Source: a virus | Strand: one strand, 5' to 3' | IMG/VR virus record: IMGVR_UViG_3300021077_000115 | Span: 366,064 to 391,957 of that record | Length of the DNA stretch: 25,894 nt | In this document: positions 1 to 25,894 of the stretch, one piece after another | Layout of the letters: each line of letters begins with the position of its first letter | Position numbering within the stretch: position 1 is the first letter of the stretch | Notes under the pieces: generated by a model | Told to the model about the DNA's origin: nothing | Databases searched by the model: none | What the model saw: the letters and a program-made list of their open reading frames with translations, nothing else | Translations under genes and position numbers: made by a program

Positions 1-9
1 CGCTGTGTG

Positions 10-1920
10 TTATCCTGGAGGAGCTGGTGGTTTCGGTGCTCCACCGCCGCCTCCGCCAATCGGAGATGGTGGTGGTGATCCAGACATTGGACCAGGTCCG
101 GGAGGTGCTCCTAATCCCCCACCTAATCCACCTGGTGCCGCTCCTCCACCTGGTGGAGTTATGAATGGACTTTCTCCTGGTACTGGTTGATCAATCTGAG
201 TCACCTCATCAATCTCATCGCCAGGTCCAAGAGCCCTTAGCTCATGAAGATCATATTGTGCTAGAGAGGCTAGTTCTTTGATTCGAATTGCATCTTGAAT
301 ATCTTCGTAGCGAATCTTTCTCTGCTCTTCTTCGTATTCAAGACCAAGGCTTCTATATAGCGTTTGCAATGAAGCGCGCTTAGCCACACCTTCGCCGGTT
401 GTAAGCTGAACCATCTGATTGATGTAACTATCCATATCAAACAATGACATGTGATTCCAATCAATCTCTGGAACAATAAGAGTCTTCTCTCCGTCAATTA
501 GGTCATAAAAGTCCTGGATTTGTGCAATTGGAGCGAAGATTTTTCTCTTCAACCAACTAGACATCATTTGACGGAATTGCATGTATCTCTGTCGCAACAC
601 ATCCAAAGCAACAGATCCTGTTGCATAAGTGGTATCACTGCCATCCATAATAACCGATGGAACCATCAAGCCAATATAGATCTCTTTGATAAGCTGAGTC
701 ACGTCAGCCGAAGTATCATAAATACCCTGGCCATATCCAATACGATCAACGGTTACGGCATCATGGGTGAAAATCTTGAAGTCCCTATCGTATTGAGCTT
801 GCTCGAATACGTGTCTCCAGTTCTCAAGATCAACTGGGCTTGGACGGAATTCCTGGTTTCCAATCTTAACCAATGTCAATGGATTGACCATGTTATCTGC
901 TTGTGCATACTTAGATTCGCGCAATTTGTCCCACAACATAAGAGCTCGGAAACACGAAACAATAAGGCCCGTTCCACGAATTTCGTATGGGGAAATTCTT
1001 CTAGCCATATGATGCACATAGAAGTTGTTTAGGGGGATTTGCTCATTCTTTCGTACATGCTCAATGATCGAAGGGTCCAGCTGCTTGCGCTGTTGTAGAT
1101 CTGATGGTTGATTACCAAAAACTACTCGTCTAAGATTCTCATCTGGGCGCATACTAATGATTGGCTCTGCCGCAATTACGCTACGCTGTACGTTGACATA
1201 ATCCGGATTGAGAATCATCAGGCGGCTCCAACTTCCCTTGCTCTCGTCTAACTCGCAATAAGTAAAGGCCTCACCAAGAATCCAAAATTCTTGGGCTGCC
1301 ATACAGGCAATATTCATTAGATCAATTTCCTCCGACATTTGGGAGAAGAACTTCTCTACCTTCGGATTCTTTGATTTGATATTCAACTTAGCAATTGGAT
1401 AAGTTGAGTGTAATGTAATTGCATTATGAACAATTGGATTCAATGCAAAAAAGCTGCGGCTCCAAGCATTGATAGTTGGACGGTCTCTTGGTAAGTTGAG
1501 GTTCGAGTTCAACCATAGAGGAGAGTAGACTTCGGGAACTTGCCTTACAGAATCGTTAGAGCCACGCCAGCCCCCACCAGCAGAAGAGGCAACATTGCCG
1601 ACCCCACTGGCCATTTTATACATACCCTTGCCATTGTGAGTAACTACACCTAAACTAGTTTGAGCATTCCGAACTTCGCTGCGGCCACTCCTAGAAGATG
1701 AGAAACCAGACCCTTGCTCTCTCAGCTCTCCAGCATCAATCTGCATTTCCATAATATCTCGGCGTTGATCACTAACGCCACGAGCCATTCGATTGGAAAC
1801 CTCAGGAATACTAGAGAGAGCTATATTTTTGGCCATTAAGCTTTCAGAACGAGAAGCTATCTTAGCATTCCTTTCAATAAGGTCTTGCGCACGTGTTTTG
1901 GTATTATTAATATCCATCAT
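10..1920 (-). CDS. Putative portal protein (636 aa) with Gly/Pro-rich low-complexity C-terminal tail
   Basis: A 636-aa ORF begins 30 nt after the terminase large-subunit stop on the same strand. That is the canonical terminase-then-portal order, and the size fits a portal. I recognise no portal motif by eye, so the call rests on position and size. A weak SD (AGAGGA) sits about 3 nt before the ATG. Confidence 0.45.
   Translation of the reverse strand: MMDINNTKTRAQDLIERNAKIASRSESLMAKNIALSSIPEVSNRMARGVSDQRRDIMEMQIDAGELREQGSGFSSSRSGRSEVRNAQTSLGVVTHNGKGMYKMASGVGNVASSAGGGWRGSNDSVRQVPEVYSPLWLNSNLNLPRDRPTINAWSRSFFALNPIVHNAITLHSTYPIAKLNIKSKNPKVEKFFSQMSEEIDLMNIACMAAQEFWILGEAFTYCELDESKGSWSRLMILNPDYVNVQRSVIAAEPIISMRPDENLRRVVFGNQPSDLQQRKQLDPSIIEHVRKNEQIPLNNFYVHHMARRISPYEIRGTGLIVSCFRALMLWDKLRESKYAQADNMVNPLTLVKIGNQEFRPSPVDLENWRHVFEQAQYDRDFKIFTHDAVTVDRIGYGQGIYDTSADVTQLIKEIYIGLMVPSVIMDGSDTTYATGSVALDVLRQRYMQFRQMMSSWLKRKIFAPIAQIQDFYDLIDGEKTLIVPEIDWNHMSLFDMDSYINQMVQLTTGEGVAKRASLQTLYRSLGLEYEEEQRKIRYEDIQDAIRIKELASLAQYDLHELRALGPGDEIDEVTQIDQPVPGESPFITPPGGGAAPGGLGGGLGAPPGPGPMSGSPPPSPIGGGGGGAPKPPAPPG
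13..190 (-). repeat. GC-rich low-complexity tract encoding a poly-Gly/Pro tail (PPGGGAAPGGLGGGLGAPPGPGP...GGGGGGAPKPPAPPG)
   Basis: A stretch of ggtgg/ccacc/cctcc-rich sequence stands out against the AT-rich surroundings. It encodes the last ~60 residues of the 636-aa protein. The + strand ORF 5..190 is the mirror-image artefact. Confidence 0.6.
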
Positions 1921-1949
1921 TATCCTCTATATCACTACACGGCCAGTAC

Positions 1950-3818
1950 TTATCCACGGCCACCAAACATCTTAGGAATATACCCAACAACTGCCTGGAT
2001 TGGACGTGCGCTTGTAGCTAGTTCGTATTTCATATATTGTGGATTGCTAATCGTGAATCCCTGGGTTACATCGAATTTCCAAGCCAAATAGGCATTCAAT
2101 AGCGCCATCAAACCGTCGTTAGCTACAGACCCTTTTACATACTTTTTTAAAGGCTCCCCTGACTTATCCCTAGTAACTTTAATCTCCATACTTGCGCAAT
2201 GTTCGATTAGCCATTCGATTCGGTCTAAGCTCCCACCTGGAAACTTGATACGGCCTTCTTTCAAAAGCCCAAGCAACTCTGAAATATAATAGTCTTTTTC
2301 GAATACAACTGTCTTTGGCCACTCATCATTTGAATATTTTATGCGTCCATTTACCTTATGCGAAGAACGAGATGCCAAAAACTTCTCATCATAAATTAGT
2401 TGCAATTTATGTGTCAAGTCATATGCATCACCAATGTCGCCGATGGATAATGTCATATTGTAGCGCCTAAACATTTCCTCAACTGTATTCATCTTCGTCT
2501 CTGGATCTGGTCTAAGCAACCGAGTGGCAAATTCAACATTGAATACATTTCCAGAGGCAGTTAAAATAACAGCACAACTATAGGAACCTTTACGTCCTCG
2601 CCCAGACATCTGTTCAAGCGCTCCTCTCTGGCCCCAGTCGAATCCTGCATAAACTCGACGACCTTCATCAGGATAAATATACTTGACCATCTTGCGACCC
2701 TTATCGATGCACTTATCGCGAATCTCTTGGGACGTAATTGTTCCGCCTTCGCCGTCGTAGAATTCACCAAGAACTTCGTTCATGTAAACGCGCTCGGTAT
2801 TAATTGGACTACGCTCTGGCTTTGCTTTCTCTATGGTCTCTTTGGTAAAATTTGGAATGTATAATTGATTGATGTGATAGCCAACAAAATCACACTTCTC
2901 AGGATCGTTGATTGGAATCCATCGGCCACGTTCCTGAGCTTCAAGCTTATCTTGTTCGCAATGACACTCAGTACATCGAACAATCAAGCCATAGAGCCAT
3001 ACCTCTTCCCAGTTCACACCAGGATGATATAGAGGAAAATATTTTCCACATCTTTCACAGCGCAAATGAAAGTAATTCTGTGAAGAATTCTGCCACATAT
3101 TCCAATAAGATCCGCCTTTGGTCTTGGGCGTTCCATAATATACTTGAACACCTTCACCAGCCATTCCGTATCTGGATTGCGCTAGAATCTTTGTAGCTGC
3201 ACCGATAGCAGCGTCGGACATGTCTTGTACCTCATCAAAGAAAGTACCATCACAAGTACGACCACGAATTCTATCGCCGTCGATACCGGTCGATTCAATC
3301 CAAATCTGATTTCCAAACATGAATTTTTTGAAATGCATGTTGTTATTAGTCGGACTAGACAAATCCAAACGCGCTTCCATGTATGACTTCAGAATGCCAT
3401 TGCTCTTCATCATTCCTGGAACTGGAGCCGCGTGACCAATGATTGGATCAAGTTTATCTTTTGTATACGCTGCCGCTAAAGATAACGTCGGGAACAAATG
3501 CATCATGCGCATTGGTGGACGTTCGTTAGTACCAAACAATCCACAGGCACTGAAGTAACACTCAAGAGCTGCCGCCATCGTCGTCGCCCCCACCTGCCGT
3601 CCTTTCACAAGAACAATGGGTTTTGAGTTTGGCTCAATAGCTTTGAGTGCTATGTATCTGTAAATGTCGGCGAATGGCTTATAGCCAGTACCTTCTAATT
3701 GTAACGGCTTACCATCAACAGTTAAATATTTTGCACAAAAATATACCGGATCAAGACTTAGAATTCCGTCACGAAGTTTATAAAATAACTCATTAAATCC
3801 TATTTCTGCAGATTTCAT
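1950..3818 (-). CDS. terL: Terminase large subunit (ATPase + nuclease), 622 aa
   Basis: It has a Walker A-like motif (VLVKGRQVGATTM) and a Walker B/catalytic motif (DGTFFDEVQD). The length of ~620 aa and the position directly upstream of the portal candidate fit. This is the standard TerL architecture. Confidence 0.85.
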   Translation of the reverse strand: MKSAEIGFNELFYKLRDGILSLDPVYFCAKYLTVDGKPLQLEGTGYKPFADIYRYIALKAIEPNSKPIVLVKGRQVGATTMAAALECYFSACGLFGTNERPPMRMMHLFPTLSLAAAYTKDKLDPIIGHAAPVPGMMKSNGILKSYMEARLDLSSPTNNNMHFKKFMFGNQIWIESTGIDGDRIRGRTCDGTFFDEVQDMSDAAIGAATKILAQSRYGMAGEGVQVYYGTPKTKGGSYWNMWQNSSQNYFHLRCERCGKYFPLYHPGVNWEEVWLYGLIVRCTECHCEQDKLEAQERGRWIPINDPEKCDFVGYHINQLYIPNFTKETIEKAKPERSPINTERVYMNEVLGEFYDGEGGTITSQEIRDKCIDKGRKMVKYIYPDEGRRVYAGFDWGQRGALEQMSGRGRKGSYSCAVILTASGNVFNVEFATRLLRPDPETKMNTVEEMFRRYNMTLSIGDIGDAYDLTHKLQLIYDEKFLASRSSHKVNGRIKYSNDEWPKTVVFEKDYYISELLGLLKEGRIKFPGGSLDRIEWLIEHCASMEIKVTRDKSGEPLKKYVKGSVANDGLMALLNAYLAWKFDVTQGFTISNPQYMKYELATSARPIQAVVGYIPKMFGGRG

Positions 3819-3875
3819 TTATACCTATCTATATAACACATATATGAAAATACAGATAAATGTATAGAATTACAA

Positions 3876-4754
3876 TTACAGATGGCCTTTATCTGGCTCT
3901 AATAGGGTAAACGGATCCTTGTTTGAGTCTTTGTCCCCTGAATAATCAACGTGAGTACCCACACCACGTCCAATGTGAGATGGGACATCATTCCTAGCAA
4001 CGCCCTTATTAATGAGTCTTCCGTTGATCCAATCTAGCAACTCCCTGTCTGAGAAAATTCGATGGTCAACCCCGTCTCTACTAAAGGTTTCAATCAATGA
4101 ATGGAGAATGGCTGGCATCTGAATGCCAATATTTGTCTCTATTACGTTATTGAGAAAGTGCTCAATAGCCGGATTTTCTACGAGTAAATCTGGTTTCTCG
4201 GCATCATCTGCCTCAGAGATTAATTTTTTTTTTCCAGGGTTAGCCTGTAGTTCCTCTTCGGTCATATCGCGAGCTTCGCCATAATCAAGATTCCTTCGGA
4301 AGGCATCAATGGCATCGTCCTTATCACCATCGTCTTCGTCCTCCTCTTCTTCCTCGTCTTCATCTTCCTCGTCCTCATCATCATCCTCTTCGTCTTTGTC
4401 CTCTTCTTCCTCATCTTCGTCTTCGTCATCTTCGGAAGCTTTGGCAATTATTTCGCTAGCAATGGCACTAAGATCGCTTTCGCTGGCTCGCTTCATATAT
4501 TCATCAAGCCCAGTTTGACGCTGATAGTCCTTCACAGCCTCTTCGACAGAGCTATACTTTGGCTTCTGGCCACTAACGATAGCACTCATCATTTCATAAA
4601 TAGAAGGCTGATGCTGACGATCCCTAGCAACTTCAACGGCAGTCTTAGAAGAAGCCATTTTAGTAGCAAGCAGATCAATCCAATCTGGACACTGATCGTC
4701 AGGCTCTCGGCTAATCTCATCGGTTCTGTAAAAGGCACCCTTGTAATTACGCAT
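3876..4754 (-). CDS. Hypothetical protein with ~45-residue poly-Asp/Glu tract (292 aa), located directly upstream of terL
   Basis: It is a long ORF with a good SD (AGAGGA, 5-nt spacer) before the ATG at 4754. It contains the run EDDEDEDEEEEDKDEEDDDEDEEDEDEEEEEDEDDGDKDD. I could not assign a function. Confidence 0.65.
   Translation of the reverse strand: MRNYKGAFYRTDEISREPDDQCPDWIDLLATKMASSKTAVEVARDRQHQPSIYEMMSAIVSGQKPKYSSVEEAVKDYQRQTGLDEYMKRASESDLSAIASEIIAKASEDDEDEDEEEEDKDEEDDDEDEEDEDEEEEEDEDDGDKDDAIDAFRRNLDYGEARDMTEEELQANPGKKKLISEADDAEKPDLLVENPAIEHFLNNVIETNIGIQMPAILHSLIETFSRDGVDHRIFSDRELLDWINGRLINKGVARNDVPSHIGRGVGTHVDYSGDKDSNKDPFTLLEPDKGHL
4321..4430 (-). repeat. Low-complexity GAN-codon repeat (poly-acidic tract)
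   Basis: The + strand reads tcttcgtcctcctcttcttcctcgtcttcatcttcctcgtcctc... This creates spurious poly-Ser and poly-Lys/Arg ORFs in other frames (4309..4518 +, 4262..4447 -). Confidence 0.7.
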
Positions 4755-4761
4755 ATTTATC

Positions 4762-4795
4762 CTCTGTATTATGCAGCAAGCTGTATTATAGAATT
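4762..4795 (-). promoter_or_regulatory. Direct repeat of ATAATACAG (minus-strand sense) with a perfect TATAAT box, ~10–35 nt upstream of the acidic-protein gene
   Basis: The minus-strand reading is tcTATAATACAGcttgctgcATAATACAGaggataaatATG. The same 10-mer ATAATACAGC occurs in the 16404..16552 boundary region. Confidence 0.3.
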
Positions 4796-4838
4796 ATTTT
4801 TGTATTGTTTAGATAATATTCGGATTTATCGCGCATCA

Positions 4839-5744
4839 TTATCCTCGGTATTGCGCACTCCAATCAAACCCATCATTTCTATAAGTTTCAATGTGACTGC
4901 CAACAGCATATCCTCTATCCTGAGACATAGGAAATCCCATATCTGCTAATAACTGGGAAAGTTCAGCCTGCTCCCTTTTATCAAGAGTATATTCTTCTAC
5001 TTGACGCTTGAATATATCCTCAATATCATGTCCGGCCGATACCATTCCATTGATACAAACACGCGCAATTCTTGAAATCAACAATGGAACTGTAATCGTA
5101 ATACCAGTGATATTTGTGGCCTTTTGAGCCTCTTTGACAATGCCAGAATCTTCTGACCAGCTCTTGCTCTTCTTCTTCTTGTGACGCTTGTACTTATCAA
5201 CCTTCACACTCTCTAGACGGTCTAGTAGGCGCTCAAGTCCATTTTCAATTTGCTCACGAGCCCGCTCGGCCTGTGCGGCATCAATCTCATCTTTGAAATC
5301 GGTACGCATAGCTTTTGATATCTCACGATCCAACGCTTCAAAATAAGCAATTGCCTTTTCCAATCCGGTAGTATCATAACCAGAATGTGGGGGAACGCCA
5401 TTGAACATTTTGCTAAGCCAAGGAAGGAAGCTAGAGTGTTCCCATTTCCATGCATCAGAATCTGCAGGATCGGCCTCTACCTCAATATCTTCGTCATCAC
5501 CGTCATTCTCTACAATAATATCCTGTGCATCAGGAGCACCCGGAATCTTGTCAAGATTGAAAATGACTTCATGAGGATCTTTTGAGACCTCAATATTATC
5601 ACCTATTTCAAAGGACGGAAAATGATGCCCGCCTCCCATCAAAGGGACAATAACTTCTCCTAAATCTTGTGCGCGTTTTTCTACCATTACAACCTCAATG
5701 TTGCTAACAAACCTATTCTGAATTATTCGTATAAATTCTTCCAT
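4839..5744 (-). CDS. Hypothetical protein (301 aa)
   Basis: This is a long ORF in the same orientation as its neighbours. It is preceded by a 213-bp AT-rich intergenic region. I saw no recognisable motif. Confidence 0.55.
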   Translation of the reverse strand: MEEFIRIIQNRFVSNIEVVMVEKRAQDLGEVIVPLMGGGHHFPSFEIGDNIEVSKDPHEVIFNLDKIPGAPDAQDIIVENDGDDEDIEVEADPADSDAWKWEHSSFLPWLSKMFNGVPPHSGYDTTGLEKAIAYFEALDREISKAMRTDFKDEIDAAQAERAREQIENGLERLLDRLESVKVDKYKRHKKKKSKSWSEDSGIVKEAQKATNITGITITVPLLISRIARVCINGMVSAGHDIEDIFKRQVEEYTLDKREQAELSQLLADMGFPMSQDRGYAVGSHIETYRNDGFDWSAQYRG

Positions 5745-5957
5745 ACCTTGTAAGCCAATATCTTGCGAATATAGTCTTTTGAGACCTTAAACCTAATAAA
5801 TAAATTAGAAACTCCTTGATAATATAGATTTCTAATATTAATAATATCCTCAGATTTTAATTTTATTCTATTTTTCCAGGCATCACTCATCTTCTTTTTG
5901 TTTCTTGGCTAACAATTCTTCCACTAAGCTTTTTGGAGACCTTCTCTTTTTGCTGAC

Positions 5958-6443
5958 TCATATTTTCCTTATAATATCAATTATATAACTACCTTGAAGG
6001 CTATAAGTTCCAAAGTATAAGTTTCTCGTCACATTGTAGTCGCTGAGGTAACCGGCGGGATAAGTAGTCAGACCTGTGATGATACCATTGAACATCTTGG
6101 AATAATATGGTGATGGCATCAGTGGTTGAGCCGGACCTTGCCCAGGAGCCGTATCATCGTGATTACATTCTACCGCATCATTATGTTCTAGAATATGCCC
6201 CGCATACTTACAAGGAGACGGTTCATCTGAGCTTCGTAATAAATTCCAAGCAAGAAGCTTAGCATTAGCGGCAGCTAACATTTCCTTTTCATCCTCGGAT
6301 GCTTCCTTGCCCATAACTCCAAACGGTGCCATTTGGTCTACATAATCGCCGGCATTTTTGCAGGCAAATGGTATTGGAAGACCGAATGGGCATTTGTTCT
6401 CTTCATTCTTACGAACTTCTGCTATTTTTAAATGACGCTTCAT
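5958..6443 (-). CDS. Hypothetical Cys/His-containing protein (~160 aa from internal ATG), translationally coupled (ATGA) to the upstream nucleotidyltransferase
   Basis: The ATG at 6443..6441 overlaps the TGA stop (6442..6440) of the nucleotidyltransferase ORF. The six-frame ORF runs further upstream (to 6497), but its first Met in context is the ATGA one. It contains CPFGLPIPFACKNAG and CKYAGHILEHNDAVECNHDD. Confidence 0.5.
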   Translation of the reverse strand: MKRHLKIAEVRKNEENKCPFGLPIPFACKNAGDYVDQMAPFGVMGKEASEDEKEMLAAANAKLLAWNLLRSSDEPSPCKYAGHILEHNDAVECNHDDTAPGQGPAQPLMPSPYYSKMFNGIITGLTTYPAGYLSDYNVTRNLYFGTYSLQGSYIIDIIRKI

Positions 6444-7183
6444 AATGCCACCGGTTGTTGCTGTGCAAGAATTCTTGGAATACCAACAACGTTCCAAAGT
6501 TTCATAGTCGAAAGTAACTGCATAGTTTTCTTGACATCAGCCCTTGTGGCATCGGCCAACTTTCTCCTAGAAAATCCAACAGATACTTCTTCCTTAATCT
6601 TGTCGTGGTGATTCAAAACCCACATGATAATGTCTCTTTCAACTGTAAATCCAAGCTTTGCTGCAAGGTAAATCGCTCGCACCACACGCTTCGGGTCATC
6701 TCTAAGAGTGATACGTGGTGGCAATGGGGTCCGGATAATCTTCTTCTTTATATCATCTATAGCCAGACCTGTCGGATCTACAATCTTGCGCAATGCCAAT
6801 GGGATGATAAGAGTGTTACAGGTGAAGTCACGACTGAATAATTCCAACAGCATGCTAGAAGGATCTTTGATGCCGGCCTTTTCTAAAAAGTATGCGGCAT
6901 CTGGAGAATTAAAGTTTGAAGAGAAGTCGAATTTGATTTTGTTTATATACAGCTGATAATGGCCATCAGGAAAGCGTATTGGGTTGACTTTGAATTGTTG
7001 TGCTGTCAACTCTGCTAACTGATGAATGGATTCGTCCCCAGAAGTAATATCAACATCCTCTACTTTATTGATACGATTAAGGATTTTATCACGCGGAAGT
7101 CCGCCGACAATATATGGCTCAGACAAGCCATTGTCTTTAGCAAGGCGCTTCACGTCCAGTAATACATCCCTAACTCCGGCCAT
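6440..7183 (-). CDS. Class-II tRNA nucleotidyltransferase / poly(A) polymerase family head+neck domain (247 aa), lacking body/tail domains
   Basis: The head domain shows YIVGGLPRDKILNRINKVEDVDITS (the GGxxRD ... DxD nucleotidyltransferase motif) and SRDFTCNTL (the conserved RRDFTINAL motif of the PolyA_pol head domain). DDPKRVVRAIYLAAKLGFTV matches the neck motif DPLRILRAlRFaakLgF. Confidence 0.85.
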   Translation of the reverse strand: MAGVRDVLLDVKRLAKDNGLSEPYIVGGLPRDKILNRINKVEDVDITSGDESIHQLAELTAQQFKVNPIRFPDGHYQLYINKIKFDFSSNFNSPDAAYFLEKAGIKDPSSMLLELFSRDFTCNTLIIPLALRKIVDPTGLAIDDIKKKIIRTPLPPRITLRDDPKRVVRAIYLAAKLGFTVERDIIMWVLNHHDKIKEEVSVGFSRRKLADATRADVKKTMQLLSTMKLWNVVGIPRILAQQQPVAL

Positions 7184-7192
7184 TCTTCTCCT

Positions 7193-9151
7193 TTATCGAA
7201 CATCAATTCTTGGGGCTCGTTCAATCGTAGAGACTGGCTTCTGCAAATCAGCAGATTCTCCAACAGGAACAGCGGCTGGGCCTACATCTGGGCCTGCAGC
7301 TCCGCCCTGCATCTTCGCAAGATCTTGTTCCTTACGCATCTCTTTGCGCTTTTCATCTTCGTCCTTCTTTTGTTGTAGATTGTTCCTGATATTAGTGGTT
7401 TCAGGATTCATCGCAACAGTCTTTGGCTCAATCCATTCAGAAGCACCAGGTACCTCAATTGATCCTTTAAGCCTAGTAAGCACACCCTCTAGGCGACTTC
7501 CGATGTATTGGTTCGACTCAAGAGCCTTACTCATTGCCTCGCCCAAAGCTGGGAAGAATGAAGATAGGCTAAGGCGATCCATCATAATATCAAGGATAGC
7601 TAACTGACGAGCAATCTCTCGTTTGTTATAAATCGAAACAAGCATTTCCAATCTACTCACAACATCATTGATACTCACGCCCTTGAGAGCTGCGTCAATA
7701 ACATCTTCTGTATTATCCTCTGGAGTCTCTTCCACTGGCGGAGGTGCTTCCACAACACTTGGTGGAACATCAGGTGGCGGTGGGGGAGGTGGTGACGGAG
7801 AAAGTGCTTCTTGAGCAAACTTTGAACGAGGATGCCAATACCCACGACCAATCTTAATTACGTCTGCAACCTCAATAGCCGCTGCGGCCTGTGGGGCACT
7901 TGGCTGAGGCTGAGCAATAGGCGGTGGAGCTTCTACAGCTGGCACGCCAGCTGGCGCTGGAGGAAGTGGAGGCACCTCATGGCTTCGTTCTGACCTCCTC
8001 TCCTCTGGTGTATCGTCTTTATCTGAGACTCCTCTCTCTAGATTATCAAAGAATTCTTTTAGACATTGATAAGTATCATTCTTATCCCCTTCACCTGATG
8101 GTGGGGCTTCTACTCCAGGAATACCTGGAGGTGGAGTCATGCCTCCTGATGGATCTAGTTGAGCCAGCTTATAAAAGAAACCAGCAGCGCCATCCTTGCC
8201 TCTTGCCTTTAATAGGTTTGCTGCTCGATAGATTTGGTCTACGAACAATGAAGAACCAGATGTTAGCTTGTTGGCGGTTTGAATTCTTCGCTTCAGATCT
8301 TGAAGAAGCTTCAGCATCAGCTCCTGATCATCGCCAGCAAATAATTGACCATCCATAGAGGCCAACATTTTCTCTGCCGAGTTTAGGCGGCTAATGAGCT
8401 TTCTACGTTGTCCTTCAATTTTATCGCGAGCAGAATTAACGTCACCTTGTGGCATGCCAGGGAGCTCATCTCTCATCCCTCCGATGGGATTTGGGAACTT
8501 TCCACTACGATGTCGAGCGCGCAAAGAATCTACACCGATAGGAAGATTAGCTAGAAATAGCCCATCTTGAGCCAGCTTGGGATACTTCTCGGGAGTCCTC
8601 TCCTTATAGAATTTCAGCCATTGTTCATAGTCCATTTGTTCCTTTGCTTCCCAGTTACCAATTACAGATTTTTTTGCTTGAATAGGATCATTACCTTTAC
8701 TCATTAAACCATATATCTCGCGAGTAGCCGCTACCCAACGACCAATGTCATATTTAGGGAATTCTGAAATTGACCCAGGTTGTGGGTAAGCGATCTTTGG
8801 TCTAATATGTCCAGATACCATCTTCTTTAATGCGAGATCAGTGGCTTCTATCAGCTGTAAAAGTGTACCGATTGGTGCTTTTTCTCTGTTCCTGAACACT
8901 TCCGCAGCAATTGCACGAGCTGTAGAGTCATTGAGTTTTACCTTAAATATCAAATGAGCAATCTCTGGGACATGATTTCTTACCAAGAAGAATCTATTTT
9001 GGTCTTCGTCATTGTCGATACCAAGCTGTGACATCGTATCAAAATCAGATAGCACTCCGTTCCGAAGGTCTTCTGGTAAGCATTCACAATTTGCCGAATC
9101 AACTTGGCGCTGAAAGTGTTCATTAAAAGTCATCGGACTCCTCATCTTCAT
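7193..9151 (-). CDS. Hypothetical proline-rich protein (652 aa) with three VEAPPP-type repeats
   Basis: It is a long ORF. The central region reads GIPGVEAPPSGE / GVPAVEAPPPIAQPQPSAP / PPPPPPPDVPPSVVEAPPPVEE. I found no enzymatic motif. Confidence 0.6.
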   Translation of the reverse strand: MKMRSPMTFNEHFQRQVDSANCECLPEDLRNGVLSDFDTMSQLGIDNDEDQNRFFLVRNHVPEIAHLIFKVKLNDSTARAIAAEVFRNREKAPIGTLLQLIEATDLALKKMVSGHIRPKIAYPQPGSISEFPKYDIGRWVAATREIYGLMSKGNDPIQAKKSVIGNWEAKEQMDYEQWLKFYKERTPEKYPKLAQDGLFLANLPIGVDSLRARHRSGKFPNPIGGMRDELPGMPQGDVNSARDKIEGQRRKLISRLNSAEKMLASMDGQLFAGDDQELMLKLLQDLKRRIQTANKLTSGSSLFVDQIYRAANLLKARGKDGAAGFFYKLAQLDPSGGMTPPPGIPGVEAPPSGEGDKNDTYQCLKEFFDNLERGVSDKDDTPEERRSERSHEVPPLPPAPAGVPAVEAPPPIAQPQPSAPQAAAAIEVADVIKIGRGYWHPRSKFAQEALSPSPPPPPPPDVPPSVVEAPPPVEETPEDNTEDVIDAALKGVSINDVVSRLEMLVSIYNKREIARQLAILDIMMDRLSLSSFFPALGEAMSKALESNQYIGSRLEGVLTRLKGSIEVPGASEWIEPKTVAMNPETTNIRNNLQQKKDEDEKRKEMRKEQDLAKMQGGAAGPDVGPAAVPVGESADLQKPVSTIERAPRIDVR

Positions 9152-9941
9152 CTGATTCTAAAGGCTCTTCGTCTTTATACTCCTCTAGAAACTTCTGATC
9201 AAACTCTTCAACCTTATTTCCCAACTTATCAAGAGACTGTCTCTCCTTTTCAATTTCCCTTGTAGTTGTAGCTGGCAATGGAGCTAGATCTCTTGGGGTC
9301 ATCTTTGATAACTCTTCTTTCAACAAATCCATGAATAAGGATCCATACTCCGGCCCAAGACGTTCTAATACTCTTCGGATTGCGTCTTGAAACGCAACTG
9401 ATTGCTGTTCAACCATCTGGACTGTATAGGTATGTTCAATACGAATATCTGGGCGATCATTTTTAATTTTGTCGCACTTCTCAAGAACTTGCATCAAAAT
9501 TTCTGCATATTTAGTGAAAATATAATCTGTGCGAGTATTTTCAGGATCGCTTTGAATTAAATCGAATAGTTGTTCGGAACGAACCTCCATAATAGTTACC
9601 AAACTATCTAGTTTATCTAGATAGTTAAGCTCCTTCTTAACTCCATCAACAACACGATCCCGCCACGCCCGAGTATCCATTAGAGATTCTGCAATCTTCT
9701 TATCAATCTTGCTATCGGCATCCCTCTGAATAATCTTCTTTACATACCCATGATGGTCTGCATATTCATCCAAGAATGTTTGCAGCACAGTTGCTGGAAC
9801 TCTTAGGTGTCCCTCATCTGGTTTTGGATATTTATCCTTTAGATAAGCAGATACAACTTTAGGGCTTTCTCCGCTAAGAAGCTTTGTAATTATTGATTGT
9901 TTCTCTGGATGATCAATGATCTTTGAAAAATCGGACGCCAT
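9123..9941 (-). CDS. Hypothetical protein (272 aa) with acidic C-terminus
   Basis: This ORF overlaps the downstream gene by 29 nt. Its N-terminus, SPKVVSAYLKDKYPKPD, resembles motifs repeated in the adjacent 1423-aa protein. Confidence 0.55.
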   Translation of the reverse strand: MASDFSKIIDHPEKQSIITKLLSGESPKVVSAYLKDKYPKPDEGHLRVPATVLQTFLDEYADHHGYVKKIIQRDADSKIDKKIAESLMDTRAWRDRVVDGVKKELNYLDKLDSLVTIMEVRSEQLFDLIQSDPENTRTDYIFTKYAEILMQVLEKCDKIKNDRPDIRIEHTYTVQMVEQQSVAFQDAIRRVLERLGPEYGSLFMDLLKEELSKMTPRDLAPLPATTTREIEKERQSLDKLGNKVEEFDQKFLEEYKDEEPLESDEDEESDDF

Positions 9942-9955
9942 TTCATTCCTTCCTC

Positions 9956-12900
9956 TTACTTTTTCGAAACAAATGGAGACAATCCCTTAATTGGATTGAA
10001 TTCTTTTGATTCTCCAGGCTGACGTGAGGTACCAGGAGTCCACCTTGGAGTGCTGATACGACTACGCGCTGGAATATTTCGTACTCTTACTGGCCCACCC
10101 TCACCCTTTTGAAGATCTTCAAGTGAAGGTGAATCGCCAGACATTCCAGGGTCTCGTACGCCCTTTCCTTTACGTGGCTTCAAAATCGAAGCGAACGTCA
10201 CCGGTTCTTCTCGCCTTGGGTACTTGCCTCTTTGTTCTCTGTCCTTGCCCAAACCACCAATGGCAATTTGATATGGAGGATAGAAACCTTGCTCCATCAT
10301 CCATTTGTTTTGTTCTTGTTGGCTAGCCTCGGTATCTTCCTTATCAGATTGTAGATTATTATAAGCATATTCTATAACATCCCAAGGAAGGTTAGCATCA
10401 GGGAATCGCTCTTCAAGTTGCTGCTTTGCATCACTGAATGGCATCTTGCTGAAAGCTAGAGCTGTAACAGTATCACGAATCTTCTGTCCGCTCTGACTAA
10501 CATACTTTCTGATCCTATCTACAATTTGATAGTCGATTCCCATTGAGTCAGCAATCTCTTCCAATTTCTTCTTGGGAACTCCTTTGACTGCTAATGGAAG
10601 TATCTTACTCTTGATGCCAATAGGAATATCAGCTAGATTATCCTTATTAGATCCAACAATCTTATTCCATTCATCCGGCTTGTCTCTCCATTGAGTTGAG
10701 AATTGTTTCTGAGCCTCAACGAATGCTTGCTGATATTCTTCTGGATCTGAGAATAATGTCTTCAGCCCATGATAGTTTGGAAGAATGTTACCAGAGACTT
10801 TCTTGTCTAGATTTCGAAGAAGCTGTCTTGTTGTTTGATAACCAAACACTGGTTCGTCTGGTGAGTTGAATCCCTTAGAGACCATTTCATCAGCTTGCGC
10901 CTTTTTCTCAGCGTCGCCGTAGCCTTCAAAGTGATTCTTGGCCGCTACAAAAGCATCCCAATATTCTTCTGGATCTTGCCAAAATTGAACAAGCTTCTTT
11001 CCATCTGGCCCAATTGGTTGCTTCTTAAAGAATGGAGCTTTGGCTCGCTCCTCTCCCATAATATTTCTCAAGTCAATATTTACCTGATTGAAGGTAATAT
11101 TATCGTCCTCCCCAGGCTCAATCATCGGTTTGAACCCAGCTTCGCCCAATACTTTATTGACGCTTCTTCTAATGATTCTTCCCTTTATATCGGTTCGATA
11201 GGCGTTGATTTCCTGAGTCTTCTGTGGTCCAACTCGAAGAAAACGAGATGCCTTGAGATCGTTCAGAGATGGAACGGTAAAGAATTCTGTGCTCTTATCG
11301 CTATATGTATTCTTAAGATATTCAGCAATCGCTGTAGGGTCCTTAAGCTTAGGATCTCTATTTTTCTTGGCAAGATAAGTATTGACTGCCCTTGGAATAT
11401 CTCCATGCTTCAACATATCTGCGATATGACGATCTTTACTTTCCTCAACCAAATATTCTGATACGGCTTTAGAAGATTCTCCACGACCAAGCATATCCAT
11501 AACTTCGCCACGAATATCATCTGGTAATGAAGTTACCGACTCAGGGTCTTTGTCAACATTATATACAAAGTTCCTGAGCGCTTCTTCTAGCTTATCATTA
11601 TCTGATTTGATCTTGCTTTCAATCTTATTCTCAAGCTCCTTAGCTTGGACCTCATTGATAGTTATTCCCCAATGCTTTTGATAATCTCCCCATCTTAGGT
11701 ACTTGTACTTTTGAGAATTGCTCGCAGGTTTTTCTGCCGAAAGCTCAGGCTTCTCTTCTGGTATGGTCTTACCAATTTCTAAATGTTCTTTGGAGGGCGG
11801 CGGTACCTGACGTTCTATTGGAATTTCCTTTTCTTTTACCTTTGGATTCCATGGGCCATATTTAATCTTTCGCATTTCATCTAGAATGTTCTCGAATATT
11901 TCATCATTGGTAGGCGTTGGCTCACCAGATGCATTCCTATCTACAATTCTTTCTGTCATCGTATAGAACATCTTCGAAGCTTTTGTATCTTCATCGGAAA
12001 CCCATCTCTTCTTACTTTTCTCGAATTGATAGATTTCGGATATGATTTTCTTAGGCTCTCCCTCAGCGAAAAATGCTTTAGCCTCTTCTTCTGCCGCTTG
12101 ATACTCTGGACTATTCTCGTCGTATTCCCCTTCATCTGCTTTTGGAATTGGAACAATAGCTGGTCTCTTTTTTTCTGTTCGAGCAGCTGGGGCCTCTGGT
12201 GCTACCTGCTCTTGCAAAGCGCTGCCGAACTCGGCATAAGCCCAATCTCTAACTAAATTCGCAAACTCAGAAAACATTTCTGCATTCATTTCTTTGCGAA
12301 ACTTCTGAACTTCATAATTAGCTGCTGCGTCAACAAGATCCTTTCCGTGAAGACTGAGCTTGAATCTGTGATATTCTTTCGGGTCTACCAAACCAGCCTT
12401 AAGTTTTCCAATAACATATTGAGCAAGATCTGGAAGCTTTTCGGATGTTATTTTATGCTTTGTCGTTGCCCTCTCACCTTCAAAAGGATCCAAGATCTGA
12501 ACAGGGGCTGTGGCAGGTAAAGGCGCTTCTAGCGCAGATGGAATTTCATTTGGTTCTAATTTTCCGCCCAAATCCAATACGGGAGCTGGAACTGCAGCTT
12601 CCTTTAAGATTCTGGAAAGCAAATTTAAACTCTTGTTATCATCTGAACTATATTGATCAGCAATCTTCTGCAACGTATCTTTATTGACGCCAAAGCTGGC
12701 CATCACTTTGATATGCTTATCAATCAGGTCAGTCCATCCCAAATCACGTAGATGCGGGAACAATGATTCGGCAACCTTGACTTCATCGGTTGGCTTTTCG
12801 AATTGGCTATTGAATCCAGATGTCAATACCGACTTTATCTGTTGATCTTGTAAGCCCTCAGCTTTTGCCTTGGCGATTGCAGATTTCAACAAATGTGGAG

Positions 12901-14227
12901 CTATTTCTTGAACAGCATTGATCACCAGAGCCATAAGACTTTGGTGTGCAGTGGCCGTATCAGCATATTCAATCTCATCTTTATATCGTGGCCGTTCCAT
13001 ACTCGGAATAACGGCTGGAGGGGGCGCTGATGGGGGTATTGTTGCAACTCCAAAATCAGGCTTATTCCCAATAAACTCCGCATTTAATAGAGCTAGATGA
13101 TTTTGGTGCATACCAATATCTTCCAAAGATTTAAGCGTATCATCCATCATCCTTATCCACTGAGTGGAATTCTTAGGATCTGCCTTTACTATTTCTGATA
13201 AAGGCTGAAGAACGCTCTTGGCATTGTAATATTGGTCCTCGCTTTCTCTCTTTGATAGTGTTCTATTTATCTTACTCTTGAGCGGAACTCTTTTTTTTTT
13301 ATCAGATTCGTCATCAGCTAGTGTTTTAAGTCCGGCATCAGAGATATCCGAGGCAAGTATAATCGCCACTTGGGATGTTGATAACCCAGCATCCATAGCA
13401 TTATCAATGGCCCGGTCTAACAAACCAGGAGCATGATCACGAATTGCCTTCAAAGCAGTTGCTATCTTGACAATAATCTGTTTATCGCTGGAAGCATAGC
13501 GGCCCATCAAAGATTCTCTTGTCTCGAATAGTGACATGCCCTGATCGCGAATATCTCCAAGGTCATGAGTCTGATTCTCCACAGACCCGCCTGGAACTTC
13601 ATTACCCTTCTGGGTCTTGTAGCCAGCTTTGTAGTCATAAATAATACCAGTGACAATGTCTTGATAGACATGATCAGTGATACGTGTCATCTGTCCACCT
13701 GGACGATCCGGTGGATACCGAGTCTGAAGAGGAGCCTCCATCGGAACATAGCGTTTAACCTGTTGTTCAACTGCCTTGGCCTGAGCCTGGGCATTCTCCA
13801 TTGTTGAAAGACGCTTACGCGGTTCATCGTAGCATTCTTCGCCGGTAGTCTTACGACGCTCAGTTCGTAATCGATTTATTTCATCTTCAGTGACTTTACG
13901 AGCAGCAGCCACTGCATTCTTTGGAGCGGCAATCGAAAGTAACAACTCATCAAGCACAGATGCCTGCTTCTTGAGCAAAGGATCTTCGCTTTCATCAAAT
14001 GCAGAAGCTAGAGCGGCAATCTCATCCAATTGTTGAGGTGTAATTTCGAATGACGCATGGTTGTCCATATCATCAGCAACACCCTCTAGAAGAGTAGATG
14101 CGGCGGCAATTGCCGTAGCTACTTTCTGAAATACATCAGGGTTCTTCTTGGATGCGCTAACCAACAGATCATCGCTGCTCTTCTCTAGCTTGCGGGCTAG
14201 AACTCTTAAGTCCATTGAAATTGCCAT
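9956..14227 (-). CDS. Giant hypothetical protein (1423 aa); possibly a virion internal / ejected or structural protein
   Basis: It is an uninterrupted 4.27-kb ORF with no recognisable catalytic motif. It has internal repeats (QDPEEYWDAFVAAK / SDPEEYQQAFVEAQ) and a basic C-terminal tail. The structural guess rests only on its size and its position in the operon leading to terminase/portal. Confidence 0.65.
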   Translation of the reverse strand: MAISMDLRVLARKLEKSSDDLLVSASKKNPDVFQKVATAIAAASTLLEGVADDMDNHASFEITPQQLDEIAALASAFDESEDPLLKKQASVLDELLLSIAAPKNAVAAARKVTEDEINRLRTERRKTTGEECYDEPRKRLSTMENAQAQAKAVEQQVKRYVPMEAPLQTRYPPDRPGGQMTRITDHVYQDIVTGIIYDYKAGYKTQKGNEVPGGSVENQTHDLGDIRDQGMSLFETRESLMGRYASSDKQIIVKIATALKAIRDHAPGLLDRAIDNAMDAGLSTSQVAIILASDISDAGLKTLADDESDKKKRVPLKSKINRTLSKRESEDQYYNAKSVLQPLSEIVKADPKNSTQWIRMMDDTLKSLEDIGMHQNHLALLNAEFIGNKPDFGVATIPPSAPPPAVIPSMERPRYKDEIEYADTATAHQSLMALVINAVQEIAPHLLKSAIAKAKAEGLQDQQIKSVLTSGFNSQFEKPTDEVKVAESLFPHLRDLGWTDLIDKHIKVMASFGVNKDTLQKIADQYSSDDNKSLNLLSRILKEAAVPAPVLDLGGKLEPNEIPSALEAPLPATAPVQILDPFEGERATTKHKITSEKLPDLAQYVIGKLKAGLVDPKEYHRFKLSLHGKDLVDAAANYEVQKFRKEMNAEMFSEFANLVRDWAYAEFGSALQEQVAPEAPAARTEKKRPAIVPIPKADEGEYDENSPEYQAAEEEAKAFFAEGEPKKIISEIYQFEKSKKRWVSDEDTKASKMFYTMTERIVDRNASGEPTPTNDEIFENILDEMRKIKYGPWNPKVKEKEIPIERQVPPPSKEHLEIGKTIPEEKPELSAEKPASNSQKYKYLRWGDYQKHWGITINEVQAKELENKIESKIKSDNDKLEEALRNFVYNVDKDPESVTSLPDDIRGEVMDMLGRGESSKAVSEYLVEESKDRHIADMLKHGDIPRAVNTYLAKKNRDPKLKDPTAIAEYLKNTYSDKSTEFFTVPSLNDLKASRFLRVGPQKTQEINAYRTDIKGRIIRRSVNKVLGEAGFKPMIEPGEDDNITFNQVNIDLRNIMGEERAKAPFFKKQPIGPDGKKLVQFWQDPEEYWDAFVAAKNHFEGYGDAEKKAQADEMVSKGFNSPDEPVFGYQTTRQLLRNLDKKVSGNILPNYHGLKTLFSDPEEYQQAFVEAQKQFSTQWRDKPDEWNKIVGSNKDNLADIPIGIKSKILPLAVKGVPKKKLEEIADSMGIDYQIVDRIRKYVSQSGQKIRDTVTALAFSKMPFSDAKQQLEERFPDANLPWDVIEYAYNNLQSDKEDTEASQQEQNKWMMEQGFYPPYQIAIGGLGKDREQRGKYPRREEPVTFASILKPRKGKGVRDPGMSGDSPSLEDLQKGEGGPVRVRNIPARSRISTPRWTPGTSRQPGESKEFNPIKGLSPFVSKK

Positions 14228-14229
14228 TA

Positions 14230-15756
14230 TTATGCTCCTTCTGGGAAGAATATCTTATTAGTCATAAACTGTGGTGTGTCACGTACCGGTTGCTTTGCCA
14301 CTTTGTGCAATGCAGCCATTTCTTCGGCAGGAGACTGGCCTGGTGCATAGATATTCGACATCATGTGTGCAATAGCCACTTTTTGTGCTTGTGGATCTAT
14401 TTCACCAAGAGTATTGATTGCTTCTTCAGCACGAATGTAGTTACCCTCTTTTACAGATTCTATTACGACATCCAAAAGCTCTGTTGGCTTCAAATCATAG
14501 CAAGGAGAAGCTGTAGCAAGAGCCCGCTTGTTTCCGCCAGAACCAGACCTGACGATTTGAGAAATAGCCTCTTTGGTAAATTCGGTTACGATTCCATCCG
14601 CAAATATAATCTGCGGTTGTCCAACACGGCCTTCAACAATTTCGACTGGAACCTTGAAACCAGTTCCAGTTCCAACTGCCACTGCGTAGAAAATCTTATC
14701 GCGCTCTACATCGACAACCTTTACCTGAACGCTCTTATATCCAAGCTCGGCAAATTTGCGAATGACCACCGCACGGCCAGCTTCGACAATTTTGTCACCA
14801 TGAACGAAGCGAGCAATTCCATCTGGCTTGCCAAGAGTCTCGGCAAACTTGGTCTCTGGAGTCTCTGGCATCTGTGGTAAAGCCACATCAGCTTTCGGAT
14901 CCACAAGCTCGGCATAGTAAATGGCATTCTCAAGCGATGGGGTAGAACCCTGTTCGGAAGCTACCTTGATAGCTGCCATCTCAACCTCATTCACTATAGT
15001 AGAGCTTCCACGCTTGATTTGCTCAAGAACATCGAGCAATTTGGCTCCATCAACTCGGAAACCTTTGCCGGCAACCTTGAGTACATGAGTTTCATATGCT
15101 TCTTTGTCGAACTCTTCAAATCCGTCTGGAGTGAAGAACAACTGGGGAAGTGTAGCTTTGCCTTCAACCAACTCGACCGGGATTAGAACATTGGCAGTTC
15201 CAATAGGCGTCTCGTGAACGGCCTGGCAAATGATAATGTCCTTACGACCAGCAAAGGTTTTAACTTCTTTTGGAAGGCATCCAATATTAATCAACTGAGC
15301 ATAAGCAGCACGCTGAGCCCGTTTAGCATCATCTGTTGAATAGATCCGCTCGGTTGGAGTTGCATCAAAAGCCCCAGCTAAGGCGTTAGCTAAGATAGGA
15401 TCTGAGAACCTTTGATAATCACGGTCAAGCGACATCCCTTCATTAGCTTCACGCACAAACGTATGCGGCTTTGGCTCGGCACGCTTGCCAAGTTCCTCGG
15501 TGAATACCTGGGATAGCTTGGAGTGGCTAGCTCCGAATCGTTCCACTATATTAGCAAGCTCGGCTCTGTTGATGAACATCTTATCAGAAGCCATCTTAGT
15601 CAGAACCTGAGAGGCATTAATGAGAGGAACATCAGTTGGGCGGGCTGCAGCTTCCCGACGAGCTTTGGCAGCAAGTACAGGGAGAGCGAATGTTTCATCG
15701 GCCTCAATTGCACTAGCGGCCTTTGTTATCAAAGATGTAATGTCTTGTAAATTCAT
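14230..15756 (-). CDS. Hypothetical protein (508 aa) with internal ~50-aa duplication
   Basis: The repeat VLIPVELVEGKATLPQLFFTPDGFEEFDKEAY recurs as FKVPVEIVEGRVGQPQIIFADGIVTEFTKEAI. An SD (AAAGAGGA) precedes the ATG at 15756. Confidence 0.6.
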   Translation of the reverse strand: MNLQDITSLITKAASAIEADETFALPVLAAKARREAAARPTDVPLINASQVLTKMASDKMFINRAELANIVERFGASHSKLSQVFTEELGKRAEPKPHTFVREANEGMSLDRDYQRFSDPILANALAGAFDATPTERIYSTDDAKRAQRAAYAQLINIGCLPKEVKTFAGRKDIIICQAVHETPIGTANVLIPVELVEGKATLPQLFFTPDGFEEFDKEAYETHVLKVAGKGFRVDGAKLLDVLEQIKRGSSTIVNEVEMAAIKVASEQGSTPSLENAIYYAELVDPKADVALPQMPETPETKFAETLGKPDGIARFVHGDKIVEAGRAVVIRKFAELGYKSVQVKVVDVERDKIFYAVAVGTGTGFKVPVEIVEGRVGQPQIIFADGIVTEFTKEAISQIVRSGSGGNKRALATASPCYDLKPTELLDVVIESVKEGNYIRAEEAINTLGEIDPQAQKVAIAHMMSNIYAPGQSPAEEMAALHKVAKQPVRDTPQFMTNKIFFPEGA

Positions 15757-15911
15757 AGTTCCTCTTTAGTTCTCAAGCTCTTGAGGCTCTCCATCATGAG
15801 ATTGCCTATCTACCTTAGAATCACTCTTTTCCGTTGACTCGCTTGCAGCCTTCACCAACTCCACGAATCGTTCGGCATACAGCGCTATTTTTGCAGATTT
15901 TGAGATCATGA

Positions 15912-16403
15912 TTACCCCACCGCTACCTTGCGCAACTCTGGGAAACGCTGTGCAATCAATTCACGCCCACTAGACGCTACCTTACTGAGCAATGCCTTCT
16001 GTAAGCCCTGATCCGTTTCCAGCTTACGTGGCAGCCATCGACGAACGAGACCGAACTCTTCAACTGGAATCCCAAGATCCTCTGAAGACAAAGAAACAAG
16101 GGGTTCGCCCTTGTAGAACACATGCATTGCCTTCTTATCTGGAATTGCATCCCAATCTTTTTGGACACTGGATTCTGACGTCTTCATTGCGCCATCCTCT
16201 CCATATAGAGCAACAATGACGGGACCATCATCGCTTTCCTCAATCTTCCATAGCTGATCGGTATCGGCATTATCTCGAAAACGAACCAAGTCATAAGCAA
16301 CGCGCTCAATACGATCTTCGACATCAGCGAGACGGTAGGCACGCTTCTTCGGAAGTAGCGTTTGGGTCAGATGATTAAAATCAACTGTGAACTTATCCTT
16401 CAT
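15912..16403 (-). CDS. Hypothetical protein (163 aa), first gene downstream of a 424-bp intergenic region
   Basis: The ORF has a strong SD (GGAGA, 5-nt spacer) before the ATG at 16403. A TATACT -10-like box lies about 20 nt further upstream on the minus strand. Confidence 0.6.
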   Translation of the reverse strand: MKDKFTVDFNHLTQTLLPKKRAYRLADVEDRIERVAYDLVRFRDNADTDQLWKIEESDDGPVIVALYGEDGAMKTSESSVQKDWDAIPDKKAMHVFYKGEPLVSLSSEDLGIPVEEFGLVRRWLPRKLETDQGLQKALLSKVASSGRELIAQRFPELRKVAVG

Positions 16404-16494
16404 GATTCTCCAAATTAAATGGTAGTATAGGCAACTGCGCTAAATCCATACGAAAGTAGTGATAGAAGAAAAACACGGCCATTCCGTACCTACA

Positions 16495-16520
16495 ACATAT
16501 CTGCTGTATTATTGGTTACT
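16495..16520 (-). promoter_or_regulatory. Second copy of the ATAATACAGC motif, ~100 nt upstream of the 163-aa gene in the long intergenic region
   Basis: The minus-strand reading is accaATAATACAGCagatatg. A TATACT -10-like hexamer lies closer to the ATG at ~16423..16428. Confidence 0.25.
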
Positions 16521-16552
16521 ATATCTAAGAACCAATAATTTCGTATGATTTA

Positions 16553-16831
16553 ATGGAGACATTCTTAAGCATCCCTCTTGAAGCTATCACTACTTCAGGC
16601 AACAACGCTTTCCACTGGAAGGGTGTTGTTGGGGACGTTTTAATTACAATATCTGGCAAGAAGTTATCAAAAGATTCCTTCAATTATATTGTATATGTAG
16701 ATTTGTGCGGATTTCCTGAAAAGTGGTGGCCTGGCAACAGAATACAAATCGCAGAAGCTTCTGGAGAAAACCTCTTATTTCTAGAGACGGAAATAAGACG
16801 GCAGCTGAGGAGGCTGCAGATCAACCTCTAA
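16553..16831 (+). CDS. Questionable small ORF (92 aa) inside the intergenic boundary region
   Basis: This is the only + strand ORF not embedded in a minus-strand gene. It has no SD, contains the hairpins described below, and overlaps the probable minus-strand promoter region, so it is probably not coding. Confidence 0.2.
   Translation: METFLSIPLEAITTSGNNAFHWKGVVGDVLITISGKKLSKDSFNYIVYVDLCGFPEKWWPGNRIQIAEASGENLLFLETEIRRQLRRLQINL
16776..16819 (-). terminator. Pair of adjacent stem-loops immediately after the stop of the sigma-like gene (candidate terminator)
   Basis: Perfect 8-bp inverted repeat cttatttc-N8-gaaataag (16776..16799) and a 5-bp one gcagc-N7-gctgc (16803..16819). On the minus-strand transcript the first is followed by aggUUUUCUcc. 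The stems are AT-rich, so this is a weak call. Confidence 0.3.
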
Positions 16832-17265
16832 TTATACTGAGAATGAATCTCGGCAATTTGGGTAATGATATCCTGAATCTTTGGGTCTCTATCTGCCAAG
16901 CGGCGCAACTTCTTCTTGGCCCCTCCGTAAATCTTTCGGCCATTGCGGTAGTCACAATTTCCATTCACTGACTTTGTGATGGAGCTTTGATTGACATTGA
17001 GCTGCTTTGCAATCTCAATTTGGGTGTAACCCTTGCTCAAAAGTTCAATGACTTGGAATTGACGTCCAGTCAGATTCTCTTTGGCCAGCCTCCAAAATTC
17101 GCCCTTCAGCTGTTCCCTTAATACCAACAGCTGCTCTCTGTCTTCTGGATTATAGTTTTCTACCAAGCCTTGAGCTTCCGAAAACTCAGCCATCATTTCA
17201 TTAGAGTATGGTTGTTCAGCAAATAAATGTTGATATCCGTTCGATCTGTTTGTTTTCCTTCCCAT
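16828..17265 (-). CDS. Sigma-70 region-4-like HTH DNA-binding protein (putative phage transcription factor / sigma-like), 145 aa
   Basis: LTGRQFQVIELLSKGYTQIEIAKQLNVNQSSITKSV...AKKKLRRL fits the sigma-70 region-4 / LuxR-type HTH pattern (L..RE..V..L...G.t..EIA..LgvS...V......A..KLR). The annotated start overlaps the primase by 50 nt. The true start may be the internal MMAEF at ~17196. Confidence 0.55.
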   Translation of the reverse strand: MGRKTNRSNGYQHLFAEQPYSNEMMAEFSEAQGLVENYNPEDREQLLVLREQLKGEFWRLAKENLTGRQFQVIELLSKGYTQIEIAKQLNVNQSSITKSVNGNCDYRNGRKIYGGAKKKLRRLADRDPKIQDIITQIAEIHSQYN

Positions 17266-18070
17266 CTAATCTCCCGAAGCTCTTTAATGTATCTATAACA
17301 TGCCGAATCTCTTCTATATCTTTTGAGCCTCGAAAAAACTCATCAATATCCTTAAATCCACTAGGAGGACTTATCAGTTTAATATTTGCCACATCCTTAA
17401 ACTTTTCCCTAATCCTAAACTTTCCCTTCTTCCCGGCATCATCATTATCAAGCATAATGATTATATTGTTTGTATACCTATGAATCTGGAACATTTGATA
17501 TCTAGATAAATTAGCCCAACCAAATGCAACGGCATTTGTAATTCCATTTGCATGTAGTGAAATACAATCAAATTGTCCCTCTACACCTATAACACAGTCA
17601 TTAGCTATAATTGAATCACGGGCCTTATCTAAACCATAGACATACAGATCTTTTCGGCAGCCAGCATTGTAATTATACTTCTGCATCTCCCTTTCACGGC
17701 GTTCTTCTTCTGATATCAAACACCTACCAACTAAAGCAATTACCTCTCCGTGTACATTATAGAAAGGCATCACTAGATTATGATCTGCAAAATGTCCATG
17801 AGGAGCCGTTCCCCCTTCAAGATGCTTTGGATAATATAACTTAAGAGATTCTAAGTCATCCTTATCAATCATCGAAGTAAGATCACAAAGATGATCATCA
17901 ACCGGGAAGTATCCAAACTTCCATGCCATTTGATCGTCTTTATCGAGGCGTGAATTTAAGTAGCGTCTGGCTAGGCGTGCAGAGTCAGATGTCAGCAATA
18001 AATGCTGACATGCTCTAACTACCTTTTGTAGAATCTTTTGTCTCGCGTTATGTTGAATAAATGATCTCAT
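17216..18070 (-). CDS. dnaG: DnaG-type DNA primase catalytic core (TOPRIM), 284 aa, without an N-terminal zinc-binding domain
   Basis: ARRYLNSRLDKDDQMAWKFGYFP matches the DnaG YL..RGL....I..F.lGYAP signature. The TOPRIM motifs are VIGVEGQFDCISLHANGITNAVA (conserved E) and IIIMLDNDDAGKKG (DxD). Confidence 0.8.
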   Translation of the reverse strand: MRSFIQHNARQKILQKVVRACQHLLLTSDSARLARRYLNSRLDKDDQMAWKFGYFPVDDHLCDLTSMIDKDDLESLKLYYPKHLEGGTAPHGHFADHNLVMPFYNVHGEVIALVGRCLISEEERREREMQKYNYNAGCRKDLYVYGLDKARDSIIANDCVIGVEGQFDCISLHANGITNAVAFGWANLSRYQMFQIHRYTNNIIIMLDNDDAGKKGKFRIREKFKDVANIKLISPPSGFKDIDEFFRGSKDIEEIRHVIDTLKSFGRLDGKENKQIERISTFIC

Positions 18071-18423
18071 CCACCATCAGCTCTCCTCTGAGCCACTAGA
18101 TTTACTTTAATCATCTCTGCAAATGGTTTGGATAGCGAATCTAATTCTTTACCACAAAATGAACACACAAGGTTCTTGCCGTCCTTGCTTAGTTCTGGTG
18201 GGCCTTCTTTATTACAAGGCTTACACTTCACAGCCCATGGTAACTTCTTTTTCTCATTGCGTCTTACCTGATCATAAGATATCATTTGACGACGCATAAA
18301 AATAGAAATGCTATTTACTGGCTTTCCACATTCAGTACAATAAGCAATGAAGCTTGCCTTATCAACTACAGGCCTCATTTCTTTTCCACAGCCTTTATTA
18401 TCACAAAAACATCTATATTCCAT
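18067..18423 (-). CDS. Double zinc-ribbon protein (118 aa), ATGA-coupled to the primase core
   Basis: It has four CxxC pairs (CFCDNKGC...CTEC; CKPC...CSFC). Its stop TGA overlaps the primase ATG (18070..18067 reads ATGA). Confidence 0.55.
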   Translation of the reverse strand: MEYRCFCDNKGCGKEMRPVVDKASFIAYCTECGKPVNSISIFMRRQMISYDQVRRNEKKKLPWAVKCKPCNKEGPPELSKDGKNLVCSFCGKELDSLSKPFAEMIKVNLVAQRRADGG

Positions 18424-18430
18424 ATTTATC

Positions 18431-19429
18431 CTACTTCGGAGACGCTGGGATTATAACTGGCTTTTCCAAAACCGAAATCAAATCAGAAACATCTTCTGGG
18501 TACGTTACGTTTATCACAAACACATGTGCTCCATTGGGCGGCACACCAAACCCAGAAACTCTAACTCTGTCTCCATTCCTTATCTTTGGCTTGAACTCTA
18601 AAACCTTATCACCCCTAATGGTTCGAAGATTTTTCTTCGTTCCTTGGAGAGCCTCAAGTAAACTAAGCTCTACTGTAGATATAACATCACTCCCATCGAG
18701 TATTAGGCCATTCTCATTGGGTAGTACATTGATCATAACTACCAAGCTATCATATAGATCTTTGGTTCTATAGTTGCCTCTACCATTAAGGGTTAGGATC
18801 GTACCATTCTCAATACCAGCTGGAATTGGTATTGATATATCTTCTTTGATGCGTTTCTTAAAAGTACCATTGCATGATTGACATACGCCAGAAGTAGAAT
18901 AGCCAGTCCCCTTACATCCATTACATGGCAATTCACGATTGTCAGCAGGTTGAATAGCACCGCTTCCATATTTTCGTTTGCCAGTTCCATTACACTTGAT
19001 GCAAGTAGTTTTGATATTGGCATTATTACAATCAAAACATTTTACCAAACGAGAATAAGAAATATCCTTTCGGCCACCTACTATTGACATCTCAAATGGA
19101 ATATCAGCCTTCACAGCTATAGGCGGCCCTGGTATATTCGTGAATTTTTTATTGAACACCTCATCCATTTGGCGTCTAAGTTCTTCTGCCAAATGATCTG
19201 CTGTATTATAGAATGGAGATTTTAGATCATTGAATGCTGGAGGGCTTGTTCCAAACTTCTCTAGTAACTGAAAGGCCTCGTTAATTTTTTTGAACTTATC
19301 TTCAGCATCTGGAGATTTGTTTCTATCAGGGTGATACTCAATAGCCTTCTTCTTAAATGCCGCTTTGACATCAGTTCCTGATGCTCCAATAGGCAATCCA
19401 AGTAAGGCGCATGCGTCATGAGTGTTCAT
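18431..19429 (-). CDS. dnaJ: DnaJ/Hsp40-family co-chaperone homologue (J domain + CxxCxGxG zinc-finger domain + C-terminal substrate-binding domain), 332 aa
   Basis: The N-terminal J domain carries the invariant HPD (KKKAIEYHPDRNKSPDAEDKFKKINEAFQLL). The CR-type zinc-finger repeats are CFDCNN, CIKCNGTG, CNGCKGTG and CQSCNGTF. The CTD has the GTILTLNGRGN pattern. The start overlaps the ruvC stop as ATGA. Confidence 0.85.
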   Translation of the reverse strand: MNTHDACALLGLPIGASGTDVKAAFKKKAIEYHPDRNKSPDAEDKFKKINEAFQLLEKFGTSPPAFNDLKSPFYNTADHLAEELRRQMDEVFNKKFTNIPGPPIAVKADIPFEMSIVGGRKDISYSRLVKCFDCNNANIKTTCIKCNGTGKRKYGSGAIQPADNRELPCNGCKGTGYSTSGVCQSCNGTFKKRIKEDISIPIPAGIENGTILTLNGRGNYRTKDLYDSLVVMINVLPNENGLILDGSDVISTVELSLLEALQGTKKNLRTIRGDKVLEFKPKIRNGDRVRVSGFGVPPNGAHVFVINVTYPEDVSDLISVLEKPVIIPASPK

Positions 19430-20016
19430 TTGCTCTTAGTATCCTTGACAGCCTTTGGCCTCGACTTCTTCTTCGGAGTTGTTTGCAACTTCGCCCAAGC
19501 CAATGCTACGGCCATCGAATCAGCCACATCGTACGATTCTTCCATGACAACCTGCAGCTTTGTTCGTTTGTTGATTTTGTATAGCCATGGATAAGGGATA
19601 TTTAAATGTTGGGATACCAATTCTGGAATTTCTTCTTTCTTTGGTAATACTTTCGTCAACTTAATAGCATGTCGAATCTTTAGAACATTCAAAGCTTCTG
19701 GTGTAATTCCCAAATCTAAAATAGCCAATCGAAGAGTCATATTCAAAATTGCCAATGGAATAACAGTACTAGCAGAAGATGCGCCCTTCATAAACCTTAT
19801 ATAGTCTTCAATAACAAATTCTTGTACATTGTATTTACCAAAGAGATTTAATATATGAGCTCTTGCTTGAATTAGCATATCCAACAGCCCATTCGTTTTG
19901 TCCGGTTTGTAATATTCGCAATGAATAAGACTTGGGCTGTAATCATCTTCATAGTCAATTATTGAGATGCCGATAGTAGTTGTGCTAGCATCAAGGCCCA
20001 TAACTCTTCTAATCAT
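19426..20016 (-). CDS. ruvC: RuvC-family Holliday-junction resolvase, 196 aa
   Basis: The N-terminus VMGLDASTTTIGISI matches the RuvC i.GiDpG...G (first catalytic Asp). The C-terminus DVADSMAVALAWA matches RuvC ADAlAiAl.H. The size is typical of phage RuvC. Confidence 0.75.
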   Translation of the reverse strand: MIRRVMGLDASTTTIGISIIDYEDDYSPSLIHCEYYKPDKTNGLLDMLIQARAHILNLFGKYNVQEFVIEDYIRFMKGASSASTVIPLAILNMTLRLAILDLGITPEALNVLKIRHAIKLTKVLPKKEEIPELVSQHLNIPYPWLYKINKRTKLQVVMEESYDVADSMAVALAWAKLQTTPKKKSRPKAVKDTKSK

Positions 20017-20036
20017 AAAGAGTTATATATCAAAAA

Positions 20037-20065
20037 GAAAAGGAGGACTTTTGATCCTCCTTTTC
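20037..20065 (-). terminator. Strong factor-independent terminator hairpin (11-bp stem, 7-nt loop), plausibly bidirectional
   Basis: gaaaaggagga-cttttga-tcctccttttc forms a perfect 11-bp stem. On the minus-strand transcript it is followed by UUUUUGAUAU, 70 nt after the SSB-like stop and just upstream of ruvC. On the + strand it is followed by aattctatttt. Confidence 0.6.
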
Positions 20066-20135
20066 AATTCTATTTTAGCTTAGGCTAAGTTAATGAAGCT
20101 CATGTTCTTCACTATCTAGTAGTGAAAAACAAAGA

Positions 20136-20909
20136 TTATCCATTGGCTGCGGTTTCGGTTTCGTCATCTGAAGAATCCGCTGGGCGCTGGAACGAATAAT
20201 CGTCCTCAGCCGGCTCTTCAAGCTTCGATCCTTTTGCACTTTTCCCATCTTCCTTTGGAACCACAGTTCCGTCCCAACCGAGCGAACGAAGACGCTCAGC
20301 AACCTTCTCAGGCTTCGGGCAGATTAGCTGACGGCCAAGGCACTTCTCAATAATCTCATCACCACCGATTTCGGTAATGAGTTTGAGGTCACCTTCGGAC
20401 ATAGGCTCCGTATCCTCAGAAACAACGCTATAGTAACCTGTAGCTGTCTTGCTCTTCGGATCGAACTTGATCGAGATATCAAAATCACGAGGTGTGAGAT
20501 TCTTTCCCTTCTTGTTCTTGGATTCGAGAATATCCTCAATTGATTGTGCAGTCAATTGGCTCAAATCAAGCAACTTGAGTTGGTTGTCTGCGCGGTCAAT
20601 AGCCACGACCATGTAACGCTCACGGCCTGTCAAGCCAAGATACTTCTTGACCGGGCAATCTTCGCCATACGTTGGCCACGATGTGCGAACCTTATCACCA
20701 TATGAGCGCTTGCTGTCAGGGCCCTTCCAGCGAACCTGATAAAAGACTCCCATTCCAGAAACGATGCGTACGCTATTGAAGCCTGGAAGTAGCTTCATAT
20801 ACGGAAGACGTGGAAGGTCTTCGTCATCATATTTACGGTTTTGTTTTGGGAGCGTTCCCCAGGCTCGGATTCCAGTGGATGGCTTGTTTTCTGTATTTGA
20901 TTCAGTCAT
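20136..20909 (-). CDS. Hypothetical protein with acidic C-terminal tail; possible single-stranded DNA-binding protein (257 aa)
   Basis: It sits between the RecA-like and RuvC genes. The C-terminus EEPAEDDYSFQRPADSSDDETE resembles the acidic tails of phage SSBs (T4 gp32 and T7 gp2.5 types). I saw no diagnostic OB-fold motif, so this is an inference. Confidence 0.3.
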   Translation of the reverse strand: MTESNTENKPSTGIRAWGTLPKQNRKYDDEDLPRLPYMKLLPGFNSVRIVSGMGVFYQVRWKGPDSKRSYGDKVRTSWPTYGEDCPVKKYLGLTGRERYMVVAIDRADNQLKLLDLSQLTAQSIEDILESKNKKGKNLTPRDFDISIKFDPKSKTATGYYSVVSEDTEPMSEGDLKLITEIGGDEIIEKCLGRQLICPKPEKVAERLRSLGWDGTVVPKEDGKSAKGSKLEEPAEDDYSFQRPADSSDDETETAANG

Positions 20910-21225
20910 TTGTTTCTCCTTGCGGCGTTTTGTTGTATGTTATGTTCTCTATGCGAATTACTCTGTGCCACGGAATTTTGCGATTTATTGGCTTAATTTC
21001 CGTATTTTTGGCTGATGTTATTGTTGCATGAGGATCTTTGATTGCTTTTGCCGCTTGTGTTTTAGTAAGCTGAATGCCCCTAAATTCCAAAAATACATTG
21101 CATTCGTTTACATCTTGCGATCTATAGAGTGCGATGCCATCGGTCTCGTAGGGATCTTCTGCTACTATTATATATATCGGCTTAATCGTAGTTCTGTTAA
21201 CTATTGATGGTTGTTGAAAGGCCAT
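20902..21225 (-). CDS. Hypothetical small protein (107 aa) immediately downstream of the recombinase
   Basis: The ORF abuts the RecA-like stop and overlaps the next gene by 8 nt. It could be a recombination mediator by position only. Confidence 0.45.
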   Translation of the reverse strand: MAFQQPSIVNRTTIKPIYIIVAEDPYETDGIALYRSQDVNECNVFLEFRGIQLTKTQAAKAIKDPHATITSAKNTEIKPINRKIPWHRVIRIENITYNKTPQGETND

Positions 21226-22226
21226 TATTCGTCATCCTCTTCTATCCCATCGATATCAGGGACTTTATTCTTGATTTCGTTGGATAGGTCGATTCCAGAG
21301 GCTGATACGCAAAGATCCAGTTCTGCGATACAATCTTCCCCACCAAATAGGTGGTTCTTCTTGACCCTTGCCACAGTTGTAATTCCGTACTTTACTTTTT
21401 GCTTGTTCTTAGTTCGGATGAGCGTAGCCTTCCTCGACATTTCTAAAATAAGGGAGCTAAGATATTCCAGTTCAGCTCCGCCCTTCTGCTTAAATCCAAC
21501 AGAACCAATATTTGCGTAAACTTGGTTGATGCACAAAATAGCAATCGTATAGTTGCCATCTTCGTCTCTGAATTTCTCAATCAATTGATTGAACCTTCGA
21601 ATTGCCCAAGAAACTTCCTTGGCAGTAACGCCAGGTTGTTTACTATAGTCATCATTCTCTTCATCTTCAGCTGAGTTAATAGATGCACCAACAGAATCCC
21701 AAACAATGAGAATCTTAGTTTCTGGATCCATTTCCTTAGCTGCCTTGACGTAAGCAATTACCTGCTGAACACCCTCTAAAATATTACGACTAGGTGCCAC
21801 AGCAATTTGCGAAGGATCGCCGCCAATTCTTTCTCTGTATCGTACGCTATCGAACTTACCCTCAGCGTCCCAGAGTACAACCAAAGCCCCTTGGTTTTGT
21901 GCGGCCTTCATCGCCAACATGGCCGCTGTGCTTTTCCCACTATCTGGCCTGCCAGCAATTTGGAAAATGCGCCCATAAGCAATTCCCAGCAATCCAGTGA
22001 GCGGCTTCCAGAATTTATCTATTTCCGGAGATGATATGTAGTCATCAGGATTTGTTGATAAGACAATCATATCGCCAGTTTTCATTCTGGCGGTTAGAGG
22101 TGCCTTCTTTTTATCAAATCTACCCTTAGCTTTTTCAACAAGGGCATTGATATCAAATCTTGGTTTTGATGTTGCTGTTAGTTCACTATCAAGTTTTTCA
22201 AGTATAGATTTTTTAGCACTAGCCAT
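21225..22226 (-). CDS. RecA-superfamily recombinase (RecA/UvsX/Sak4-like), 333 aa
   Basis: It has a Walker A motif (IAGRPDSGKSTAAM) and a Walker B motif (ILIVWDSVGAS), which matches RecA LIVVDSVAAL closely. The size is RecA-like. Confidence 0.7.
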   Translation of the reverse strand: MASAKKSILEKLDSELTATSKPRFDINALVEKAKGRFDKKKAPLTARMKTGDMIVLSTNPDDYISSPEIDKFWKPLTGLLGIAYGRIFQIAGRPDSGKSTAAMLAMKAAQNQGALVVLWDAEGKFDSVRYRERIGGDPSQIAVAPSRNILEGVQQVIAYVKAAKEMDPETKILIVWDSVGASINSAEDEENDDYSKQPGVTAKEVSWAIRRFNQLIEKFRDEDGNYTIAILCINQVYANIGSVGFKQKGGAELEYLSSLILEMSRKATLIRTKNKQKVKYGITTVARVKKNHLFGGEDCIAELDLCVSASGIDLSNEIKNKVPDIDGIEEDDE

Positions 22227-22235
22227 TCCTCTCCT

Positions 22236-22679
22236 TTAAATAGGTTTCTTTATAGATCTAAAAGTAAGATGTGCTTCTTTGAGTAGAGCATGGATATTGG
22301 ACAAGTGCTTATAATCGCGCTCGGCCTCATTTTGCTCAATTGATATTCGCCTTACTTCATCATCTCTTAATATAAGATGAGCCAACGCACTCTCTGTTAC
22401 CTTTTTTCCATCAATGGAAACGTTCTTCAGACCTGCATATGCGTTAGCCTTAGCAAAGTCTATATCACGCTTCAGCGCTCTTGATTTTAGATCGGTAGAT
22501 GATAGATCAGAAAGCAAAGCCGCCTGCGCGAGTAAACACGCAGCGGCCATGGCTGAGGCATCGTCCTCATCAAACGTTCCTCTGGACAAGGAGTCTAGCT
22601 TTAGTAGAACCTTGTGATATTTTTCGTCAAATCCAGTCAACAGATTTTTAATCTGTTCATCATCATGTTCAGTCGTCAT
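22236..22679 (-). CDS. Hypothetical protein (147 aa)
   Basis: The ORF sits in the operon and is predicted helical/coiled-coil. I saw no motif. Confidence 0.5.
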   Translation of the reverse strand: MTTEHDDEQIKNLLTGFDEKYHKVLLKLDSLSRGTFDEDDASAMAAACLLAQAALLSDLSSTDLKSRALKRDIDFAKANAYAGLKNVSIDGKKVTESALAHLILRDDEVRRISIEQNEAERDYKHLSNIHALLKEAHLTFRSIKKPI

Positions 22680-23079
22680 CTTTCTTTAGAACTGTGACGT
22701 TCATACGCTCGACCTCTTCTTTATATGATTGAAGTTCTTGTTTGAGAGCATCAATCTCTGCAAATTGTTCTGAAAACTTCTGCTTCGCTTCCACTATCAA
22801 TGTCACTATTTGGTCTTGAGAAATTCTAAGTTGTTGATTTACCATCAAACTTATCAAGAATGTAAAGACTTCCATTGAAGAATATTTCTTATAAGGAGGC
22901 TTGACAAAGATAATAATTCCATCATCATTTACTTCAAAATGATCTTGAAATAAATCCTTGCCTTTGAAATTAGGGCGATCATATCCTTTACAGATTTCTT
23001 CATAGAACATAAATTCATCGTTGGTCATTGAGACCTTCTTATTATCTATGATTCTCATTACTATCGGATTTCTTGCCAT
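22669..23079 (-). CDS. Hypothetical protein (136 aa)
   Basis: The ORF overlaps its neighbour by 11 nt. I saw no motif. Confidence 0.5.
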   Translation of the reverse strand: MARNPIVMRIIDNKKVSMTNDEFMFYEEICKGYDRPNFKGKDLFQDHFEVNDDGIIIFVKPPYKKYSSMEVFTFLISLMVNQQLRISQDQIVTLIVEAKQKFSEQFAEIDALKQELQSYKEEVERMNVTVLKKDDD

Positions 23080-23085
23080 TATTCC

Positions 23086-23445
23086 TCAAAACTTATAAAT
23101 ACACTCAGCTTCCCAATCCACATTTTCAGCAACTACAAAATCAGAGGCCGTGAAAATAATTCCAATATTACGAATCCAAACATTTTTAATAACTGTAATA
23201 TTGTAACTATCATCAGCAAAACTATCCAATATAACAATATTGAAAGGAACATATTGAGAAGCTACGTGGATATAACCATGCATGAAAATCGATTCTATTT
23301 TTTTTGTATCAAACCTAATCCGATCACAACTACCAGAAACAGGATTTTCTTTGTATGAAATATTTTGAATAACACCAACTTGACTGTTATTTACCTTAAT
23401 AATGATTTTAGTATTTAGCCCAATTATTCTTTCATACCCATCCAT
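23086..23445 (-). CDS. Hypothetical protein (119 aa)
   Basis: The ORF has beta-rich composition. I saw no motif. Confidence 0.5.
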   Translation of the reverse strand: MDGYERIIGLNTKIIIKVNNSQVGVIQNISYKENPVSGSCDRIRFDTKKIESIFMHGYIHVASQYVPFNIVILDSFADDSYNITVIKNVWIRNIGIIFTASDFVVAENVDWEAECIYKF

Positions 23446-23672
23446 TACTTAGCCCTTTTAAAACCGCCCGTTCCTTTCTCGAAATTTTCCTTAGCTTTCT
23501 CACGCTTATATTCTTCTTTGATAGCTTCGAAAGACTCATGAGTTGTCATCTTCTTACTATGGTCTTCATATTCAGAAACAACCTCTTCCAACTCATTACT
23601 CTCTATTCCCTTTTCAGCTAACTTCTTTAGTTCAATAAGTTCTAAATCATCTCTTGAAATGTTGACTACCAT
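23445..23672 (-). CDS. Paralogue family member 5 (75 aa; minimal version ending ...KAKENFEKGTGGFKRAK)
   Basis: It shares the C-terminal K-A-K ... G-x-G-G-F-[FMK]-R motif with the four upstream ORFs. Confidence 0.5.
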   Translation of the reverse strand: MVVNISRDDLELIELKKLAEKGIESNELEEVVSEYEDHSKKMTTHESFEAIKEEYKREKAKENFEKGTGGFKRAK

Positions 23673-23673
23673 A

Positions 23674-24066
23674 TTAACCTCTCACTCGCATAAATCCACC
23701 ACTCTTACCATCGCCCTTCCCATCTATAACGCGCTTGCATTTAGCCTTGCTCAAAATTTGTCTCTGCAAATATTCAAAGCCTTCTTTAGTGGAGCAAAGA
23801 GCTATCTCATAGAAATCATTTCCATTCATTATATCTTCGAATTTTTCGCGCATTTCTTTTAACTCATGCTCTGTCATAGAAGATAATAATTCATGCACTG
23901 AAAAAGATCCATTGGATGGCGCAAAGAAATCAAACCCCTCTGCCTTTAATTCATTGTATGCTATCTGATCTTCTTCTCTATTTTTTTCAGTTGAGTCATA
24001 ATATTCTTTTGTACAAGTATGGTCCTCATCTATTATAAGTACATCATTCTCTTCTAAATGATCCAT
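23674..24066 (-). CDS. Paralogue family member 4 (130 aa)
   Basis: It contains YNELKAEGFDFFAPS, EIALCSTKEGFEYLQRQ and a C-terminal KAKCKRVIDGKGDGKSGGFMRVRG. Confidence 0.6.
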   Translation of the reverse strand: MDHLEENDVLIIDEDHTCTKEYYDSTEKNREEDQIAYNELKAEGFDFFAPSNGSFSVHELLSSMTEHELKEMREKFEDIMNGNDFYEIALCSTKEGFEYLQRQILSKAKCKRVIDGKGDGKSGGFMRVRG

Positions 24067-24562
24067 TTCGATTTCCCTTTAAGGCATCTTGAGCTTTCAT
24101 GTTTTGATAATATAAACGCTGCGCATAAGGATCGTTTTCAAGTTTATCTTCAAGCTTCTGCTCATAATTCTCTACGAATTCATCAACAGCCTTAGATTCA
24201 TCTGGAGTAATTTCATGCGGCTCTAATACTTCTGTTGAAAATTCAGACCTGAAAAATCCACCCTCTCCTGTATCTAAAGATTCTTTTGCCTTAATCTTCT
24301 TATGTAAATCTCTCAAACCTTCTTCGGTCTGCAAGAATACTAAACTAGCAAAAGAAGAATCGCAGCCATCGACTCTCTCGATTAATTCCTTTAATATGAA
24401 AGAGGATATCTCTGATGCCTTAAATACATCAGTAACTTTTTTTGTCTTGAAAGGATCAATTCCCTCTGATTTCAAAGTTTCATATGTATTTTTATCTTCT
24501 GCTACGTCTTCTATTTCAGTAACTAATTCATCAATAACATTCACACTTCCTCCATTTTGCAA
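24044..24562 (-). CDS. Paralogue family member 3 (172 aa; contains two copies of the C-terminal motif)
   Basis: It contains YETLKSEGIDPFKTK, SLVFLQTEEGLRDLHKKIKAKESLDTGEGGFFRSE and a C-terminal NMKAQDALKGNRNGSFRRE. Confidence 0.6.
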   Translation of the reverse strand: MQNGGSVNVIDELVTEIEDVAEDKNTYETLKSEGIDPFKTKKVTDVFKASEISSFILKELIERVDGCDSSFASLVFLQTEEGLRDLHKKIKAKESLDTGEGGFFRSEFSTEVLEPHEITPDESKAVDEFVENYEQKLEDKLENDPYAQRLYYQNMKAQDALKGNRNGSFRRE

Positions 24563-25034
24563 CTTTATACATTCTAGAGAACATATAATTTTGACCCTCT
24601 TCTGTTTTCAACAGCGCAATCTCTTCTTTTAGTAAAATATTTGGTACGAGAGTATTAATTATCATTTTTGCAATATCTATCGAAAGAGAATTTTCACACC
24701 TAAACAAATCAATTCCATCAGCTATCATTGCTTGATGAGCCTCTCTGTCTTCGGCCTTACAAGCAGCCATCTCCTCATCAGATAATGACCGATTCTCATC
24801 TTCCGGTTCTGGCTCGTTTATAAATTCTACAAGCTTGGATATTTTTTGACAATATTTCTGTTCGTCTTCATCAGTCCAGTTGGCTAGATAGGTAGCGGCA
24901 GATTTCTCTTGTAGCGCAATCCACTTATTTAGCTTGTCAAGATTAATGACACCATCAGAAATAATCCCCTCAGGAACTCCATCATCTCCAGCTAATTCTT
25001 CAATCTTTTTCCTATCAATATCACTCAATTTCAT
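24531..25034 (-). CDS. Paralogue family member 2 (167 aa; divergent, lacks GGF tail)
   Basis: It contains QAMIADGIDLFRCENS and EEIALLKTEEGQNYMFSRMYKVAK. The ORF is directly contiguous with members 1 and 3. Confidence 0.5.
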   Translation of the reverse strand: MKLSDIDRKKIEELAGDDGVPEGIISDGVINLDKLNKWIALQEKSAATYLANWTDEDEQKYCQKISKLVEFINEPEPEDENRSLSDEEMAACKAEDREAHQAMIADGIDLFRCENSLSIDIAKMIINTLVPNILLKEEIALLKTEEGQNYMFSRMYKVAKWRKCECY

Positions 25035-25814
25035 TTACGCCCTCCTAAAAAATCCACCACCGCCTCCCGTAACAGCATCTTGGGCCTTTATCCTCTTGAA
25101 GTTATCAAGTTGAAGCTGCTTTCGCCCCTCATCAGTTTGCGACAGAGCTGTTTCATATGCTATTGGCTTATCATCCTGGCTCATTACTCTAGCCAGCTTA
25201 CTAACAATATCTGAAGACTCAAATTCCGAAGACCCCATTGTTGACGGTACTGATGACATAAATGGATCAAACCCAGACGCTTTTAGTTCAAGATAACTCT
25301 TTTGATCTTCTGGATCAATTTTTTCCTCTTTGGAAGTTTCTGTAATATCAGTGGTGGTATTATCGCCATAGGGATCTCCAACTCCCTGAATCATATTCGC
25401 AAATTCAGCAAGCTTACCGCCTTTACGAGCAGCAAATTCCTTACCCCTTTCTGCCAATTGAGCCGTTTTCATCAGCTCTTCTTTACCGATATTATCAGTA
25501 CGCTTGATAAGCTCATTATAACCAGGCGCAATCTTCAAATTACTCTCATCAAAATCACCGGGGCCGCCGCCTTTGCGATGGAACTTTTCTACAGGTTTAC
25601 CATCACCCATTTTCTGGAAACGGTAATTTGACATAAGCCAACCAGCAATGCCTTGAGGATCATTAGGCATCTTCTTGATCGCCTCTGTAAGTTCTTGCAG
25701 AAGCTCTTGAGTGGCGGTGTTCATTATTTCCCCGCCACACCCTGGGCAAATATTGCTTTGAATTGCATTCACCCACTCAGGTGGAATGTTTGCACCGCAT
25801 GACATACATCTCAT
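25035..25814 (-). CDS. Paralogue family member 1 (259 aa) with N-terminal CxxC...CxxC zinc ribbon
   Basis: The N-terminus is MRCMSCGANIPPEWVNAIQSNICPGCGGE. It also contains YLELKASGFDPFMSS, YETALSQTDEGRKQLQLDNFKRIKAQDAVTGGGGGFFRRA. A good SD (GGAGA) sits 4 nt before the ATG. Confidence 0.65.
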   Translation of the reverse strand: MRCMSCGANIPPEWVNAIQSNICPGCGGEIMNTATQELLQELTEAIKKMPNDPQGIAGWLMSNYRFQKMGDGKPVEKFHRKGGGPGDFDESNLKIAPGYNELIKRTDNIGKEELMKTAQLAERGKEFAARKGGKLAEFANMIQGVGDPYGDNTTTDITETSKEEKIDPEDQKSYLELKASGFDPFMSSVPSTMGSSEFESSDIVSKLARVMSQDDKPIAYETALSQTDEGRKQLQLDNFKRIKAQDAVTGGGGGFFRRA

Positions 25815-25846
25815 ACTATCTCCTATTACAAGGCCACTGTGAACTA

Positions 25847-25866
25847 CCCTTGCCTAAAGGCAAGGG
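25847..25866. other. GC-rich stem-loop (8-bp perfect stem cccttgcc / ggcaaggg, 4-nt loop) upstream of paralogue 1; possible terminator or regulatory hairpin
   Basis: The inverted repeat is visible directly. On the + strand it is followed by cuucuugg and on the minus strand by uaguucac, so the U-tract is weak either way. A second small hairpin, ggatc-gtcatt-gatcc, lies at 25873..25888. Confidence 0.3.
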
Positions 25867-25894
25867 CTTCTTGGATCGTCATTGATCCAACATA

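Follow-up and report, generated by a model that had tools for sequence, protein, structure and literature searches.

The locus described here raises the question of what a class-II nucleotidyltransferase does when it ends where the RNA-holding part of such enzymes would begin, and why a phage keeps it close to its packaging genes. The gene lies in a 25,894-nt stretch of viral DNA, which was analysed as a whole and is referred to below as the window. Its product (NTase), the ORF that follows it (ORF B, or B) and the surrounding features are listed in the table.

Table. Features of the NTase locus, in positions of the window
Feature	Position	Strand	Basis
NTase, minimal class-II nucleotidyltransferase, 247 aa, head and neck catalytic core	6440..7183	(-)	Pfam PF01743, PHROGs, AlphaFold2 pLDDT 95.4, residue conservation (n=178)
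ORF B, 161 aa, orphan domain, candidate accessory subunit of NTase	5958..6443	(-)	4 invariant Cys; adjacency; fusions
Translational-coupling junction (ATGA)	6440..6452	(-)	sequence read directly
p652, Pro-rich tracts, ends 9 nt before NTase start	7193..9151	(-)	directly upstream in essentially all loci
p301, downstream boundary gene of variable slot	4839..5744	(-)	synteny
Large terminase subunit (TerL), packaging end of conserved block	1950..3818	(-)	phrog_675 E 2.5e-55
Portal protein	10..1920	(-)	phrog_16240 E 1.3e-46

[quoted passage not shown] The profile search that it had called for gave a PF01743 match of 42 bits (cut-off 23; E 1.4e-10), in which NTase residues 24-151 were aligned to positions 2-126 of the 126 positions of this head-domain profile. 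Two PHROG families of tRNA nucleotidyltransferases were matched as well (E 6e-16 and 2.5e-10), a profile of the NTase family matched class-II enzymes in the PDB with an E-value of 3e-19, and a Foldseek search of the PDB with the NTase model gave 1e-12. This similarity to class-II enzymes far exceeds chance. Of note, the protein, which is basic (pI 9.5), remained below the NCBIfam equivalog cut-offs for NF009814 (51.9 versus 290 bits), TIGR02692 (50.5 versus 438.8) and the PcnB model TIGR01942 (42.5 versus 305.65).

The residues required for catalysis were then considered across 178 homologues. In motif A (GGLPRD...DVD), residues G27, G28, R31, D32, D43 and D45 were kept in 176 of the 178 sequences, the remaining two being fragmentary and gapped at this point. 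The third carboxylate, D86, was present in all 178 and pairs, in a profile alignment to PDB sequences, with the Glu of the Aquifex segment 'LEFATAR'; Glu74 has been named as the third catalytic carboxylate of the Aquifex enzyme. Motif B was invariant as S117-R118-D119-F-T-x-N, with Ser in place of the first Arg of RRD, and both D136 and D144 of the motif C hinge (DxxGxxDL) were invariant too. E114 was invariant across the 178 sequences as well. Motif B serves ribose recognition in these enzymes, and the Asp and Arg of motif D pair with C and A. The motif D template reads D162-D163-P-K-R166 (DDPKR) in the window, where the class motif is EDxxR, and R166 and R169 were invariant among the homologues. 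At the templating position 163, Asp occurs in 133 of 178 sequences (that of the window among them) and Asn in 36; Asn, Gln, Ser and Lys together account for 25% of the family. Judged by its sequence, the 247-aa protein is a CCA-adding/poly(A)-polymerase-family enzyme of class II that consists of the catalytic core only.

Full-length enzymes grip the acceptor and T-arm of tRNA with a helical body and tail. The AlphaFold2 model of the NTase (pLDDT 95.4) superposed on only the head and neck of solved A-adding and CCA-adding tRNA nucleotidyltransferases, with 230-240 aligned columns to 4WBY, 1VFG, 6QY6 and 1MIV (TMq 0.68-0.71), such that the neck fold, which adjoins the head and with it forms the NTP pocket, is present. 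The earlier term 'head-only enzyme' was therefore correct in that nothing beyond the catalytic core is encoded, but this core comprises head plus neck and not the head alone. The protein does stop where the body domain begins, as had been proposed: the matched residues were ~1-265 of chains of 390-580 aa and 49-282 of a 613-aa enzyme. The NTase, whose end corresponds to approximately residue 265-282 of enzymes of 390-613 aa, thus lacks the helical domains (body and tail) that contact the acceptor/T-arm and elbow of tRNA.

The same description had regarded the gene as truncated or split. If this is taken to mean damage or a recent break, the view did not hold, because a length of ~250 aa is the conserved state of a large family. 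We found 578 homologues, and the best 120 of these were almost all ~240-255 aa long, down to 45% identity, the exceptions being two fragments of 182 aa and one protein of 290 aa; among the 178 distinct relatives, 170 measured 237-261 aa. Superficially, a short enzyme followed by an out-of-frame ORF does look like one gene split by a sequencing frameshift, or like a decaying pseudogene of a full-length CCA-adding enzyme. We give this explanation next to no credence, since the identical pair of 247 and 161 aa was found in three independent assemblies, the two-ORF layout is kept at 64-89% identity (loci L010-L013, L021 and L022), and both ORFs are rich in invariant residues. With the conserved length and the lack of any body or tail signal in ORF B, the recurrence of the pair in three independent assemblies rules out a frameshift or pseudogene.

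ORF B had been introduced as a 160-aa Cys/His-containing ORF. It contains exactly four Cys and four His, but its length from the ATG is 161 aa; the mechanical ORF list starts it at an upstream TTG, which gives 179 aa. The TGA of the NTase gene (6442..6440) does overlap the ATG of ORF B (6443..6441), with the junction reading GCA TTA TGA AG, and a GGTGG Shine-Dalgarno-like element (6448..6452) is located 4 nt upstream of this ATG. An overlap of 4 nt or 1 nt between the NTase gene and its downstream gene recurs in many relatives. A scan for promoters and terminators gave nothing above the shuffled background.

The claim that ORF B is unlike the helical body domain was borne out by hhalign, with probabilities of 1.5% and 0.1% (body/tail). 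We found 52 close homologues of ORF B and, by profile search, 248 cluster representatives; its cysteines C18, C28, C78 and C93 were invariant in all of the 195-198 sequences that cover them. No match was obtained in Pfam, PHROGs, NCBIfam or the PDB by profile search, nor in GenBank phages by tblastn. The protein is mildly acidic (pI 5.8, which is also the family median), and its AlphaFold2 model is unreliable (pLDDT 48) and too poor for a fold search. Going by conserved residues and database searches, ORF B is a new four-cysteine domain with no known relatives in the databases searched, and this Cys4 protein probably binds zinc.

The relatives revealed a second candidate partner, a lysine-rich, disordered module (M) that is encoded just downstream of the NTase, usually with overlapping stop and start codons. 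Among the conserved short motifs of M is '(A/S)YFQG', similar to a protease site; the M motif was not found in any of the six frames of the window. Across 70 non-redundant loci, there was no NTase without B and/or M, either encoded downstream or fused to it. With a slash for separate ORFs and a hyphen for fused ones, the locus types were NT/M (24 loci), NT/B (19), NT/M/B (17), NT-M (4), NT-M/B (2), NT/M-B (2) and NT-(M)-B (2). Natural fusions were thus found of NTase with M, of M with B, and of all three. The short NTase carries a fused M in L039, L075, L076, L078, L081 and L088, and in the fusion proteins P0261, P0286 and P0298, which occur in the same synteny, PF01743 is N-terminal and B is C-terminal. 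The proposal of a coupled partner in ORF B accordingly gained support from conserved adjacency, overlapping stop/start codons and natural NTase-B fusions, but B is present in only about half of the loci and the others carry M.

The slot between NTase and p301 varies further. In L054 it holds a full-length CCA enzyme with an HD domain and an M-like tail, beside the short NTase; in L004 it holds a cREC cyclic-phosphate-processing domain fused to M; and it also holds NUDIX fused to B. Selfish genes (GIY-YIG, HNH and a TnpB-like protein) were found there as well. Altogether, B and M are attached to unrelated domains that include NUDIX, cREC, CCA-HD, DGRHR-motif regions and large unknown domains; the DGRHR-motif regions were read by eye as ParB/Srx-like.

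Such a slot could also mean that NTase works alone and that ORF B is an unrelated neighbour in a variable hot-spot that collects homing endonucleases. The selfish genes would suit this explanation, as would the lack of B in about half of the lineage and an ORF B model that yields no functional clue. We nevertheless consider it very unlikely: NTase-(M)-B single polypeptides occur in at least three divergent 50%-identity clusters, the overlapping stop/start codons are conserved, and no locus was without both M and B. Moreover, wherever the contig allowed a check, B was accompanied by NTase: the contigs of all 18 assessable B loci in IMG/VR encode NTase too.

The position of the gene was constant. 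The order in the window is p652, NTase, B, (p55), p301, p292, TerL, portal, and the order p652, NTase, variable slot, p301, p292, TerL, portal was found in 80 of 80 loci from IMG/VR and, with p301 as the anchor, in 70 of 70. This anchor is independent of the NTase, which lay upstream of p301 in all 70 assessable loci. Among the core genes of this uncultured lineage of ~450-kb phages (contigs up to ~460 kb), the NTase gene holds a fixed position; the TerL of relatives belongs to PF05876 (GpA_ATPase). By megablast there were no close relatives among GenBank phages, where the best TerL match was 25% identical, and the only cellular homologue among 185,579 species genomes came from one 1.8-kb MAG contig. 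No PDB, Pfam or PHROG match was obtained for p508, p652, p301 and p272, even with family profiles. Because the other neighbours match no family, the status of these genes as 'late genes' depends on TerL and portal only.

An invariant position in a block that ends with TerL and portal, maintained across 35-100% identity, would also be expected if NTase, M and B resided inside the capsid or were ejected from it, with various enzymes being loaded into the head by B and M as targeting or docking modules, or if packaging involved an action of NTase on the ends of the genome. Its activity would in that case fall at the very beginning of infection or be directed at DNA. The presence of B and M on many unrelated cargo domains is the pattern of a delivery tag, and the disorder of M, its protease-site-like motif and the acidity of B agree with this explanation. 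We nonetheless hold it to be quite unlikely, as no flanking protein was identifiable as structural in Pfam, PHROG or PDB searches and motif B retains R-D, the pair that an enzyme using NTPs should have. In addition, a primase, a DnaJ protein and an HTH regulator are encoded just upstream on the same strand, so that the block is not clearly 'late'.

Our best reading is that the locus encodes a split enzyme for the repair or tailing of RNA 3' ends, probably tRNA CCA ends. We see about an even chance that a stand-alone catalytic core, with substrate holding outsourced to B and/or M, adds C and/or A to RNA, most probably tRNA. The 247-aa protein would be a complete, functional head and neck core that acts by itself as a template-independent RNA nucleotidyltransferase. 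The substrate-holding role of body and tail would have moved to small proteins that are encoded downstream and translated in a coupled manner, namely the Cys4 protein B in the window and, in relatives, M or both, sometimes fused to NTase. Since the Asp/Arg template that selects CTP and ATP is kept, the reaction would most likely extend RNA 3' ends by C and/or A. Its substrate would most probably be tRNA, whose CCA ends may be restored or built during infection, and the enzyme would serve a ~450-kb phage as one of its tools for translation takeover and counter-defence. From the observed family, fold, catalytic residues, length, core status, and co-occurrence and fusion with B and M, we infer catalytic activity, specificity for C and A, physical interaction with B, and an RNA or tRNA substrate.

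The slot neighbours CCA+HD, cREC-M and NUDIX-B appear to share an RNA-end theme and were counted in favour of this split-enzyme reading. The basic pI of the NTase counted in its favour too. Both cREC and Nudix have been assigned to RNA-repair and NAD/ADPr conflict systems of jumbo phages (PMC7824862), CCA-adding enzymes have been listed among the features of huge phages (PMC7162821), and K/R-rich C-terminal extensions raise the tRNA affinity of CCA-adding enzymes (PMC12013499). Several observations were counted against it: B is acidic, which is atypical for an RNA-binding module, and is missing in about half of the loci; the templating Asp is replaced in 25% of the family; the NCBIfam equivalog scores are far under cut-off (52 versus 290 bits); and there is no tRNA gene nearby. 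Indeed, the window contained no tRNA gene, as had been stated before, and no Rfam family either, and none of 41 related loci had a tRNA gene within 10 kb.

The PcnB models of NCBIfam were matched as well (42.5 bits, with 51.9 for the CCA model), and the NTase has no body and tail to anchor the tRNA elbow. Both observations are compatible with an enzyme that tails RNAs other than tRNA, a poly(A) or oligo(C,A) polymerase whose substrates would be transcripts of the host or the phage. Such an enzyme would lack the tail-domain 'ruler' that limits addition to three nucleotides, its targets would be chosen by B and M, and its tails could direct host RNA to decay or make phage RNA more stable. The full-length CCA enzyme alongside the short one in L054 would fit as well, and core-gene status would fit a general role in gene expression. 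We judge this alternative unlikely, given that the best sequence and structure matches were tRNA nucleotidyltransferases and not PcnB, and that the slot neighbours cREC and HD-CCA point to end repair. In L054 the full-length CCA enzyme beside the short NTase does imply that the two are probably not redundant, which was counted against the split-enzyme reading.

Phage tRNA-repair genes are usually accessory and mobile. Unlike these, the NTase is a fixed core gene in the neighbourhood of terminase and portal; this was likewise counted against the split-enzyme reading and gives a hint of a more basic role. A core gene beside packaging genes in some of the largest known phages suggests that their life cycle requires RNA-end chemistry, which would not be an optional counter-defence. 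It is possible, though doubtful, that NTase, M and B form an undescribed modular holoenzyme for RNA-end processing that is a core fixed function of ~450-kb phages. As a new zinc-binding recognition domain, B would then bring interchangeable enzymes (NTase, NUDIX and others) to one shared target, which could be a specific RNA or tRNA end or, for delivery into the host, a site inside the capsid.

The prevailing view is that class-II CCA-adding enzymes require body and tail to grip the tRNA and to count to three. The present family, which is natural and consists of the core only, offers a ready-made test of how specificity and termination are split between the core and the RNA-binding parts. The NTase family has more than 500 members under strong constraint, and substrate handling appears to have moved to separate, exchangeable proteins. 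The four-cysteine domain B and the conserved peptide module M are newly defined, and both occur on several nucleotide- or RNA-end-processing enzymes.

Compared with solved class-II tRNA nucleotidyltransferases, the NTase has the same head and neck fold (Foldseek E 1e-12, TMq ~0.7), motifs A-D, the three carboxylates and the Asp/Arg nucleotide template. It differs in lacking their body and tail (150-250 aa), in having SRD instead of RRD in motif B, in an identity of only 20-28%, and in coming with the dedicated downstream proteins B and M. In yeast TRAMP, the catalytic subunit Trf4/5, a non-canonical poly(A) polymerase, works with the zinc-knuckle proteins Air1/2. The likeness to TRAMP, a Pol-beta-type nucleotidyltransferase without an RNA-binding domain of its own plus a small Cys-rich partner on which it relies to bind its substrate, would be purely architectural, as TRAMP uses another NTase class and the Air proteins have CCHC knuckles to which B is unrelated in sequence. 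In the mitochondrial CCA-adding enzymes of the nematode Ascaris suum, a short basic tail supplies RNA affinity (PMC12013499), which resembles the K-rich M fusions; the nematode K/R-rich extensions sit on otherwise full-length enzymes, and M is absent from this window.

Among phage proteins, the short head-domain nucleotidyltransferases of Autographiviridae (~170-220 aa) include the 'tRNA nucleotidyltransferase' of Pectobacterium phage PP47/Q19 and Gp22 of Klebsiella phage fHe-Kpn01, which has 182 aa and is toxic in E. coli; the stand-alone head-domain protein of S. pneumoniae (PDB 2LA3) is grouped with them. Like the NTase, they are phage-borne, shortened, class-II-like and without tRNA-binding domains (PMC7291057, PMC7693777). 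They are ~65 aa shorter than the NTase, which has a complete neck, and they belong to the early/replication region of small podophages and come without B or M. The NTase is not a member of the fHe-Kpn01 Gp22-like group, as structural matches to phage proteins of 167-220 aa were weak (TMq 0.43-0.47, E 1e-3 to 1e-5). Full-length phage enzymes, such as gp392 of Aeromonas phage 65 (348 aa), gp279 of Tunturiibacter phage Tunturi_5 (482 aa) and those of Lak megaphages, share with the NTase the superfamily and a large phage genome; they differ in their 330-590 aa with C-terminal domains, in a location away from the terminase and in having neither B nor M. These full-length enzymes were the best tblastn matches of the NTase in GenBank phages, at 26-32% identity.

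All genes of the window are carried on the minus strand (see the table). The three motif blocks that the preliminary description had read in the 247-aa nucleotidyltransferase ORF (NTase) were all present, LRDDPKRVVRAIYLAAKLGF included, and a profile search recovered the expected similarity to Pfam PF01743 (42 bits, cut-off 23; E 1.4e-10). The NTase also matched two tRNA-nucleotidyltransferase families in PHROG and, weakly and far under the equivalog cut-offs, the NCBIfam CCA and PcnB models. Its family assignment is not new: JGI annotates it as 'tRNA nucleotidyltransferase/poly(A) polymerase', and the literature on huge and jumbo phages already counts CCA-adding enzymes among their translation genes (PMC7162821; PMC7824862).

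Features of the window and of related IMG/VR loci (L0xx) or database proteins (P0xxx); p, protein named by its length in aa
Feature	Location	Strand	Remarks
HTH (GerE/sigma-70 region-4-like), Toprim/DnaG-like primase, DnaJ	16828..19429	-	upstream of the 652- to 163-aa proteins
1423-aa protein	9956..14227	-
p652	7193..9151	-	long Pro-rich tracts
NTase	6440..7183	-	247 aa; VGGLPRDK...EDVDIT, FSRDFTCNTL, LRDDPKRVVRAIYLAAKLGF
ORF B	5958..6443	-	ATG 6443..6441; 161 aa counted from that ATG
55-aa ORF	5723..5890	-	downstream of ORF B
p301		-	downstream of ORF B
p292	3876..4754	-	acidic, pI 4.2; poly-Asp/Glu tract ~60 aa; directly upstream of TerL
Large terminase (TerL)	1950..3818	-	622 aa; phrog_675, E 2.5e-55
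Portal		-	phrog_16240, E 1.3e-46; downstream of ORF B
B-NUDIX	L006:11312-12220; L040:4856-5770; P0177
B + large domains of no assigned family	L041, L054		some with DGRHR motifs
M + cREC_REC	L004:10753-11352		'cyclic-phosphate processing receiver', E 2.6e-14
NTase + DnaJ J-domain + M	L075:9995-12346		fusion
Short NTase	L054:9995-10750
Full-length CCA-adding enzyme	L054:10747-12588	+	613 aa; HD domain, M-like basic tail
TnpB-like protein	L060:11556-12299		Cas12f1-like TNB domain, E 8e-16
HNH endonuclease	L057:10755-11357		weak Pfam match, E 1.6e-3
GIY-YIG/NUMOD3 homing endonuclease	L010:7327-8157		intact, 276 aa; Pfam GIY-YIG E 1.5e-14

When a profile of 40 NTase family members was compared with solved class-II enzymes, it matched with E 3e-19 to 1e-9 and always covered just residues ~1-265 of chains of 390-580 aa. 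The AlphaFold2 model was very confident (pLDDT 95.4), and its structure matches (E down to 1e-12, TMq ~0.7) covered ~235 of 247 query residues, against only about half of every target. By this coverage the protein is head plus neck, i.e. the entire catalytic core, without the body and tail through which full-length enzymes contact the tRNA, recognising its acceptor and T helices and anchoring its elbow (PMC3925840). The earlier label 'head-only' was therefore right about the missing body and tail and wrong about the head standing alone, because the neck is also there. Among 178 distinct NTase sequences, two fragments excepted, the motif-A glycines and Arg-Asp, the carboxylates D43, D45 and D86 together with E114, S117-R118-D119-F-T-x-N of motif B, D136 and D144 of motif C, and R166, R169, Y172 and K176 of motif D were invariant. 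The templating D163 was Asp in 133 of them, including the window NTase, Asn in 36 and Gln, Ser or Lys in 9. With these catalytic and templating residues conserved, the window protein, which is basic (pI 9.5), appears to have all features expected of an active C/A-specific core.

That the enzyme is truncated, as had been supposed, was not borne out. The identical pair of 247 and 161 aa occurred in one JGI and two independent Logan assemblies, and length was 237-261 aa in 170/178 distinct sequences. Of 578 homologues in the protein database, the best 120 (45-100% identity) were nearly all ~240-255 aa, the exceptions being two 182-aa fragments and one 290-aa protein. Relatives at 64-89% identity kept the two ORFs with overlapping stop and start, and six with far longer NTase ORFs (311-783 aa) carried another C-terminal module and no body or tail. 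When ORF B, described earlier as unlike the helical body domain, was aligned with the C-terminal half of full-length enzymes, hhalign likewise detected no similarity (probability 1.5% and 0.1%). Three assemblies, fixed length, the retained two-ORF structure and this dissimilarity rule out frameshift or decay, and a sequencing or pseudogene artefact has next to no probability left.

The IMG/VR pattern scan yielded 198 relatives, and for 80 of these the loci were retrieved, many on contigs of 200-452 kb; contigs with NTase homologues in the protein database measured 392-463 kb. All retrieved loci shared the order p163, p508, p1423 (or a ~240-aa version), p272, p652, NTase, a variable slot, p301, p292, TerL and portal. 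In a second scan, anchored on p301 to avoid circularity, the short NTase lay upstream of p301 in 70/70 assessable loci. Given this shared order, the NTase is a positionally fixed core gene of an uncultured huge-phage lineage. No close relative was found among GenBank phages, where the best TerL match was 25% identical and ORF B had no match at all, and a search of 185,579 species genomes returned only one 1.8-kb MAG contig. A bacterial host is indicated by a VanY/M15 peptidase, a sigma-70 region-4-like protein and DnaJ encoded nearby. In the window DnaJ is complete (J, Cys-rich and C-terminal domains), and with the HTH and primase it lies upstream on the same strand, so the NTase block is not flanked by structural genes only. 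No family was recognised for the upstream proteins of 652, 272, 1423, 508 and 163 aa, nor for p292, a possible small-terminase-like or scaffold protein. Most other members of the lineage have only ~240 aa in place of the 1423-aa protein, which marks a large lineage-specific expansion.

The preliminary description had also proposed a coupled partner. In the window the NTase TGA (6442..6440) overlaps the ATG of ORF B, with a GGTGG element 4 nt 5' of that ATG. ORF B had 52 close homologues and 248 cluster representatives (50% identity) in a profile search, and no detectable relative in Pfam, PHROGs, NCBIfam or PDB; structure prediction gave no usable model. Its cysteines C18, C28, C78 and C93 were kept in every covering sequence (195-198/195-198), which would fit a structural zinc site. 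Relatives carry a second downstream element, the disordered, lysine-rich module M, with the motifs '(A/S)YFQGG...PTPKKKKYK', 'F(Y/W)RNYDY' and 'GPGxGLY...KYKSVxDF...KRKK'; a six-frame scan did not find it in the window. Over 70 non-redundant loci, the NTase was followed by separate M in 24, by B as in the window in 19, and by M then B in 17; NTase-M was fused in 4 and fused with separate B in 2, M-B was fused behind a separate NTase in 2, and NTase-(M)-B was fused in 2. No NTase locus lacked both, and the same held for the p301-anchored loci. The gene after the NTase, be it M or B, usually overlaps it by 4 nt or 1 nt, and 18/18 assessable IMG/VR B loci were on NTase-bearing contigs. In fusions P0261, P0286 and P0298, PF01743 lies at ~residues 23-150 and B is C-terminal; the contigs retrieved for P0261 and P0286 showed the same synteny as other NTase loci. 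Fusion, strict co-occurrence and translational coupling thus make a functional partnership with M/B, as had been suggested for B, much more likely than chance neighbourhood, and that B is an unrelated neighbour seems improbable. At the start of M modules, '(A/S)Y(F/Y)QG(G/T)' is strongly conserved and followed by 'PTPKKKKYK' (e.g. L056:10731-11465, L063:10755-11591, L076:9995-11605); in fused proteins this motif falls exactly at the NTase-M junction, and it resembles a Gln|Gly protease site.

We give roughly even chances to a split enzyme, in which the basic core would add C/A to RNA 3' ends while B in the window, and M or both elsewhere, would replace body and tail in substrate binding or specificity; the most probable job is tRNA CCA repair or maturation. 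Such outsourcing of substrate binding has a precedent in nematode CCA enzymes, whose lysine/arginine-rich tails give them affinity for tRNA (PMC12013499). Against the split enzyme count the acidic nature of B, its absence from half the lineage, and the phage at L054, in which a full-length enzyme accompanies the short one. A nucleotidyltransferase is likewise paired with a zinc-knuckle protein in Trf4-Air2, a precedent for outsourcing to a partner. Because the three-nucleotide 'ruler' is gone, the NTase could instead tail non-tRNA RNAs, which we consider unlikely. As described before, the window holds no tRNA genes, nor did we find any Rfam family. Accessory tRNA-repair genes do not usually hold a fixed core place next to terminase and portal, as the NTase gene does, which also weighs against the split enzyme. 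A role linked to packaging or to delivery in the capsid, for which B and M would be docking tags, seems slightly less likely than RNA tailing and does not exclude a split enzyme. Shortened relatives of ~180 aa in Autographiviridae, one toxic in E. coli, bear a weak likeness to the window NTase and have no partner. We found no description of the conserved head-plus-neck architecture, of the NTase as core gene of a fixed block, or of B, M and their NTase fusions, and regard these as new.

Other enzymes in the same slot are likewise fused to B or M, or adjoin them (see the table). At L054 the full-length enzyme directly follows the short NTase, to which it is 23% identical, and a 974-aa B-fusion protein comes next; the DGRHR motifs were read by eye as ParB/Srx-like. 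Iyer et al. predicted that cRec, which is linked to RNA ligases, acts as a phosphoesterase on 2',3'-cyclic ends or cADPR, and they placed Nudix in the same jumbo-phage conflict systems (PMC7824862). Few as these associations are, each points to nucleotide or RNA-end chemistry. The other identifiable slot genes are selfish elements (GIY-YIG, HNH, TnpB-like), and the slot appears to be a mobile-gene hot-spot. By eye, the product of L083:2804-3412 is closely similar to the HNH protein. The 55-aa ORF between B and p301 is 39% identical over 46 aa (E 4e-6) to the GIY-YIG/NUMOD3 endonuclease found at the same position in L010, and looks like a leftover of its C-terminal HTH. In many relatives TerL reaches 770-1341 aa (L006:13987-16698; L016:13705..; L060:14475..) against 622 aa in the window, and one longer TerL has a LAGLIDADG_3 match, which suggests that inteins or homing endonucleases have inserted into the terminase gene.

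Follow-up and report, generated by a model that had tools for sequence, protein, structure and literature searches.

The locus described here raises the question of how transcription in a huge phage passes from the replication genes to the structural genes, and whether a small protein encoded at the boundary between the two takes part in that switch. An earlier note on this DNA (a stretch of 25,894 nucleotides, hereafter the window) had proposed that this protein, which we call HTH145, is a sigma-like or activator protein that turns on late transcription, and that the adjacent intergenic region holds its target promoter. To our knowledge, the timing of late genes in huge phages without a known polymerase is essentially unstudied. 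The features under discussion are located in Table 1.

Table 1. Features of the boundary between the replication and structural blocks, in window coordinates
Feature	Position	Strand	Basis or remark
HTH145 gene	16828..17265	-	145-aa basic protein, pI 9.18; 50-nt overlap with primase gene
HTH145 residues 1-34	17164..17265	-	conserved sequence, modeled as disordered
HTH145 residues 65-101, sigma-4/LuxR-type helix-turn-helix, LTGRQFQVIELLSKGYTQIEIAKQLNVNQSSITKSV	16963..17073	-	GerE match, PDB profile matches, model
HTH145 residues 102-115, NGNxDY...YGG insertion	16921..16962	-	family-invariant, modeled as beta-hairpin wing
ORF92, 92 aa, overlooked until now	16553..16831	+	homologues, codon-position-3 substitutions
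Two hairpins of the earlier note	16773..16817	-	both within ORF92, at its 3' end
Partial copy, in inverted orientation, of the downstream half of the p163 element (TTTCGTATG-ATTTA)	16539..16553	+	abuts the ORF92 ATG
Perfect 10-bp inverted repeat ATTATTGGTT-N12-AACCAATAAT	16508..16539	.	just 5' of ORF92
Terminator-like hairpin and T-run	16471..16491	-	candidate end of the replication-block transcript
30-nt element TTCTATCACTACTTTCGTATGGATTTAGCG	16438..16467	-	PWM score, conservation; begins 62 nt 5' of the p163 ATG
Shine-Dalgarno GGAG of p163	16408..16411	-	direct reading of the sequence
p163	15912..16403	-	first gene of the p163-p47-p508-p1423...TerL-portal block; always follows HTH145

HTH145 is a small helix-turn-helix protein with a predicted wing

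The open reading frame at the boundary does encode the small HTH protein that the earlier note had quoted, and a search of profiles places it significantly in an HTH family, Pfam GerE (PF00196; E=2.6e-5, 24.2 bits for a cut-off of 23.5), the only Pfam family above its cut-off. This alignment spans residues 64-96 and just positions 2-34 of the 57 of the model. Most homologues bear a precomputed PF00196 match, and public annotation pipelines label the protein "LuxR C-terminal-related" or "CsgD family". Profile matches in the PDB are to AdcR (E=7.5e-4, residues 62-101 only), NarL, VpsT and sigma-H. The MarR family of Pfam stayed below its cut-off (E=0.069), and the Tfx family (TIGR00721) did so with 21.3 bits vs 60.25 (E=1.9e-4). 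PADLOC defense profiles gave only weak matches in the HTH region (E ~1e-3 to 1e-2), and weak matches to the HTH regions of small terminase subunits were found among PHROGs (E=1.5e-3 to 0.02).

Matches of HTH145 to sigma factors are weak. Sigma70_r4_2 is reached at only E=0.023, with 14.8 bits where the cut-off is 25.7, and Sigma70_r4 at E=0.1; two homologues exceed the Sigma70_r4_2 cut-off (P0147 with 26.8 bits and P0154 with 30.4 bits). The sigma70-ECF model TIGR02937 (E=6.5e-5, 22.6 bits, cut-off 42.9) aligns residues 25-98 to its C-terminal half (positions 79-152 of 165), PHROG "sigma factor" families match weakly, and Sigma70_r2 yields no match at E<=1 in Pfam. Foldseek returned nothing significant (best E 0.46 in the PDB and 0.21 in BFVD), the nearest structural neighbors, none of them significant, including fragments of sigma-H, SigK and FliA. 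As for the RinA, ArpU and Ltr activators, no match was obtained in Pfam, NCBIfam or PHROGs, and hhalign against LtrA of phage 37 gave a probability of 0.4%; tblastn of HTH145 against 50,697 phage genomes gave no matches.

The protein is split in charge, with an acidic N-terminal half and a basic C-terminal half. In the predicted structure, which is of high confidence at residues 40-100 and 120-145, three HTH helices (67-77, 82-88 and 93-101, pLDDT ~90) are followed by a beta-hairpin and two more helices, and the model contains neither a dimerization domain nor a ligand or receiver domain. The 15-aa insertion to which the earlier note had drawn attention is indeed present: the segment NGNCDYRNGRKIYGG is invariant or near-invariant in 30 homologues and 27 locus-derived orthologues, and it is modeled as a hairpin wing (residues 102-114) into which the recognition helix (93-101) leads straight. 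Residues N6, R7, Y11, Q12, E17, S21 and G33 of the first 34 are invariant across the family, and this segment is a candidate partner-binding tail.

Family conservation and synteny

HTH145 belongs to a large, uncharacterized huge-phage family, with ~366 clusters passing E<=1e-10. A length of 135-160 aa is shared by almost all of the 150 best representatives, and the longer members examined carry inteins or unrelated terminal extensions, none of them with a sigma-2 domain. In the relatives L039-L041, the protein is unchanged across 35-37 DNA substitutions, 32-33 of which fall at codon position 3, and it is under very strong purifying selection. Furthermore, some family members have inteins, at three different sites within or adjoining the recognition helix, which is therefore marked as an indispensable, highly conserved site; the NGNxDY...YGG hairpin segment likewise has inteins in or beside it in members other than HTH145 of the window.

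The position that had been assigned to the gene is borne out: HTH145 closes the replication block, after the genes for UvsX-like, SSB-like, RuvC-like, DnaJ, Zn-ribbon and primase proteins, and the next block ends in TerL and portal. The order primase-HTH145-(variable cargo)-p163-p508 is universal, both in the 36 loci fetched through HTH145 and in all p508-anchored loci with enough upstream sequence. A presence/absence test in the p508-anchored loci found HTH145 in all of them, and in ~80 huge-phage loci it lies, without exception, between primase and the p163-p508 structural block.

An opposite-strand gene occupies most of the supposed non-coding region

The 424 bp between HTH145 and p163 had been taken for the longest non-coding stretch of the window. 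They hold ORF92, the sole plus-strand gene of the window, which is convergent with HTH145, the two stop codons overlapping. Gene callers report ORF92 in near-identical contigs, 25 homologues share 58-100% identity, and at ~13% DNA divergence the frame is intact, codon position 3 taking 23-25 of the 36-37 substitutions. To judge from these comparisons, ORF92 is a real gene, and the supposed 424 bp are mostly coding on the opposite strand. True non-coding DNA amounts to 149 bp (16404..16552); the claimed length does not hold, and the rank does, this being the longest spacer in the window. ORF92 has a predicted fold of a five-stranded beta-sheet and a C-terminal helix, with no match to the fold in the PDB and none in Pfam, PHROG, NCBIfam or PADLOC; p163 has no PADLOC match either.

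Both inverted repeats reported after the HTH145 stop codon exist, the longer with a stem of 9 bp (16773-16781/16790-16798) and not 8, the shorter with one of 5 bp (16801-16817). Their role as a double-hairpin operon terminator is rejected, since both fall within ORF92 and relatives ~92% identical in DNA have lost them. Both are destroyed in L039, L040 and L041, where a minimum free energy of -24.9 kcal/mol weakens to values of -13.6 to -15.5 kcal/mol, and they are not conserved in L166 either.

On the other side of ORF92, the perfect inverted repeat occurs only with the ORF92 cassette, 8-9 of its 10 bp being kept in L163 and L166, and is possibly an operator or promoter of this gene. The ORF92 start has no Shine-Dalgarno sequence, and its mRNA may be leaderless. 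In relatives, the variable cargo between HTH145 and p163 consists of homing-endonuclease-like genes, peptidase-like genes or ORF92. The gap between the HTH gene and the terminator-promoter unit is an insertion hotspot, here holding the opposite-strand ORF92 cassette. This correction matters in itself: what seemed a long non-coding region is an opposite-strand accessory gene in a homing-endonuclease hotspot.

A terminator-like hairpin and a conserved element precede p163

The remaining spacer contains a terminator-like hairpin with a T-run, replaced at the same site in relatives by a stronger GC-rich hairpin, and, immediately after it, a 30-nt element with the family consensus TCTAYYAYT-N7-RYAT-N3-TTTAGC. 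Across loci, the element usually has a hairpin and T-run just upstream. It scores 34.6 bits here with a position weight matrix (PWM) and 22-35 bits at the equivalent position in relatives, most of which keep it 38-98 nt upstream of p163, and positions beyond those that defined the search, including A13, Y14 and T15, are invariant. The element persists even in relatives whose p163 has only 33-38% identity, and this non-coding element at the replication/structural boundary is conserved more deeply than the neighboring proteins. No such conservation in relatives is seen for the other spacers of the window. In a minority of loci (e.g. L012/L034/L036 and L297/L300), the upstream half differs or another motif is present; the recognition helix is invariant whichever variant is present (27 locus-derived orthologues), and there is hence no co-variation between helix and motif class.

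PWM scans found one copy per locus of 12-26 kb, with no second within +-6-10 kb, and the exact 19-nt form of the element was found once in each of 7 contigs of 124-209 kb. A loose regular expression for the element is not enriched in the window, and a TTCTAT...GTAT look-alike upstream of TerL (3868) was discarded as a second copy, its spacer being missing from relatives. These single copies give no indication of a late promoter used more than once. The element has no match to the sigma-70 consensus, no dyad symmetry, no pairing and no RNA structure, and an RNA element search at the locus gave no Rfam match, no tRNA and no consensus structure. The stretch from the element to the p163 Shine-Dalgarno sequence is not conserved, as expected if a promoter and then a 5' untranslated region lie there.

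The claimed intergenic target promoter survives as a conserved promoter-like element after a terminator, and the motifs and hairpins originally picked for it turn out to be unconserved. The TATACT box (16424-16429) is missing in L001, L003 and L004 and was rejected as a -10 box for want of both conservation and a -35 partner, and a scan of 16300-17000 found no sigma-70-like sites. The motif ATAATACAGC, considered as a promoter motif, is enriched in the window, yet it is not conserved in relatives, from which the spacers bearing it are absent, and L163 has its site altered; ATAATACAG has 5 exact copies in the window, all on the minus strand, vs 0.4 expected, and is altered at this site in L163.

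A candidate activator beside its candidate promoter

We tentatively favor the reading in which HTH145 is an activator of the late structural block and its gene adjoins the probable promoter on which it would act; both the promoter activity of the element and its binding by HTH145 are conjectural. The small, basic, stand-alone sigma-4/LuxR-like winged HTH protein would be produced along with the replication genes, whose transcription would stop at the terminator-like hairpin 16491..16471(-), and a fresh transcript would begin at the asymmetric element 16467..16438(-). The RYAT...TTTAGC half of the element may be the core promoter and the TCTAYYAYT half the site of an HTH145 monomer, read by the recognition helix and the hairpin wing, and the conserved acidic, disordered N-terminal tail may touch RNA polymerase. 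In favor of this reading are the significant HTH, the small basic protein, the constancy of its sequence, length and gene order, the inteins at the recognition helix, and the conserved element with its hairpin upstream and unconserved leader downstream. Against it stand the single copy of the element in each locus, a recognition helix that stays the same beside differing motifs, the other spacers, which relatives do not conserve, and structure and profile searches in which the similarity is no more than that of HTH proteins in general. Of the late-switching sigma-like or activator protein first proposed, the HTH protein at the boundary and the candidate activator stand, and the sigma factor falls for want of region 2.

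The strongest competitor, possible and on balance unlikely, is an ordinary LuxR/MarR-like regulator with targets elsewhere, for instance one that represses early or replication genes or acts among them as an autoregulator, in which case the element would be read by host sigma or by a phage factor (a sigma, or a polymerase with its gene outside the window), and adjacency would be just synteny. GerE alone passing the Pfam cut-offs, the repressors and response regulators AdcR, NarL and VpsT as top PDB profile matches, a recognition helix that does not follow the upstream motif variants and an element present once in each locus all agree with it. On the other hand, no conserved palindrome suited to a dimer lies by the gene (the sole one, at 16508-16539, belongs to the optional ORF92 cassette), dimerization, ligand and receiver domains are all lacking, and ~80 loci keep HTH145 before the terminator-promoter unit despite frequent insertions between them.

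A bolder form of the activator reading, which we consider improbable, makes HTH145 a "half-sigma", i.e. a stand-alone sigma-4-like winged promoter-specificity subunit, common to a large clade of huge phages, that would dock on the polymerase through its conserved disordered acidic tail and, as a master switch, control the passage from replication genes to virion genes. Its promoter would be the non-canonical TCTAYYAYT-N7-RYAT-N3-TTTAGC, in a mode of split-sigma or sigma appropriation unlike MotA/AsiA, gp55/gp33 or Ltr, and inteins homing into the recognition helix would, if so, underline the importance of the protein.

It is a little less probable again that HTH145 has no role in transcription and is an origin- or primase-associated, or terminase-small-subunit-like, DNA binder, with the AT-rich element as origin or recognition site. 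The gene always adjoins, and here overlaps, that of primase, the small-terminase HTH matches are in line with such a role, and the element is T-rich and single-copy. Against it, the GC skew has no inflection at 16.4 kb, iterons and repeats are absent around the element, TerL lies 13 kb from HTH145 with many genes between, and the succession of terminator, element, variable spacer and Shine-Dalgarno sequence is the layout of a promoter. Finally, a genuine sigma-70 family phage sigma factor, binding core and alone directing late promoter recognition, is very improbable: the weak Sigma70_r4_2, TIGR02937 and PHROG matches, the two family members reaching the Sigma70_r4_2 cut-off and the non-significant sigma-H, SigK and FliA neighbors are opposed by the absence of region 2, which sets HTH145 outside the sigma factors (the HTH is preceded by only ~60 residues, 34 of them modeled as disordered), by the partial TIGR02937 alignment, by the narrow length range of the family and its longer members devoid of sigma-2, and by the lack of a sigma-2-like partner among the other proteins of the window.

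Returning to the activator reading, HTH145 and the element form a concrete, testable pair for late-gene control in huge phages. If they interact, a clade-wide late promoter and its reader would be defined, which would help to annotate hundreds of metagenomic huge-phage genomes and provide a new promoter/activator pair.

Comparison with known systems

HTH145 is a ubiquitous, extremely conserved protein that is no canonical sigma, LuxR or Ltr protein. Its long helix followed by the HTH and its sequence pattern LTxRQxxV...GxTQxEIAxxLxVNQSSITK resemble regions 4.1-4.2 of sigma-70 and ECF factors, in keeping with the weak profile matches, whereas it has 145 residues in total, no region 2 and a recognition helix shortened by the 13-15-residue hairpin. 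With the LuxR/GerE proteins (NarL, VpsT, RcsB) it shares the only Pfam family above cut-off, but it differs from them by the absence of a receiver or ligand domain, by the hairpin insertion in place of a continuous recognition helix, and by the lack of a palindromic target beside its gene, the conserved element having no dyad symmetry. With respect to MarR-type winged helices, the model has a wing-like hairpin and no MarR-like dimer helices.

The idea in common with the middle and late transcription factors of T4 (MotA/AsiA sigma appropriation; gp55/gp33) is that of a phage protein taking over the upstream promoter contact from sigma region 4, at a non-canonical promoter with its upstream box nearer than -35 (PMC2988020). 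This is a functional analogy only; no homology of HTH145 to the T4 factors was detected, and the window yielded no partner resembling AsiA, gp55 or gp33. The hairpin (16491-16471) followed by the element (16467-16438), bordering a spot with variable cargo in relatives, resembles the PeSL of T4-like phages, terminator-promoter cassettes that border hyperplastic spots (PMC2839356, PMC4122927). Here, however, the unit is single-copy per locus and not a dispersed repeat, and the element is unlike a sigma-70 early promoter.

The Ltr superfamily (RinA, ArpU, LtrA, which is of the Sigma70_r4 type, LtrB and LtrC) comprises late transcriptional activators of Gram-positive siphophages that bind immediately 5' of the late operon (PMC3753634, PMC3152322). 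Like them, HTH145 is small and basic with a sigma-4-like HTH, and its gene ends the early/replication cluster directly upstream of the putative promoter region heading the morphogenesis and packaging genes. In contrast, it has no sequence membership in the RinA, ArpU or Ltr families, and its HTH is not C-terminal but central, followed by the hairpin and two helices. What it would bind is one asymmetric element in front of p163, at a distance of 12.6 kb from terL, whereas Ltr binds a repeat region upstream of terS, and HTH145 is carried by huge phages, with contigs of up to 463 kb.

Results

HTH145 lies at the boundary between the replication and structural blocks. The long ORFs of the window are all on the minus strand, and the protein sequence quoted in the earlier note is indeed the translation of 16828..17265 (-), the gene of a 145-residue helix-turn-helix (HTH) protein, HTH145. 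This gene is the last of the replication block, and the boundary position ascribed to it holds. Also in this block, and kept in relatives, is a full-length phage DnaJ (18431-19429) with its J domain, Zn-finger region, and C-terminal domain. In one relative (L170), the terminase large-subunit homolog is in two pieces (3412-3999 and 4474-5757), separated by about 470 nt of inserted sequence that might represent an intein, intron, or homing-endonuclease gene.

Features of the window and ORFs found in the HTH145-p163 gap of relatives
Feature	Position	Strand	Remark
Upstream block		-	In transcription order: UvsX-like recombinase, SSB-like protein, RuvC-like resolvase, DnaJ, Zn-ribbon protein, primase
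DnaG/Toprim primase	17216..18070	-	
HTH145 gene	16828..17265	-	50-nt overlap with primase gene
Inverted 14-nt copy of the element's downstream half	16539-16553		Directly against ORF92 start codon
Perfect 10-bp inverted repeat ATTATTGGTT-N12-AACCAATAAT	16508-16517/16530-16539		Upstream of ORF92
Terminator-like hairpin and T-run	16491..16471	-	
30-nt element	16467..16438	-	
Segment after element		-	Non-conserved 5' UTR, GGAG, p163 start
Downstream block		-	p163, p47, p508, p1423, more unknown proteins, CCA-adding-like enzyme, then terminase, portal
Large terminase subunit	1950..3818	-	
Portal	10..1920	-	
ATAATACAG copies	4764-4772, 4781-4789, 7708-7716, 16504-16512, 19201-19209	-	
Gap ORFs in relatives	L004/L005 6504-7511; L025 6444-7469; L026 6435-7430; L019 6130-7769; L032 1836-2762; L011 7021-7620; L038 2059-2499		

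HTH145 matches the Pfam GerE family at 24.2 bits for a gathering score of 23.5 (E=2.6e-5, residues 64-96), and its matches to Sigma70_r4_2 (E=0.023) and Sigma70_r4 (E=0.1) fall under the gathering scores. NCBIfam gave sub-threshold matches only, to TIGR02937 sigma70-ECF (22.6 vs 42.9 bits, residues 25-98 on model positions 79-152 of 165) and Tfx (21.3 vs 60.25 bits). PHROGs returned generic HTH matches labelled "transcriptional regulator" and "sigma factor," and a profile search of PDB sequences AdcR/MarR (7.5e-4) and NarL, VpsT, and sigma-H (about 6e-3). No match was found by tblastn in 50,697 phage genomes. A metagenomic protein collection holds 463 relatives, almost all of 145 residues, on contigs of up to 463 kb, which annotation pipelines label "LuxR C-terminal-related / CsgD family." An exhaustive profile search yielded 366 clusters (50% identity) at E<=1e-10, with end-to-end matches and lengths of 135-160 residues almost throughout.

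The 15-residue insertion described earlier is confirmed, and conservation in the family is highest there: N101, G102, N103, C104, D105, Y106, N108, Y113, G114, and G115 are invariant across 30 homologs, and the insertion residues are equally so in the orthologs of 27 loci. The AlphaFold model (mean pLDDT 74.8, above 90 at residues 40-100) places a long helix at 40-64, HTH helices at 67-77, 82-88, and 93-101, the insertion as a beta-hairpin (102-105 and 111-114), and two last helices after it; residues 1-34 are disordered in the model, yet conserved in sequence. HTH145 as a whole is basic (pI 9.18); its two halves differ, the N-terminal one being acidic (pI 5.0) and the C-terminal one basic (pI 9.8). 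Foldseek gave nothing significant (best in PDB sigma-H 3mzy, E=0.46; best in BFVD, E=0.21), the non-significant neighbors being sigma-4, LuxR, and generic HTH proteins. HTH145 is a stand-alone sigma-4/LuxR-like HTH protein with a wing-like hairpin and, because region 2 is absent, not a sigma factor.

Seven family members of 275-302 residues (P0147, P0148, P0151, P0153, P0154, P0170, and P0184) contain mini-inteins, the Pfam Intein_splicing score reaching 72.5 bits on such long members. Their boundaries, read from P0147, P0148, P0151, and P0170, follow the patterns C...HN|C, C...AN|S, and C...KN|C, and the three distinct sites (Q93/S94, K98/S99, and N103/C104; window 16954-16989) are in or beside the recognition helix and hairpin. 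Inteins are unusual in a small transcription factor-like protein and point to an indispensable site.

The 424-bp region reported as non-coding in fact contains a 92-aa ORF with an ATG start, ORF92 (16553..16831, +), whose stop codon (TAA) overlaps that of HTH145 (TAG). ORF92 is called as a gene on three contigs with an identical HTH145 (L039, L040, and L041). The region has diverged from these in about 13% of bases, with ORF92 intact; 23-25 of its 36-37 differences fall at codon position 3 and replacements are conservative, while the HTH145 gene shows 35-37 substitutions and zero amino acid changes. A protein search found 25 homologs of about 92 residues in the same phage clade (58-100% identity). 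Given the gene calls, the codon position 3 bias, and these homologs, ORF92 is a real accessory gene, of unassigned function, and the sole plus-strand gene of the window. Its predicted structure (pLDDT 76.5) is a five-stranded sheet and a C-terminal helix; neither a family match nor a significant structural match was obtained for it. Relatives usually have it at the same spot, divergent from p163 (the first gene of the structural block) over 137-149 bp, and in one case (L167) after an NAPRTase gene. ORF92 has no Shine-Dalgarno sequence, and a leaderless transcript starting from the inverted half-element at its start codon is possible.

The two inverted repeats noted earlier exist, with stems of 9 and 5 bp inside the 3' end of ORF92, but are ruled out as a conserved terminator: in the three contigs, where the 5' arms have several substitutions, the predicted stability is only -13.6 to -15.5 kcal/mol, compared with -24.9 kcal/mol here. 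The spacer that is truly non-coding spans 16404..16552 and comprises, in the direction of minus-strand transcription, the 10-bp inverted repeat, the terminator-like hairpin, the 30-nt element, and the leader of p163. Where ORF92 is missing, relatives have a GC-rich hairpin stronger than the terminator-like one in the corresponding position, such as GCCCACG...CGTGGGC TTTTGTGTTTTTG. The 10-bp inverted repeat retains 8-9 of its 10 bp wherever ORF92 occurs, and its arms fall on a weak promoter-like pair, TTGGTT-N16-AATAAT. The motifs picked out earlier in this region, TATACT and one more, are not conserved. ATAATACAG has five exact copies, on the minus strand only, vs 0.4 expected in the window, and the spacers holding three of them are missing or changed in relatives; ATAATACAGCAGAT occurs twice, as does TTCTATAATACAG, once in a spacer and once within the DnaJ gene. 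The second-longest spacer (20017-20135) contains the palindrome TTCACTAcTAGaTAGTGAA; also present there, just 18 nt short of the following start codon, is a strong GC-rich hairpin and T-run (AAAAGGAGGATCAAAAGTCCTCCTTTTCTTTTT). The window has no Rfam families or tRNAs, and there is no GC-skew inflection at 16.4 kb.

The HTH145-p163 gap is an insertion hotspot. Indeed, in 37 IMG/VR loci, none of which has ORF92, its length varies between 54 bp and 2.3 kb, and long gaps contain ORFs resembling, by eye, HNH-type or GIY-YIG homing endonucleases and peptidases. The cargo varies by relative (HNH/Zn-ribbon, GIY-YIG, M15-like, or C39-like peptidase, labelled by eye from translations), and L004/L005 have a duplicated HTH145 C-terminus (residues 123-145) at 7530-7598, right after the inserted gene.

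In 33 of the 37 loci, the p163 ATG is preceded at 51-98 nt by a 30-nt element whose consensus among relatives is TCTAYYAYT-N7-RYAT-N3-TTTAGC. This element scores 22-35 bits with a position weight matrix, and several of its positions are invariant beyond those used for its discovery. In none of the 12-26 kb loci does the 30-nt matrix find a second site above about 15 bits. Runners-up for the 19-nt core matrix reach at most 13 bits, bar one antisense copy of 18.8 bits. This copy is located just upstream of the HTH145 start (5964, -) on a 459-kb phage contig (L026), and no other runner-up, whatever the locus, exceeds 15 bits. A further 48 loci, fetched independently through p508, again show the HTH145...p163 order and either this element or a related one, 38-73 nt upstream of the ATG; L297 and L300 have the RYAT...TTTAGC half only, and others have upstream halves of ATAG type. 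Deviating loci are a minority; in L012, L034, and L036, another conserved motif, CATGTAATTAT-N3-GGYATA, replaces the TCTAY element. The element shows no sigma-70 consensus, a scan of 16300-17000 giving no sites, and neither dyad symmetry nor RNA pairing. It is a promoter-like site, conserved and position-specific. Reuse as a late-promoter class was not seen in the loci and contigs examined; the exact 19-mer occurs seven times in IMG/VR, never more than once on a contig, even on those of 124, 194, and 209 kb. Other spacers of the window (3819-3875 and 4755-4838) are not found in relatives.

Discussion

We tentatively favor HTH145 as a late activator adjoining its candidate promoter; of the earlier interpretation, the activator next to its promoter stands in part and the sigma factor does not. 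The motif variants are accompanied by one and the same recognition helix and hairpin (NQSSITKS-NGNCDY) throughout the loci, L012, L034, and L036 being the ones checked among those with a deviating motif, and so there is no co-variation signal; a presence/absence test is powerless because every locus reaching far enough upstream has HTH145. That HTH145 is instead a generic regulator with targets elsewhere is somewhat less likely, and a role in replication or packaging improbable. A true sigma factor, devoid of region 2, is very hard to credit.

Jumbo phages without their own polymerase usually carry sigma homologs, according to reviews (PMC13282480); by domain content, HTH145 is not among them. 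One family of the Ltr group, LtrA, is of the Sigma70_r4 type (PMC3753634, PMC3152322). Homology of HTH145 to Ltr (LtrA, phage 37) is undetectable (hhalign probability 0.4%) and, unlike that of Ltr, its putative site contains no repeat and does not precede terS. The unit described here also differs from the PeSLs of T4-like phages (PMC2839356, PMC4122927) in being single-copy and off the sigma-70 consensus, while resembling them as a terminator-promoter unit beside a hyperplastic spot.

Follow-up and report, generated by a model that had tools for sequence, protein, structure and literature searches.

The window analysed here, the whole 25,894-nt stretch of DNA from positions 366,064 to 391,957 of IMG/VR virus record IMGVR_UViG_3300021077_000115, carries a gene for a DnaJ-like protein among genes of DNA replication and recombination (Table 1). 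A preliminary description of this DNA had placed the gene in a replication/recombination module, between the primase and RuvC genes and coupled to the latter by an ATGA. The reading frame is real, with the correction that it lies on the minus strand, and the module is borne out by neighbouring genes for a RuvC-like resolvase, a primase, an SSB-like protein and a RecA-like recombinase. The end of the resolvase gene and the start of DnaJ do share four nucleotides, ATGA (19426-19429), and the same overlap is found in 33 of 50 related loci. The position between primase and RuvC holds on one side only: DnaJ adjoins the RuvC-like gene, but a tandem zinc-ribbon protein, called ZnRib118 here, separates it from the primase, so that these two genes do not directly abut.

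ZnRib118 begins 7 nt after DnaJ, shares 4 nt with the start of the primase gene, and adjoins DnaJ in all loci of the clade of related phages described below. Its 49 homologues share 55-92% identity, and 8 of its cysteines are either invariant or conserved at 90% or more. No Pfam or NCBIfam model matched it above threshold, and a Foldseek comparison of its AF2 model (pLDDT 81.8) with the PDB returned nothing significant, the best match being Rpa12/Rpb9-like (E 0.026). The primase ORF is matched by Toprim_2 (E 5.5e-16), DNAG_N (E 1.3e-4) and the DNA primase families phrog_6444 and phrog_47, while TIGR01391 matches it only over profile positions 114-351 of 414; its end is overlapped by 50 nt by the GerE/LuxR-type ORF. 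The resolvase ORF reaches E 1.1e-5 with the RuvC model NF000711, far under that model's cut-off. A terminator-like hairpin lies within the 119 nt that separate the RuvC-like gene from the next gene upstream and, judging from its match to the consensus, is the probable upstream boundary of a resolvase-DnaJ-zinc ribbon-primase unit. A gene for a DnaE-type polymerase III alpha lies upstream of the block in this lineage.

Table 1. Features of the DnaJ-like gene and of the surrounding block (window coordinates).
Feature	Position	Strand	Basis and remarks
DnaJ-like gene	18431..19429	minus	ATG start, 332 aa + stop codon; ORF list, Pfam, PDB phmmer, AF2, Foldseek
J domain, residues 1-60, helices I-III	19250..19429	minus	PF00226, predicted helices, homologue conservation
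Linker, residues 61-103	19121..19249	minus	not Gly/Phe-rich; G+F fraction 0.12
Predicted helix in linker, residues 80-92	19154-19192	minus	AF2, pLDDT ~75
C-terminal beta-sandwich domains I + II, residues 104-130 + 191-311	18497..19120	minus	PF01556; split by cysteine-rich region
Cysteine-rich zinc-finger-like region, residues 131-190	18860..19039	minus	contains four CxxC motifs; interrupts C-terminal domain I
C-terminal tail, residues 312-332	18434..18496	minus	short predicted helix 315-322; putative dimerisation motif
GerE/LuxR-type helix-turn-helix protein, 145 aa	16828..17265	minus	PF00196 E 2.6e-5; syntenic in clade
DnaG-type primase catalytic core (DNAG_N + Toprim)	17216..18070	minus	lacks zinc-binding domain
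Tandem zinc-ribbon protein (ZnRib118), 118 aa	18067..18423	minus	conserved ORF
RuvC-like Holliday-junction resolvase	19426..20016	minus	phrog_159 E 9.5e-15
Terminator-like hairpin	20037..20065	minus	12-bp stem + T-run; consensus match only
SSB-like protein	20136-20909	minus	phrog_1607 SSB E 7.6e-8; syntenic in clade loci
orf107	20902-21225	minus	syntenic in clade loci
RecA/UvsX-like recombinase	21225-22226	minus	phrog_97 UvsX-like E 7.8e-36; PF00154 RecA E 1.4e-14; syntenic

The N-terminal J domain is recognised by PF00226 (53.9 bits, gathering cut-off 27.8, E 1.9e-14) over residues 9-57, with the match ending early, at positions 5-54 of the 63-position profile. Its HPD tripeptide, residues 33-35, corresponds to window positions 19325-19333, a position confirmed on the reverse complement. 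Helices are predicted in this region of the AF2 model at residues 3-10, 18-31 and 42-59, which account for helices I-III only, and the HPD sits in the loop between the last two of these. No helix is predicted at residues 60-79 of the model, the protein lacks the KRxxYD signature of a canonical helix IV, and every J-domain alignment to a PDB entry ends at residue 57. Across 108 homologues with 32-84% overall identity, H33, P34, D35, F46 and K47 are invariant, the last two as part of the KFK motif. Together with the conserved zinc-ligand cysteines described below, this invariance would point to selection on an Hsp70-activating surface.

The linker that follows contains 12% Gly+Phe, compared with 41% in E. 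coli DnaJ, and the median over the clade, 0.15, is likewise below that of other phage DnaJs, 0.28. Linker residues F73, E83, M88 and F92 show moderate conservation. The protein as a whole is basic (pI 8.9), as are its C-terminal domains (pI 9.5).

In the cysteine-rich region, four CxxC motifs begin at residues 131 (CFDCNNAN), 143 (CIKCNGTG), 169 (CNGCKGTG) and 183 (CQSCNGTF). The inner pair is canonical CxxCxGxG, the outer pair degenerate through loss of the glycines. Each of the 8 putative zinc-ligand cysteines is conserved in 90% or more of the 108 homologues, and the region is covered by the alignment to 6jzb. It is reduced or lost in some members of the clade (L253, L257, P0060 and P0061), so not every part of the protein is essential. 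The beta-sandwich domains on either side are matched by PF01556 (DnaJ_C) over residues 105-311 and the entire length of the profile (positions 2-152 of 152; 68.9 bits against a cut-off of 26.6, E 6.3e-19); residues 191-311 have pLDDT values of 91-97 in the AF2 model, and in Foldseek these domains match the peptide-binding domains of Hdj1, Sis1 and Ydj1. The tail beyond them, in which L321 is at least 90% conserved, occupies what we take to be the position of the dimerisation motif of class A/B J-proteins, and by its modelled helix it is a putative motif of this kind.

Over its full length, the AF2 model (pLDDT 87.9) has the DnaJ structures 4j80, 6jzb, 7zhs and 1nlt as its top Foldseek matches, the best including DnaJ, Ydj1 and DNAJA2, and the best phmmer match in the PDB is the DnaJ of 6jzb (E 4.3e-28). 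The protein is a genuine DnaJ/Hsp40 homologue that combines a J domain with a cysteine-rich region and DnaJ C-terminal domains and has no Gly/Phe-rich (G/F) region. The preliminary description had read these parts from the letters as a J domain with HPD, four zinc-finger repeats, a DnaJ-type C-terminal domain and a linker that is not rich in Gly and Phe, and had called the whole a full-architecture DnaJ. The J domain, the C-terminal domain and the character of the linker are all upheld. Each of the four zinc motifs quoted there occurs in the protein, but of the three Pfam models named there the one for the zinc finger, PF00684, falls short, at 21.7 bits with a cut-off of 32.7. "Full architecture" is apt for the three domains and overstated otherwise, since the G/F region and helix IV are missing, the HPD does not lie in a four-helix fold, and the NCBIfam equivalog model for bacterial DnaJ, TIGR02349, gives 168.2 bits against a cut-off of 377.2 (E 3.3e-49, profile positions 5-341 of 354). 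Going by these profile scores, the protein is a homologue of bacterial DnaJ and not a TIGR02349 equivalog.

Of the features of class A DnaJs, the C-terminal domains I and II are present and the Gly/Phe-rich region is not; the HPD-bearing J domain places it in the J-domain superfamily, and the complete four-helix fold is lacking. The layout of Rki-type class C proteins, a J domain with a non-DnaJ C-terminus, does not apply, as the C-terminal part is bona fide DnaJ_C. The CbpA model NF007618 reaches 60.2 bits against a cut-off of 403, and the cysteine-rich region, absent in the CbpA class, is present here. The automatic label "molecular chaperone DnaJ" masks the loss of the G/F region and of helix IV.

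The gene belongs to the phage and not to a host. A portal protein and a large terminase are encoded in the same window, the GC content of the gene (0.398) equals that of its neighbours, with GC3 matching the flanking phage genes too, and the same synteny is seen on dozens of independent viral contigs; from these observations it follows that the gene is phage-encoded, as had been proposed at the outset, and the host origin or chimera that had been named as the alternative is not supported. The identical protein occurs on several independent contigs, one of them 391,957 bp long, and the nearest cellular-type DnaJs are only ~30% identical to it.

Of 87 related loci, 55 have the gene order RecA-like, SSB-like, resolvase, DnaJ, ZnRib118, primase, GerE, orf163, orf508 and orf1423; their contigs reach 472 kb and their DnaJ identities go down to ~28%. 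All 14 loci gathered independently through ZnRib118 carry DnaJ immediately upstream of it. The clade consists of phages of about 200-470 kb. In a neighbour-joining (NJ) tree of 86 sequences, 47 of the 48 distinct syntenic DnaJs are monophyletic (bootstrap 95/100, L058 left out). Strict monophyly of all 48 is not recovered (bootstrap 11/100), a failure that is due to this one outlier. The L058 locus is also rearranged. Clade-type DnaJs, taken as those reaching E<=1e-30, fall into ~218 clusters at 50% identity, and the GC match, the monophyly and this diversification may be read as signs of vertical inheritance.

Among GenBank phages, the whole window has no megablast match, and its TerL finds by tblastn only sequences of ~25% identity from Bacillus siphophages, so deposited phages include no representative of the lineage. 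That these phages might be moraphages was considered and rejected: moraphages have PolB, T4-like morphogenesis genes and genomes of at most 307 kb (PMC12619734), whereas the polymerase of this lineage is a DnaE-type polymerase III alpha. The source names of cluster members offered no clue to the host. Binning has placed one neighbouring protein in a "Clostridia bacterium" MAG; this is no evidence of the host.

DnaJ homologues had been called uncommon in phage genomes. This needs qualifying: it is true of isolates, where we found one in 35 of 50,697 phage records, several of them host contamination (including a Salmonella contig and short fragments deposited as "phage" in GenBank), but at least 472 IMG/VR stretches encode a DnaJ homologue. 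Homologues from jumbo phages are already in print (PMC7824862, PMC6102473, PMC12619734), so the kind is known. In the literature covered by our search, which was incomplete, we found no description of a G/F-less DnaJ lineage fixed in a replication operon. The helix IV motif occurs in 2 of 55 clade proteins versus 30 of 32 non-clade phage DnaJs, and a dnaK gene lies within 10 kb at none of the 55 clade loci versus 14 of the 32 non-clade IMG/VR loci. The DnaJ of Lak-B5, for example, is canonical and directly downstream of dnaK, and that of Atu_ph07 adjoins ClpA. A scan for phage Hsp70 with E. coli DnaK (using E. coli-specific peptides) returned 36 unrelated contigs, and a degenerate DNA pattern for DLGGGTFD gave at least 120 matches, with no clade contig among the matches listed.

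We tentatively propose, giving it somewhat less than an even chance, that the DnaJ-like protein is a functional J-domain co-chaperone derived from a class A DnaJ and retained as a vertically inherited, fixed part of a huge-phage replication/recombination block. Its conserved placement across the lineage suggests that the phage brings its own Hsp70 adaptor, probably for DNA replication. The preliminary description had suggested that the protein recruits host DnaK, either to remodel the replisome or for virion assembly. The DnaJ gene would be transcribed and translationally coupled with those for the resolvase, the zinc-ribbon protein and the primase. Its product, probably a dimer, would bind phage clients through the C-terminal domains and the cysteine-rich region, and the invariant HPD loop would trigger ATP hydrolysis by an Hsp70, which we infer to be most likely host DnaK rather than a phage Hsp70, locking it onto the client. 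These clients would most likely be replication or recombination proteins that need complex assembly or remodelling, by analogy with the release of lambda P from DnaB by DnaJ/DnaK and with the J domain of SV40 large T antigen, and the lost G/F region and helix IV would mark a specialised rather than a generic adaptor. Against this proposal, Wall et al. reportedly found in 1994/1995 that E. coli DnaJ needs its G/F region to activate substrate binding by DnaK and for lambda replication, so that coupling to DnaK could be weak or of another kind in a protein lacking that region. The absence of helix IV, and the reduction or loss of the cysteine-rich region in some members, also count against it. 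A bolder version, which we think possible and on present indications unlikely, would make it a dedicated replisome or recombination J-protein, obligatory in the replication apparatus of a deep huge-phage lineage, whose G/F-less and helix-IV-less design limits Hsp70 to a few clients. Candidates for such clients include a helicase loader, the resolvase, and the split primase together with the zinc-ribbon protein as its partner, and the lineage would have internalised a DnaJ requirement that lambda meets with the host protein.

The same gene could instead encode a general proteostasis co-chaperone, supplying more Hsp70 capacity for the folding and assembly of the several hundred proteins of a huge phage (capsid, tail, enzymes), with its placement telling of early or middle expression only. 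This is the literature's own reading of jumbo-phage DnaJs, which are predicted to recruit Hsp70 (PMC7824862, PMC6102473, PMC12619734). It fits the fact that the C-terminal domains for generic client binding are retained, as are the zinc centres in most members; moreover, the entire neighbourhood is syntenic, so the linkage is not specific to DnaJ, and the position of the gene in a block frozen as a whole may reflect only an ancestral insertion site and early/middle timing. What speaks against general proteostasis is that the G/F region and the DIF-type motifs, on which E. coli DnaJ relies for generic cycling of DnaK, have been lost clade-wide. The clade gene also never adjoins other chaperone genes, unlike other phage DnaJs, and it is tightly coupled in translation to the resolvase gene, a feature that is conserved. 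We regard this explanation as doubtful without being far-fetched; the replication reading is made more plausible, as we infer it, by the conserved operon placement.

Less probable still, and in our view improbable, is a part in host takeover or counter-defence, in which the J domain would hijack or titrate host DnaK, as when the heat-shock sigma factor is stabilised in the manner of Rki, or the protein would replace or act as a decoy of host DnaJ so that DnaJ-dependent immune sensors stay silent. Both have precedents, since Rki of phage RB43 acts via DnaK and stabilises sigma-32 (PMC3486835) and phage sensing by bNACHT25 requires host DnaJ (PMC12169576), and a change in regulation is suggested by the divergence of the linker and the lack of helix IV. 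Yet only the J domain is common to the class C protein Rki and the present one, which has full and strongly conserved DnaJ client-binding domains, and counter-defence genes are usually variable and sited in accessory islands, whereas this is a monophyletic core gene in a replication operon.

A basic protein without helix IV that is encoded among DNA-handling genes might also be an Hsp70-independent holdase or nucleic-acid-associated protein with a vestigial J domain, comparable to CbpA, a DnaJ paralogue that binds curved DNA. We consider this very improbable: invariance of HPD and KFK at 32-84% identity is hard to explain without an interaction with Hsp70, and the score with the CbpA model is a small fraction of its cut-off. 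Capture of a host gene by mis-assembly or very recent transfer, for which the contaminated GenBank records might have been a precedent, is refuted by composition (GC and GC3), by the identical protein on independent contigs and the gene order on dozens of viral ones, and by a monophyletic clade so distant from cellular-type DnaJs.

Compared with bacterial class A DnaJ (E. coli; S. pneumoniae, 6jzb), the phage protein shares the N-terminal HPD-bearing J domain, the two beta-sandwich domains, the four-CxxC region inserted in domain I and the short C-terminal helix. It differs in lacking the G/F-rich region, a DIF-type motif and the helix IV signature, in being ~45 residues shorter, and in the degeneracy of zinc motifs 1 and 4; bacterial dnaJ lies in a dnaK-dnaJ operon, the phage gene in a replication operon. 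DnaJ2 of Thermus thermophilus (4j80, 6psi, 9dvi) is the top structural match (Foldseek E 1.3e-18), a short protein of ~280 aa whose J domain is strongly similar to phage residues 5-57 (E ~1e-11). It is class B-like, without a cysteine-rich region, and keeps a G/F segment, so the phage protein presents the reverse combination. The clade is thereby a natural experiment on J-protein design, in which the HPD is kept along with the C-terminal domains and, for the most part, the zinc centres, and the G/F region and helix IV are dispensed with; it could inform what these last two elements do.

The DnaJs of other jumbo or huge phages (Atu_ph07 gp293, Lak megaphages, LR745206-type phages, moraphages) are likewise phage-encoded in genomes of >200 kb, and they are 22-28% identical to the protein described here. 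Those examined (Lak, LR745206 and other IMG/VR contigs) keep the G/F region and helix IV, both absent from the clade protein, and often adjoin other chaperone genes. Phage DnaJs have so far been treated as sporadic, recently acquired, host-derived accessories of jumbo phages, whereas here, in a different lineage, a DnaJ derivative is a core gene: monophyletic, highly diversified, syntenic, and locked with translational coupling between resolvase and split primase.

Rki of the T4-like phage RB43 is also a phage J-protein; it is expressed early, works through host DnaK and is no generic co-chaperone (PMC3486835). The clade protein, unlike Rki, keeps DnaJ-type client-binding domains. An analogue in proposed function is phage lambda, whose DNA replication depends on DnaJ-DnaK-GrpE releasing P from DnaB. 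Lambda uses the host's own DnaJ for this release, whereas the clade phages have a gene of their own for a free-standing DnaJ-like protein. In SV40, viral replication depends on Hsp70 action triggered by the J domain of large T antigen (PMC3486835); there the J domain is fused to a helicase, and here it belongs to a separate protein whose gene is embedded among replication genes. If the clade protein does serve replication, it would be a bacterial-virus counterpart of the T-antigen J domain, and the step for which lambda replication calls on DnaJ would here be encoded by the phage itself.

The DnaJ gene, a 332-codon ORF with an ATG start in the ORF list of the window, lies on the minus strand, as do all long ORFs there, a strand assignment that amends the preliminary description. 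Profile searches bear out the J domain with its HPD tripeptide and the DnaJ-type C-terminal domain, both previously proposed. All four cysteine motifs are present with the sequences first read for them, although the profile for the cysteine-rich domain, PF00684, aligned to residues 135-189 below its cut-off (21.7 versus 32.7 bits). The linker (residues 61-103) is 12% Gly+Phe, in agreement with the reported absence of a Gly/Phe-rich (G/F) region. In a sequence search of the PDB, the top match was S. pneumoniae DnaJ (6jzb, E 4.3e-28), the alignment spanning the J domain and residues 101-317 with the cysteine-rich region within. An AlphaFold2 model, with an alignment of 108 homologues as input, was confident (mean pLDDT 87.9), and Foldseek against the PDB placed Thermus DnaJ 4j80 on top (1.3e-18), with 6jzb, human DNAJA2 (7zhs) and yeast Ydj1 (1nlt) as further leading matches.

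Features of the window around the DnaJ gene (window coordinates, or residues of the DnaJ protein where so marked)
Feature	Position	Strand	Remark
Portal	10-1920		phage hallmark
Large terminase	1950-3818		phage hallmark
247-aa protein	6440-7183	minus	PF01743 E 1.4e-10; PHROG tRNA nucleotidyltransferase
1423-aa ORF	9956-14227	minus	no Pfam or PHROG match
508-aa ORF	14230-15756	minus	no Pfam or PHROG match
GerE/LuxR-type HTH, 145 aa	16828-17265	minus	50-nt overlap of primase 3' end
Primase	17216..18070	minus	DnaG-type core
118-aa zinc-ribbon protein	18067..18423	minus	between DnaJ and primase
DnaJ	18431..19429	minus
J domain	residues 9-57	minus	PF00226 E 1.9e-14, 53.9 bits, cut-off 27.8
HPD	residues 33-35; 19325-19333		read from sequence
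Four cysteine motifs	residues 131, 143, 169, 183 (starts)		motif list
C-terminal domains	residues 105-311	minus	PF01556 DnaJ_C E 6.3e-19, profile covered in full
RuvC-like resolvase	19426..20016	minus	ends inside DnaJ start codon
Terminator-like hairpin	20037-20065	minus	12-bp stem, 5 G-C pairs, T-run

The J domain had been discussed as a four-helix fold; PF00226 supports the domain, and the model shows helices I-III only. It places these at residues 3-10, 18-31 and 42-59, has no helix at residues 60-79, and adds a linker helix at 80-92 with moderate confidence and a short helix (315-322) near the C-terminus. The PF00226 match ends at profile position 54 of 63, every PDB J-domain alignment ends at residue 57, and the signature motif of helix IV, [KRQ]xx[YF]D, was sought in the protein and not found; by Pfam, PDB alignments and motif alike, helix IV is missing. 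The NCBIfam model of the bacterial DnaJ equivalog, TIGR02349, can be aligned from end to end, but its 168 bits fall short of the 377-bit cut-off. Homology to DnaJ is thus clear and the body resembles class A, with two canonical elements of the N-terminal half absent, and the "full architecture" first ascribed to it holds for the body and not for the G/F region and helix IV. On the ORF, profile and motif data the original observation stands with four corrections: the strand, the zinc-finger score, an intervening ORF and helix IV. Speculatively, the linker helix could act in regulation, as helix V does in class B proteins (PMC10999819).

A common gene order is found on contigs of 453 kb, 209 kb and 327 kb, whose DnaJ relatives share 47%, 49% and 32% identity with the phage DnaJ: upstream a DnaE-type polymerase III alpha, then a RecA-like gene, a small ORF and an SSB-like gene, followed by the resolvase, DnaJ, a 112-118 aa zinc-ribbon protein, a Toprim primase and a GerE-type HTH. 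In the 327-kb relative (L007), matches to intein-splicing and LAGLIDADG domains within the polymerase (1-3470) suggest an intein inside this phage replicative enzyme. In IMG/VR, a scan turned up a DnaJ relative in at least 472 stretches. When phmmer was run with the window proteins against every ORF of 87 loci, 55 loci shared the block from the RecA-like gene to the 1423-aa ORF, with DnaJ identity down to about 28% and contigs reaching 472,749 bp. Because these loci had been found through DnaJ itself, ascertainment was redone via the zinc-ribbon protein, and DnaJ lay immediately upstream of its gene in 14/14 loci. In a neighbour-joining tree (86 sequences, 306 columns) that took in other IMG/VR phage DnaJs, six cellular-type matches and E. 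coli DnaJ, 47 of the 48 distinct proteins from syntenic loci formed one clade (bootstrap 95/100), the exception coming from a locus, L058, that is also rearranged. Tree and gene order show vertical inheritance and a conserved operon position for this clade.

Within the window, the ATGA coupling to ruvC proposed earlier is confirmed, the RuvC-like ORF overlapping the DnaJ start by 4 nt, an overlap that recurs in 33/50 loci with a RuvC-like gene. Placement between RuvC and primase needs adjusting: DnaJ adjoins the former, but the zinc-ribbon ORF, 7 nt downstream of DnaJ and overlapping the primase start by 4 nt, separates it from the latter. The strong hairpin occupies part of the 119 nt between the SSB-like and RuvC-like genes, upstream of the resolvase, and is a probable boundary between two transcription units of the block. 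Overlaps, spacings and hairpin together suggest a single transcription unit that runs from the resolvase through DnaJ and the zinc ribbon to the primase, and possibly on to GerE. The slot directly upstream of DnaJ holds a RuvC-like gene in most clade loci and, in one subclade, an Endonuclease VII-like gene (PF02945, weak match; L003 7456-7992, L005 7464-7973, also L004, L006 and L008-L010), apparently a case of one junction resolvase being exchanged for a non-orthologous one while the slot stayed fixed. The 118-aa protein carries two CxxC...CxxC zinc ribbons and is 55-92% identical across the clade, above DnaJ conservation; a structural search with it gave no significant match. The primase lacks a zinc-binding domain, since its TIGR01391 (dnaG) match begins only at position 114, and the 118-aa protein may be its zinc-binding subunit, split off. 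The GerE/LuxR-type protein, syntenic in the clade and with a weak sigma-factor-like PHROG match, could be a regulator of phage transcription with a tie to the replication operon. Downstream of it, the 1423-aa and 508-aa ORFs are syntenic and conserved in nearly all clade loci. Near the packaging genes, the 247-aa protein has a poly(A) polymerase/CCA-adding enzyme head domain; a search for tRNA genes in the window found none.

A search of 5.8 billion proteins returned 230 relatives, and an exhaustive representative search 218 clusters at 50% identity (E<=1e-30). The best approximately 110 of the 230 are all 277-363 aa long, with HPD at position 33 in nearly all and four CxxC motifs in most, the linkers being short and poor in G/F; contigs of 100-450 kb carry many of them. 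In the 108-member alignment H33, P34, D35, F46 and K47 are invariant and all eight cysteines at least 90% conserved, which shows strong purifying selection on the Hsp70-activating HPD loop and on the KFK motif of helix III; zinc ligands and C-terminal domains are likewise conserved. Some members deviate. The clade DnaJ of locus L253 (3159-3989) has lost every cysteine motif, giving it a class-B-like architecture, and that of L257 (3057-3989) retains two CxxC motifs, so the cysteine-rich region appears dispensable in some members. An inserted HNH-endonuclease-like ORF (2336-3043) also separates the resolvase gene from DnaJ in L257. In a further locus, L256, a 109-aa J-domain-only ORF (2589-2915) directly precedes the full-length DnaJ (2919-3995), and their nearly repeated N-terminal sequences suggest a tandem J-domain duplication.

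In J-proteins, the HPD loop and helices II and III trigger ATP hydrolysis in Hsp70, and clients are bound by the C-terminal domains and the zinc-finger-like region. Motifs 2 and 3, the two fully canonical cysteine motifs of the phage DnaJ, form zinc centre II, the centre needed for DnaK-dependent action. Studies by Kityk et al. (2018) and Linke et al. (2003) are reported to underlie this picture. J-protein biology is also a subject of the introduction of PMC3486835. Tentatively, and as the favoured reading, the phage DnaJ would be a specialised Hsp70 adaptor, co-expressed with the replication and recombination proteins that it would serve, with host DnaK as its partner; what sequence comparison and modelling show is homology, fold, conservation, vertical inheritance and operon position. 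The E. coli G/F region is said (Wall et al.) to be required for lambda replication and DnaK substrate locking, so a G/F-less design may work differently. Since the whole block is frozen, DnaJ's position in it may encode only timing, and a role as a general aid to folding in a huge proteome is only somewhat less likely. A part in host takeover or counter-defence, Rki-like or via DnaJ-dependent sensors (PMC3486835, PMC12169576), is improbable; Rki, a class C protein, is the sole experimentally studied phage J-protein (PMC3486835). For a protein whose HPD is invariant, an Hsp70-independent role seems very improbable indeed. The idea of a chimeric or host-derived artefact can practically be dismissed, given conserved synteny on viral contigs, the identical protein on several independent contigs from metagenomes (up to 391,957 bp), and a GC content (0.398; GC3 0.32) in line with adjacent genes (0.374-0.384).

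The neighbours are also those of a phage: besides portal and terminase, the window encodes the primase core, the resolvase, an SSB-like protein and a UvsX/RecA-like recombinase. None of the GenBank phages is a near relative: Megablast against them gave no match and TerL reaches at most about 25% identity to theirs. Phage DnaJ as a kind is known, so its description as uncommon needs qualifying: it is sporadic in jumbo phage group 2.2, where it is predicted to recruit host Hsp70 (PMC7824862), Atu_ph07 gp293 is a published example (PMC6102473), and recent transfer from Flavobacteriales is indicated for moraphage DnaJ and DnaK (PMC12619734). In the literature, of which our coverage is incomplete, we found no description of a syntenic, monophyletic DnaJ core gene in a DnaE-type huge-phage replication operon, nor of consistent G/F and helix IV loss in such a clade.

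E. coli DnaJ and DnaK sequences served as the yardsticks for linker, tree, dnaK-proximity and canonical calls. The syntenic clade differs from 32 non-syntenic IMG/VR DnaJs in median length (319 versus 348 aa), median linker G+F (0.15 versus 0.28), helix IV motif (2/55 versus 30/32), DIF-like motif (10/55 versus 21/32) and dnaK within 10 kb (0/55 versus 14/32). In Lak-B5 (MK250024.1, unannotated; locus L246), a DnaK homologue occupies two ORFs in the standard code (4345-4974 and 6443-7810), directly upstream of DnaJ (7956-9083), a split probably due to the Lak alternative genetic code or an insertion. The Lak-B5 DnaJ is canonical and directly downstream of dnaK, whereas the clade DnaJ is trimmed, with dnaK-free flanks (±10 kb); that of LR745206 is canonical too, unlike the clade's, and that of Atu_ph07 adjoins ClpA, whereas the clade DnaJ sits in a replication operon. 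Phage DnaJs therefore come in two kinds or more, one canonical and linked to other chaperone genes, the other a trimmed, monophyletic, replication-operon lineage.

Follow-up and report, generated by a model that had tools for sequence, protein, structure and literature searches.

A tandem gene array with a conserved C-terminal peptide beside the replication/recombination genes of an uncultivated huge phage

Array genes and their genomic neighbourhood

The DNA analysed in this work, further referred to as the window, is a stretch of 25,894 nucleotides of viral origin, which carries at positions 23445-25814 five minus-strand ORFs (designated A to E), abutting or overlapping one another as the preliminary description of this DNA had reported, and all of the motifs quoted there were found (Table 1). 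The whole 25.9-kb window was searched in six frames with a regular expression of the tail (K[AS][QK]..G..F.R), which gave matches solely within the array and in the coding frame. In the case of C, the GTG start is preceded by a GGAGGA Shine-Dalgarno sequence; this own start of C, as well as the stop/start overlap between B and C, kept in the related loci L002 and L044, led to the rejection of the reading of B and C as a single, frameshifted gene.

The comparison with the 83%-identical relative L002 gave dN/dS values of 0.10 for A, 0.26 for B, 0.07 for D, and 0.06 for E, with dS near saturation, and all five ORFs are real genes on which purifying selection is acting. No DNA-level repeats were found between the array copies, so the duplications are old, and a recent duplication was rejected. 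Gene F bears no similarity to A-E; it is swapped for an unrelated gene in L002 and L004 and absent from L001 and L044.

Table 1. Features of the array and of the downstream block (window coordinates).
Feature	Position	Strand	Description
Gene A	25035..25814	-	259 aa; full-length founder of the family
N-terminal domain of A	25605..25814	-	CxxC...CxxC zinc ribbon and near-invariant MPNDPQGxAGWLxSNYxF; absent from B-E
C-terminal module of A (aa 164-259)	25038..25325	-	block 1 YLELKASGFDPF, block 2 ..TDEGRKQLQ.., then KAQDAV-GGGGG-FFRRA
Terminal peptide of A (aa 234-259)	25038..25115	-	..FKRIKAQDAVTGGGGGFFRRA-COOH
Gene B	24531..25034	-	167 aa; own N-terminal half and degenerate module copy (aa ~62-159)
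Gene C	24044..24562	-	172 aa from TTG; more likely 166 aa from GTG 24544
Gene D	23674..24066	-	130 aa; single module (aa ~27-127), ending ..KAKCKRVIDGKGDGKSGGFMRVRG
Gene E	23445..23672	-	75 aa; small, conserved, helical; matches the A tail over its last 26 residues (23448-23525): ..YKREKAKENFEKGTGGFKRAK
Gene F	23086..23445	-	119 aa; variable slot, outside the family
Hairpin	25847..25866	-	perfect 8-bp, CCCTTGCC-TTTA-GGCAAGGG; 33 nt upstream of the A start
Downstream block, G to DnaJ	18431..23079	-	PHROG and Pfam matches
G	22669-23079	-	downstream block
H	22236-22679	-	downstream block
UvsX/RecA-like	21225-22226	-	downstream block
p107	20902-21225	-	downstream block
SSB-like	20136-20909	-	downstream block
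RuvC-like	19426-20016	-	downstream block
DnaJ	18431-19429	-	downstream block

Across 46 loci, the gene order DnaE-A-[E]-G-H-UvsX-p107-SSB-RuvC-DnaJ is conserved, and A directly follows the DnaE polymerase gene in every related locus in which the upstream DNA is present (>40); in L044, the stop codon of DnaE and the start codon of A both lie within the sequence TAATATG. The adjacency of DnaE and A in the window itself was deduced from contig L050, which is identical to the window over 12.4 kb and carries at least seven co-directional genes upstream, including those encoding trigger factor and an intact 1240-aa DnaE. The 100% BLASTN identity of L050 and the window begins at window RC position 50, with none before, and this divergence point coincides with the hairpin. 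A trigger-factor gene is present upstream in L004 as well, and a DnaJ homologue with J, Cys-rich, and C-terminal domains was identified in 36 of the 46 loci, most of the others ending before that position. Gene E (24 clusters) is conserved in the nearer relatives; in 11 distinct lineages, it separates A from G. Both SSB and UvsX have conserved acidic tails, and the terminase and portal genes (10-3818) are localized about 19 kb from the array.

The A family sits inside a DNA replication/recombination gene block, at the head of this block. The preliminary description had placed the array at the transcription-proximal end of an operon, and had considered early host takeover or anti-defence as its role. 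The former turned out to be an effect of the window edge, as the co-directional upstream genes of L050 show, and the latter does not suit A and E, both of which belong to the syntenic core of the DnaE-UvsX-SSB-RuvC-DnaJ block in more than 40 loci, with strong purifying selection acting on them.

The A family and the copies of its C-terminal module

In the protein encoded by A, the zinc ribbon with its two helices (aa 1-70) is followed by a middle part that is mostly disordered, and then by the C-terminal module and tail. AF2 predicts the zinc-ribbon/helical domain confidently (ten-residue pLDDT means of 89-94 over residues 1-60 and 78 over 61-70, the remainder being mostly <70), and the chain after it is mostly disordered, with short conserved helices within the long, largely disordered part; pLDDT is <50 for residues 252-259. 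The A family comprises 118 clusters at 90% identity, 100-32% identical to A over the full length, and 691 representatives at 50% identity, all of about 180-300 aa. In the cellular genomes searched (185,579 species genomes), the family is nearly missing, with 3 matches, all on MAG contigs. Among GenBank phages, no match was found by megablast of the window or by tblastn of A, two distant A homologues, and H, and UvsX has there only relatives of <30% identity.

Searches with A-E against Pfam-A, PHROGs v4, NCBIfam 20, and PDB yielded nothing significant, and those with A-H against Pfam, PHROGs, and NCBIfam at strict and relaxed thresholds gave no significant match; such a family is not mentioned in the literature searched either, including a comparative jumbo-phage paper (PMC7824862). 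The generic zinc ribbons (Pfam DZR, Zn_ribbon_TFIIB and others, and NCBIfam HVO_2753) share with A the CxxC...CxxC pattern at residues 3-26, but they match it with 12-15 bits, far below the cut-offs of 22-80, and the helical part of the domain has no counterpart in them. A is the representative in the window of a large protein family, undescribed so far, which occurs in uncultivated huge phages, in line with the preliminary description, which did not recognise the array as a described family.

Only A matched the family over its full length, including the head; B, C, D, and E are headless. The HMM constructed from the C-terminal part of A-family members of other contigs scored C with 52.6 bits (E 1e-14), in two stretches (residues 21-105 and 116-171), D with 43.8 bits (E 5.6e-12), and B with 17.4 bits (E 1e-3). 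The hhalign comparisons of subfamily profiles with the A family resulted in E-values of 3.2e-12 for D (97.6%), 1.7e-10 for B (96.9%), and 6.3e-9 for C (95.9%), and that of B with D in 1.3e-6. Blocks 1 and 2 of the module are present in B, C, and D, and are lacking in E, where the alignment with A is limited to the last 23-26 residues (a shallow profile gave E=4.6e-4, a more diverse one 4.9e-6, 86%); E and D gave 0.009 over 14 columns. By these profile comparisons, A-D are proven paralogues over a module of ~90 aa, and the portion of A copied into B, C, and D (aa 164-259 in the HMM and hhalign comparisons) corresponds to its C-terminal ~90-115 residues. E is the weakest member, and its terminal peptide may be common with that of A owing to homology or to convergence. 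The view of the preliminary description that all five genes are paralogues holds, consequently, for A-D, for which the values among pairs with A and between B and D are 1.3e-6 or better; E may be a paralogue over its terminal peptide, the part that aligns.

Genes B, C, and D occur solely in a narrow lineage, with 11 clusters found in 5.8 billion sequences; three lineages retain them, with indels and, in L002, a fusion of C and D. In the window, the tail of B is replaced by ..KVAKWRKCECY and block 3 is absent; four B orthologues (P0274, P0278, P0279, and P0281) keep a degenerate block 3 (..GNxxVKR) followed by CxPKWxKCECY, the window B being ~18 residues shorter there. C contains one full module, with an internal GEGGFFRSE at its end (about 24242-24292), followed by a second half-module, which ends in ..KAQDALKGNRNGSFRRE at the C-terminus (24047-24097), and its L044 orthologue retains both tails. 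The orthologues of D (P0280, P0282, and P0273) differ in their N-termini. Against L002, the dN of B-D is 0.16-0.27 versus 0.02-0.03 for G, H, and UvsX. On the basis of the alignments, B, C, and D are regarded as headless copies of the C-terminal module of A, which arose in one narrow lineage, have been reshaped by deletion and fusion, and are maintained by selection. The suggestion that the array duplicates rapidly can therefore be kept for B-D in this one lineage and not for A and E.

Several other readings of the array proteins were considered and rejected. AF2 predicts for E two helices and a floppy tail with low confidence, too low for a fold search. Its residues 16-63 (ELKKLAEKGIESNELEEVV..) resemble one three-helix repeat of RecX and the gene is located near a RecA-like gene, but RecX is built of three tandem three-helix repeats and E is large enough for one at most; moreover, the score was 16 bits against the NCBIfam cut-off of 240, Pfam gave E=0.01 for 2 of 17 members, and the E-family profile matched no RecX chain in PDB. 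A SAP/HeH reading of block 1 found no support in Pfam. Precursors of secreted signalling peptides (arbitrium AimP, Phr) were dismissed by inspection, as A-E have no hydrophobic N-terminal signal and A begins with the zinc ribbon. In the relatives, DnaE has a conserved acidic C-terminal tail, which resembles block 1 of B; an HMM of these DnaE tails scored A-E with at most 1.4 bits (E >= 30), so that there is no statistical support for a common motif.

The terminal peptide and known systems

The conserved terminal peptide is the most striking feature of the family and looks like a shared signal, as had been proposed from the window alone. Its consensus in the A family is KAQDAIxGGGxGxFRR, i.e., [F/I]-[R/K]-R at the extreme C-terminus, preceded by a spacer rich in glycine. 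An ending of [F/I/V/Y/L]-x-R plus 0-5 residues is present in 225 of the 237 A-family members (95%), and in 220 of those 225 no more than 0-3 residues, mostly 0-2, follow the triplet. Among the 225 tail-bearing members, G occupies position -2 in 89%, F/I is found in 97%, and R in 97%. The tail of A aligns end-to-end with that of E over the last 26 residues. It persists in distant relatives without E, as well as in L032 and L034, the loci missing H and the adjacent UvsX. Within the array, the G-x-[F/I]-[R/K]-R peptide, reported previously as the third of the shared blocks, is present in A, C, D, and E and missing from the window B.

C-terminal peptides that are short, conserved, and carried behind flexible linkers dock bacterial SSB (..DDDIPF), clamp-binding proteins (QL[SD]LF), and the T4 proteins gp43, gp33, and gp55 (on the gp45 clamp) to common hubs. 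The array tail resembles them, as a conserved short C-terminal peptide of this kind is carried there too by several otherwise different proteins, but it is basic (G-x-[F/I]-[R/K]-R), and theirs are acidic or hydrophobic, and on inspection of the alignment it fits none of their consensus motifs. The consensus of peptides that bind the beta-clamp, PCNA, or the gp45 clamp (QL[SD]LF, QLxLxL, PIP box Qxx[LIM]xx[FY][FY]) was not found in the tail by inspection: Q..I and F are parted by a glycine spacer that varies from 6 to 13 residues, and there is no L/F pair at the spacing of a clamp motif. A clamp gene is absent from the window and from the flanking DNA retrieved. The FxxA (RAD51/BRC-type) reading of F-R-R-A/F-K-R-A was rejected, since one third of the A-family members stop at ..FRR.

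A putative docking function and its alternatives

The explanation that we favour, tentatively and with a probability that we would put somewhat short of even, is that the terminal peptide is a putative docking peptide for one common partner in the replication/recombination machinery, B-D being headless copies. The peptide would probably fold on binding and would have to be at or near a free C-terminus. A, E, and the extra copies would all bind one site of the common partner through the tail; A would couple this partner to whatever its zinc-ribbon head binds, and the headless E and B-D might occupy, or compete for, the same site, acting as regulators or adding valency. The candidate partners, in the order of preference, would be the DnaE polymerase, favoured because its gene is always adjacent to A, the stop of the one almost touching the start of the other; G, whose gene is always the next one conserved; SSB or UvsX, on account of their conserved acidic tails; and a remodeller of the host that would be recruited along with phage DnaJ. 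That the tail is disordered until bound is our interpretation of the low confidence that AF2 assigned to the module and to E. A free C-terminus may not be needed in every copy, since C keeps the internal GEGGFFRS in two lineages and B has a Cys-rich end. Against docking, it should be stressed that the tail fits no known docking motif (the clamp-binding QL[SD]LF, the PIP box, or the SSB tail), that adjacency of genes means co-expression and not physical contact, and that nucleic acid, rather than protein, could be the ligand of a tail that is basic, aromatic, and Gly-rich.

In the last case, the tail and the K/R-rich helix preceding it would make A-E disordered DNA/RNA-binding accessory proteins of the block, e.g., aiding UvsX/SSB on ssDNA, with the copies adding DNA-binding capacity. 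The last ~25 residues (FKRIKAQ...FFRRA, YKREKAK...FKRAK) are indeed strongly basic and contain an aromatic residue and the glycine-rich spacer, the genes lie among DNA-handling genes, and the zinc ribbon of A is a fold often used in nucleic-acid contacts. We find this unlikely, however, as it leaves unexplained both the confinement of the [F/I]-x-R triplet to the very end of 95% of the members and the prevalence of G at position -2; furthermore, the remaining parts of the module, namely block 1 with its flanks, are acidic, and no match to any known nucleic-acid-binding family was obtained. Considerably less room is left for a chaperone or unfoldase tag, with which A and E would be remodelled or removed as the replication complex assembles, either by ClpX or by a host DnaK that the phage DnaJ brings in. 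MuA is remodelled by ClpX via its basic C-terminal tag (..RRKKAI) and lambda P is released by DnaJ/DnaK, and the array resembles these systems in having a basic C-terminal peptide, which is also hydrophobic, and a DnaJ gene in the same conserved block, present in most related loci, to which the upstream trigger-factor genes of L004 and L050 may be added. The comparison is one of analogy, as there is no sequence similarity of the array tails to these or a match to other known tags; all genes of the block co-occur, so the presence of DnaJ is not specific to A and E, and conserved headless copies such as E and D are hard to explain as mere substrates. Phage DnaJ has also been predicted to play a general role in folding and assembly (Iyer et al. 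2021, PMC7824862), which counts against such a tag.

For B-D considered separately, there is a similarly slim chance that they are diversifying decoys or host-directed effectors (anti-defence or takeover), which reuse the module of A, e.g., by mimicking a host or phage peptide. Their restriction to one lineage, their plasticity (the 18-aa deletion in B, the C/D fusion in L002, and the varying N-termini of D), and their faster evolution in comparison with the neighbouring genes would fit this role, but they are co-directional and tightly packed between two core genes of the conserved replication block, they are under purifying selection, and their closest relative is A and not a host protein, with no match in any library. 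Finally, the preliminary description considered a capsid-targeting or protease-processing signal, as in the internal proteins of T4, which are also small, variable in number, and provided with a common terminal peptide. In T4, this signal is N-terminal, and the prohead protease cleaves at L/I-x-E, whereas the tail of the array proteins is C-terminal and its gene A is located beside DnaE; T4-type membership was rejected because of this position of the peptide and the location in the replication block. With the motif 0-5 (mostly 0-2) residues from the C-terminal end, cleavage there would be pointless, removing almost nothing; the terminase and portal genes are distant from the block, A is coupled to DnaE wherever the upstream DNA is present, and no prohead protease is linked to the array genes, all of which makes this signal extremely improbable.

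Returning to the docking peptide, a bolder form of it, possible but doubtful in our opinion, would see in G-x-[F/I]-[R/K]-R-COOH a new docking code of the DnaE-based replication/recombination machine in a very large clade of huge phages, with A as a polymerase-associated adaptor subunit, E as a small regulator of the same site, and B-D as lineage-specific tuning competitors. Such a code, if true, would be a phage-specific counterpart of the networks based on the SSB tail and on clamp-binding motifs.

To our knowledge, huge phages with a bacterial-type DnaE are known almost solely from metagenomes. The A family offers a handle on the organisation of their replisomes, i.e., one protein encoded beside the polymerase in every related locus found, with a nearly invariant tail that is reused by E and by the extra copies. 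If the tail is a docking signal, the identity of its receptor would reveal a hub of the replication machinery together with a new peptide-pocket pair, and if it is not, the A family is still a clean marker gene of this clade.

Organization and relatedness of the array

Five co-directional ORFs (A–E) occupy the region 23445-25814 on the minus strand; A and B abut, B/C and C/D overlap, D and E are separated by 1 nt, and E and the gene that follows share 1 nt. Judging by the preceding GGAGGA Shine-Dalgarno sequence, the true start of C is most likely the GTG at 24544. The possibility that B and C constitute one frameshifted gene was ruled out, since an identical overlap of the B stop and the C start is kept in two related phages, and they are therefore treated as separate genes.

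Coordinates of the array genes and of other features in the window (or in the related locus indicated)
Feature	Position	Strand	Length	Remarks
A	25035-25814	minus	259 aa	
B	24531-25034	minus	167 aa	
C	24044-24562	minus	172 aa	length counted from TTG
D	23674-24066	minus	130 aa	
E	23445-23672	minus	75 aa	
F	23086-23445		119 aa	variable slot
G	22669-23079			conserved small protein, with H immediately upstream of UvsX
H	22236-22679			conserved small protein, with G immediately upstream of UvsX
UvsX-like	21225-22226			conserved acidic C-terminal tail ..PDIDGIEEDDE
SSB-like	20136-20909			conserved acidic C-terminal tail ..EEPAEDDYSFQRP..
DnaJ	18431-19429			J domain, Cys-rich domain, C-terminal domain; inside the replication block
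Large ORF	14230-15756		508 aa	
Large ORF	9956-14227		1423 aa	
Large ORF	9123-9941		272 aa	
Large ORF	7193-9151		652 aa	
Hairpin	25847-25866	minus	8 bp	perfect; 33 nt upstream of A
DnaE acidic tail	L044 4150-4221; L050 7090-7163			upstream of A, outside the window
Trigger factor	L050 993-2435			upstream of DnaE

All motifs quoted in the preliminary description were found in A–E. When the 25.9-kb window was translated in six frames and searched with a regular expression for the tail motif, matches were confined to the array. BLASTP searches among the array proteins linked A with C (45 bits) and D (39 bits), and B and E more weakly. An HMM of the module (block 1, block 2 and the tail), built only from A-family proteins of other contigs (C-terminal ~95 residues), and hence without C and D, recognized C (52.6 bits, E 1e-14, in two stretches, one covering the full module and the other half of it), D (43.8 bits, E 5.6e-12) and B (17.4 bits, E 1e-3). 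In profile-profile comparisons, the A family was matched by D (E 3.2e-12, probability 97.6%), B (E 1.7e-10, 96.9%) and C (E 6.3e-9, 95.9%), and B was matched with D (E 1.3e-6, 90.7%). By these two kinds of comparison, A–D are proven paralogues over one module. The alignment of the E and A profiles was limited to the last 23-26 residues of E and ran end-to-end at both C-termini (E=4.6e-4 with a shallow profile; 4.9e-6, 86%, with a more diverse one); E has the terminal peptide in common with A, by descent or convergence. Hence, the similarity of all five proteins, as originally proposed, exceeds chance over the module for A–D, and for E in the terminal peptide only.

DNA-level repeats between the array copies were not found, which points to old duplications. 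Compared with L002, an 83%-identical relative, dN/dS is 0.10 for A, 0.26 for B, 0.07 for D and 0.06 for E; all are maintained coding genes, with the reservation that dS is near saturation.

Only 11 clusters of B, C and D were found among 5.8 billion sequences, and the complete A-B-C-D-E order was seen again in loci L044-46 and L050. In L002, most of C is deleted, and its first 27 residues are consequently joined to D. At the C-terminus of B of the window (24558-24600), ~18 residues (..TRKALMDGNSSVRRCVPK..) present in all four orthologues are missing. The orthologues (4/4) share a conserved Cys-rich C-terminus, ..VKRCxPKWxKCECY, which suggests that the terminus of the B subfamily has acquired a new function.

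The A family and its terminal peptide

No match of A–E was found in Pfam, PHROGs, NCBIfam or among PDB sequences, in agreement with the initial impression of an unrecognized family, and the structure model of A matched no PDB fold. The A family comprises 118 clusters (90% identity), which all match A over the full length, at 32-100% identity. When 1.84 billion representatives were searched exhaustively with an HMM, 691 were matched at E<=1e-3 (232 at E<=1e-30), and the best 150 of the 691 are mostly about 180-300 aa long. Contigs carrying family members reach 463 kb, and a contig of 391,957 bp encodes proteins identical to D and E. The family was found in no GenBank phage and, among 185,579 species genomes, in 3 MAG contigs only; it is not mentioned in a broad comparative paper on jumbo phages (PMC7824862). 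It is an uncharacterized, yet large and sharply defined family, undescribed across the libraries searched.

In the AlphaFold2 model of A, based on the family alignment, a confident N-terminal head (residues 1-70), composed of a zinc ribbon and two helices and including the near-invariant MPNDPQGxAGWLxSNYxF, is followed by a chain that is modelled mostly at low confidence, has short helices at blocks 1 and 2 and ends in a floppy tail. As many as 225 of the 237 full-length members (95%) have a C-terminus of the form [F/I]-x-R followed by 0-5 residues (most commonly 0, 1 or 2), and among these 225 the G at -2, the F/I and the final R are conserved in 89%, 97% and 97%, respectively. The A-type terminal peptide recurs in E and in the lineage-specific headless copies. 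E is a well-conserved protein (24 clusters), predicted with low confidence to form two helices and a floppy tail. P0135, an E-family member of another contig, has a tandem duplication of the tail (GVGGFKRAKCGVGGFKRAK). This duplication and the two tails in C show that local duplication readily affects the tail-coding end.

Position within the replication block

The window is phage DNA with all called genes on the minus strand. The order of transcription is A–E, the variable gene F, G, H, UvsX/RecA-like, p107, SSB-like, RuvC-like, DnaJ, a small Zn protein, Toprim primase, a sigma-like protein, several large unknown ORFs, tRNA nucleotidyltransferase, large terminase and portal. Related loci (46) were gathered from IMG/VR and other assemblies, and their ORFs were labelled by iterative search. 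The gene order DnaE-A-[E]-G-H-UvsX-p107-SSB-RuvC-DnaJ was present in all of those with enough flank. In 11 distinct lineages, E occupies the place between A and G; in more distant relatives G directly follows A, whose tail is nonetheless kept.

Across these loci, only HNH-type insertions separate DnaE from A, L050 having a 60-aa ORF there. The L050 contig shares 12,401 nt with the window at full identity and shows beyond the window edge, in this order, genes for a PD-(D/E)XK nuclease and trigger factor, three small genes, DnaE (1240 aa, intact), the 60-aa ORF and A. Because L050 carries these further genes upstream of A, the array sits mid-way in a long co-directional replication block. Neither its supposed location at the start of the operon nor its placement among early takeover or anti-defence genes holds. 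The segment 25845-25894, where the window diverges from the otherwise 100%-identical L050 beside the perfect hairpin, and to which the 60-aa ORF of L050 corresponds in position, is a mosaic junction.

DnaE is intact in L044 and L050. In many relatives (L002-L010, L014, L016 and others) its coding sequence is split into a PHP-pol3alpha-finger part and, after it, an HHH_6 part, and there is often an inserted HNH-like gene (258 aa) ahead of A; this arrangement points to homing-endonuclease or intein traffic near the DnaE gene. In nearly all of ~40 loci, the C-terminal tail of DnaE is acidic and conserved, with the pattern [LI]E[DE]E[ML][LV]xxG-h-xx[VIL][DE][DE]... This tail looks similar to block 1 of B (AYDEMVADGIDVF), but A–E were not matched significantly by an HMM built from the DnaE tails (E >= 30). 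The acidic tails of the UvsX-like and SSB-like proteins are likewise retained across related loci and may have a docking function in the same machinery.

The F slot holds an unrelated 138-142-aa gene in L002 and L004 and is empty in L001 and L044; F itself has a weak match (E 0.0016) to the C-terminal end of PHROG 7543. G and H matched no family. G has a coiled-coil-like stretch at its C-terminus, and H is helical and occupies the expected place of a UvsY-like mediator, a likeness of position alone. The four large ORFs between the replication block and the terminase had no Pfam or PHROG match.

Possible role of the terminal peptide

The analyses show that A, a protein with a conserved head and a disordered chain, is encoded immediately after the polymerase gene and ends with a nearly invariant peptide. 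As this peptide lies 0-5 residues from the free end, has a glycine spacer and is of low predicted order, as is the case for pocket-folding peptides, we infer that it would serve as a signal for docking at a single partner site. A would then link the tail-bound partner to whatever the zinc-ribbon head binds, while E and B–D would compete for the partner site of A or add valency. The candidate partners are DnaE and G, the invariable neighbours of A, as well as SSB and UvsX, whose conserved acidic tails could meet the basic peptide; a chaperone route is conceivable, given the DnaJ gene in most related loci.

Alternatively, the tail might bind nucleic acid or be a remodelling tag, and B–D might be host-directed decoys. 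The previously suggested role of the tail in capsid targeting or proteolytic processing is the least compatible with the data, considering its distance of 0-5 residues from the C-terminus and the location of the genes in the replication block.

Terminal peptides that fold into a pocket include the SSB tail, clamp-binding motifs and the tails of T4 gp43, gp33 and gp55 that bind gp45. Functionally, such shared C-terminal docking peptides of replisomes would be the nearest known kind to the A-family tail, whose sequence, however, fits no consensus of theirs; the tail may therefore work like them by analogy, which does not imply membership. The A family offers an entry point to how uncultivated huge phages replicate.
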